NCBI RefSeq assembly: GCF_018977255.1
Contig: NW_024704742.1
Span: forward strand, 119,538,001-119,602,000
Origin: Callorhinchus milii
Taxonomy: Eukaryota
Length of the DNA stretch: 64,000 nucleotides
Direction of reading: 5' to 3'
The notes under the pieces were generated by a model, which saw only the letters and a list, made by a program, of their open reading frames with translations, searched no databases and was not told the DNA's origin. Of this stretch, positions 1 through 64,000 are shown in pieces (position 1 is the first letter of the stretch; each line of letters opens with the position of its first letter). The position numbers and the translations under genes were made by a program.

Positions 1-288
1 GTCACTGCTACAGCCTCTCTGCTCTGTACTTGTGGCATTCAATTCCAAAGGTCTAGGATCTGCAGTAGTGTAAACAATAGTGATTTAGTACAAGAGATTG
101 CATAGAAATTGAATCATTCACAATGCAGATCAGTTTCTCTCATAATCTGAATTGATCTTTTAAGATAAATTCAACTTTAAAGCAGCCAGCTCACAGGTCT
201 CTCTCTCACCATCTCTATACCCGTCAAGCTCTTCATAGAAAAAATACACTCACAGCTGATAGACAAATTAGCTTGTCAGGTGGATAAA

Positions 289-2215
289 CAATAGCAGCAG
301 CAAAATTACATTTGTATAGCACCTTTCATGGTGGGAGGACGTCCCAATGCGCTGGACAGACAGAGCTTCGGACCTGATTCGGGGGTCAGGATCGGGGAGG
401 GTGGAGGGCAGGGAGGGAAGCAGGGTGATTGAAAGCAGTCGAAGAAGAAGGTCTTGAGATGAGTCTTGAAGGAGGCAAGGAATGGGGCGAGTTGGAGGGA
501 TTGCAGGATAGAATTCCAGAGGGTGAGGGCAGAGTGACAGAAGACCTGCCCGCCAATATTGGAGCGAGCGAGGCAGGGGACATGAGCAGGCCGGAGCCCG
601 TTGAGAGGAGGGAGCGAACAGGATGGTAGGGCTTTAGGAGGTCGCAGAGGTAGGGGGGAGCAAGGCCATGGAGGGCTTTGAAGGTGAGGACCTTGAACTG
701 TATCCTCTGTGTGATGGGAAGCCAGTGGAGTTGGGGAAGACGATGGTGATAGGGTCACGGAGCCTGGTGCAGAAGAGGACACGGGCTGCAGAGTTTTGGA
801 TGATATGCAGCCTATGGAGGGAGGAGTTGGGGAGGCCAACGAGCAAGGTATTTGCATAGTCAAGCCTCGATGTAATGAATGTGTGTATGAGGGTTTCGTC
901 GGAGCCAGGCAATGTTGCGGAAGGTGGGGGAAGGCATTGCGGATCATAGCACTGATGAGGGGTAGAAAGGATAGTTGAGGGTCAAACAAGATGCCAAGAC
1001 TCCGGACTGGTTTAGTAAGGTGGAGTGTGCAACCATGGATGGTGATGCTGTCAGTGCCTGAGGTGAGGAGGTGCTGACAGGAGCCAATCAGGAGGCCCTT
1101 GGTCTTGTTGATGTTCAACTGAAGACAGTTAGCTCTCACCTCGGACTTGATGTCTGACAGAGATTCTGCCAGGATAGCAGTGGTCCTGGAGTCAAGGGTG
1201 GAGGCAGAGAGGTAGAGTTGGATGTCATCCGCATATATGTGGAATTTGATCCCATGTCTGCGGATAATGTCACCAAGTGGGAGCATATATTTATTGAAGA
1301 GGAGGGGACCAAGGACAGAGCCCTGAGGAACGCAACACGAGACGGTCCAGGGGCTGGAGGAGAAACTATTTGTGGAGATGAACTGGAAGCGGTGTGAGAG
1401 ATACAATCTGAACCAGTCAAGGACAGAGCCGTGAAGGTTGAGGTGAGAGGAGAGGCGGCGGATGAGGATAGAGTGATTGATGGTATCGAAGGCAGCGAGG
1501 AGGTCAAGGAGGATGAGGTAGAGGGAGCCCTGGTCGCAGACGGACAGAATGTCTGTAACTTTGACCAGAGCAGTTTCTGTGCTGTGGGCGGCACAGAAAC
1601 TCGATTGGAGGGGTTTGAGAAGAGAGTGGCGAGAGAGGAAGGAGTAAAGCTGGGAAGCACAACTCGTTCCAGGACCTTGGAGAGGAAGGGGAGGTTGGAG
1701 GTGGGCCGGTAGCTTGAGAGATTGGTCCAGGGAGGATTTTTTATGGAGTGATGATGGCCATTTTTAATGGGGTGAGAACAGTGCCAGTAAACAGGGAGAG
1801 GTTTATCATGTCTGTGAGTAGAGGAAGAAGGAGATGGAGCTGGGATGTAAGGAGAGGGGTAGTGAGAGGGTCGAGAGAGCAGGTGGTCAGTTTCATGCAG
1901 GTTATAGTGGTGGTGAGAGAGGAGTGGGAGACAGGTTCGGAGGTGTGGAGGGAGGGATGGGTAGGGGCCGGGTTGGGAGGGGGAGATGAGGAGAGTGTAG
2001 CAGATGGAATGACAGAGGCAGCTGAGTGGATCCCCTCAACTTTGGATTCAAGGAAGTCCAGCATCACCTCGCAGTTGGCATTTGAAGTGATGATGGGTGA
2101 GGCGATGATGGGTGAGGCGTGAGAGAGTGGGAGGAGGAGCTGGTTGGTGATGGAGAAGAGGCGCTTGGGGTAAACTTGACAATTGGGGAGGGAGGATGTT
2201 TGATCAAATAGGTGT
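289..2215 (-). mobile_element. L2-clade LINE, 5'-truncated and frameshifted (RT domain plus 3' tail)
   Basis: ORF fragments with VPQGSVLGPLLF, YADD and ITSRLDYANTLL; 3' stem-loop and degenerate (TTG/CTG)n tail near 290-350. Confidence 0.93.
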
Positions 2216-5200
2216 TTTGAAACAGAGCTCATATGTCAACAAAGACTTTGCTCTCAGATTGGCTACATATTAGATAATAAAAAAACAGGCTCTTACCAGT
2301 TGGTGCAGTGTTTATGAACCAGGTTAATCCACAAGCCACCTAATATGTTTCAATGGCCTGTAGGTAGTTGTGAATAAATCAGATTTATAAATGCAGCTGG
2401 CTGCCAGCGTCAGTTACATTTGAAGTTTTCTGGTAGGAACGCAAACAATGTTTCCTAATACATTTACTTGGTAAAACAGGTTATAAAAACCATTGTTACA
2501 ACAAAACCAGCTCTGGAATCACGCACTTACCTCCAGTGTTAACACGGTTGTCTTTTGTGATAGTCAGATTAAATCAATTTATGCATTTGTTCTGCATGTT
2601 TTGGAGGTAAATTGTAGCAATTTTGGCTAGGATTTGACAACAAATGTGTAAAATAAGCTAGACTGAGGCAGCCAGAATCATCCTGGAACACCATTGTCAA
2701 TAGTGAGCTCCACTTTGATTCTCTAAAGTTGCACTCCTTTTCATCTCATAATGGGGATCATAAAGTGACTTGATCTCAAGTGAGATCATATCCACTGCTG
2801 AAACTATGTCAGGCTCCAGGCTAGGAGAGATGGATGCAGATGCCTTATACATTCAGCGCAGAAGCGTACTATAGGTGGTGGGGGGGGGGGGGGGGTGTCG
2901 AGGACTTAAGGGAATTTGTCCCAAAGAAATCTCAAGAACTGATAAAGCAGTTGAAATGCATCATTTTTGGGACCACCTTTGAAATCTCGAAGATGATGCA
3001 ACAACAACCAACAACAACAAAATTACATTTATAGAGCGCCTTTCACGTCGGGAGGACGTCCCAAAGCGCTGATTTATAGTGAGATGTCGTAACTGAGATG
3101 TGCCAAACGTTCCTCTTGTTTATTTCCCTTCCTTCAAGTGCTAACTTGTAGAGCAGGGAGGCTATATGCTCGCCCTAGATTTTGGGTAAAACCAAGTGAA
3201 TCCAAAATCTGCCGTGTAATAAATTAGCATGTATAGGAACTGTAATTTATTTGAATACCGCCTGAAGGAAATGCTATGCTGTGCATTATCAAAGCTAAGT
3301 CAGAATACAATGACTTATAACAGGAATGTAAACATTAATATTTGTATGGAGACCAATTTATATTTATGATACATTCACCGATATATGTAAAACTAAAATT
3401 TCTCCCTCAGAAATGTGATAGATCTTCACTGTTGTTTTGTGTTCATGCCATCTACAGAGATTGATTTTGCAAGAACAAATTACTTCAGTAAATCACATAT
3501 TCTACTCTTTCCTCTTCCAGCATTTACTTCGAGCATACCCACCCCGTCTACCAAACTACAGAGAAGATATTTGTTTTTAAATCAGTATGTGGGATTTCTC
3601 TGGGATAACATTTTCATTACTGCTAGAAAAAATACTCATTTGCATCCTTTCCTGTTAGTTTTCTCCATGTATTAAATTATAAATAACTATTTTAATATTA
3701 CAGAATATTAAAAGCTAAAGCTTGCTCATACAGTTAGAAAACAGAATAACTGCAATTTGTACGTGCTTACATTAGAATTCTATACAATTAAAGCATGCAA
3801 CACAATATGAGAAGCTTGGTGTGAATTGGAATTGAATCTTGATATGAGACGGCAACTCATTTTTATAGCTCCCATATTTATGTGGTTACATAGATGTTTT
3901 CTAAAACAAATATTGTTTGAAAGTCTATTTTCTTACCAATGTGTGCCAGGCACTCAACAATTACAATGCTGAGGCAATATGATACAAGACACCAAGAAAA
4001 TTGCATCCTGTTTGCAACAATTGACCGGAAGAAAAATAGCACTGTACACAACAAACATACAGTGCAATTAAAAACAATTCTTGCAGATCATTGGATCACC
4101 TTCTTTATTACTTATTACAAATCATATCAGAAAGACCGGCTTGTGTCCTCCACACAAAATGATTACAACTGACATCAGGTACACACCTCAGTCTTAAATT
4201 TTAAAAGTATATTAAAAGATTGTGCAGAATTTTGGAAAATTAATTATCTCAGTCTTAATTACGATGACTCGGGAGTTTCAAACACATGATCCTAAGTTTG
4301 CTTTAGTCACAAACCTGCCAGCGTTCTACGTGCTAATAATGGCCAGGTCATCACAGATTGTTACATATATACAGTATGTTACAATAGGGTTCTTCTTTAT
4401 GGGGAGGACTGCCATTGAATTGATCTCAAATTTCAATTAAAGTCTCATTTAATTAATTTAATTTATTAATTAGTTTAATTCAATTAAGGGTTAGGGTTAG
4501 GGTTATGCTTGTGTGATACTCTTGACATTCTCCAAAAGGATATGAGTGAAAGTAAACATATCCCACAAGACCCTCCTCTTTGACTGTGCCTTCGGTCACT
4601 CTACTTGCCCCCATGTCCTCCACCCTCCCTGATCCTGAGCTCGGGTCCAAAACACTGATTGTCCATCACCTTGGGACGTCCTTCCAACTTGAAAGGTGCT
4701 ATACAAATGTAATTTTGTTGTTGTTGATGGTGCAAACAGTGTGGGAAACACTGTACACAGAATTAGATCAGGGCCAAAGTCTAATTTCCATGTGGTAACA
4801 AGAGAGATTCGGATGAAGAATGGACTTCGATCCGTTTAATCTCAATTTCCATAGAAGACATATTCCCATTACAACAGTAATTGCTTCACAATAAATCCTG
4901 TGAATGCTTTGAGACATTTTGACAGCGTCGTAAGGTGGTATAACAAATGTAAGGATTAACATTATTATTATTCAGACAATATGAAAGTTTTAATTTCTAA
5001 ATGGCTTCCAATTGGTGAAAAGATCTGGTAGTTTATTCGTAGATAATTGTCAGCTTGGTTTAGCTGGTAGCACTTTTGCCTCCGAGTCAGAAGGTTGTGG
5101 GTTCAACCCCATGTCACAGCTTTGAACTCAATCTAGGACGACAGGACGATGCAGACCTGCAGTCTCAGAGGTGCTGATGAACTGCGATATCCATATAACA

Positions 5201-8200
5201 TGCATTTTGAGAAGCTTATTTTCCCATGAAAGGCATGTAAGTTTTTAAGTGCAAATTGGTATTGATAAATAATTTTACTATTCTGTAATTAGCAATAAAT
5301 AAAGAGAAACTTTCTTCTCTATTTGAATAGTGGGGTTAACACTTTTAACTTGGTGTGAGCCAACAGATAATTGGATTTACTAATAAAGCTTTAAAGAGTT
5401 CTTCAGATGAAAATTAATGAAACCTAAACATCTAATATTGATTATGTTGGATAATATTGTCTATTGGATGAAACTGAAAAAAAATCAAAACATTAAAAAA
5501 GTAAAAGATATTGAGAAAAAATTGGGAAATAATTTAGGCAGGAATATTTGCAGGGTTTGAACTAAAATTATGTAAATGGGTCTTTGCCGAGTTGCCAAAG
5601 AGCAGTTGGCTAACAGAGAAAATCTTAATGCAAGACATCTGCAATGCAGATTAGAAAGTATCACACTCTGTCGCATGCTATGATCAGCAGGGGGTTAGTT
5701 AACGGGACAAATAATAATTCTACAGCATCTGCACTGTACCATAAGCCATTGGGAAAGTTAGTAGCCAGAAACTACAGCTTGTGAATCACATGGGCTGGAG
5801 TGGACCCAAGGTAGTGTAGGAGAAAATATGTAATACATACAAGAGTAGGCTCTTACACTTTGTCCTTTTAAACAGCTAGGTGAATTATTAGGAATTATTT
5901 CTACCACTAAGCAGTCTGTAATGACTGAACTGGGGATTTACTGTATGATCATTTTATGTGATTCCTTCTATTGCATCTCTGCAGAATTCAGCAGCTTGTG
6001 TCTTTTCCCACACTAGTCTCCATGAGCCTTTCGCTCCCATCCTCGCCCAGTTCCTTTGGCTCCCCAACCCTGTAGCAGAACAAGTTCAAGATCCTTTTTC
6101 TCACCTTTAAATCTTTCCACAGACTCGTCCTAGCCTGCCTTTTTGACCTCTTCAAACCTACCTAATAGATGGGGCAATTAGTGTGTAGTTGCTGGGACAA
6201 AAGAAATGCCAATCAAATTATAACATAAGCAACCCAGAAATCTTATTCTTCGTCCAGTGCAACCTTTCTCCATTTTGTTAAACTAGTAATCCTCCCAACT
6301 CTTCTTGAATTCCTTCAAATAGGTTGTCCCACATAATATTCCTTCTCTCCCGCATTCTCAATGTTGAAATCAAAATTCATCTACTTTCCGGTGTTTCTCA
6401 AGCTTTGGCTCTTGCTAAAGCTTGGGAAACTTGCACGTAGTGCTTTCTGAGATTAGGCGAGCAGGGTGCAACCCTGTAATTCAAGACACTTGGCTGACAA
6501 ATTAAAACCGTTGGGGAACATTTCTGGATGAATAGCAGTGATGTCATTGTGCCACTCATATGTTCTTCTGAATGGAAAATTTCTTAACGATCACAAAGTG
6601 CCGCACCCAATTGAACTAACCACCTCACCTCAGCAGAACAGTGGCTGATGCTCAGGAAGTGAATAGCTTGTGACATTATACTCATAATTACAAACCGTGC
6701 AATATTTCAGTGCTGTTTTGTAACCAATAACTACAGTTTGAAGACTCTCTCTGAGTAACCCACTGCAAAGGACGTGCAATCATTTAGTTCAATTCTTTAT
6801 AATTACTGAAAAGATTATTCAATGATAACAACTTGCATTTATATAGCACCCTTCATGTATGGTAGTATCTTGGAGCACTTCATCATAAAGCTTTTATAGT
6901 TTAGCACTGTGTAGAATTTGTCCCTCTAACTACAATTAAATAATTCAAATCCACCCTGGTTTCTTGAATAAATATTGAAATAAATACAATCCTAAAAATC
7001 TCGATTATAAGAGAGGGTCACATAAAAAGAACTCTTTGGCCCATCTGATCCCATTCTTAATCACATTCAAAATTTCTAAAGATAAAACAAGCTGTTTGGC
7101 AATGATTGGCAAACAATAGTAGAAGCACAGTAGAATTTGTGGGTAACTCAGCTTTAAATGAGAGCAATCAGGCACTTTTTCTATTTGAAACTAATAGTTA
7201 CCAAAATCCCATATTTATTCACGAAAGTATTTACTAATAAGGGCAAAATAGGCCAGTTTATTGACTCTTTTTAGCATTAGTTTATAATGTATAACACGGC
7301 AGAAATGGCAGCATTTCTCTCAGTGTTTTTCTTTGAATATAGATTATCCTGCACACATCATAGGATAATCCCATTGAGATAGGAGTTTTATACTCTCCAA
7401 ATTCATGCGAGACTCATACAAACTCACAATTCCACAGGGGAGAAAAGCCACCAGACCAGCACCTATTCCTTCTTGATTTAAGCAGCTTAGTGTGGAAACT
7501 CTCAATATACTCAGCTTATTGGTAACTTTATCATCAAACAAGAAATTATACACTCACTTCCAAAGGCTTGTCAATTTTACATGCAATGGGAGAATACGCT
7601 GTGCATATCAAATTGAATATTAAAGCATGCTAAATCAGAATTAGAACAAGGAGCAGGGTACAAATGAGGTCTCTGAAATGTGAATTCTATTCACAGAATT
7701 AAGACACCCATAACAAAGGCAGATGATTCCAGCTCTCTTTCCTGGGATTATTTTTCACATGTTTTACAATCATAATGTCCAAAAACTTGGGAGTGAGAAA
7801 AAAAATAATTTTAGCCTTAAAATAGGCTTCAGTCTCAAATGATATTTTAAGATTGGAAATTACCTTAAAGCTGAAATAACTATATCCTTTGGAACCTACA
7901 TTTTAAGCAAAAACATGAAGATTATTCTGTGTGAATGCCTTACAAATGGCAGGAACTCTTGACAGTGGTTGTCGTGGTGCTAATACTTGTCCTTGTAATT
8001 GGTTATCAATCTATAAATTTGTAACTAGATGTGCTGATATACCACATTGATATGGTGAGATATTGGTTTGATTTTTGAGAAATAAATCAGTAGCACCAAA
8101 TAAGAGTGTGAATGTCTCAGAAATTAGAAAATTGAGAAAAGAGAACATCGGCTGAAAGGAACAGACACATTGCTGAAGAATGCAGAAATGTTGTTGCCTA

Positions 8201-9526
8201 AGGCATGAAACAGACTCTAGGCCTTTCATGAGCCTATAAATCATAAATCTTTTTTTTTGGTTTGCAAAATTATGGGGATTAAAAACTGCAATGCTCACAA
8301 TGAATTAAAATTAACTTCCTTTATGTCCTCAGTCCAACTGCACACAAAGCTGCATCCCCAGAAAATGTTTCAATAGACTTACAAAGTTCTTTTTCTTTAA
8401 GGCCCTATAAAGATCAATTTCTCTGGGTGTTACTGGATTCCATCCCTACATCAACACCACCTGCAATTCTATTCTCAGTTTGCAGAACCAACAAACTACA
8501 ATGACATAGTATTCAGAGAACACAATCTTCCTGCCTACTAGTTGGTCTGCATGTTTACTGATGACTAAAAAATTACCCCCAGTTGTGCCTTGAACGACAG
8601 CTAAAATCTGTAGATTAGAAACATGAAAACATGTATTTTCCACTAGCAATGTTTGAAGTAGGTGGAGGAAACGGGAAGAGAGGAATAGCATTCCCAATTT
8701 AAAAAACATTTTAGTTAAACAACTTATCCATATTGGAGTCCAGTAGGTACCCTGTTATAAACAGGATTCGAAGGGGCTCTTCAAGAAAACAGCAACATAA
8801 ACGGTGTCTCAAAGCCAGAAAATGTGCCCAACAATATAATATACATCTCAGCAGGGACCCTAACTTGTGAAAATTTGACTACAACTATCTCAAATTGGTG
8901 CTATGCTCTTTTAGGTCAGTGTGATGTACATGAGGTTCACTTGAGGAGGTTCAATTTATGTAATAAGGTCCTGTTAGAATTGTTGGACATTATGATGCTC
9001 TTTTTCGTGACGAGTGCTTTTTCAGATGATTAGATTATGCGCTGATTAGATTAGATTATTTAAGTGCAAACCATGTGTAAATCCATGGTTATAAAGGGAG
9101 TACATGTATTTTTACTTAACCAATGAAAAGGATTGATTACATTGCACAAATCCTTTCTATTGGCTCATGATTATGTTTACACCTTCACAAATGGTTTACA
9201 TACATATTGATAATATACCTACATTTACACATACTTTACATATGCTAAACAATAGACCGTATTGTCATAGCAACAAATATCAGATGTTAAGTGTAATGTT
9301 GGGGTTAATTTCAATAGCTTTTGAGCCAGTGGAACCCATTATTAGCCAATTTCAATTAGCCATCGAGTGGGGGATGGATGGGACATTCCCTCCAATATAG
9401 CAGATAATCAAAATTTGACTTCAACTTCCTACAGCCTCCGACACAGCTGACGACTTCCCTCTCTTTCCCTTAACTCTTACTGTTACTCCCTCTGTGACAA
9501 GTTCAACAGAACACTAAAGTGATTCG

Positions 9527-9640
9527 TAAAACGCAAAATACTGCAGATACTGGAAAGCTGAAACAAAAACAGAAGTCGCAGGTCAGGCAGCCTCTATGGA
9601 GAAAGGAAAGTGGGTCAACATTTCGGGTCCATGACCCTTT
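9527..9640 (-). mobile_element. Short dispersed element of the same family
   Basis: Shares AAATACTG.AGAT...CTGAAACAAAAACAGAAG and GCAGGTCAGGCAGC with the other copies; no clear TSD. Confidence 0.75.
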
Positions 9641-9989
9641 AAGATAATGAAAACAACACATTGTTCAAGAATTTGGCACATCAGGATACTGCAAACAATC
9701 ACATGCTTTGCAAAGCAATATGAACAGGTTGCAGGGTTAGCAAATACAATCTCCCTTGTCTAACTGTGTCCAGTGCTTGGTTTGCTAGGTTACCATCTAT
9801 GACTAGTGTGTAACAGTAGCTTAAATCCACTGGAAGCAATTGTGGCTTTCAAGTTGCAAATACACACATACACACATCTGCAAACTTTGCAGCTTTGTAA
9901 AATTGCAAAGAGAGAGGAATCATAATTCCTTAATATTAAACCAACAGTAGGTTAAAATTATATATTAAATTGTAAATCGGTAAAATTAC

Positions 9990-10075
9990 CTTTTGGATCG
10001 TCGTAGCCTGGTTCCATTTAGAAAACGGGGTGCGGAGAGGCCCGAGAGAATGGACCACAAGCTTGAATCAGACAT
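9990..10075 (-). CDS. MAST4: MAST alternative first coding exon: MSDSSLWSILSGLSAPRFLNGTRLRRSK(S), phase 2
   Basis: Minus strand ATG TCT GAT TCA AGC TTG TGG ... CTA CGA CGA TCC AAA AG|gtaatt. Similar to recalled MAST1 MSDSLWTALSNF...FRRTKS and MAST4 isoform MSDPNFWTVLSNF...LRRTQS starts, which splice to CRTSNRKSL. Confidence 0.85.
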
Positions 10076-13000
10076 GATCCAAACTTGAACGCTTCACATT
10101 CCTTGCACACGTAAACAGGGTCTTATCGCATTCAAAACAAAGGTGTGGACGACTACAGTTTAAAACATGAGGAGGAAACGTCAGCCTTTAACATCAGTTG
10201 AAAGCAGCTTGGAAAGCGCAGCCTTCAACGTCAGTTAAAGAAATGCTCTTTTTGAAGACTTGTCACCAACTGAAGTCCCAATCTCAAGCAGCAAGCATTG
10301 GTATTGGATATTTGGCTAAAAGGCACTTCTTCCCTTCCGGTCTAGTCATCACTATTATTCTGTACTCCAAGGGGCCTGAAAACTTCTCCAGTTACTATAA
10401 CGCAAGCCTACAATTACCTCTTTCGCTGCTAAAAAAAGAGAGCAGCCTTCGCGTTACACTTACGCTGTGTTCTGGTACAACACTCAGTTTTCAGTTGTAA
10501 CACTTTAGCCGAAGGTAAATCATCTATGTTATGTGGCATCTACCATTCTGAGGAACAGGGAGGGAAAAACATGTGGCTGTATATTCAAATAAGCCATACA
10601 CTGGGAAACCTGTGTACGCATACCAGGCAGCTATAGCATTTGCAGTTTTGATTCATCACTGGTTTCCATGTTAAATGCATAAAATTGAGTATGCAGTTTG
10701 ATATGTTGAAAATATATTTCCTGCTCCCACACTCCAAATCATGGATGTGAAACAATCCCTACAGTACTACTTAAAGCTGTTACGTCTGATCCCAATCCTT
10801 ACCTATGACCAGGTAAGAATGGAACCAGCACAAGAACAGACCTACAGGAAAGAACTTTCTGCTCAACAAATATAGGGCTATGCATACAAACTGCTTGTGC
10901 AATTGTACAACATGTAGACACTGCCCTTTAAGAAAGTAAAACATGCATTCTCCTTTTACAATATCTAGGGGGCACCGTTGAACAGTAAATCACAACAGTG
11001 AAGTAATTTCAGACACAGTACGTCTCTTACATCAATGGGAAACATTGTCAATATTAGTTCATAGCCGTACAACAGAAGCAGAGCAGCAGCAGAAAATAAT
11101 AGCTTATAAGCCCAGCATGAATAAAATACTTCTGCATTGGGAAAGAAAAATACACTTGGCTTAATGTTTTAATAATCCTTGCATTTGATATAGTGCCTTA
11201 TCATGTCTCCGAGACGTTTCAAAGTGCTTCACAGAATATACTGTAAAGTGAATTGACTATATTTTGTGGGCGAAACGCAGCAGCCATTTGCGCAGAGCAG
11301 CGTCCCACAAACAGTCGTGGATTAAGTGACCAAACTTTTATTTACCCTTTTATCTGTTCCAGTGTATTGGGTCTTTAAAGGGGTGTACCCATTAAGAATT
11401 GCCATCTTCCGAAGGTTTATTTCATGGAAGACCGCAGTCTGACATTTCAGAGGATAGTCTAGTGATGGAAAGCAGGGGGCCTCACAGCGCAAGTTCACTG
11501 AACAGTTACTGATGCCAGTAGGAGAACATATCCATTTCCACAAAAGGTCAAGCTGCTATGATAAATTTGACAGACACTGAAAAATTAAGGCTGTGGGGAT
11601 AATCAGTTTACACTGGAAATACTTCCATAGATTCCTCCCTCTTTAAGACAGTCTTCACAATTGATAGGCTAATTTCCCTCTAATATTAATTATATATGAC
11701 AATATTCTGGGAACTAAAGGGGATGGTCCTTTTTTTTCCTTGAGAATCTTTTAAAGCATTTTGATTAAAAACAGGATGTTCTACAACTTCTCTCCAGAGT
11801 TAAAATGGGGCCAAAGTTAACTTGTCAATAGCCAGAAAAGTTCAAAGAAAGTAATAAGTACAGAAAGATTCAATCCATTCTCCTTATCCAAGCTGCTGGA
11901 TGATGGTAATATAATCCTTGCATTTGTTATAGTGCCTATCAAATTTCACCCATAAAATATACAGTCAATTCACTTTATAGTATATTCTGCAAAGAACTTT
12001 GTGACGTCTTGAAGACGTGATAAGGCGCTATATCAAATGCGAGGATTATTATGTTTACGTCTTCTAGACGTCTCAAAGCTCTTCACAGAATATACTATAA
12101 AGTGAATTGATTGTGTTTCCTACACTGCTATCTCATTCCTACAAATTCAATTATTTTAGNAAAAAAATGTGAACTCTTTCACATCCAACTCTCGTCTCTC
12201 TCTCCAGAGGATCTTGTAATGCTGTCTTTTGTTCAAGTGAATCTACTGTTGTTGCATTATTCACATTCTGTGTCAGTTTATTCCACAAGCAATACAGAAC
12301 ATTCTCATGTGTGATGCCTCAATTCCTCATTCGCAGTTTCCTTCACATTGCTAATCTGTATTCAATGAAAGAATATTAGTCTCCATTTTACATGCTTGCA
12401 TCTTCTCTTCAACCTTACCTTTCTAATTACACTGCACTAACAACAATGTTGAGATGCAAACAAGCAACTGTTTAAGCAGCAAATCTATTCTCAAACGCAG
12501 GCTGAAAGTCCTGCTCGTTAGTTTAGTACTACTGGTTAAATTTGTACCAACGCAAAAGAGCTGATGGGAGAGATAGCTCTTTTGAATCATTGGAATCAGA
12601 AAGGTTAGGTAGGCACTTGAGGTCTAAGAATTAAAACCTCCTCTTACACGTTAGCTAGTCACACTGAAATCCATGCCCATTGTTATTAGCACAGGATTCG
12701 TGACCCATGTCTTGCTATACAATACAATTTATATTCATAAGATGCCTTTCTCCTTGGGAGGATGTCTCAAAGCGCGCAACAATTCTGGCCTGGCACCCAA
12801 GCTGGAAACGGAAACCGAGCGGGGTGAGAATGGGAAAGATGACTGAAAGCACAGTCAGATGATAGATATGCATGTCTTTTGACCGTACGTACGGTTACCT
12901 CCCCACCTACCCACCTCCCACCCCCCCCCCCCCAGCAGGGAGTCAGGCTCCACCATTGTTACACACTCCGAGATGCTATCTTGCGTGAAGGGCGCTAAAT

Positions 13001-14274
13001 AAGTGAAAGTTGTTGTATAATTTAACTTGCATGGCAATGCAAAAAACTATGTGATTCCAACACAAGGTGTGAAGTGTAGGTGGTGTATTTGCATCTGGAA
13101 TCATCTCAGTTTTAGTACCTCAGTTTTTTCCGCCAATTTCTAATCTTTTAAAGGAGATCATTAGGTTGATGCAAAAAGCAGAGCAGAAAATCCACTTCAA
13201 GTGGGACAGACCAGGTCCCAGGAATGAACCCCTGTTCTGTGCTGACTTGAAACAAACCAATCTTAGCCAGGGGAGCTGTAAAGTGAAGCACTGTACAACC
13301 AGTCACTGTGTACCCACACTCATGAGGGAGAAAATAAGAGCTCATCAGGATCCAGCGACTCTTGCTGCGAGTGTGTGTACAAGCTTTGGACCACGTAAGA
13401 TGAGCGACAATCATCTTTTCTGGTTCTGTACATTTTCCATACTTTCATTTGCCTGCTTGTCCCTCATGCCCTCAGCCACTACACCCCCAAACTCTGGAAC
13501 ACTCTTCCTCTATCCCTCCGCCTTGTCCACTCCTTTTCCATCTTCAAGTCGCAACTGAAGACCTTCCTCTTCAACAGTGCCTATGGTCATCTCTCTTGTC
13601 CTCCCAGTTCGACCATCTGCTCCATTACCATCAAGCGCTCTGGGATGCTACCCTGCGTGAGTGGCGCTGTATGAATGCAAGTTGTTGCTGTTGTCTTCAT
13701 TTGGGCTTATGAATCACAATGATTAAGAAATACATGAGGCAGGATCTCGGTGCTTGCTGTGTGGCACACTGCGCACAGTCACAGGGCTGCAAGCTCTCTA
13801 CCTCAATGGCTGTTGCTCTACCCTTTATGTCTGCAAGCTTAGGCACACTGTTGTGGGGAGGAGTCAGTGTACAAGGAGAAGCGGAGGAAAAAAGATCCCC
13901 AGGCATTTCTAAATCGCTCAACTGCTGACTCAAAGAGTGGATCCAGTAGTAGATTGGTCACACACACACAACTTCCCCCTGCCCCCCACCACACACAGAG
14001 ACACACCAGCACACACAACCTAGGAAGAAAACTAGGGAGATTTGATATCTATATTTAACAAAAATATAAAAAGCACCAAAACAAATCTAATTTATTGGAT
14101 ACTCCACTAGTTCCCTGTTCGAACATGATATTTTTCCAGTCATACCATGCTAGAATTATTTAATCGGACCATCAATCAAATTTGCCACATCTCTCAAGTA
14201 TCCGTTGTAACACTATGAGAGTCCGTATCAACAACAACAACAAAACAACATATTATGATGCTCTGATACACTAG

Positions 14275-14961
14275 AACAACAACAACAACAAGATTGCATT
14301 TATAGAGCGCCTTTCACGTCGAAAGGACGTCCCAAGGCGCTGGACAGTTGGGTCAGGACCCGAGCAGGGGGGAAATGGTCAGGGAGAGGGGAGGGAGGGA
14401 GCGAGGAGGGGGGAAATGGTCAGGGAGAGGGGAGGGAGGGAGCGAGGAGGGGGGAAATGGTCATGGTGAGGGGAGGGAAGGGAGGGAGGGAGGAGGGGGT
14501 AGAGAGTCGAGTGGGGAGCTGAAGGCACGGTTGAAGAGAAAGGTCTTGAGACCGGCCTTGAAGGAGGAAAGGGAGGAGGCGGCGAAGGCACTGGGGGATG
14601 GAGTTCCAGAGCCTAGGGGCTGAGAGGCTGAAGGCCCGGCCACCGATGGTAGGGCGGTTGGGGCGGGGGATGTGGAGCAGACCGGAGCCAGAGGAACGGA
14701 GGGTACGGGCAGGTAAATAGGGGTTAGTAGGTCGGAGAGGTAGGAGGGAGCAAGGCCGTGAATGGCCTTGTAGGTGAGGATGAGGATCTTGAATTCGATC
14801 CTCTGGGGGATGGGAAGCCAGTGGAGGCGAGTGAGGGTGGGAGTGATGTGGTCGCGAAGCCTGGTGCGGGACAGTACACGAGCTGCAGAGTTCTGAATGA
14901 CCTGCAGCTTGTGGAGGGAGGTGCCGGAAGGCCGGTGAAGAGAGAGTTCCCATAGTCCAGC
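14275..14961 (-). mobile_element. Young L2 LINE 3' fragment
   Basis: LQVIQNSAARVL and LHWLPIPQRIEFKIL motifs, 3' stem-loop and (TTG)n tail; nearly identical to the copies at 23 and 26 kb. Confidence 0.95.
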
Positions 14962-15544
14962 CATATCAAATGCCCCCTGGACGTCCCAAAATATATTATT
15001 TACTGTTTCTCTCTTGTCCACATCTGTTCTTAGCTCCTAAAAAATTCACTAGGCTCGCTTAGCATGACTTTGATTATCTCCAATACCTTTCCTTAACACT
15101 AAAGTCAAACCTCCTCCAGCTCTCCTTCAAAGTGCACTACAATACGACATTAGGGTTATCTCCTATCTCAAGGATAAGAGATGTTTCAGCCAGTGCTCTC
15201 GTTATTTCTTCCTTAACCATTAGGTTAAAGCAAACATTGACATTAATCATCATATTTGACAATTTGCCTATAATGCTGAAACATCTCAAAACATTTTAGT
15301 GGTATTGGTGTCAAGTGCTGCTACTGTGTATTTGTAGGAAAATAGCAACCATTTTCCGAAAGTCCCCCAAAAATCAATGAAGCGAACAAATAATTTATCT
15401 GGAGAATTGTAGGCCAGAACACCTTTCTCTTTTTACACCCACCTGAATAGGCAGACAGAACCTTGATTTAACATCTCATCCAAAGGATTGTAACAAATCT
15501 GATGCGAGGTAATGGTGCCCACCCAGCACAAGGCAATTAAGTTT

Positions 15545-16478
15545 GCAAAAAATGCACCAAATTGGGGGAAATCAGAGGAGGCAGCAAAGGTTGTATGTAT
15601 TATGCACATGGGCTGATGACTGGCAAGTGAAAGTTCCATACAGGTTAATGTAAGGCACTGCATAGTAGTAGTAAGAATGGGGAGCATATGTACTCCATGG
15701 ATGGAACAGAACTGCTCAGGGAAGCTGAAGAGATCTAGGGGTATTAGCTGATTCATTGTTCACCATGTCAAAGCAGTGAGAGGCAGCAACAAACAAGATA
15801 AACAGGAACAAAAACAGAAATCGCTGGGAACACTCAGCAGGTCAGGCAGCATCTATGGAAAAAGGAAAATGAGTCAACGTTTCGGGTCCACAACCCTTTG
15901 TCGTTAAACAAGATCCTGGGCTATATTGCCAAATGAGTTGAGCTTAGATCACCAAATGTCATACTCAACCTGTTCGGTGCCGTGGTCAGGCCACAGCTAA
16001 AGTGGTGCATAGAGTTCTTGTCATTGCAACATAAGCAGCCCAGGTCCAGAAGAGAACAAAGAGAATGATCCTCAGTGGTAGAATAAATGAGCTATGAGCA
16101 ATAATTTGTGAAGCTCGGGTTCTTCAGTCTTGAAAGGCGATAACTAGCTCATGCATATAGAGGCATGTAAGATTTCAAATAAGATCAAAAAAGTAATCTA
16201 AAACACTACTTTCAGATGCACTAAGATAGCAGAAGGAGTAGGTTAAGGACTGCAATGGGCAATTCTTGGACAGACTCCAGGAAGTATTTATTTAAACAGA
16301 GGATAATTAACAAATGGAACAGGTTACCAGAATTGGTTGTTGAGCGTTGGATACTGGACTCATTTTTTTTTAAAAAAAAGCTTTAATTATGTGATGGAAA
16401 GATGATAAGGTAAGGAATGATTAAATCAAACGGGCTGAAGGGCCCTCTTCATCCAAATTTGTTTAGTGATTTTATGAC
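15545..16478 (+). mobile_element. Old CR1 3' fragment interrupted by a 106-bp element
   Basis: DLGVL and VRPQLKWCIEF-like remnants; 3' end family shared with 31760-31965 and 54895-55080. Confidence 0.75.
15800..15905 (-). mobile_element. Short dispersed element, Penelope pseudo-LTR-like, with 9-bp target-site duplication
   Basis: Flanked by AAACAAGAT at 15791-15799 and 15906-15914; homologous to 9527-9640 and 32607-32720. Confidence 0.8.
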
Positions 16479-17213
16479 CACTGACATTGTAGAGCATCCC
16501 CCAGTATTGTACTGATGTGTCAGCCTGGACCATGAACTTAAGAATTCTCAAAGTGGAGCTTGAACCCAAAACATTTGACCTCAGGACTTGAGCTCACAGT
16601 CTAGGCTGACACTCTACTCCTTTTCTCCTTTGTAAATTGACTGACCTTTAAAGGTGTTCCCATTACAAATGTAAACCCTAACGATCAGTAAATTTAGCAT
16701 CAAGTGAGAATAACTCCTTTGCCTGTGAATAATCCCTTTGTTTTCTCTTTGGTGGAAGAAACGGGAATGGGATGCTGGCCATTCATCGTCTTGATAAAGT
16801 ATAGTTAAGTTGGAAGATTCAATAATTATGCCAATTTTCTAATCTGCATTGAATAGGCTGTGCCTATATTACTGAACTTGACAATTAGATGCCATGGTTG
16901 AAATACAAATACACCTTCAATTCTGATATTGCTCAATAAAAATATATACACTTGCCTCAGATCTCCGAAGCTTTGAAAACTCAGTTGAAATTAAAGTAGC
17001 TTGGTGATATCCATTTATACTGCAACAAAATCTTCACATATGTAAGTAGGTCACATATATAATATATGTGTACATGAAGCATTCCAATTCAGGCATAAGG
17101 GATGTTTGGACAGAGGGAAACTTGCTCAAACACCTTTGACTTTTTTTATTTAAAAAGTACTGTTTTGTGTCTAAGGTGAGAGATTTTTCTTAGCGTGTTG
17201 AGAAACACTTATT

Positions 17214-17706
17214 CTTTGCTGCACTGTGACGTTGGCATCTAAAAAGCGCTCTAGAGGCATGAGCACAAGGTACAGTTATTCTCCTCCATTTCTCTCTCCC
17301 AAAGGCAATGGCTCATGTTCTGCCATGCTTTTACCAGTGCTGTCTGCTCTCCAAGCTCCTGAAATTTGCAAGTGTCAAGGTGCATTAGCTGCAGGTACAG
17401 CACTTTACAACAAGTGTAACATTGCTATCAGAATAGAAATGACTGCCTTTCCCAGGTAATGGGGGTCTCAAAAGCTCTCCACTGCATCACTGCTGACAAA
17501 AACAAATTCTCCAGGGAATTCTCTAGTGTATACACAATAGTCCTCAGACTGGTTTTGATGAGGTCTCAGGTCTGAGCTGAAGTCTTGGGGCTCTGAATGC
17601 CATACAGGCGATCTGCTGGGGGTGCTTTTGTTTATGCCACGGATGTGATAACCAGTACTCATGCCTCTAGAATGCTTTTAGATGCCAACGTCATACTGCA
17701 GCAAAG
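17214..17706. mobile_element. MITE-like element with ~52-bp terminal inverted repeats
   Basis: 17214-17266 CTTTGCTGCACTGTGACGTTGGCATCTAAAAAGCGCTCTAGAGGCATGAG is the near reverse complement of 17656-17706; no coding capacity inside. Confidence 0.65.
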
Positions 17707-17761
17707 CTGGCTGAGCAGAATTATACCTCAGATTTTGCATACATAGAGCAGTGCAAAAGAC

Positions 17762-17910
17762 TGTGGCAAGTTTGGGGAGGACAAGTTTGCAGGGCTATGG
17801 GGAGAGAGCGGGGGATTGGGATTGAATTGGACAGCTCTTTTCAAAGAGCCGGCACAGACACGATGGGCCAAATGGCCTCCTTCTGTGCTGCATAATTCTA
17901 TGATTCTATG
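17762..17910 (+). mobile_element. CR1-type 3' tail as seen in shark LINE/SINE families
   Basis: GATGGGCCAAATGGCCTCCTTCTGTGCTG followed by (ATTCTATG)2; a reverse copy lies at 39864-40065. Confidence 0.85.
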
Positions 17911-19509
17911 GAGTTGATTGAATATTCTCTTTGTGCTATCAGAACATGTTTGGGCATTTCTGGCACTCTATAGATTTTAGTTTGCAAAATTTGCCCTAAG
18001 GTCAAGTTAGTCAATAGTCCCACAAACACAATACATCTTTGACATAGACAAGTAACATTACCTTCAGTGTTCATCAGGAACTCAAGAGCTTGTCTGCATC
18101 GTCTGAGTTTGCGGACATTAAGTCACATAGCAACTGGAAATGTAATCCAAGAATGCTGTAGAGCGAGCAGGCTGGGTCACAATCCATATTCGAACCAATC
18201 TCACATGAGGATCAACAATCATTCTCCACATGACGCTTATTGAAAAGCTGCGTTTGTCAAACATGATCTGAAAATAACTAATTTACTCAACCACAGGGTC
18301 TGCCAGTGTTCCGAGGTACTGTGGAGAAAAAAATGACTGAAAACGCAGTCAAAGAGAAAGGTCTTGAGACAGACTGTGAAGAAGCCGAGGGAAGAGCCAA
18401 GTCAAAGGGACTCTGTGATGGAGTTTCAGAGGGTGGGGATAGATATGCTGAAAAGTCTGACCACAATGATGAGGTGGGGGACATGAAGCAGGATGATGCC
18501 CACTGAGTGGTGGGAGCGGCTAGATCTATCGGTTTGAAAAGGCTTTTTAATTATATATTAATAATTAGCATATTATTCCACTGAGCGTTAACTCTGCAAA
18601 ATATCAAATTAAACAGAGTTGGTAAAACCTAACGTAAAACAGTTTCACCAGAAGGCTTGATGTGCTGAATGCCGTACTCCTGTTTGTAGGCTCACAACTA
18701 ATGTTGGTTCCAACACAATACTTCACTCTTCATTAATGTTGGATCCAAACCAATCCTTCATTCTTCACTACAGAGCAAATCTGGCTGTCGTGACCATCTA
18801 TTTAACAGAATGGAAGCCACAAACGTTTATCTGACTTTAGATTCAGTGTTTTGAATTGCTGTAACACTGCTAATTCCCACCAGAAGCTATGATGACTGAG
18901 GGAGCTTGCTTCTCACCAGCTCACAGATTATTACGACATTTTGTTTGTTCTGATGAATGATTCGGATGGTAGAAAATTGGTTTCTTACTGAACCTGAACA
19001 GATTCCATTAACAGAAATAAACTTAGTTCATTTTAAAAAGATTCCAGATAAATCTTTCCATAGAATATAAAATGAATATTTATGAACCTTCAATCTTCAA
19101 AGCAGCAGACAAGATAGCAGTATATATATATATAATCACAGTAAATGGGAGACTTCCTCTCACCATTTCTGGATAGAATATATAGGCACACTTCTGTGTG
19201 CACGGACAACTCACACACCACACACACACACAGTAAAAGCTTTTGGATTCCTTTACCAGAGAGAGAAGTTACCCCCACCTTGGAATCTTTTAATTATTTT
19301 AAAGATTTGAATCATCTTTTCATTTTAAACGATTCAAATAACCCCATCTCTAGGAAATGTAACTCAAGTCCAGCCTCTAATCATAGTTAAACTCCGTCAT
19401 CCTAGGTATTAGTCTGGTAAACCATTACTGAATGTCCTCCAAGGCTAATATAGCCTTCCTAAGATTGGGCTCCAAAAACTGAATACACATTTGCTACCTT
19501 CCAACCCAA

Positions 19510-20392
19510 AAAGATTGTAACAGGATATAGATAGGCTTGGGGAGTCGGCAAGTAGGTGGCAGATGGAATTTAATGTGGGGAAGTATGAAGTTATTCACCT
19601 AGGTAGCAAAAATAGAAAAAACGATTATTTTCTAGAGGGGGAGAGATTAGATAGTGTTAGTGTTCAGAGGGATTTGGGTGTCCTTGTACACCAGTCTCAA
19701 AAAGTTAGTTTGCAGGTGCAGCAAGCAACTAAGAAGGCGAACGGCATGTTAGCATTCATTGCAAAAGGTTTAGAGTGCAAGAGTAGGGAAGTTTTGCTGC
19801 AACTGTATTGGGCCTAAGTGAGACCTCACCTAGAATATTGTGTGCAGTTTTGGTCTCCTTATTTAAAAAAGGACATACTTGCCTTAGAGGGGGTGCAGCG
19901 TAGATTCACTCGGTTAGTTCCTGGGATGAGGGGACTGACCTATGAGGATAGGCTGAATAAACTAAGGCTGTATTCTCTAGAGTATAGAAGAATTAGGGGA
20001 GATCTTATTGAAACATATAAGATTCTTAAAGGGCTGATAAAGTAGACACTGAGGGTCTGTTTCCCCTGGTAGGAGAATCTATAACCAGGGGTCACAGTCT
20101 TAAAATTAAGGGTCAGCCTTTTAGAACAGAGTTGAGGAAACATTTCTTCACTCAGAGGGTAGTGAATTTATGGAATTCACTACCCCAGAAGGCTATAGAT
20201 GCTCAGTCCTTGAACATCTTCAAGGCTGAGACTGATAGATTTTTAAAAAATAGAGGGATTAGGGGATATGGGGATAGGGCAGGTAATTAGAGTTAGGTCA
20301 GAAGATCAGCCATGATCTTATTGAATGGCGGAGCAGGCACGAGGGGCCGAATGGCCTACTCCTGCTCCTAATTCTGATGTTCTTATGTTCTA
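19510..20392 (+). mobile_element. CR1 LINE 3' fragment with 3' UTR
   Basis: [22 protein letters not shown] and [10 protein letters not shown] motifs; tail GGGCCGAATGGCCTACTCCTGCTCCT followed by ATGTTCT-type repeats. Confidence 0.95.
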
Positions 20393-22624
20393 GAATGGAT
20401 CGGAATTATTCTAGAAAACAGAGAGTTTTGGAAGATTATAACAAATGCATGTAACATTTCTTCATTCATTTTTTCTAATACTCCAGGGCTGGAAACCATC
20501 ACAACGTGGAGATTTGTCTGACTTTCGTATCACTAAATGTATCTACTGCATTCTTTTAAAAAATTAATTCCTGTACATTTTCCACTTCATTATTCTCTGT
20601 TCTTTGCTGTATCGCTGGTAGCAAACAGTCCATCTCCTTTGTGAAGGCTGAAGCAAAATATTGTCATGACAACATCCTCAAGATGATGTAGAACATCAAA
20701 GGAAAAATATACTAAAAAGAAAACAAAATGAAATGGATACCCAGCAGAGAGTACACTGAAAGGGAATATTTTTATGGAATGCATAATATAAAAATAATAC
20801 AGGCAGGTGGTTTGTATTCAGTTGAATGCTGTCTAGTTCACTTGCAGGTTTACCTGTTAGAAAGGACACAGCTGTCAGCTTCACACAGGGAAGGTGCATT
20901 TTATTACAAGTTGCCATGAATTCAACCATTACCCAAGTTTAAAGATCCTGAGTGTTGCAGATCAGGGAGAAAGAGGCATTGCTGGTTAGTGGAGTACCAG
21001 AGACTGAATGTACCACTTCATGTCGCAAGAAGCTGAGTGGAAGGACAAAGCAATGTGTTTCCCGAGGTCATGGAAGTTCAAAAGAATTAACAATGCCAGC
21101 TATCAATACTTACAGAGTCAGTAATCAAATAGCCTATGTCTGGAACAAGCTTGGCCCTCCATCTCAACGGAAACAAGTATATACTTGCCTGAGAAGCCTT
21201 GAATTTTAAGGTTCAAAAGTTATATCTGCCTTGGCCAGTAAGCATCAATGAGATTGAATCACCAGTTCCCATTTACTTTGCATCAAATCTATGAAATCAA
21301 TGGAAGAAATAAAAATCCAAAGGCCTGGGCATCACAACAGGGACTTGAGATTCAACAAGCGAAATCCCAGTTCTGATGCAGAACTTTAGATGTCAGAGTT
21401 TTACAGGTGAAGTGAAGAAATCCTTGATTAAATAAAGCTTCAAAAAGACTAGTCTGTTCAGAAACGGCTTGTGAGAATGGCGCTCTCATGCTGATATATT
21501 CTGTTGCAATGACCATTTCTGAGTTGTAATTGGCATGATGATGTTTGCCACCCACTAGTATCTGTTTATTTATTTATCACCTAAAGGGGAATTGTCACAT
21601 GTCTTTAATCTCTCTGACACGCTACCCTGCTTGGAAGGCGCTATATAAGCGCAAGTTGTTGTTGTTGTTGGACGTAAAACCCTTTCTAAATATGGCTAGC
21701 ATTTAAGGTCTGTATCTCAAAGAGAGTGGACAATGATTGCATTAAAGTCTTACAAATCCTTGAGTATAAAAAAATGAAACGAAACTTCTTGAAGCATCTC
21801 TTCCAAGTTGGGCCAAAACATTACACATCTTAATGGAAAAGATAAGAAGGCAGAATAAGAGATCTGTGGAAAATAGATTGATAACCTTCCCTTCACAGGC
21901 AGTGGAATTCCTACAACCTTAATATAATAGTACAATCCGAAGGAATCTCAGATGTAACACACTGCCGGATGGATAAAATCACATACCTGGATAATGTCAC
22001 ATGCATGCACGCACACATCTGAAAAGGTTTTGTTGACATCACAATTCCACTCCACTTCATATTGTTGCATATTGCCAAGAATCCTGACACTATAACCCTT
22101 ATCAACATTTCCCCCTACTAAAGGGAATTGGTTTTCCAGTAATGGAAATAGTTTGCTTGTGATCTTTCAAAAAATGTCTTGCTCAGGTAAATAAAGGTTT
22201 TAGAAGGAATCGTTTTCTTCTATTTCTAGAGTGAATACATTGAACCAGAAGTCCTCCTCCTGTTTTGTTCCCTTTTAACTATTTTTGCACAGATCAGGTG
22301 TTTTAAGTCCAAATTAAAAATAAAATCAACTGGGCAGCAATCAATCCCCTTCACTCCTTCTCAAATGCACCCAATCGGAAATTCAGTGGTTTAGTGGAAA
22401 CAGGAGTAATTTGAATGAAGAAGGCCCTCTGGATGTTTCTGATCACATCCCTTAGAATATCCATCCTACCCTTTCCCTATCAGTCTGTTTTTTGAACAAG
22501 TCCAGCTGCCTGAACCCAGCCATCCTTCCTGGCAAACTGTTCCTATCATTAATTAACCTCTGTGTAACAAAAAAACTGTCCTGAAATTGTCCTTTAGAAC
22601 TTATGTCTCTGTGTTCTACACAAT

Positions 22625-23968
22625 CAGTCGGGTTTCCGTGCTGCCCATAGCACAGAAACCTGCCCTGGTCAAGGTCACCAATGACATCTTGACCATCTGC
22701 GACCAGGGCTCCCTCTGCCTCCTCGTCCTCCTCGACCTATCGGCCGCATTCGATACGGTCGACCACGCTATCCGCCTCCACTGCTTGTCCTCCCACCTCA
22801 ACCTTTAAGGCCCTGTCCTTGAGTGGTTTAGGTTGTACCTCTCCCACCGTCTTCATTTTGTTTCCACAAACCGCTTTTCCTCCGGCCCCCGCACTGTCTC
22901 GTGCGGTGTCCCTCAGGTCCCCTCCTCTTCACCCTCTATATGCTCCCCCTTGGTGACATCATCCGCAGACATGGGGTTAACTTCCACATGTATGCGGATG
23001 ACACCCAACTCTATCTTTCCTCCTCTACCCTCAACTCCACGACCACCGATGTCCTGACAGCTGCCTGTCCGACATCGAGTCCTGGTCGAGAGAAAACTTT
23101 CTTCAGCTCAACGTGCGCAAAACTGAGGCCCTCCTGATTGGCTCACGTCAGCGCCTCCGCACCTCAGGCGCTGACAGCATTAGCATCCAAGGCTGCACTC
23201 TCCACCTCTCAAAGCCAGTCAGGAACCTCGGGGTTCTGTTCGACCCTGAGCTGTCCTTTCTCCCTCATATCCGCGCCACAACTGGCACCGCCTTCCATCA
23301 CCTCCGAAACATCGCCAGACTACGGCACTACCTCACCCCTCACGCTGCTGAAACTCTGGTCCACTCCTTTATCACCTCAAGGCTGGACTATGGGAACTCT
23401 CTCCTCGTCGGCCTTCCCGCCACCTCCCTCCACAAGCTGCAGGTCATTCAGAACTCTGCAGCTCGTGTACTGTCCCGCACCAGGCTTCGGGACCACATCA
23501 CTCCCACCCTCGCTCGCCTCCACTGGCTCCCCATCCCCCAGAGGATCGAATTCAAGATCCTCATCCTCACCTACAAGGCCATTCACGGTCTTGCTCCCTC
23601 CTACCTCTCCGACCTACTATCCCCCTACTTACCTGCCCGTACCCTCGATTCCTCTGGCTCCGGTCTGCTGCACATCCCCCGCCCCAACATCGGTGGCCGG
23701 GCCTTCAGCCTCTCAGCCCCGAGGCTCTGGAACTCTATCCCCCAGTGCCTTCGCCGCCTCCTCCCTTTCCTCCTTCAAGGCCGGTCTCAAGACCTTTCTC
23801 TTCGACCGTGCCTTCAGCTCCCCTCCCGACTCTCTACCCCCTCCTCGCTCCCTCCCTTCACCCTGACCATTTACCCCCTGCTCAGATCCCGACGCAACTG
23901 TCCAGCTCCTTGGGACATCCTCCCGACGTGAAAGGCGCTCTATAAATGAAATCTTGTTGTTGTTGTCT
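22625..23968 (+). mobile_element. Young L2 LINE, 5'-truncated
   Basis: [21 protein letters not shown] and ITSRLDYGNSLL motifs; ends with AAAGGCGCTCTATAAATGAAATC(TTG)n. Confidence 0.96.
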
Positions 23969-25937
23969 TGTTGTCTCACATAATTTGACAAAGGTAAAAC
24001 ATTCTATAGGACTCCCTCATAGAACCATAGAAAATTACAGTGGAGAAGGCCATGAGGACCATTGTCCAGGTATAAAACCTCCTAGAAGTAGTCATTTATT
24101 ATGTTCACTATCTTCTGTTCATTCTCTTTCTCAACATCCTTTAGGGTTTAAACATCTTTTAACTTTTTACTATTATAATAAAAAAAATTTAAGCACTTGC
24201 TGCTATATCCCTTTCTAGAGAATAGCGAGAGGGAGTGGGAGAGAGTGGGGTAGAAGAGATAAGAGAAACAAAATGAGAGAAAGGAGAGCGAGAGAAGATA
24301 ATTTGTGCTTTCTTAAACTCCTAAATGGCAGCTGTAAAACAAAGGCCTAGAAATGAGATTTAGAGAAATAATGGCATATAAACCATTTGACCCACTGAGC
24401 TTGTGTTGTTGCTAGCTCTACCATTGTAACTAACTCCAGTCTCAGTCCCCTTTTCTCTCTCTCCTGACCTATTTACATTGTTAATTGTGTGTCACGGTAA
24501 TGAAGTAGAGAATTGAAGTCCCAAAACAAAGTGTACAAAATATTTTGGGAAGAGGAGGGGTATATATATACATATATAAAAAAAATTAAAACTGGAATTT
24601 TTAAAACCAGATTTTAACTGGGTCAGGAATAAATTCCTCAACAAATTTGCCAAATGATGGGTTTGAATTAGAATTTTGTTTACACAATTTTCGTTTAGCA
24701 ATTCAATATGAAATAGAAATAAATCTAATTTATACAAAACTAGTTTTCTAAAACTCCCCCCAGCCCCCAGTGTAATTTAGGAGAGAATAGTTTGCACATA
24801 CATTAGTGCAACTGTTGTTAAATCTTGATATTTAGAGATTTCTTGCTTCGGGTTAGGATATCCAAGCAACAGCAGTTAATGGGGGCATTATGCTAGACTT
24901 GAACAATACAACAAGTCCCATTTTCTAAAATAATAATTAAAAAATAATGAAGAATAAATAATGTTTTCTTAGGACCCGGAGGTGTCAATTGAATGTTTGT
25001 ACCTATAATATTTTTTGTCACTTAAATTACATTGCCAATTAGTTACTGTATGAATATACGTGGCTATGACTTTCACACATTATTCTGTCTCTGGCTTCAG
25101 CATGAAATACCAAAGACTAGCCATAAGCAACGTGCAAAGCATTCAAGTGTCATGTACAGTATGTTTATAATTAACTGCCCTAATGACAGCACTATTTCCA
25201 ATTCCATGACAGAATCCAGACCCCTCACTTGTCTGTTACTGCAGTGTACAGAGTTATAACAGGATTATTTTTAAGCCCGTCCAACATTTCTGTTCATATG
25301 ACTGTCACAATTCTTGCATAGCGGGACATTAATTCTCCGAGGATTGGTCTTTCTGCTGCTGGAAGAGGGGAGAGAGAGGAAAGCACATCATCTGTAAAGG
25401 GTTGGAAGATAACTGAATATTCTGCTCGATTACCTTTGGGGGATCAGGAAACATTAGCCCACAAGCTTACCTAAGGCAACTGAATGGCTGGACTAGTCTA
25501 TGATAAAATAGACGTCCATAGATTGTTTATAGTATGTGGAAGGAGGAGAAGCTGTGGGGCAAAAAATCATTTTTCATCTTTGACCTTCCAATATGGAGAC
25601 ACTCAAAACAATAGCCAAAATTATATCATGAAAAATGAACAGAGCATTTATTGCATAAGATTAGCTTTAATGACACACATAGTAACCTAATGAAGAAAAA
25701 CTTCTGGTATGTGCAAATTTATTGGTACAATTACAAGACTTTGTACAGTAGAATATATATCTGCACAACAATTATCCATTGATCCACATGCGGCAGCAAG
25801 ATACCAACACAAAACACCACTGTGCGCATGTGAAGTTCTACACGACACTCAAGGTTTCTGGAAACATACTGCCCCAGCTATACCAAGGGAAAGGATGAGC
25901 ATAATCATACAACAGTCAGTATAACTACAGATGGAAC

Positions 25938-26172
25938 AATGTGGAATTTTGTGGAATTCTCTACCGCAGAAGGCTGTGGATACTCAGTCCTTCAACATAT
26001 TCAAGACTGAGGTTGATAGATTTCTAAAGGATGGAGGGATTAAGGGATATGGGGATAGGGCGGGTAAATGGAATTAGGTTAGACGATCAGCCATGATCTT
26101 ATCAAATGGCGGGACAGGCTTGAGGGGCTGAATGGCCTACTCCTGCTCCTACATCTTACGGTTTATTATGTT
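25938..26172 (+). mobile_element. CR1 3' end of the same family as 19510-20392
   Basis: Aligns by eye to 20160-20390, including GATCAGCCATGATCTTAT and AATGGCCTACTCCTGCTCCT. Confidence 0.9.
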
Positions 26173-26177
26173 TTGAT

Positions 26178-27440
26178 TAGCACCGTTAGGAAGGATACAT
26201 CAGCGATGGAAAGAGTACAGAGTAGGTTTATGAGGATGATCCCAGGGCTGGCAGGTTACTGTTATCAGGACAGATTGCATAAGTTGGGCTTTTTTCCCTT
26301 AAGAGACAATTAAGTGGGGGAACCTAACAGAAGTGTTAAAGCCAGTCAGGAACCTCGGGGTTCTGTTCGACCCTGAGCTGTCCTTTCTCCCTCATATCCG
26401 CGCCACAACTGGCACCGCCTTCCATCACCTCCGGAATGTGGCCAGACTACGGCACTACCTCACCCCTCACGCTGCTGAAACTCTGGTCCACGCCTTTATC
26501 ACCTCAAGGCTGGACTATGGGAACTCTCTCCTCGACGGCCTTCCCGGCACCTCCCTCCACAAGCTGCAGGTCATTCAGAACTCTGCAGCTCGTGTACTGT
26601 CCCGCACCAGGCTTCGGACCACATCACTCCCACCCTCGCTCGCCTCCACTGGCTCCCCATCCCCCAGAGGATCGAATTCAAGATCCTCATCCTCACCTAC
26701 AAGGCCATTCACGGCCTTGCTCCCTCCTACCTCTCCACCTACTATCCCCCTACCTACCTGCCCGTACCCTCCGTTCCTCTGGCTCCGGTCTGCTCCACAT
26801 CCCCGCCCCAACCGCCCTACCATCGGTGGCCGGGCCTTCAGCCTCTCAGCCCCGAGGCTCTGGAACTCCATCCCCCAGTGCCTTCGCCGCCTCCTCCCTT
26901 TCCTCCTTCAAGGCCGGTCTCAAGACCTTTCTCTTTGACCGTGTCTTCAGCTCCCCTCTCGACTCTCTACCCCCTCCTCGCTCCCTCCCTTCCCTCCCCT
27001 CACCCTGACCATTTCCCCCCTGCTCGGGTCCTGACCCAACTGTACAGCGCCTTGGGACGTCCTCCCGACGTGAAACGCGCTCTATAAATGGAATCTTGTT
27101 GTTGTTGTTGTGTTTTAAATTATAAAACAGTTTGACAAGGTTAACATAAATAGGTCATTTCCACTGGTTGGGGAGTCCAGATACAAAAATCAGATAGCAA
27201 CTGGGGGATCTAAAAGAGAATTTAGGAGGAACTACTTCATTCAGAGTAGTGAGATTGTATGCCTCAAGCAGCAGTTAAAGTAGATGCTTTCAAGAGGAAG
27301 CTTGACTTTCACATGATGAAGAGAGGAACTGAAGGATATGGGAGGAAGTAAAGGAATGGATGGAGAGTATAAACACCGGCATGGACTGGTTGGGCTGAGC
27401 GATCTGTTTTTGTGCTGTACAGTCTGTAAATTTTTCTATG
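26178..27440 (+). mobile_element. CR1 3' fragment split by an L2 insertion
   Basis: ERVQSRFMRMIPGL-like coding remnant before 26337 and CR1 3' UTR after 27111; homologous to 59300-59760. Confidence 0.85.
26338..27110 (+). mobile_element. Young L2 LINE 3' fragment nested in a CR1
   Basis: Near-identical to the 23210-23960 part of the previous copy; CR1 sequence is interrupted at ~26337 and resumes at ~27111. Confidence 0.95.
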
Positions 27441-29103
27441 TGTTTTGTTTAGCATGGTGTCCAATTATCTGTCCCGTCTCCTTATCTGCAAAGGAGCCAG
27501 TATCAATTAGTGCAGATAATCAGCTCTCTATTGCATTGTTATCTCAAGATCATACACTCAATATTTTTTTAAAATGCAAAATTTAAAAAAAATTGCCTTA
27601 TTCAAGGATTGGAACTTAATGATTGAATCTCAATTTAATACAAAGTAGAAGTGGATTAAACAATTCATGTCACTGATCAAAACTGTGCTCAAATCAAAAA
27701 AAATAAAAATAGCAATTCATAAACAGACAATGAAAGAATAATGATCCCATTCTTAAAGCAGGTGTTTTGAATTGTCACTACAAATGAACTCAGTGCCTAC
27801 CTTTTCATCTTTATCTTTCTACGGTTTTCGTTAACACTGCATTGAATTGATTAATTTTTCTGCATTAATGGGAAAATGTTGGCCTCAGCTCTATTCAGTT
27901 TAGATTATTAGCAAACTGCAGAATCCGTTTTTATGCAAACCCAAATCTCAGTCAGCCCACTCTGTTTTATCACATGAAAGTACAGTGTGAATGTAGTAGA
28001 GAGATTTTTTCTATACCAATACTGACTGGCCTAGTCACGTCTGCAGTCAACATGTATGCACCACATTTTCCCAGCACTATTCTGCAGGTAAATCATAGAC
28101 ATATTTAGACATAGACATAACAGTTTGGGGGGCAGGCGATTAGCATTGAAGCAATTATTGCAAGCCCAGAAATGCTATCAAACTAAACATTATGGCGTGT
28201 TTATCAGGATCAGACTTATAACAGCATTTATGAAAAATGGTCAGCTTTTTCAAAAAAAAATTAGCATGTGTGGATATCAATACATGCAATATTTCCATAA
28301 AGTGAAAGATATTTTCCACACTACCACTCACTCTAGTACTTCAATATTCAAGCTTCCCAGACAGATTGCCATAAAATCATAAACATTTATTCAAACACGA
28401 TTGCTGAATACAACAGAACTCTTTGCCTCAAGCCCTCCACCTTGCCCCCTCTTTGCCCGTTTTCAGATTGCTCCTGAAGACTTTCCTCTTTGATGTGCTT
28501 ACAGTCACCTCCCATTTCTCCGCAGCTTGAAATCACACATGAAGATTCTACCCCACATGAAGGGAACTATTTAACTACTTGCATACACATTGCACCCCTC
28601 ACACAGGATTAAAAAATCTCAAAGCGCTTAGAATTGCAAGTTGTTGTTGTTGAAAGTTATACTCCATGATGTGCGGATTTTATTTTTCGCATGGGCTATT
28701 TTGACTATAGTTAAAATAGTATTTACATTATAGATATTCAATTGCTATTTGTAATTTGATCCAACGTACAGGGGAACATGAATTATCAACAATAACTGAG
28801 GGGATAATTTCTTTTGGTGAAACCGCAGCTAAAAAAAAATGTTAATGACTGCATAATGCATGCAAGAACATGCTCGGTAATGCATATTGCAAAACACAGT
28901 TAAATTAAAATGGAAATTATTCCAGAAAATCACAACATGCTGCATATAACACCTCACTTCCCTCGAGATTAGCTGGGCTTCAGAAAGTCAAGACAGCCAG
29001 AAACCACAATTGAAAATGAATATGTGTAGAGTACTAGAGCAGTATTGTATTCACTAGTACAACAGAATAAGGTGCAGAAGAAGTCAGAAAGGTGAGCTGT
29101 TAG

Positions 29104-29635
29104 AAAATAATAAAGTTAATGCTTGGTAATAGCACTTAGTGATAGTGCTCCGAGATGTAACCCTGCGTTAAGGACACTATATAAATACAAAGTGTTGTCG
29201 TAGCATCACAAATTGAATAAGCAAGTCTCATCTAGTTAGGAGTTCAAACCACATCCAGATAAATGCTCAATGTATTCACAACACAGTTCTAGAATAATTT
29301 GATTTTATCTTTAAAAAGCGATAACCAACGACGAGCTTGGTTATTTTAGGTATAAGCTTACACAACAGAGATTTAAAAACAAATGTAAAGATACTGTGTT
29401 TGCTACAATGAAAGTAAAGCTTTACCGTGTAAAATCCATGATTGAAGGAGATGTATAATTCAAATGTATGACTGAAGTAGCACACTTGAAATGTTAAATC
29501 ATTTGTTATTTACTTTATAGACCCCCTTTTGTGATGCTACAAAACACCTTGTATTCATATAGTGTCCTTCACGCAGAGTTACATCTTGGAGCTTTATTAC
29601 TAAGTGCTATTACTAAGCATTAACTTTATTATTTT
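29104..29635. repeat. ~110-bp inverted repeat with ~315-bp spacer
   Basis: 29104-29212 and 29528-29635 are reverse complements with scattered substitutions. Confidence 0.92.
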
Positions 29636-31059
29636 ACAAGTGACTATAAAAAAATGTCAACAGAAAATATTTTTAAAAATAAATAAAACAATAATTTGAT
29701 CACTCAATCCACAACTGTTTGTGGGACACTGCTGTGCACAATTGGCTGCCGCGTTTCACCCACAAATATAGTCAATTCACTTTACAGTATATTCTGTGAA
29801 GCGCTCTGAGACATCTAGAAGACAAATACAAGGATTATTATTATTATTAAAAGAACCAAAATGCACCTGCTCTTTGATCTATCTAAACAATACACACTTT
29901 TTATGTTTAATTCATAGCCAGTTCAAACCCAAGATTTCTTTTGGAGTATAAAAGCAAATGAAGTATGCATCTTGAGAGGATTTAATACTTTTTCTTTTGA
30001 AGGTTAAAAAAAGGTATTTTATTTTGATCTCCTTCACCTTCATTCCTAGCCAAGACAGCATTGGGAATACCAGTGTGTGCCTCACACACAAAACAGATTG
30101 AAATGTGCAGTTCATCTCCCTAAAGATACAGAAAAGTCAAGAGGGCAAGTCAATTGATAGCACTGAAAGCCACATTGATAAAAGTCTGAGAACAGAGAAC
30201 AAATCACCTGTAATACAATTTATCAGTTGCCTTATGCTACCGATAACATAATTCTGATTTTTGAATTAAAGAAACATTTGAATCACAGAGCACATTAATT
30301 CACAATCACAATAATCATTGAATGAGGCGAAATAAAATTTGTAAGCACCTTACAGAGAGGGAAAATTCAAGCTTCCTAAATAGATGGGGAGATAGGTAGC
30401 AGTTGAAGTTTAATATAGAGAAATACAACGTGATTCACTTTGGCAGGAAGAATAAAGAAGCCGACCATATCATGTATATACGACCTAAGAGGGGTAGAGA
30501 AAAGATGTATAAGTATTCTGTAAGGAAAGCATTAACTTAGAATGGTAGCTACGGGGATTGATGCAGAAAAACACCGCAGACTTGGCTTTGTTTACCAGGA
30601 ACGTACCTTCTGATATGCAGAAGTGGAGAGAACACTGGAAGAAAATGTTTTAGTTGGCATCGATCACCTGGACACTTGGCAGTTTGAACTCTGCCGGTAA
30701 AAGTGTCCTCCAGCAGTATATGTGCTATTCTATTGGATTGGGTGTTAGAATACCAATCAGGTATAACAATGGAGAGCTCAGTCAAGTACAATGAGATGAA
30801 GATCATCTGACTCCTCACTCTACCAAGCGTGAAGGGTGCTATATAAATGCAAGTTGTTGTTGTAACTGCCTGCTACTCTCCCAGGCATAGGTGATTGATC
30901 AATACTTAATTCCCTGATATCACTAGTTGCTCCCATTATTGCATCTTGCAGTAGTATAATCATTGAATGTGGACCTATAATAAAGTAAACAATTGTTTAA
31001 CATCCAAATTGTATGCACATTATTTCATCATTAATTAAATAATAAAAGTACACTTTGGA

Positions 31060-31737
31060 TTCACTAGACTCAAAGTGTCAGCACAGACAAGGCAATAAAG
31101 AATGAAAATAGAATCCTTGGCTTTGTGTGCAGAGGAATGGAGTACAAAAGTAGGGAAGTAATGTTGCATTTATATAAAACCTTGGTTGGACCACATTTGG
31201 AGTACTGTGTGAGGTTCTGGCCGCCCTACTACAGGAAGGATATTGTACCATTGAAGAGAATACAGAGTAGATCGTTCCCAGCATGAGTGGACACAGCGAT
31301 CAAGAAAGAATGGACAGGTCAGATCTTTCCTCTCTGGAGATGAGTCAATTGAGAGGGGATCTGACAGATAGAGGTGTTTAAAATTATGAAAGGATTCAAT
31401 AAGGTAAACATGAATTGGCTGTTTCCAATTGTTGGGAATTCCAAAATGAAAGGGTATAAATATAAAGTAGCTAATAACAGAACTAAAAGGAAGTTTAGGA
31501 ATAACTTCTCTATGCAGAGGCTGGTGAGAATGTGGAATTGGCTGCTGAAACTGTAATTCAAGCAAAAAGTCAACATATTTAAAAGGAAACTTGATGTCTA
31601 CATGAGGGAGAATAAGGTAGAGTGATGTGGGAGACGGATTAGGAGGGTTGAGGTTAATGTGGAGTATAAACACTAACATGGACTAATTGGGCCAAAGGAC
31701 CTGTTTCCATGCTGCAAAGTTCTCTGTAATTCTGTGT
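31060..31737 (+). mobile_element. Decayed CR1 3' fragment
   Basis: LYKTLVGPHLEYCVRFW and FKIMKGFNKVN remnants plus CR1 3' UTR. Confidence 0.88.
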
Positions 31738-32606
31738 CATCAAACTCCATCATGACAATTTCAGGAGAGTTGTCGGAAAGTATTTCTTTGCCCAGAGTGC
31801 AATGAATAGAACAGGCTTACCAGAAAGGGTGTTTGAGGCCAGGACACTAAATTTATTTCAAGAACAGTTTAATACTGTGATGGGATGACCATATGGTAGG
31901 TATTTTGGAAGGATGGGAGCAAAGGGTTAAAGGTTGTTTTAATCCAAACTTCTCTTGTGATCTTGAAGAACAAAAGAATGAAAACATTAAGATTAATTCA
32001 GTCAAAAAAAGGCTCATTTAGAGAAAAACACAGTGCAGACTTGACGGGCCAAATGGCTGGTTTAAGGTCCGCCTCAAGCTCTCTCTCGTTAACCACATCT
32101 TCAATCATTCTCTCACGCCACCCCCACCCCTCCCAAATCCAACCCCCAGCTCAGGTGCAAATCCTCGATTGTCCAGTCTTTTGGGATGTCCTCCTGACAT
32201 GAAAGCGCTGTGTAAAAGAAATTTGTTGTTCTGTGCTGTAACTTTATAATTCTAATCCACCATAAGTGGTGAGGTACCATTCCCCAGAGAATCTTCTGCA
32301 CAACAGGCAACTCTGTGGGCAGCCACCCTGTGTTCACACCATTGGACAACTTTAGGATGCCATGTATAAGGAAAACAACTCAGAGGTAGGTTGAAAAAGG
32401 AGTTTACAAAGTTTGCTAAATGCTCTGATGTTTAGCTCAATTACTTTTGAGGATGCAGAGACATTTTCTATTACCTACTTCTCACAAGATAAAATAAGGA
32501 GCACGATAAGGATGTTAAACCGCATTGTGTGGAATGAATTGGCTTGATGGGCTGATTAGCTTTGCTCATTCCATGCTTTTTCTTCTTAAAAGCGCACTAA
32601 CAGATA

Positions 32607-32720
32607 AAACACAAAATACTGAAGATGCCGGAAATCTGAAACAAAAACAGAAGTTGCTGGGAATACTCAGCAGGTCAGGCAGCATCTATGGAGAAAGGAA
32701 AGTGAGTCAACGTAATAATA
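32607..32720 (-). mobile_element. Short dispersed element of the same family with 13-bp target-site duplication
   Basis: Flanked by GCACTAACAGATA (32594-32606) and GCACTAATAGATA (32721-32733); core CTCAGCAGGTCAGGCAGCATCTATGGA. Confidence 0.8.
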
Positions 32721-33646
32721 GCACTAATAGATAGATGGGTAGCACTGACCATGTATTCTTAGAAATCGTGATACATTACATGGGAAACAATAATCTACAA
32801 TGTCGACCGTTAGTTAAGTTTAATCAGACTTGTCACGCAATTTAAGATGAGTTCCATTTGGCCCAAGAACCCAACCACATTGTTTGGCATCAATTTCAGC
32901 CTCTTTTCTTTTTCTTCAATGACGTCTGGCTTTATCAAAAATCTGATATCAAGGGAAGGAAGCAGCTTTAAGTCTTTTTTTCTCCTGATATTTATCAGTC
33001 ATACATGGCAACACATTACGGTCCAGGAATATTGAGACATCCAATGAAATATCACAAACTGCAGATAAAAAATAGACGATTTCAGTGCTGCACGGATTTC
33101 ACAATACAAAATTGTTCAGGTAATGCGCAAAAGATGTTGAGCTCTTCATATTTCAATCTGATACACTCCATTACTGGAAATGTTTTTAAAAATAATTGCT
33201 CCACACTGTTTCCCCCCCCACTCCACACATTCCTTTGACAACTGATAATCAGCCTACTAACAAGCAACACAAACACAGCACAAGTGCTGTTTATGGTTTC
33301 AGTCAGCGAGTGGCTGAAATGCACAGAAACCTTACATCTGTCTTGTCTTTCAGCCACTAAGAAACCTACTATAACAGAATTATGTTTCTCTTAGTCTGCC
33401 TAACTTGAGAAGGTTAAAAGTCATTCTACATGTATATAACCAGAGCTCACAAGCACAGTACGGCAGAAGCTAAAGCAATGTGTCAGCTATGTATATAGGC
33501 GAGACACTGTCTGGCCTATATAAATGCAAGTTGTTGTTGGTGTGCAACTTCTCACTACAAAGTATTGGTAAGCTTCCCATTGTTTGTATACCTGAGATCA
33601 TTAATGTATCAGAAGAATCACTGTTTTCAGTGACATTCGCAAGACA

Positions 33647-34030
33647 GGATGAATGTAGCTCAGTGGTTAGAGCACTTGCCTCGCAAGTGAGAGACCTGGG
33701 TTCCCAGCGCTTCCCGGGCAGGGTGAAACGTTGGGCAAGTTTCCTTACTCCACACGCCTCTGTTCACCTAGCAGGAAGTAGGAACCCAGTTGTTAGTCGA
33801 TTGGTGGATTGCTTTTCCTGGGCTAATAATTCCTTCAACAAAAATAATAAATAAATAAATTGGTCACTCAATCCACAACTGTCGGTGGCACACTGCTGTG
33901 CACAATTGGCTGCCACATTTCGCCCACAAAATATACAGTCAATTCCCTTTACAGCATATTCTGTGAAGCGCTTTGAGACGTATCAAAGATGTTATAAGGC
34001 GCTATATCAAATGCAATGATGATTATTATT
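33647..34030 (+). mobile_element. Full-length tRNA-derived SINE (family A)
   Basis: Head GGATGAATGTAGCTCAGTGGTTAGAGCAC with A box and degenerate B box; 3' GCTGTGCACAATTGGCTGCC Deu-like block; tail AAGGCGCTATATCAAATGCAA(TTA)n. Other copies at 46335-46630 (-), 11170-11335 (-), 29695-29848 (+), 61710-61875 (-), 63920-64000 (-). Confidence 0.9.
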
Positions 34031-34863
34031 GTTATCTCAACATTTGGCTTTAATCTATTCCAATCACAGTAAAAGTTTGAAATGGTAACAGTCACTTTCA
34101 ACTCAAATAACTAACGTTTGCAAGACTGCTCCAGAACATTGAGTATTTTGATCCTAATACTGCTCTAGCAACTAACTACCGCACCACTGAGAACACACTG
34201 CACTAATTAGATAATAGTGTTTAGTCATAGCATAGTAGGAAGTTAAACACAGTGTGTTAACCTATAATTAATGTAAACAAAAACTAGATTCTCCTTCATT
34301 GCTAGAATTTTCGGTGCAAGGACTCCTCAGATTCCGCAACACACTTACATTATCCTTTAGCACATCAACGACATAATTGTTTTTTCAGATGTAAACCTTC
34401 TTAGGTCTTGATACAAAATTATAAACCGGTTAACAGTGAGGATCTCAGTGTCTCAAACTTTTATGCTCCTCTCAGTTTTCGAGAGAGCTCATGGTCTCGA
34501 GACCTCATGGTCCCTACTCTGATATCTATTAAGACGCAATGGTACATCTCAGAAAACACATTCCACATTTGGAACCGGGAGGACGGCAAGACAACAAGAA
34601 ACCTATAATTCTACACAACACTGCCAGACTAGAATGGCAGCAACACCAAAGAAAAGCTTAAGAGAAAAAAAGCAGTTAAGCAGAATAAAGCGCTAAAAGG
34701 TAAAGGATATACTTATCAAGTGCAGATACGGAAAACATAAACAGACTCAAAAACAAGGGATGCCAACACAACAGGCATCCTGTGTTGGATTTGGTGAACT
34801 TATGACCTTTCTTCTTGGCTTGGGTTTCACTCTGGCAGCCTGAAAAGAGCATCGTGTCCTTAC

Positions 34864-34944
34864 CTCCAAAAGTGGAAAGCATGGAGTGGACTGCATGGAC
34901 TGCATGGGCTTGTAGGAGTAGGACTCAAGCTTCTTGGCGTGAGG
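34864..34944 (-). CDS. MAST4: MAST4 81-nt symmetric (phase 2/2) exon: LTPRSLSPTPTSPCSPCSPLHAFHFW(S)
   Basis: ttattttaactttcag|C CTC ACG CCA AGA AGC TTG AGT CCT ... CAC TTT TGG AG|gtaagg. Open in frame with both upstream exons; resembles recalled MAST4 LTPRSLSPTPSSPGSPCSPLLAFHFWS and MAST3 SSPCSPCSP motifs. Confidence 0.9.
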
Positions 34945-35732
34945 CTGAAAGTTAAAATAATGTCAAGTCTAAATCAGAAGATTGCCTTTCCCCATATATC
35001 ATAACTGTAGTACTGTATATGGATGTAGCAAACACAAAAGAGTAGTAGGATTTGATGTTTCTCAGTTAAATGATGTTACCAGCTGGACACAGACATTTAG
35101 TGTTCATCAGCAATTTAAGTCAGAATGCACTGCCATAAGACACGATTAGAATAGTTATCTCATAACTCAATGTCTGCAACATATCATCATTTAACAATTA
35201 TATGAATCATTCAAAGCAAGTTGAATTTTGCAAAATGTGGGGATGGTTTACTTTTAATAGGCTGTGCTCTCTTTAAATGTTCCACTTGCTGCATATTTCA
35301 TGCTAAAAGCTGCATTCTGTAGTATATTTGCAAATATAAAAACATTAGCAAATATTTTAAAACATTTCTGTTGAGTTTCTGGAGTTGAAAATCTACAGTG
35401 CTTAAAATATCAATATAACTTAATAAAAGTTTAACAATTCACAATCTTAAAATTGATATACTAAAATGGCTACTACTACCCTGTTGCAATTCTTTCCCCT
35501 TTCAGTGAAAGGTGTGAATTTTAAAGGCAGCGACATATCACATCAGGATATAAATAAATAATAGAATTTACAGGAAGTTATATTATAAGCCATTGCATTT
35601 AAAAATCTTTCACTGAAAGGAGAAAGAATTGCAGTGATTTCAGTGAGGAAAAGAACAATCTACTGAGTGAATTATTGTACTGTATTCACGAGACTTCTCC
35701 AAGTAGTATAGGGATGCAGAATTATAGATTAA

Positions 35733-36337
35733 TAACAATCCTTACATTTGATGTAGTGCCTTGGCACATCAGAAGGTCATCTTAAAGCACTTTGCAGGAT
35801 TTACTGTAAAGTTTAGTGTCTTTGTATTTTGTAGCAGAACACAGCAGTGTCCCACAAACAGTCATGACATAATGACCAATTTCATCCAGGGGATTGTTGG
35901 CCTAGGACAATGGGAGGAAGTCTCTTTTCTTTTTGAATAATGCCATGGGATGAAAAACATCTACCTGAACAGGCAGACAGGATCTTGGTTTAATGTCTCA
36001 TGAAGGATGCCACCTCCAATAGTGCAGCACTGTATTGGAGTGTCAAATTAGAGTTTGAATTCAACCCCTCAACCTCGGCCCCTCCTTCCCCATCTTCAGG
36101 TCGTGCCTGAAGACTTTCCTTTTCGACCACACCTATGGTCACCTTCCCCTAACCCTGGCTCGGCCTTGGGCTCCACCAATGTTAAGCTCTCTGAGACGCC
36201 GCCCGGTGTGGAAGACACTATATAAGTGCAAGTTGTTGTTGTTGAGTTAAAAATCCTGAAATTGGGGGAAATGGGGCTTAAACTCACAACCGCCTGACTC
36301 AGAGGTAAGAATGCAACCAACTGAGCCAGGCTGACAC
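35733..36337 (-). mobile_element. Family B SINE interrupted by a plus-strand L2 tail (about 36062-36244)
   Basis: SINE tail at 35733 and head at 36270-36337 flank an L2 3' end terminating in (TTG)n. Confidence 0.8.
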
Positions 36338-37211
36338 TCATATTAAATGGAAGCTCCAAATAAACTTAGCTATAGATATTAAAAATAAAATATATATCTG
36401 GCATGTTGAGGTACACCATATTGTGCCATGCAATGGGAGAACATTGATGTCTCTACACATTGATGTCTCTACACGTTGATGTTTCCCATGGTTTTCTACA
36501 CAGTGTGAGTTCCCAATCTTGGCCGCGTCACTGAAAAGCAGTGCAAACAGTAGGTTGAGGCTAGAAACTACTTTGATGGAAGAAAGAAAAATTGGAGAGA
36601 TTCCCATTCTGGATCCAATATTATCAGATCTAACATTTGCTCACAATTTAATCAATCACCTTCAAAAGGGAATTTATTGTAGGTATGTTGAATGGGTTTG
36701 GAATACAATTTCAGATGTTCAAGTGTTTACACCTTGACTGAATCGATAGCGCTGTTGAAAAGAGAACTGTAGTAAGGACTGAACAGTAAAAATATTGAAG
36801 GAGATGGAGAAAAGAGCTGGAAAGTGAAATTAACCATAAAAAGGTGGTTTGGGAAAAGGGGTGGTAATGGCTCAGCCACAATGGGCTGAATAGCTCTCTT
36901 CTATGAAGCGCATATTTTGGTTTCTGTGCTCTTCCTATATATTTCCTAGCAATCAATCGTAGAGAGCTAATGGTAAACGGCTGGAAGCAGGCTGCAACCC
37001 ATGCCGTCAGAATGGACATGGTTCATCACCCAGGAAATCACCCAAGTGTAATATTTTATAATATTTTATATTTTTCTCTTGTACATTTTTATGCGACATA
37101 CGTAGAAAACACTATTTACTGGTATAGGCATCCAATTGCTTAGATCTGGGTTAAAATTTTAAGATTTATGACAGTTAGTTATACATTTAAAAACAATATT
37201 TTGAACCGACT

Positions 37212-37613
37212 GGTGTCAGCCCAGCTCAGCTTGTAGCATTCTTACTTTTGAATCAGAAGGTTGTGGATTCAAGCACCACGTTGGGACTTGGAACCCATAT
37301 AGTATATGCTGACACCCCAATGTTGTACTACGTTGTCAGAGGTGCAGTTCGTCAGAAGAGACGTTAAACCAAGGTCTGCCTGACCAGGTGGACGTTAAAG
37401 ACTGGAAAGAAAAGGAAGTTTCTCCCAGTGTCCTAGCCAACAATCCCCCAAGTAGAGTTAGTTGTTCAATCTATGGGCCATTTGTGGATTTGTGAATCAT
37501 TGCTGTGAGCAAACTGACTGCTATATTTGCCCACAAAGCACATCACTTTAGAGTACATCCTGCAAAGCACTCGATGACATGATAAGCCGCTATATCAAAT
37601 GCAAGAATTATTA
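37212..37613 (+). mobile_element. Older Deu-domain tRNA SINE (family B)
   Basis: GTGTCAGCCCAGCTCAGCTTGTAGCA...AGAAGGTTGTGGATTCAAG head, GAGACGTTAAACCAAGG body and the same tail as family A. Related pieces at 5048-5175, 15240-15490, 16480-16612, 38770-39015, 39330-39590, 56930-57060 and 57350-57670. Confidence 0.82.
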
Positions 37614-38311
37614 TGCTACACACAGAGAAGCGGAATATGTACAGTTTCAAGAAATAAAAACAGGAGGAAATTCTGATTTTTTTGTAAAAAAAAATATTAA
37701 ATTGTGCAGCAATATTAAATCCAAGTAAAAAAATCGCTATCTGCTGATGATATGTTCAATCGGCGCTGGAAAAAAGGTAAGATCAATACCAGATCAGTCA
37801 CTTTGTTTTCTATCAAATCAGCACAGAGTTGCTTGCCATGCTGGCAGAATGTACAAATTGTTCCAAGGCCAAGGATTCAGATTTCATGTGGGAGCCTAAA
37901 AAGCAATTATACACTTCAGGTCCCACATTTTATAGTTAAGTGAATGAAAATCACGAGCCACAAATCTGTATTTCAGCTTTAAACCACAGCAATCAGCAAA
38001 TGCATTGAGAACACAAAGCACCATAAATCAGCCAGTTCAATGTCAAGCAACCTTCAAGTGATAATGAATTCCTTTTACTGATGGTCTAATACTGTGAAAT
38101 AGACCATTAGCCTTACTTTATTTATTTTATTGTATTATCCATTTACTGCAAAAGAAATGTCTATTTTACAACTAGTTCCCATTTGATACTATGAATCCAA
38201 TAAGTACTGGAAACATTAGGTTTTAACAATTTTCAGTCCAAATGTAGAAATCGATTAGAGATAGTAATATAAAAGTATTAAATAGTTAAGACCAATTCAA
38301 AATATTATAAT

Positions 38312-38732
38312 AAAATCCTTGCATTTGGTATAGGGTCTTTTCACATCGTTGAAACACCTCAAAGCACTTCACAGCGTATGCTGTAAAGTGTAGTGATGGT
38401 GTATTTTGTAGAATGAGCAGCTAATTTTGCACAGTGATGTCCCACAAACAGCCATGAAGTGAATGCCCAATTTTATCCAGGATTGTTGTCCAGGAAAGTG
38501 GGTGAATCTCCCTTCTCTTTTCGAATAGTATCATGGAATCTTTAACATGCAAGTGAACAGGAAGATAAGATGTCGGTTAACATCTCATCCGAAAGCCAAC
38601 AACTCCAACAATACAGGACTCTCCTAATACCGACCTGGAGTGTCAGCCTGAACGTTGAGCTCAAAGTCCAAACGTGGGGCTTGAACCCACAACCTTCTAA
38701 CTCAGAGGCGAGAGTGCTACCAACTGAGCCAG
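38312..38732 (-). mobile_element. Family B Deu-domain SINE, near full length
   Basis: Reverse-complement homology to 37212-37613; head CTCAGAGGCGAGAGTGCTACCAACTGAGCCA. Confidence 0.82.
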
Positions 38733-39863
38733 CAGGAAAAAAAATCTATATGTCTCAGAGCTTCACAAATCATTGTGAAATTAGCTTTCAGTAAGAAGTG
38801 ACAACCATTTGATTGGATTATTAGCCATGAGAACTCACTTTCCCTTTTTGAATATTGGCGTGGAGTTGTCAACATCCATCTGAAAGTGGTCAGATGGGAC
38901 CATAGGTTTGAATCTCAGCTAAAGGGCAACACCTTGACAATGCAGTGATCCTCCAATACTGCAATCATCCAACTAGGAGCTCAAGCCTGAAATGGGGCTT
39001 GAAGCTACAATTTTCTGAGGTCCCCAAGCCTTGGCTCTTCCCAACCTATGTCTAACACTTTCTAGAATTAGGTGAGCAGATGCATCCCTCTGGAAAGAGA
39101 GTAGACATTCCATTCCAGACATAGGAATTTCCATGTGTAGGTGGCATGTATGGAACTCAGCCTGGTTTGAATTCTCCTAAATATGGTGATGGGATTTCTT
39201 ATCTGTCAGAAACCCGGCTGACCAAAAGAAAAGTGCAAGTGGTCATTGTCCTCGTGGACTGCAAAAAATGCCTGAGTTCAATAATTTTCCCCTTGTTCCC
39301 ATCAGGTTATAATTACTCAGATGGTGGGTACTAACATACCACCACAGTTCTGAGGGAGCAGTGAGTTGTCTGAGGTACTATGCTTTGGATGAGATGTTAA
39401 ACCTAGCTCCTGTCAGTTTTCTTACAATGGACATTAAAGATCCTGACCAACAGTATACATAAATCATCATTCACTTGCTGGTGTGTGCAAAATGGCCGCT
39501 TCGTTTGTCTACAAATATACAGTCAACTCATGTTACAGCATTTACTTGTGAAGCTAAGACGTTACAGACACTATATTAAGTACAAGGATTGGTATCATTA
39601 AATTAGGAAAAGCAGGACTTCTCCATAAAACTCAGATTACTGCAATTCCATATTGGTTGATGGGAAGGAAAGTTCATGGGAAAATGGGGTTGTCCCTTTC
39701 TGTTTTGCTGGATTTCTCTTCCTCAGGTAAAGGGTATTTCCCACATCAGTTTTGATTTCCATCATGTAGCTCAGCTTTGCATTCAGAAATTGTTGATGCC
39801 AATAGCTTTAAAGATCTGAATTATAATTACACTGCTCACACAGAGTCCAGGACCCCACTGACT

Positions 39864-40065
39864 CATAGAATCATAGAATTGTACAGCACAAAAAGAGGCC
39901 ATTCGGCCCATCAAGTCTGTGCCTGCTCTTTGAAAAGAGCAATGTAATGTCAATCCCACTCCCCAGCCCTTTCCCCATAACCCTGCAAACCCATCCTCCT
40001 CAAATATCCATCAACCGGGTTTTTGAAAGTTGTTATCGAATCGGCCTCCACCACCCTTTCAGGCA
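39864..40065 (-). mobile_element. CR1-type 3' tail
   Basis: CATAGAATCATAGAAT...AGAGGCCATTCGGCCCATC is the reverse complement of the 17762-17910 tail. Confidence 0.85.
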
Positions 40066-41179
40066 CTGGTAGAGAAACAGAGTCTAAATTCCTATTCGAA
40101 TGAAAATCTGCAGAACGGATTTTATCAAACTAATGGCACAGTTTGTTAATATACAGACATCGTTCTGCATCATAGATTAGGTGGAGGGTCTCTCTTCTTT
40201 GCTTCCACCCTCCGCCAGCCAAGGAAAGTTTCCATTTCTGCAAGACTATTGAAGCAGGGTTTCCTTGGGAAAAAGGGGATGGAAGGTGGGAAAGGAAAAC
40301 TAAATCTGATTGCAATCAGCATTCCCACCCCCTGCTCTAGTGCATTGAGAGCCGTAGAGAGAAGAGAGCCCCCGTTAATTTACGGGGGGGAGGGGGCGGG
40401 GGGGAGAAGAGAGTAAGTAAAACTGATTTACAAGTGCAATGGTAATTTTAAAAATGGGAAATTTTGAATGTAAATACATAATATTCACCAAAATCAAATC
40501 TTCAGAATTCACCATTATTTATGTAGGTTTTTAAGAAGAATAATCCTTGCATTTGATATAGCGTTTTATCAGGTCATTGAGACATCTTCAATATTAATAT
40601 TTTTAATATTAATCACCATTAGTTTCTCATATATAAAAAAAGTACCAATGGGAACAAATACCAAATAGAAACTTCGAACTTTTAGATTTTAAAACACTGT
40701 TACAACAGTGTTGCTATCTCTGTACTTTTTCACATCCACTGGGTGCTTAATATTTCATTTTGTTGCACACCATCAGTGCTCTCCCCCCCGCAGATTTTAA
40801 GGCATTACGATGGTACTTTGAGCGGCAATGCATCTTATATCAGCAAATGACTGCAGGCTTTGCAGCAGCGTTTCCTCTGACTGTAGCATAGGGATACATT
40901 AATTTACCTAGTGCTGGCGAGATTCACTTTTTTCCCCCCAGCACAGTTTTTTTTCTTTCCTCATAGATATGCTGATTATGCCACTGCTCGTCACAGTCAG
41001 TCTGCAGAGCTGCAGAGTAGAACCAGCACTGGCATTTATTTATAACTGCGATGTATACAAAATGTGTTTTCGTAAAACCTCAGAGCGAAGAGATAGTGGA
41101 AATCAGCAGCACCAACCTCAGCAACAGTTAACTGGCTTCACCCCCCAAATCATTTATTAAAGAGAAATAAAATACTTAC

Positions 41180-41226
41180 TCCAAGGTCAACCCTGGTATT
41201 CTGAGTCGTTCCCGTTGGGTTTTCAT
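41180..41226 (-). CDS. MAST4: MAST4 alternative first coding exon: MKTQRERLRIPGLTL(D), phase 2
   Basis: Minus strand ATG AAA ACC CAA CGG GAA CGA CTC AGA ATA CCA GGG TTG ACC TTG GA|gtaagt. Closely matches the recalled mammalian MAST4 isoform start MKAQRERLQIPGLTLD. Confidence 0.9.
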
Positions 41227-41472
41227 AGCTGCCGTTCGTTACCACATTCTATTGTAACCATGACAGAATCACTGCCAGCATCCTGGTGCTGACAAAGAGC
41301 CAAAATGAACCTCTATAAAAGGAATGGACTAACAATCTCTCTTGGGGAGGGGGGACTAGTTTTGGGTTCTTCCACCATCGGCAATCAGAAAGGCACCGTC
41401 AGCTGACCACATCAGATTAAACACAAATCATTAATGCTGAATTTTGTAAGCATTTTTAACCGCAGAACACGG

Positions 41473-41508
41473 TTATATAAAAAAATCCACTGCTGTGCAT
41501 TGACGTCA
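41473..41508 (-). promoter_or_regulatory. Candidate internal promoter: palindromic CRE followed by TATA box
   Basis: TGACGTCA at 41501-41508 and minus-strand TATATAA at 41479-41473, about 250 nt upstream of the ATG at 41226, in repeat-poor sequence. Confidence 0.6.
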
Positions 41509-44500
41509 TCTGCTTTATCTTCTGCATATTAATACCAGACATTTCTGATACAAGTACATCCACACAAACATGTACTGTGCGCACTCAAAGCAGTCACATA
41601 AATAATCCTCTTCGACACAGTACTCGAGTCTCAAAAAATATAAAAGCACCATTTCTGGTACTAAAAAAAGAAACAACTTTTATTTTATCAAACCATTAAA
41701 TCAGCGGTGCTTTTGGCTCCACACCGACATCGAGTGCTTTTTAAAAATGTAATAATAAAAAAAAGGCTGTGAGATCTAAGAGGACTTTCTAGACTAAATC
41801 AAATGCCAGTCGATGACAGAAGCACAGTTTGCAAGCTGCTTTGGGACTAGTGTACCACAAGCTGTAATTATTTATTAAACAGACCGTAATCTCCATTATG
41901 TCAGTTCATCTTTTATCTTTTATTATTCTTGGATTAAAGTGTCAGGTCATGCTGTGGCTAAAATAACCTTGCTTAGTCGAACCGTCTCAGGAATTCACTG
42001 TTCGGCACATGGAACCTTTGATTATTCCCTTAAACAGAGGATACACAGTGGGGAGCAGCTGACTGCAGAAAACAAACCCCAGGTGACATTAGGACTGCAG
42101 ACCTGGAGCCAATGAGTTCCCATTCTGCACTGTTCACACGCAAGATGTTTTTAGAATTTCTAGTATTTTTATTAATTCAAACGTATAAAGGCGTGAAAGG
42201 AAAATCTGGTGGATCTATTGATAACGATGTATTGCTTCCCACTCTGAAGTTTATGTATTAGTTTTTCCAGGACATTTTCCTTTCAGTTTTAATGCCAAGG
42301 TGGACTATGCAAACTACAGCTGTATAAAGCATATGATTCTGTCACAGCGAATAGGACTTCCCATACACCTACACAGCAAGAGATGGTTTTGGTGCTGGAG
42401 TTGAATACGTTAAATATTATAAAAGACAGATGGGTCGAAATAGCAGAGATGTTCAAATGAAATTCTTTCTTTAAGGAATCGGAGTGGAGACTCCCGGTAA
42501 GCAGACGTACGTCACATTGACTAGCAGGAAACTCCACTCCAGAGAACCTGCAATCAGCCTGATATATTCCTGGATTCCTTAGTTCTTAATTTCCATATTG
42601 ATGGAATGCTGTTTGAAATTGCTGCACTTTGCATGTCAAAGTTGAATTCCAATAAAAAGAAAAAATAACAAATCAAGTGAATCAATACAAAAAATTTGCC
42701 CCTCAATATCTTGTTAGATGTCGCACTAAAAATGTTCTTTAAGATAAATCTAATACTCCAATTTATTCGAATACCTTGATTATTATTGTTGTACTCGTTA
42801 TAATGAAAGACCACAAGCTGTCCCACAGATAAAGGTTTGTTAGAAGTTATTAAATACATTGGATGCTCAAAAACAATACATAATATATTCTTGCCTATCT
42901 GGATAATGATGAAAATCTAATAATGCAAAGCACAAAATATGCAAGTGAAAGGGTTAAATATTCTGTTAAAAAATCATAATTGCTTCACATGCCCATTTTT
43001 TCACATGCCCTTTTTTTTACCGATGGATTCTAGCACAATGTAAAATCCCCAAAACTCCAAGCAGTCATGAATAATGTACGTCCTCCACATTCCTCAGTTA
43101 CTGCTATGCAGTGTCTGTCTTACAGGATTGTCACCACCTTTTTCACATCTTTGCTCTGCTCAATCACGGCAAATGGAGGCTATTGTGACTCCCACAGACA
43201 GATAAACCCATTAGAAAACATTCACTGTAAGGAGTGTGTCAATCAAATAGATTATATATTTGAAAGCAATTCTGCCTATCAGCACATTATCAAGTTGGGC
43301 CAGCACAATAATCTACATACATTTGAATCAATCAATACATTTCTGTTATGCAGAGTGTGGTTAATAACTGCTGCAAGAAAAATACAATTTGGTTTTACAC
43401 ACACACAGTGGTTCATTAGGACACGCTGGATGAAAAATGTAATTGGTGTGAGCTGGGTAGCATTCCACGGAACAGTAACTTCACAGTCTGAAGTGTAAAA
43501 CAAGGAGCATTACAATTTCTATAGGGGGAGTTAACCACTTCACTGTTTTCAATCTGCTAAGAAGTATCAATCATTTTCTCAGAACCTCTGTGGATTCACA
43601 GGATTTGTTTCAATTCAGGTTTCCATCATTCACTTTTTTTGCCATATCTTTTAAAACGTAACACTGTGTAAAATCAATTCTTCTGCATTCCTCTGGTGAT
43701 AATCCTCAATTCATGCCTCTTGTTCATTGCTGATTGCTGGAAAAAGTCTCTCTTGTTTACCCTCATCAAAGCCCTATTATACTTTTTAAAAACCTGGACA
43801 AAAATAAACTTATTTGCAGTGCACTGTGTATACTCAATGTTGTAGCAACATAAGGCTTGAAATACAAAGAGATCAGTAACAGGTCAGGGAAAGAACAATC
43901 ATTCTTAATCCAACCAAATCAAAATGTAGAGAATAATATTGCCAGGGGCACAGCAACATACCAAGTTTAACGGAACAGGAATACTGAGACAATTGATTCC
44001 TGAAGGTGCTTGATAAGAAACTATAATGGAAAGGTGGCAAATTCCCAGGCATTTCAAATGGTAATACTGAACATAACAAGAATGCCACAACCACTGAACA
44101 ACCTTATTTACAGTCAAGAAATGGCAACACTGAAAAAATAGATTTTTTTGTTGGGGGGGATGCGGTAAACAGAATTGATGTTCATCTTGTTCCACCTACA
44201 AAATACAGCCACTGCACTTTATAATATATCCGGTGAAGCACTTTGAAATGTCCTCCTGACATCCTACCAAAGGTCTATTATTATTATTATTTCGGGTGTA
44301 CTAAATTATTTCATCCAGAGGAATTTAAACTAAAGAAAAATGCATTTTATCACAGCTAAAATTTACTAAACAATGTTTAAATTTAGGACCAGTTGAACAG
44401 TGCTAGATCTACAGCCACAGAACACGTAACAACTCCACTATAATGCACCTCAGAAGAGCACAAGTCCACTTACAACATGGGTGTTTTGTGGATCCACAAT

Positions 44501-46334
44501 TACCAGAAGTCCGCAACACTTCTGGCTTTGACTAGCCCAGTCCAATGCAGGAAGCTAGCCAGACTGTACTTGAAGCCAAAAGTGAACCAGAAATGGGACA
44601 TGTGGCCACAAAAAGCTTCCACAAAACTGTTACAATGCTATGTCTAATATTATGGATCCAAAATACCATGTTATGACAAGCGTCTTGGGACATCCTCCTG
44701 ACGTGAAAGGCGCAATACAAAAGTAATTTTGTTGCTGTTACCCTGTTATTAGACCAAATGCTTTAGGAGATGAGGGAAATGACTGTGTAAGGTCATTCCT
44801 TCCTTGTGCTCCACAGAAAAAACAAATACAACAGCTATTGAGACCATGAAAGGATATATTTACTCGGACCATACTTTAACACATCAATGACAACCTCAGC
44901 CTTATCTTGTCAAACATTCATTGCCCTTAAGGGTAGTATAACCTAGTAGTCCAGAGAGGATGGTCTCACTCGATGAAAGAACAAAGTTTAACAAAATGGT
45001 GTTTAACAGAATAACGTTTGGTCCATTTCCATTTTGAGATTATAATAAAATATAAAAATTTTAAGAAATCTTATGAGTCAGTGGAACAAAATGTTGGCTA
45101 AAACTTCTAGTACCAAGGATATTATTAGAAGCTTTGCAAGATGTTCTTGGTTTTCCCCCCTAATCCTATTATATGCATCCTTTCTATTGCCAAGCATTCT
45201 GTCGATGCTCTCTGTAATTGGTCCAAAATACGTACACAATCTGACTCATCCTCAAATCAACAAACCTTGTGAGCAACACGTCACCCCAATAGTGCAGCCA
45301 GGATTGGAAATTTGAGGGATTACAGGCACGAGCTCACCACACACCATCTCCATAGCTTATGTTGTACAGTGCAGGGAAATACTCAAGATTTATGTTCTTA
45401 AAAAATTTGTCTGGAATCATCTCAGTTCGGATGAAGATTTCTAAAACAGTAAACAGCATAAATATAACTGACCATTAAAATCATCATTGAAACATACACG
45501 TTTACCTTTGATCCGTTCAGTGTGTTCTATAGACTTGGTAGTTACCAGGCTCAATATCTGGCATGTGCAATGTCAAATGATCTCAGCCTGAGAACCAGTA
45601 GTGGCATTGTAATTGGCTTCAGTATCCTTGAGGATTTGGGGGAACGGGGGTTAACTCAGTGAGTTTCTTTCCTCATTGCAGTGGTGTGATTTGTGATGGT
45701 TAGGCACATGTATGGACATTGGAGAAGTAGCAAAATGATCTCATCTGCGATGCAATTGAATTTCTCGACTCATACATGAATAATAACTACTTAGGTACCC
45801 AAGCACACCCACGGAACTGTGCCCAGCGGGAGTCATCCCTAGACATTCAGGACAGGAATGGAGACTGGTGGGGGGCGGGAAGAGAAACAGCAATGCAAAA
45901 TTATTTCTTGATTTAAATTACATTCAAAGAAACAAAAGTAGGATAGAAATCAAAGATAACAACACGATTCAAAATGGACACTCTCCCCATTCCATTGAAG
46001 GAATCTAATTTTATGTTATGACTTTTATTACAGTCTGATTGATACAGTACAATACAATTTACATTTATAATTTATATCAATATGGCGTCTTTCCAACTGG
46101 GAGGATGTCCCAAGATGCTTAACAGCACTGGCTTGGCACCCAAGCTGGGGGTGGGAACCGAAAGGTTGTGATGGGAAAGATGACCAAAAACAGATGCAGG
46201 AAAACCTTCAGACACATGCCAAACATGAGGAGATCAACAACTTCCCAGGAATATCACAATCCGCCCAACAGTATGTAAATCTTTTAACAAAAACTGAATA
46301 ATTTCTATTGAGTTTCTTGGGTCATTTCCTCAGA

Positions 46335-46630
46335 ATAATAAAAATTGTTGTATTTGATATAGCACCTTCTAACGCCATTGAAACCTCTCAAAGCGCTTCA
46401 CAGAATATATTGTCAAGTGGATTGACTGTATTTTGTGGGTGAAACACAGCAACCAATTGTGTACAGCAGTGTCCCACAAACAGTGGTGGATTGAGTGACC
46501 ATTTTTTTAAAAAGGGATTATTGCCCCTGGAAAGCAATCCACCAATTGACCAACAACAAGGTTTCTACTTACTGCTAAGTAAACAGAGGCATGTGGAGAA
46601 ACTTGCCTAAGGTTTCACCCCGCCTGTGAA
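46335..46630 (-). mobile_element. Family A SINE lacking most of the head
   Basis: Reverse-complement match to 33715-34030. Confidence 0.88.
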
Positions 46631-49049
46631 TCCCTTGCCACTAACCACCACACTTCAGGACTCTGTGCTTATACCTCAATGGAAATCCCATAAACATTCC
46701 ACATATTATGATTGCAATTAAGCCATTTATTTAATTTGCTAATTTCCAGTCACAACCCATCTCTCCTTCAACAAAACAAGAAAATCGATCATCATCATCA
46801 CAAATCCTACCATATCAGAAGTCAAATGGAGCATCACCCACCCTAGAGAACTGCTGCAATTACTTTCCCCTGTGTTGCCTTTCAGAGTTGTTCTCGATAA
46901 CTTCAGCAATTGAAATGCAAATGAACTCCGAGGATCATACTAACAGTACTCAGAATTTCAATCAATCTCGACTTTAAGATTACCCCAGAAATAGTGACAG
47001 TAGCAGCCAGCCATTGTGTTAGATATCACAGTAACATTTGTCAGTTTTGAAATACAGTATTTTCAAAATGATCAGTATTCGGAATGGTTTCATCTATTTC
47101 GAAATAATGCAACATTGCATTATTAAAGACAATGCCGAACATGTTTTTTGGAAGAATTATTGCTATTGGAATATTAATAGCAATAAATTCAAACCAACTC
47201 AGGTTTATATGATGTTTGTAACAATTATTTAAATAGTAGAAATAGTTCACATCAAAGAACATAAAATACAGCATGAAACACATTGGGGATGAGCGACTTG
47301 GTAAAAATCTGCTGTTACAATTCAAGCCTTTAATCAGAAAAGTTTTCAGAAAATAAGATTCCTCTTTTAACCTTTTCATGAAAAGGCAGGAGATCTGCAC
47401 TTTCAAAGCTCAGTAACAGTGAAAACTGCTGTACGAACCTTGGCCAGAGAAAAGGAAATCACATTTATGTGACTTCTTAGATGTCCACAATTGGATGACC
47501 AGATCTAAAGTTTCAGTCAGTATTTTGTATATGATGAGCTGAAAGAGACTGTATGTTGCAGATGACTGCATTGTCTTATTATTATTAATTATATTATTGT
47601 TTTTCTAACACCGTGGGTTTGAAGAAACATAATCCTTGTGATCTTGAGCGGTCTTACTCCTCCGCCCCACTCACTCCTGCTCTACCAACTCAGACTCGTT
47701 TCACATTCCATCCTATCATCGCTGGGCAAGCTTTCAGGCAATTTTACCCGCTCTCTAGAACTCTCTCCCTAAAAGCCTCCGCCTCACACCTCTTCTTTCA
47801 AAATTCATCTCTCATTCAAAAATCTAGCACTTTGACTGTACATTGGGCAACCTCCTCACCTCCCACTTCGCCTGGGCTCCTAATTTAGCTCTGTAAAATG
47901 CTTTGAAAGCATTCCCTATGCATGATACAAATACTTTGTGTTTGCTGTAGTAGGATGCACAACATTCTACACTCAATTATCCATCATACCTGAACTGTCT
48001 ATGTGTCAAAAGCTATTTAGGCACTTAAGATCTAACTTGAAGAGTGTGGAGAATGAGGCAACACTCTCCTTTCTTCCAAGAAAAATTTCCAAAGATTTCA
48101 AACCTTCACAAGTCTCCTGAGAAAGCATGGGAAAGGGTTGGAAATATTAAGGTTATGGCAGCAGCCTCGATGATCATTTGTTCAAAAGTCCAAGAACAAT
48201 ATGTGCAAAATCTGAATTGGTGATATTGCATTGACTGTCATCAGGAATACGGAGGACATGGGAATTTCCATGTGTAGGTGGCATGCTTGGAACTCAGTCT
48301 GGTTTGGTTAATGGTAAGCATGTTGATGGGTTTTTACACGTCAAAAAGGAACAACAACTTGCATTTATATAGCATCTTGGAGTGCTTAACAGCGGAGTGG
48401 TTTGACACTTAGTTGGGAAGGGAGAGGAGGTGACCGCGGTTGAAAAGGAAAGTCTTTGGCCTGGAAAGTCTTCAGGCACCTGAGTGACCAAACAAATCAA
48501 AAATAGTATCTTAACTGAAAATCTTAAGTCACAAAGCCACGAAGAACTGAGACAGTATGAACCTAAATAATACAAGGAAATGATGGTGAAAATTTTGACT
48601 GCAGAATGTGTTGCTGGTTTAGAGCATCAAAACGACAATGCTGTCAATGCCAGAGAAATTAACTGGAAGAGATGATCCAGAATGAGGATTTATGTACAGC
48701 ATGGATAAAAAGATCATTATTGGCGGAGTAAAATCTTAAAGGGATAGTATCCCTTGAATTTTCTATTTGAACGTTGAATAGCAGTCTATTTATTCATTTG
48801 TACGTGGAGGAGAGAGAATGAGAAAGAATGAAAGACAAGGCATCAATTTTTAATTGCCTATTTTTATTATACAGTTGACACTATGAATTTCAAACATGGT
48901 TTCATCAAAAAGAAAAGTAATAAATTCTTAAAACTTCATACATTTTAAAACAGAATAAAACTGGTTTATAAATATCTTACTTCTTGGCTTGAAACTACAC
49001 TGTAATGGACTTCCCCCATTTGCTCACTGCATGCTGTAGTTTTGAAGTA

Positions 49050-49310
49050 CACAGCAAAGGAAGGCTCAAGGTTTGATCAATGTATTATATATTGTACTGA
49101 GTTATCTAACCTCGGCTAAGGAAGCAGTGGGACCTTTGGAACTAGTCTTGATGTACTTGGGAGGGGAGGAGCAGGGAATAAGGGCATATAATCAGCCAGG
49201 CTTACTGCTCCTCATCAGCACCAGTGATTTCTAATGGAAATGAGTAAGAAACCTTGGGCAAGAATAACATTGGTTTGACTGTGATTAAACCCTTCTCAGT
49301 CAAACAATCT
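49050..49310 (+). mobile_element. Ancient SINE remnant, possibly LF-SINE-related
   Basis: Degenerate AAGGTTTGATC...ACTGAGTTATCTAACCTCGG...AATCAGCCAGG; related decayed pieces at ~13200-13280 and ~45570-45870. Family assignment from recall only. Confidence 0.4.
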
Positions 49311-50934
49311 CCCAAGTTTGAAACAACAACAAGTTACATTTATATAGTGCTTTCATGTTGGGAGAGAAGACTAGCTCTACACATGAACTGGATTAGGAAG
49401 GCAATTTGGGATGAGATAACAAAGGGGTGCAGTACCTTGAAGATAGAAGTGAAGAAGGGTTAAACCATTCACCCCATATTGCCTGCTCCACCTGTTTATT
49501 AAATAATAATTCAATTATTCATTTTAAATAGTTTTAATTATTTAATTTTTAATTCAATATTGCTGTTTTTGTCTTTCACGTCAGGAGGACATCCCAAGGC
49601 GCTGAACAGTCAGGGATCTGGAACCGAGTGGTGAGGTTGGAATCAGGGCAGATGGAGGGCAGGGAGGGTGACCGAAGGCACTGTCGAAGACCCCTAACTT
49701 CGAATATATGTCAATCTCTCCTTTAAATATTCTAATTGAGTCGGCATCTATGGTATTGCATTCCTCATTCTCATGGCCTTCCATGTGAAAAAAGGTGTTC
49801 TAACTGGATTAGCTCTAATTGTAATATTAATACAATTTAGACTTCCAAAATTTCTGAATATAAGTTTCAGAACTACTTCTGCTGGTTCATTTTTCAGCCA
49901 TTCTCTCTTTCTACATTTAACTCAATACAATATTCTGATCTATTCTAATGCATCAACCATTATCACTGCTCTATTATCCTTTCTGCAGTTTGGAACCATG
50001 CAAGTAAAATTCACTCCCCAAGTAACTGAAACCTGTTTTCACAGGACGATTTTCCTGAAGCTCAGAAGAATAAACATCAAAGTTTGACCTAGTGGTGCCA
50101 GTGACAGGACCAAGTCATGTTAACTTGTTTTCAAGTCATCCAGAGTCCAAACTACCTGATGAAACAAGTCATTGGCCCAGAAAGATAGTCACACACAAGA
50201 GGATTCTCTTTGTGTCAAATGTCCAAGATTTTTTCTCTCCCAAAGGGAATGACTGATTCCATTTGTATTGGGAGCCCTCCAGTGCCTCACCCAAGTGGCC
50301 AACCACATTTCTGAACAGAGGCAGCAGGCTATTTGTCAGCAAGCTATTTGACCTCAGAGGAATCATAACCAGGCCAAATCCATTCCTCATGCAATACTGG
50401 GCTTTTGTCAGGCTTTCAACATCTGTCCCCAGTCCCTGGAACTCCATCCCAGAGTCTCTTTGTCTCACCTCTTCTCTCGGCTCCTTCAAGGTCCATCTCA
50501 AGACCTTCCTCTTTGACTGCACCTTTGGTTATCTTTTCACCTCCAAACATACCTCCTAAATGCCCCCCTCTACCCTGCCACTCCTCCGAAAGGGAAGGCA
50601 GAGAGGTGGGAGAGTGAACTGAAGGCACGATCGAAGAGGAGGGTCTTGAGACCGGCTTTGAAGGAGACAAGGGAGGGATTGTGGAAGCTCTGAATCCAAA
50701 GGGGGAATAGTCCTTTATTAGTGGTATTATTGCCAGAGAAACCTGCATTGATCGAATGAAAGGAGTCTCTTAGGTCAGATGCATTATCCACTTACAAAAG
50801 CAATGGGGACGAAGGAGTCTTAACATCTGCTTAAAACACAAATCCAAATTTACAATATAATTGCAGTGAATTCTAAACTCTGAAATTGTACTACATCAGT
50901 GGAATAGATTTTATGTTGGGATCAAATTGAAGGC

Positions 50935-51830
50935 AACAACATGCACTTATATAGCGCCCTCCACGGAGGGTAGCGTCTCAGAGCGCTTAACAGTGGTAGA
51001 GCCTGTCTCCGAGCTGTGGGGAGGGGGAGGTGACAATAAGCATAGTTGGAAAGTTTTCAGGCGGGACTTGAAAAAGAGGAGAGAGAAGGCAAGGTGGAGG
51101 GATTGAGGGAGACTGTTCCAGTTTTGGGCGTAGTGACTGAAAGTGCGACCTCCGATGGTGGAGCGGAGGGCACGAGGGATGACCAGGAGCCAGTGCCAGT
51201 CGAGCGGAGGCACCGGGTGGTGGATTGGGGAGCGAGGAGGTCAGAAAGGTAAGGAGGTGCAGAGAGTGAAGGGATTTGAACATGAGAGTGAGGATCTTGA
51301 AGTTGATCCGTTCAGTGATAGGGAACCAGTGGAGCCTGGCCAGAACTGGTGAGATGTGAGTATGGAGTTTGGTCTGGGTCAGTTTGCCGGCGGCAGAGTT
51401 CTGAATGAGCTGGATCTTTAGAACAGTGGAGCTGGGGAGACCAGCAAGGAGTGTGTTGGAGTAATCCAGGCGGGAGATGACAAATGCATGCACGAGGATT
51501 TCGACTACATTTGCAGTAAGGTACGGTCAGATGCGGGCAATGTGGCGGAGGTGGAAGAAGGTGGCCCTGGTCAGGGACCAGATGTGGGGGAGGAAGGATA
51601 GCTGGGGGGCGAACTGGACGCCTAGATTGCGTACTGGTTCGGAGATTCTGAGGGAGAGCCCAGGGAGGTTGAGGAATTTAGATCCACAGGAATGAAGACT
51701 TTGATGGGAGCCAAAGAGTATGGCTTCGTCTTGTCCACATTCAGTTGCAGGAAGTTTACACTGATGTCTGCCAGACAAGCTGATAGAACATCGGCAGACC
51801 TGGAATCTATGCTGGAGGAGGCAAAGTAGA
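50935..51830 (-). mobile_element. Older L2 LINE 3' fragment of a different subfamily
   Basis: ISRLDYSNTLLAGLP, IQNSAA and LHWFPITERINFKIL motifs; different stem-loop variant near 50950-50990. Confidence 0.9.
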
Positions 51831-52899
51831 TTTATGTGTGAATATACAAAGGCAGTACAATATAAACAATCAATTTGTTGCCAAATTACTTTTCAACATA
51901 AAATGATGGATTGCAGGATTACTATTTTTACTTTCTTGTTCCTTTCAGATGCAATTCAATGTACTGACTCTACAAGTGTCAAGGTACCATCAGACCCCAT
52001 GGAAGATGCTACAAAAGAACAAATAGCTGATTGTAACGTGAACTGCCTGAATCCTCCAAGCTGCGAATTGAATGACAAAGTCATCATTCATTATGGCAAT
52101 GAATTCACTGCAGATCATTAAAAGAGTCAATGCCAAGTTAATAAAGATGAAAGTTCCTAATGGTTCAATAACAGAGCATGTTGATGGTCTGACACTGAGT
52201 ATTAGGACAAGCTTACAAATGAAACTCTTCACTGAAATTGTCACGTTTTAGTCAAGCTACTCTTGGTTGATAGGATCTGCCACACATTAAGAAACTGACT
52301 CCAGAAAATTTAAAGAAACACAATAGTCATTGTACATGGAAGTGGCCAAGACTCATCATTGTACTGCAAGAGGAACAAAGGTGTTACAAGATCACAGATA
52401 GCTTTCAGATGAAGAAGGCACTGATATAAAATGCCCATTTGATCTCAATCCTCCATAATACCAACCCTTCCATCTCCCCATTACAACATTTAGCCACTTA
52501 TTAACATTGTTCAGTGCTCTGGCCTCAATCATCTTTCCTGCAATGTAGAATAGCAAGTATAATTGGGCTTCCCCCTCCATGTTCAATTATTTGCTTCCCT
52601 CCTAGCAGTAAGCGCACAGTACAAGTTGTGTTTAATTAATAATAGTGGAATAAGCTCAAGCACATGAATGACCTGCATTCTTATAAAGAAAGTAATTACT
52701 GGGTGGAGAAAAGAGATTTTGTTTCTATCAATTTAGGAAGTAAACAATACAGCCCCTTAGTGACTAAACAATGAAAGGCATCACTCACATTTTTAAACAC
52801 AAAGGAAGTTTCACTGTACTGTAACTGAACACTGCAGTATAAACCAGCAGTATAAACCTTCACTGAGTACACCTAACAGAAGGGAGCTACACTGCAATT

Positions 52900-53131
52900 G
52901 CCTTGCTCCCTCCCTTTCCTCCTTCAAGGCCGGTCTCAAGACCTTTCTCTTTGACCGTGCTTTCAGCTCCCCTCTCGACTCTCTACCCCCTCCTCGCTCC
53001 CTCCCTTCCCTCCCCTCACCCTGACCATTTCTCCCCTGCTCGGGTCCTGACCCAACTGTCCAGCGCCTTGGGACGTCCTCCCGACGTGAAAGGCGCTCTA
53101 TAAATGGAATCCTGTTGTTGTTGTTGTTGTT
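52900..53131 (+). mobile_element. Young L2 3' UTR and tail fragment
   Basis: Near-identical 3' UTR, stem-loop and (TTG)n tail to the 26890-27110 segment. Confidence 0.93.
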
Positions 53132-54612
53132 AAGATAATAAAAAGGGCAATGTTTTCTCAGTGGTGAAATCCCATTGTGACTCCAAAGCTCCCTTTGTGA
53201 AAAGACACCCACCTTTTTGGTTGTTTCTCAAAAGACAGCAGCATAAGACATGGCCTCACTTTCCTGCCACTACAAACTCTGGTGGTGAAAGAAAAGATAC
53301 AGAAAGAGCAGTGGTCAAGAAGCACAGATGGCACCAGCTCAACTGCACCAGCTCAACTCTATCATTGCAAATGAGAATTCTGTAACGACAACTTTACATT
53401 TTTGCTAACGAACAGTATAAAACAAATCCAGTTTCAAGTTCGCTTTTTAAAAAATTACATACACACCACATACACATAAACATTGCGAACATTTTACTTG
53501 CCAAGTACTATATGTTTACACTGAGGAATGTTAGCATGCATTTAGAAAAAAAAAACACTCAGATCAGGTGAATGCAGGAGCGGGAGGGTTTGAGGTGACA
53601 AAAAACGGCTGAACTGGGAACAATCTTATGCAAGCAGTGCTTTTACCCCTCGTGCTGGTGAAGCTGTTCTGAGATATAAACACGCTAGGTTTACCAGCAG
53701 GAAGCAAAAACCTCAACATAATTTCAAAGGAAACTCTGTGATGCAAACCATAGCACCACCATCAGCAGCAAATATGTGTCTAATATACTAAGTGTCTCAC
53801 AGATCACTTTCCAGAGATGCCACCACCATAATTATGTTAATTGTGAATATTAAAGTAGGTTAATTAGCTTTTCTTCCAAACTAGCAGCAAAAGGACCTTG
53901 AATCTTACACAGATTTCCCAAAGCTGGAAACCAGTTAACACATAATTTCTTACAATACAAAGTGATTGTAAATATTTAATTGCAACACATAAGCTGAGGA
54001 GCAACTGCATTACAAAACAATTACCTCCTTCTCTGCAACTGTATTAACAGAGAAACCAAAACACACACAAAGCACTAGATCAACTACTCAAATACCTACA
54101 ACCCAACAACTTCCCATCTGAACTAGATGCCTCAATAGGCAAATCCTGAACCAGACAAAAACAATACAGTGAAGCCCCATTTTAATGTGGATGTTGGGAT
54201 CCTTTAAACCCTATGAAGAAGAGGGATAGCAGTTTTCACTATGCTAAAAGCACAATGGCCGCAATCGGGGTCATCAGGTCACTGACAACATCGCAATGCA
54301 GTACAGGACCTGATAATCTGGAAATTGGCCATTATTTTTGGTGCAACAAGGTAAAATGGGCACCATTGTTACTTTCTGTGATGTTGAAGGAAAAGCCAAC
54401 CAGCGTGTGGGGGCAGTGGGTCAGAGGGAAATGTAGCCCACAGGCAACCATGTTCTAACCAAATCTGGACTTTAAAGAAGCGCATTATAATGGGGCTATA
54501 TTGTATATCCCAGAGAACTATAGATAAAAGGCAAGATGGGGGGAGTGGGGGGTGACAAAAATAAACACTTCAACAGTATCTTTGCAACAACACCAAAGTA
54601 ATTTGTACTTAC

Positions 54613-54644
54613 AGACTTCCTCTGCGGGGAAGGCTCAGCTCCTT
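54613..54644 (-). CDS. MAST4: MAST-family kinase internal exon (32 nt, phase 0 to 2): KELSLPRRGS(L)
   Basis: Minus strand reads tttttatttaacag|AAG GAG CTG AGC CTT CCC CGC AGA GGA AGT CT|gtaagt. Canonical acceptor and donor; the peptide matches the conserved MAST N-terminal motif KELSLPRRGS. Confidence 0.93.
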
Positions 54645-57600
54645 CTGTTAAATAAAAACAGGAAAAACATATAAATCAAGTACTGTGCTATCCAACTAGT
54701 TTTCTTTTTAACTTTCTTTACTATATAACAGAGAAGAATAAGATCTTTCCATTTAGGGTTTTTAAAGATTTAGCCTCAAACTTAATGCATGAAATAGACT
54801 CTCATGCAAACTTTACAAGCTGTACATCATGCATTGATGCAAGGAAACAATTGCACAAAGATATTATTCGTTGGTCTCAAGCATGACCTTTACAATGCTC
54901 TTTTCACAGAGGGTAATTGATGACTGGAACAGGTTGCCAGGAAAGGTGGCAGAGGCTAGAACACGAGATTCATTTAAAAAGCAGCTTGCTGCAGTAATGG
55001 GGAGACAGGAGACGATCATGGGTGTTCTGGAGCGGATGGGCCAAAGGGCCTTCTTCATCCAGATCAATCTTGTGATCTCAGGTAAAATCATCTGCAGTCT
55101 AAACAAATATACGTGACAGCATCAAGAGAATCTGAGAATACTGTTACACTCAGTCTATAAAAAAGTATTGGATTTTCCCGGGAGTGTAAACAAATAGATG
55201 TTCCAACACATCAAATTGAAGTTTGTAAAGTTGTCTTGAAAACCAGGCAATTGGTGACTAATTGGCTTAAATTGAGACATTCAGCCATAAGCAGCATTTA
55301 TCACCTACTCTTATTTGCATAATGCATGGTGCAGAAATAACTTGTGTCTGTGACTCATTCGTCTGAGGGCCAGTGCAAGCAATTTAATGCCACACCAGTT
55401 GGAAATTTCTCCAAGGCTCAATGCTCCATATATCAGTTATGAGAAGCATATATGATGGCACATGCCAGTATTCAATATAATCAATAATATTATCAATATT
55501 AAATTCTGCAATAAACCAAAGTGATTGTGAACGTCTTTTTTGTTGTGTCATTAAGGTTGTCATATAAATATTGCAGCCAATATTTTGTAACAAGAGGATT
55601 CACATGGACCATATTTGCTAGTTCCCATCCGCAATAAAGTTTGGGACAGTTCAAAAACAGTTAAACAGTTAATGTGTAGCAATGTAGGATTTCCAAAAGC
55701 AAAATGCATAGCAAATACATCCACATAAGTCAAGTACAATTGTGCATTTTATCGAGTATTTAGCATCCGTTGAGAGGTTCAACTCCTATTCAGGCAAGCA
55801 CAGAATTAACCAATTTTGTTACTGTGCCGTCTTTATACTGTATACATTAATGTTATGCATAACTATATATTAGCATTGTACTACCCAGACAATATTTTAT
55901 ATTTCTGCTCTTCTCATATAGCAAAATAAAAGAAAATCCAATGTAAAAAAAAAGTGATATTAGTTGCAATCCAACTGTGTCTGTGTCAATTATCAGGAAC
56001 AGTAATTAGCAGTACAAGCTGCAGCATGGAGATTAAAACTACACCCACGCAGAACATCAACTGAGATTCGTGCTGAATCAGGATTATTTCGAGTGCACAC
56101 AGAATAAATAGACAGCTTCAATTAATTTATTCTGTGAAACTGAAAAGAAATGGTCAACAGTTGGTAGCAGCCATTATCACTGTCATCTGAACAGCAGACA
56201 CTACGCACTGTTTTGTTTGTCTGCAGATGCATTATCTGTTTTTTGCAGTACCACATTGTCACGTACTTGGGCATATTGCAGACTTACAGGGATGAAGGCC
56301 GTGTTCCTGAATATAGAAGGTGAGTGGCAATATTAATTGCTTCATATCTGTCCTCAACAAGATATGAAGCAGACAGAGTCGTGAGAAGGACACAATACAT
56401 TGGCGTTTGCTGTTGATTTCTTTGTGGCCCAGTCGATAAGGTGTAAAATGCATTGAGAAAAGACAGGAAATTGTTACTTGCAAAGGCCAGAGGCAGCCAT
56501 TATTAGGATGGGTAAATGTACATTTCAAGACTTTCTAAGCTTGTCACGGTTTTAATGGGACTTATCATTATTACTGAAACTCAATACACCAGTGTAATTA
56601 CAGTAGTGAGCCCAATATTCACAGTAATTAGGACAGGTCACCATCGTGGATACGAATAATAGTGCAGTGTCACGGTATAACAATGTACCCGTCGAAATAC
56701 CAACCCCAAAACTTCTGCAGCAAGAGCTCGGTCCTTCTCTCTGCCCACCCCTCCATTCCACACTTCCCATCCTCCTCTTCACTCTCCCCAGAGTACCAGA
56801 CAATTCCCAAACTGCACAATGTCTGATGATATTTTGCTGAGTCTCAGAACAGAACCATGATTCCAGGGAAATCATAACGGATCCATGTTGTAGTTTCCTT
56901 TATATTCTTTTGCAGAATACTTAGTCAATGACAATATTTGTTTGGGGGATTGATGGCCAGGACACCAGGAGAAACTCTCTTCTCTTTTTGAATAGTGACA
57001 TGGAATCTTCAATTTCCAGTTGAACAGGGAGACTGGACCTTGGTTTAACGTCTCAACTGAAGAATAGAATAACCAATGAGTGATGAACTACCATATATTT
57101 CCTTTCAAATCTATAGATAACAAAGTACAATGACATGGGATGAAATCTGTATGGTTAATTATGTGAATAAAAACTGGTATTGTAGCTCTTACTTCTGGTA
57201 TTAGCTCATTCTTGTGCCAGTAAATACATCAGAAAAACAAAAATATACTTTTGATCTTACAAATAATATCAAGAAGCATGAATGGAATTTACAATTTTAA
57301 TACTAATTACAGTATGTCCAACTGCTATGGAGGTGGCAACAGTCCTACCTACTCAGAACCTGTTCTCATAGTCTAGGCTGATGCTTAATGCAATGCCACA
57401 GGAATGCTGCATTGTTGTTGTGCCACCTTTTGAATGAGACTTTAAACTGAGTTCCCATCTATTTGTTCAGGTGCGGATGACAGATCCCATGACACTATTC
57501 AAAAACAGAGGGGAGTTCCTTCCTGTGCCATGGCTAATAATCCTTCACTATATGGCTGTCTGTAGGAACTTGTCGGTGCAAAAGAGCATTTGCCTTCCAG

Positions 57601-58604
57601 AAAGGTCACTATATCTTTCTCTAATTACTTGCAAAGTGTCATTTCAAACTGGTAAGACACTATTAAAATTCAAGGTCTTGCTTAATTAACCTGTGGTCGT
57701 TGAGTGTGTTGAAAAATACATTTGATTTCATTGACGAACAAAGCTTTCTTCTGCCTTTAAGACTTCATTTTATGATCCAGATACATTCCCCAGGGTTGCA
57801 AAATATTTGCATAACAAAAACGCTGAAAAAAGTTTCATAACCTCACCCTTCAGTTTTAATGCATATTTATATATAATACATATTTAGCAATAAACTTTTA
57901 TAAGTATGCTTTGTATCAATGTGCATGACTGATATATTTGGATTAATGAACATGACAGACATATTTGGATTACTTGTTTTTGATAAACACTGGATACATT
58001 GAATGTCATGAGTACTTGTCAAACACTGGGCCGATAATTACATGATTTAGAAGCATGACTGTGTGCCTATTACTTCTTTTCTGCACTGTTCCACTACAGT
58101 AACTGTGACATTCATCAAACTACTTTACCCGTCACGCATGCCTTTCAAAGGTTTACAACTGGGTGCCATTCCATTAATCATGGCCAATCTGTCAGAGCCT
58201 CAATGATTAACAACTGGGCACAATCATCCTGATGTGCAGTAGTACAAATGGACAGGGCAGGTTTGTAAATTAGACTGGTTAAAATTTTGAATACAATTTT
58301 GCCAAATAGTGTAGGATTCATTTGTTTTCCAGCTACACAGCTGAAATTATTATATTATGGGCTTTAATTTTATTTAACAACTCATTCAGACTGTTAAAGT
58401 GTGCTACTAATTCATTGCAAGAGGAAAATGGCCATTGGCTATTCTATTTAATGATTACATTTAACGACACCTTCGAAATAACACCGAGAGGAATATAATA
58501 ATCCTTACATTTGGTATGGCACCTTGCATTCAGCAGCATGTTCAAAGAGCTTCACAGGGTATCCTGTAAAGTGTAGTGCCTGTCGTTTGTATATGTATTT
58601 TGTA

Positions 58605-59760
58605 ACCGATGATGTAGACGAGGCAAATGCAGCAGATGTAACTTAGCTGAATTTCCAGAAGGAGTTTGAAAAGGGCCACATGAGAGGCTCATGACTAAAA
58701 TAAGGGCATGTGGAATCATGGGAGAGGTAGCAGAATGGATTAAAGAATGATTAGGAAATCAAAAGCAAAGGATAGGAATTAAGGGTATTTTCTCAGGCTG
58801 GCAAAGGGTGGTATTCAGGGATCCGTGTTAGGACTGCGACTGTTCACCATGGGGGTAAGGTAAACAGTGAAGGGGATTGCAGAAGAATGCAGGAAGACAA
58901 ATAGGCAAGCAGAATGGGCAGACAGATGACAGATGAAGTTTAATGTAGGAAAATGTAAAGTAATTAATTTTGGCAGGAAAATAAAAAAGCCGTCTACAGT
59001 CTAGATGTAAAATTACATTTGTACAGCACCTTTCACATCGGGAGGACATCCCGACGTGAAACCTAACCCGACATAGATGGTAAGAACCTAAGGGGAGCAC
59101 AGGAGCAAAGAGATCTGGGGATTCAGATCCACAAATCTCTAAAAGTAGATATGGCTATAAAAAGGTCAACAGGTGCTTGGCTTTATATTCAAAGGGACAG
59201 AATATAAACGTAAGGAGGTGATGTTGAATTTATACAAAACCTAATCTAGACCAAATTTGGAGTATTGTATCCAAATCTGGTCTCAGTACTATAACGATAT
59301 AGCAGTAATGGAAAGAGTACAGCATAGCTTTACAAGGATGATACAAGGGCTAACAGGTTACTACTATTAGAATAGACTGAATTTTTTCGCTAATGAAGAG
59401 ATATTCAAGGGGGGAAACCTAACAGAAGTTATACAATTCTAAAAGGGTTCAATTAGGTTATCATAAATAGGCTGTTTCCACTGTTTTGGGAATCTGTAAC
59501 CAGGGGACACAAATATAAGATAGTGACTAGGGGATGTAAAATAGAGTTTAGGAAGTACCTCTTCACGCAGAGAGTAGTGAGATTGTGCAATGAATCGGAC
59601 AGTATAGATGGATTCAAGAGGAAGCTAGATCTTCACATGAGGGAGAGGGGAATAGTAAGATATGGAGTAAGGAATGGGTGAAGACATGTGTGGAGTATGA
59701 ACATTGACATGGACTGATTGGGCTGAGTGGCCGGTTTCTGTGCTTTGTAAATTTTGACTG
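58605..59760 (+). mobile_element. Decayed CR1 RT and 3' fragment containing a small L2 tail insertion
   Basis: FQKEFEKGPHERLMTKIRACGI, QMKFNVGKCKV and RPNLEYCIQIWS remnants plus 3' UTR. Confidence 0.88.
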
Positions 59761-59813
59761 TGTACTTCATAGAAATACTATAGAAAACGTCATAGAAATA
59801 CGTATGAAACTCA

Positions 59814-60340
59814 TTCAGCCTTCAGGCTGTGCTGCTAAGCATGTACTATGGGGCCAAGCAAGCTGTTCTTTCCATAAAATGGGGCTGCTGTTGATGTCAC
59901 CTCCTGTGAAAATGGTCAATGCTGACATCACCTCTTGTGCGCTGTGATTGAAGCAATCCATAACTGTCCTCCTCCCTGAGCAATTCATCATTAGCAAGGG
60001 ATACACCACCACAACTACACCCTGTGGCACTACATTATTGGCAAAGAGCTGACTGACCTAGTTCTAGAGAGAATCTGTAAACTGACAGACAAGTGCACAG
60101 ATCTGCAGGGTTTCCTCATTCTCCACAGCTTCGGTGGAAGCACTGGCCTCCCAGGAAGTTTCACTTCCCTTCTCATTCCTTTCCCTCCATGTTGCTTGAC
60201 TATGACAAGGTGTCCAAACTTTAATTGGCAATCTACCCAGCTCAAGTCTCTACAGTAGTGGAGGAACCCTACAACTCTCTTCTGACCACGTCATCCTCGA
60301 GCCCACATTCATGGTAGATAAAGCTATTTACAATGTATTA
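59814..60340 (+). pseudogene. TUBA: Degraded intronless alpha-tubulin pseudogene fragment
   Basis: Translates with frameshifts and a stop as [102 protein letters not shown], colinear with alpha-tubulin residues ~55-210. Confidence 0.92.
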
Positions 60341-60363
60341 GATCTGCTCATATTTGTAAGTGC

Positions 60364-61142
60364 ACAACAACAACAAAATAACATTTGTAAAGCACCTTTC
60401 ATGTCGGAAGGATGTCCCAAGGTGCTGGACAGTCAGTGTTTCAGACCTGAGCTGGGTTAGGATCGGGAAGGGTGTAGTGCAGGAGGGAAGGAGGATGATC
60501 GAAGGCACGTTCAAAGATGAGGATCTTGAGATGGGTCTTGATGGAGGCGAGGGAGGAGGCGAGTCGGAGGGAATGTGGGATGGAGTTCCAGAAGGTGGGG
60601 GCAGAGTGTCAGAAGGCCCGCCTGTCCACCAATGGTGGAGCGGGACAAGAGGGGGGACCTGAAGCAGGTCGGAGCTCGCTGAGCGGAAGGAGCGGGCAGG
60701 TTGGTAGGGGGTTAGGAGATCGCAGAGGTAGGGGAAAGCAAGACCATGGAGGGCTTTGAAGGTGAGGACCAGGATCTTGAACTATATCCTTTGTGTGATG
60801 GGAAGCCAGTGGAGTCAGGCGAGGATGGGGGTGACCACAAAGTCTGGTGGAGAGAGGACACGGGCAGCATAGTTCTGAATGATCTGCAGCCTATGGAGGG
60901 AGCAGTTGGGGAGGCTGACAAGCAGTGAGTTTGCATAGTCAAGCCTTGATGTTATGAATGCATTTATGAGGGTTTCAGTAGCCTGCGGTGTGAGACAGTG
61001 GTGGAACTGGACGATGTTGTAGACGAACGCAGAGTGGGTCATGGCATGGATGTGGGGTAGACAGGATAGTTGAGGGTCAAACAAAACACCAAGGTCCCGG
61101 ACTGGCTTAGTAAGGTGGAGTGTGCTTCAGTGGATGATGACA
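60364..61142 (-). mobile_element. L2 LINE 3' fragment, similar to the 289-2215 copy
   Basis: FDPQLSCLPHI and ITSRLDYANSLL motifs, 3' stem-loop, (TTG)n tail at 60364-60375. Confidence 0.92.
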
Positions 61143-61945
61143 ATACTGAATATATCAGTCATCTGCAGCAAGCAAGAGTCAGTGACCAAATATTTATTAA
61201 AATATTTAAAATATTTGTGATGCTTTACTTCACAAGTCATGGTTAAGTCATGGTGCAAGAGAAAATGTGGTGTTCATTGCAAACAGATTGGTTTAAAAAT
61301 AATATTCTGAGTTAATTGCAGCTAAAGAAATGTTCAGCGTATCTAGAATTTTTTTTGAACTGTACAAATAAGCAATAAATTACAACCAAAATACAGTAGT
61401 AGTAAACAGAAAAACTGCAAACGTTGGCAATCAAAAGTAAAAATAGGAAATCTATAGCAGCTCAATTATCCGTATCTGTAACACTTTAGAAAAAAAGCCA
61501 TTAGTCTTGCACTGTGGTACAGCACACACTAGTGGCTGTATGGGTGCACTGTAATTATTTTGACAAGTCAATAATGTTTATTTTATTATTAATTAACCTA
61601 GTAAAAGATGAAACAGCCACATTTCCATTAAAATCCAAGCATAGTGATTCAATACAGACAATTCTTACCATTATACGGAAGATTTGCTTCCAATTTTCAA
61701 CATCAATAATAATAGCATTAATCCTTGTATTTGATATACCGCCTTATCATGTCATTGAGACGTCGTAAAGCACATCACAGAATATATTGTAAAGTGAACT
61801 GACAGTATGAGCGAAATGTGGCACCCAATTGCACACAGTAGTGTCCCACAAACTGTCGTGGATTGAGTGACCAAATGTTTTTTTTAACGATACTCACAAT
61901 ATCTTGTGCGCATACTTAACATACTATTGGTTAGTATTTTAAGTA

Positions 61946-62167
61946 TTGGATTGTTCACTCACTAATAGAGTTGGGTATATAGATGGTCATGAGGCAGTTT
62001 AGATTCAGTCTGCTGATGTGTTGTTATAATAGTAATCCTTAAATACTACAAATTGGTATGTTAATTATTGGATTGTTCACCCACTAATAGGAAACGTGAG
62101 CTGGGTTTCGACCATCGTGAGACAGGATAGTTTCACCCCACTGATGTGTTGTTATAATAGTAATCCT
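61946..62167 (+). pseudogene. Two tandem degenerate fragments of the 28S rRNA 3' region
   Basis: 62068-62167 TTGGATTGTTCACCCACTAATAGGAAACGTGAGCTGGGTTTCGACCATCGTGAGACAGGATAGTTTCACCCCACTGATGTGTTGTTATAATAGTAATCCT matches the conserved LSU segment just before the sarcin-ricin loop; a more decayed copy lies at 61946-62040. Confidence 0.9.
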
Positions 62168-64000
62168 AAACATATTATGAGTTGGCAGCTTCCATGTGTG
62201 CAAGTTTTTTTTAAATAAGGTGTGTATGCAAGTTGAGTATCAATGCTAAAATTTACCCCAAGTAAATTACCTCCCTCAAAATATCCAGTCAAGTGCTATT
62301 GCTTACCTGCCAATCAGTTGTATGAATAGGAATTGCTGGTACATTAGCTCATGTACATTGGAAAGCGGCTAATTTGAAAGTACAGCGTGCGAGTACCCCT
62401 TTAATACTTCATAACATGTACTGGCCATAGGATTACACAGTAATCAACAGCAAATTATCTTTCAATAAATCTGCAGTAAAATAGATAATCCTCTTCTGTG
62501 AATGTCACACATCAAGAGATTACTGACAGACCGCAACAATATGGTCATTCATTGAAGGTCACCTCCCACTCCTCCCCCCACCTCCAAAATAAAACCCCTT
62601 GATCTCTATAAAATGGAAATTGCACAAAAAATACATTATAAGCAGTCAGTAGGGACTGTTTTTAAATTTGTTATCTAACCTTAAGATTTAGTGACTACAA
62701 AAAGCCACGCTGACATTGCTCTCACTTGAGTATCACCTCAACCCATTGATTATACTGCATTTCTGCGCAGAAATCAGTTCCAGGTGCAATTGTTTTTGAG
62801 ATTTGTAGCCTTCCATCAAAAATAAACACTAGCTTCAATCCAGTCTCTGGCTTTTCTCAGATTTTCTTCTTTAGGCCATAGATCTCTCAAGCAATGATAA
62901 ATTGGATTCTTATTAAATAGAAGTAGTTTTCTTTAAAATGCAGAAGAAATTTGGAAATCGACTTTATTTTTTTGAAAAGGATTACAAGTGATGAGCCAAG
63001 TTGCTAATGAGGATTTCGAAACTCATTCAGTTGCCACAGTTCAATGGAAATTAAGGCTGGATATGGACTTGTTTCATGTGGACTCCTGCAGAGTTTTGTT
63101 TTTACCTTTTGCTGCTAAAACAACTCTATATTTCAGGGTGACTTCACCTGGACAGGAAAACTGTGGGATCAGGAGCAACTTTTCAAAGTGGCTACTGTCT
63201 AAGAAGTTATAAACTGTACTTCAGATTCTCTCAAACGGTAGTGCAATATCAGATAGCAATGGGCGGGGAAGGAGTTGAGAAACAGGTTTTAAATTTGAGC
63301 ACAGGTTAGCTGCATAATAACACTACTATAATGCAATTTATTAAAAAATATACATATTTAAAAAAATGACTTTGAAGCATTCAAAAGAAAACACAAGACC
63401 TTAAAACAGGAAGAATCACTAAGTCCTTTACAGTGACAGTTAGGCCTTGCTGCACTGAGTGCTCTATTGTGTGCACTCAGGGAATCCAGCCGCCAGTCAC
63501 TCGTTTAAATCAGCGCACAATACTCTAACCTTAACCCTGATTAAATGTGAGTGGTGTTTGGATCATGAACAGTGGGCATGCTGTCAAATTAGTTTGAAGG
63601 CTCAGAGTTTTCTCAATGCGATTTGTTTTCATACTTGGATATGAGGTGGGTCAAGTCAGGCTGGTAAATACCTCCTGGGAAGAAGCCACTGTCGAACTAA
63701 TAGGTGGTGGGCAGGGAGAGTCCCAGACCCTGGAAGGAGTGAGGGCATAGGGGACAGAGAAATAATGATGAGGGCATGAATGTGTGTGAGTAACAGCTAA
63801 CAAATCAAGTCAATGGTTTGACTTTGGCTAGAACGGGTACAAGAAAATTAACGGCAAGCTGGGGAGAGTGAGGGAATGGAAGATATTGAGGTTCTTGTAA
63901 GAGGAACATGACCAGAGTTAATAATAATCCTTGCATTTGATATAGCACCTTATCATGTCTTCAAGACGACTCAAAGCGTTTCTCAGAATTTACTGTAAAG

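Follow-up and report, generated by a model that had tools for sequence, protein, structure and literature searches.

The window analysed here, a stretch of 64,000 nt from Callorhinchus milii, is repeat-rich, has 40% G+C and holds many L2/CR1-type LINE pieces as well as SINEs. Among these repeats lie short inserts of a different family, and an earlier interpretation of this DNA (the sequence-only reading) took them to be truncated insertions, or a SINE-like derivative, of an element that carries a hammerhead ribozyme. The locus raises two questions: which element left these inserts behind, and does that element carry a hammerhead? The coordinates of the features discussed below are collected in Table 1.

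Three homologous inserts in the window

The sequence-only reading described three homologous short copies and a fourth, decayed copy at 61405-61460. The three copies, referred to here as A, B and C, were recovered by blastn across the window with E values of 1e-18 to 2e-27. Their alignments confirmed the homology, with 69/74 identical letters between B and C, 56/63 between A and B, and 85/94 between A and C, a pairwise likeness of 89-93%. The proposed fourth copy was background (nhmmer E 7.7). Its local score of 48 compares with best scores of 48-55 for six shuffled queries, and six other sites in the window reach similar scores of 47-49.5. A look-alike at 3728-3755 was rejected at a background score. 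A profile built from A, B and C detected nothing else in the window better than E 0.3.

The borders assigned to the inserts held as coordinates, but family homology stops earlier, at 15902 in B and at 32713 in C. This leaves 3 (B) and 7 (C) unrelated letters between the end of the homology and the target-site duplication (TSD). In B, the family pile-up of same-species contigs spans 15800-15902, and the three letters that follow are either untemplated or mutated.

TSDs had been claimed for two of the copies, one of 9 bp and exact and the other of 13 bp with one mismatch, and both were found, at B and C, respectively. At random positions, repeats of the B type occurred in 7/2000 cases and repeats of the C type in 2/2000. 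No TSD was found for copy A. The claim that one copy splits a LINE was also upheld, as B interrupts a single LINE reverse transcriptase (RT) C-terminus, which we take from its motif to be of the CR1 type. By tblastx, the right flank of B matched other LINE pieces of the window at 19749-19856, 31116-31217 and 59176-59283 (E 7e-7 to 9e-5). Six of the 15 contig joints listed run from the left flank of B into its right flank without the insert. Since these six joints are single contigs with other letters between the flanks, they represent paralogous LINE copies and not an empty allele. An exact empty allele of B was not seen among the joints listed, and contigs, which drop rare variants, are silent on fixation.

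Table 1. Coordinates of the inserts and associated features in the 64,000-nt window.
Feature	Position	Strand	Description or basis
Copy A	9527-9640	minus	Stub with tail; 14-nt internal deletion
Putative hammerhead remnant, copy A	9617-9639	minus	Spans A9 to H17, with a perfect 5-bp stem II and GAAA; U in place of C15.2
Decayed LINE RT C-terminus, left of insert B	15730-15790 (left border approximate)	plus	Reading frame and joints across the insert
Left TSD, copy B	15791-15799	plus	9 bp, exact repeat of 15906-15914
Copy B	15800-15905	minus (element sense)	Inserted stub without the outer 26-33 nt (tail) of A and C
3' arm of stem I (GACU), copy B	15872-15875	minus	Hammerhead numbering
Putative hammerhead remnant, copy B (minimal type I)	15876-15902	minus	Sequence compared with loose ends of other copies and with the consensus of PMC4209133, Fig. 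S3
Non-family letters at the 5' junction, copy B	15903-15905		3 letters; other copies differ behind 15902
Right TSD, copy B	15906-15914	plus
Decayed LINE, right of insert B	15915-16023	plus	tblastx to other LINE pieces of the window
Left TSD, copy C	32594-32606	plus	13 bp, one mismatch
Copy C	32607-32720	minus	Stub; family homology 32607-32713
Outer ~30-nt tail	32607-32639	minus	Present in A and C, missing in B
A/T-rich letters unrelated to the family, copy C	32714-32720
Right TSD, copy C	32721-32733	plus

Hammerhead remnants in the window copies

The minus-strand motifs that the sequence-only reading had quoted from A and B stand where it had placed them. The window has just two instances, one in A and one in B, of a 5-bp stem closed by G-C with GAAA-NN'-U-H behind it, compared with 0.1 in 20 dinucleotide shuffles; this pattern was set post hoc and, A and B being homologous, it amounts to one observation and not two. 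For minimal hammerhead ribozymes (min-HHRs) in the pseudo-LTRs of metazoan Penelope-like elements (PLEs), the published consensus is CUGANGAH-G..C-GAAAN-NUH (Cervera and De la Pena 2014, PMC4209133, Fig. S3). Read against this consensus, the B remnant shows, in order, G5-A6-N7, an A in place of G8, A9, one unpaired A, stem II at 15884-15896, GAAA, a palindromic CG, U16.1 and H17, while C3 and U4 are absent. The change at G8 looks like a CpG-type transition, inferred from this comparison, and the odd GACAA of copy B is predicted to be what remains of CUGACGA after removal or replacement of C3-U4. The stem drawn for B in the sequence-only reading needs a small correction: by homology with A, stem II is GGGUU/GACCC around a 3-nt loop.

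Stem II with a G10.1-C11.1 opening and followed by GAAA is present in both A and B, and it appears in the centroid structures of both inserts. Folding of whole inserts was no better than that of shuffled sequences (z 0.95, -0.01 and -0.75). The 15.2-16.2 pair and the cut site read CG-UU in B and C and UG-UU in A. By hammerhead numbering, cleavage in copy B is predicted between 15876 and 15875, and the 5' arm complementary to B's stem I arm is seen only in other genomic copies of the family.

In agreement with the sequence-only reading, none of the window copies has an intact core: a scan for CUGANGA with 0 or 1 mismatch before such a stem gave no match anywhere in the window. That reading had also proposed a scan with the Rfam hammerhead models. 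These gave no match at E values up to 10 in the whole window or in 15780-15940, where the copies tested are without the core. With neither a core nor an Rfam match, the window alone cannot decide the hammerhead claim. The core is lost or mutated in A, B and C, and all three should be inactive.

A complete core in other genomic copies of the family

Contigs of four public runs labelled as the same species were aligned to 15660-16050 at 80% likeness, comprising 7041 contigs from run X1, 7843 from X2, 2504 from X7 and 9 short ones from X11. Runs X1 and X2 belong to one study, X1 may be the source sample, and X7 is possibly an RNA run. The summed depth in X1 peaked at ~700,000 over insert B, compared with 5-12 on most long single-locus contigs and at most ~1,900 on the LINE flanks, although summed contig depth is not equivalent to copy number. 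This high depth, in line with the presence of three copies in 64 kb, indicates that the family is very abundant. Truncation points cannot be read off the depth profile, which tracks the private mismatches of copy B.

Among the loose ends listed, contigs diverging from B continued as CATCAGAACT behind 15898 (66 contigs in X1 and 66 in X2), as GATGACCTTTCGTCAGAACT behind 15888 (78, 97 and 41 in X1, X2 and X7) and as AGAACTG behind 15902 (106, 133 and 39 in X1, X2 and X7). On the minus strand these loose ends read CUGAUGA or CUGACGA, then one unpaired A, and then stem II. Other copies have AGUU ahead of the box, and this arm pairs with the GACU located behind the cut in B and C, giving a stem I of 4 bp, one of them U-G, as judged by eye. 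The presence of CTGANGA upstream of the stem had been set beforehand by the sequence-only reading as the test of its hammerhead claim, and the core was found there in other genomic copies. On the evidence of these contigs, the family carries a complete minimal type I hammerhead that matches the published Penelope-element consensus and whose cleavage is predicted.

One contig record, present in X1 as well as X2, carries A-U in place of G10.1-C11.1, a single two-sided change. The family has at least two stem II variants, which differ in the opening pair and at N7, and this suggests several subfamilies. Past the ribozyme, agreement among the loose ends is 0.44-0.55 over the 30 letters shown, in which no long upstream body can be seen. 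The class that diverges behind 15898 has ~12 more common letters past stem I in both X1 and X2, and in the class that diverges behind 15888 the runs X1, X2 and X7 have nothing in common past stem I. Steep truncation, several subfamilies and a short master element would each account equally well for the poor agreement past the ribozyme.

Ends, tail and inverted pairs

The distance from the cut site to the 3' end is 69 nt in B, 102 nt in C and 90 nt in A, the copy with the 14-nt deletion. At the other end, all three copies stop within ~30 nt of the predicted cut, as the sequence-only reading had noted, with the ends of A, B and C lying 23, 27 and 5 nt, respectively, on its 5' side. A role of self-cleavage in setting the ends of these copies is not supported, as all three run over the cut site by these distances. 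Since each of them holds sequence on both sides of the cut, the template RNA was uncleaved there.

The tail of 26-33 nt, putatively optional, is missing in B, only one copy of three, and is thus a weak sign. In the region 32607-32672, the outer ~30 nt form an imperfect direct duplicate of the adjoining ~30 nt, with a score that 0/2000 shuffles reached. The two alternative 3' ends, ~30 nt apart, fall at like places in the two duplicate units and sit in U-rich tracts, and we infer that the duplicate would offer two like start sites to the RT. Loose ends before 15807 agree only at 0.41-0.46.

Two further features were observed on the minus strand of this part of the repeat. A short ATG-started frame (32608-32685), found in B and C, begins just 3' of the ribozyme and extends across the tail. 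Between the ribozyme and the tail (32640-32675) lies a pyrimidine tract ending in CAG that, by eye, resembles a 3' splice site. The ORF of other PLEs has its first codons in the pseudo-LTR and tail, and PLEs keep introns near the pseudo-LTR.

Nine of the 15 contig joints listed change strand. Both ends lie inside the repeat in eight of them, each of which is present in one contig per run. In these eight, one breakpoint falls at 15837-15866 and the other at 15883-15902, where 15902 may only mark the limit of B's homology. Their geometry is that of head-to-head (5'-to-5') pairs of copies elsewhere in the genome, with one partner more truncated than the other. Copies A, B and C have no inverted partner copy in the window, and the 12 tandem-repeat (TRF) rows of the window include no tandem array at any of them.

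The 5' ends of the three copies fall within a span of 35 nt. Under a geometric truncation model, this has a P of ~0.003-0.004 or less, in a post hoc test that involves three copies and depends on the model. The clustering is a hint of RT stalling in the ribozyme or of a short non-autonomous master element. Truncation seems to be concentrated inside the ribozyme, which is possibly new.

Search for coding sequence and outside relatives

No GIY-YIG domain was detected with Pfam in 244 of the 268 window frames of at least 60 aa and in three shorter frames at B; the scan left out 24 alternative frames over L2 copies. The same scan detected RVT_1 in three frames and tubulin in one. That the frames scanned include no ORF with both an RT and a GIY-YIG domain is expected of TSD-bounded stubs.

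Searches beyond the window gave little. Scans with the motif pattern returned 0 matches in viral contigs and 0 in prokaryote genomes. The sole metagenome match, an isolated 22-nt stretch without flanking homology, was attributed to chance. Two frames, from A and C, used as queries in word-index protein searches returned nothing. A HMMER search with the 39-aa frame of C gave three hits, two of low complexity; the third (71 aa, 68% identity) is a short translation of this repeat from a different record, without an RT or endonuclease. No long protein with the beginning of the ATG-started tail frame was found with HMMER, and the Atlas search returned unnamed clusters only, below 0.9.

The sequence-only reading had considered that the unit might turn out to be the end of a LINE or SINE. 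In the window it is not. The LINE and SINE ends there show no similarity to the unit, the best non-family blastn match having an E value of 0.26, and it has no tRNA-like head, with no match to Rfam tRNA at A, B or C.

Other features of the window

L2/CR1-type LINE copies are located at 309-1763 (-), 14275-15036 (-), 22557-23970 (+), 26338-27127 (+) and 52900-53143 (+). Some are 94-98% alike, and one has a 485-aa open frame with RVT_1; these copies are a young LINE family. A second abundant family (D2, D3, D6, D13) is located at 11170-12116, 33654-34030, 35728-36000, 38305-38590, 46334-46600 and 61711-61884. It has a tRNA-like head (Rfam tRNA E 0.006 at 33654-33709) and a LINE-like tail, includes an inverted pair at 11170-12051 and is a tRNA-derived SINE. 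At 59995-60255 (+) lies a decayed alpha-tubulin fragment, corresponding to residues ~101-154 (Pfam E 1e-6, PDB E 4e-17), which has substitutions at conserved sites and adjoins an L2-type copy. It is probably a piece of a processed pseudogene. A 28S rRNA-derived fragment at 61950-62170 (+; Rfam LSU E 1e-5 at 62026-62128) seems to be partly repeated at ~128-nt spacing and is either a rearranged rRNA retro-copy or an rRNA-derived repeat.

Origin of the inserts

Copies A, B and C are probably dead, severely 5'-truncated 3' stubs of an abundant, endonuclease-bearing PLE. The proposal of the sequence-only reading is supported by the core in other genomic copies and by the layout of the published consensus. 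Between its two options, truncation and a SINE-like derivative, the first is better supported, given the ragged 5' ends, the head-to-head pairs and the optional tail. The family acts like a PLE end and showed four PLE traits; its membership is putative. Against a PLE origin count the lack of a GIY-YIG hit in the frames scanned, the lack of an Rfam hammerhead match, whole-insert folding no better than that of shuffles, the poor agreement of the loose ends past the ribozyme and the tight clustering of the 5' ends.

Going by the PLE literature, insertion of such stubs probably proceeded as follows. The GIY-YIG endonuclease of the PLE would nick A/T-rich DNA, and its RT would prime on the nick and start copying at one of two internal sites. 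Counted from the ribozyme cut, these sites would lie ~70 and 100 nt downstream, and the choice between them would correspond to the optional tail. Synthesis on uncleaved RNA would halt early, after 100-130 nt and here within the ribozyme, and repair would add a few letters in joining the 5' end and would leave a TSD. The parent ribozyme would cleave only as a dimer or with the help of proteins. The TSDs of 9 bp, 13 bp or none, the ragged 5' ends and the additional letters at the 5' joins, 3 in B and 7 in C, are consistent with this course of events. Run-off at the 5' start of the RNA is not favoured as the source of the 5' ends. In D. virilis Penelope the RNA starts at nt 371 (PMC2377424), well upstream of the ribozyme at nt 496 (PMC4209133), whereas the ends seen here lie inside the ribozyme.

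Two readings keep the link to PLEs and go further. One, which we put forward tentatively and think rather doubtful, is that copying by the Penelope RT begins in the tail and is arrested by the uncleaved hammerhead in its folded or dimerised state. The genome would then have filled with 100-130-nt stubs, in the tens of thousands, with their 5' ends piled up in the ribozyme, and some of these stubs may have become a self-propagating SINE-like derivative. The other, in our estimate unlikely, is that the family derives from a PLE pseudo-LTR as a non-autonomous unit, SINE-like or a retrozyme monomer, in which a master of ~140-160 nt (ribozyme plus tail) has its own transcription and uses PLE proteins in trans, and the copies are slightly 5'-clipped. 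All three copies are 100-115 nt long and stop in the ribozyme, and a short master would explain why their 5' ends fall so close together; against this, those ends are ragged relative to the cut and none of the copies keeps the whole core. Past the core, loose-end agreement drops to 0.44-0.55 in no more than 30 letters, and the three runs of the 15888 class have nothing in common after stem I; both observations also suit such a master. Low agreement is, however, equally expected from steep truncation or several subfamilies, and the 66 contigs each in X1 and X2 share their ~12 further letters beyond stem I. Pseudo-LTR sequences suffice for trans-mobilisation in rotifers (PMC3846280), and animal retrozymes, proposed to be derivatives of PLE pseudo-LTRs, were found in the sole chondrichthyan sampled (bioRxiv 10.64898/2026.07.22.740005), but no tandem array is present at any of the window copies.

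Readings without a PLE fare worse. It is very improbable that the family is a hammerhead repeat unrelated to PLEs that was mobilised by the L2 or CR1 machinery dominant in the window. All RT hits in the window come from L2/CR1-type frames, but the unit is not similar to the LINE and SINE ends there, its 3' end is without the short-tandem tails of those repeats, and head-to-head pairs and an optional tail are traits of PLEs. A merely coincidental likeness to a hammerhead in an anonymous repeat is scarcely credible: the core had been predicted before it came to light, and it stands at exactly the required place in tens to more than 100 contigs per run, with two variants at the free position N7 and a matching stem I arm, and this outweighs, in our judgement, the lack of an Rfam hit, the folding z-scores, which are not significant, and the broken cores in the window.

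Three dead stubs mean little alone. The family is useful material because it is very abundant and because the role of the PLE hammerhead is unsettled: this role has been called unclear (PMC8557442), and ribozyme cleavage was unnecessary for insertion in vitro (PMC11167929). The 5' ends of thousands of copies, once mapped, would reveal whether the RT ever uses cleaved RNA as a template and whether it is stalled by the ribozyme. If the RT-stalling reading is true, the family would be a genome-scale, position-resolved fossil record of PLE hammerhead action in the retrotransposition cycle.

Comparison with known systems

Min-HHRs in PLEs and dispersed truncated copies of them have been in print since 2014, and this kind of repeat is already known. 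In the searchable literature, taken without Repbase/Dfam and subscription papers, we found no paper that joins the hammerhead ribozyme, cartilaginous fish and Penelope, and the family may be undescribed there. According to Cervera and De la Pena (PMC4209133), most min-HHRs are dispersed single motifs, probably of truncated PLEs. The family resembles these in having CUGANGA and an unpaired base, GAAA, a palindromic CG for stem III, a UH cut site and a stem I of 3-5 bp, and also in occurring as dispersed single motifs with several sequence families per genome. An extra base after A9, G10.1-C11.1 and a palindromic 15.2-16.2 pair are described in that paper as features outside its search descriptor, and the family has all three. 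Unlike the min-HHRs presented there, the window copies end inside the core, and the link of the family to a PLE ORF is putative. Among the motifs of Fig. S3, in the form available, no cartilaginous-fish row was found.

Animal non-LTR retrozymes (PMC7229834; bioRxiv 10.64898/2026.07.22.740005) are similar to the family in being non-coding, with a type I hammerhead, TSDs of more than 4 bp, a proposed PLE origin and dispersed monomers. In contrast, retrozymes as described in these sources are tandem units of 150-450 bp with complete, mostly canonical ribozymes and circular RNAs, whereas A, B and C are single, ~110 bp long and have broken minimal cores. The window, with its 12 TRF rows and broken cores, shows no retrozyme-like tandem arrangement of the family.

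Endonuclease-bearing (EN+) PLEs of the Penelope/Poseidon and Neptune clades share with the family a strong 5' truncation, an optional tail and inverted 5'-truncated pairs, as well as variable or missing TSDs, A/T-rich targets and copying from uncleaved RNA. Adjacent inverted 5'-truncated PLE copies and an optional tail of 30-40 bp were described by Craig et al. 2021 (PMC8557442), and inverted 5'-truncated copies with a 31-bp tail by Arkhipova et al. 2013 (PMC3846280); in the accounts given in both papers, PLE TSDs are of 8-10 bp or missing. In the anole element studied by Frangieh et al. 2024 (PMC11167929), the RT starts 111-118 nt into the ORF and the cut site is at nt 26, which places the start ~85-92 nt 3' of the cut. 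The tail of that element lies between two RT start sites, and uncleaved RNA was the main substrate in vitro. The tail differs between the two, being an AC-rich stem-loop in the anole element and an imperfect duplicate whose ends lie in U-rich tracts here. Like EN+ PLEs, the family has its hammerhead near the 3' end, with the cut site 69-102 nt from that end.
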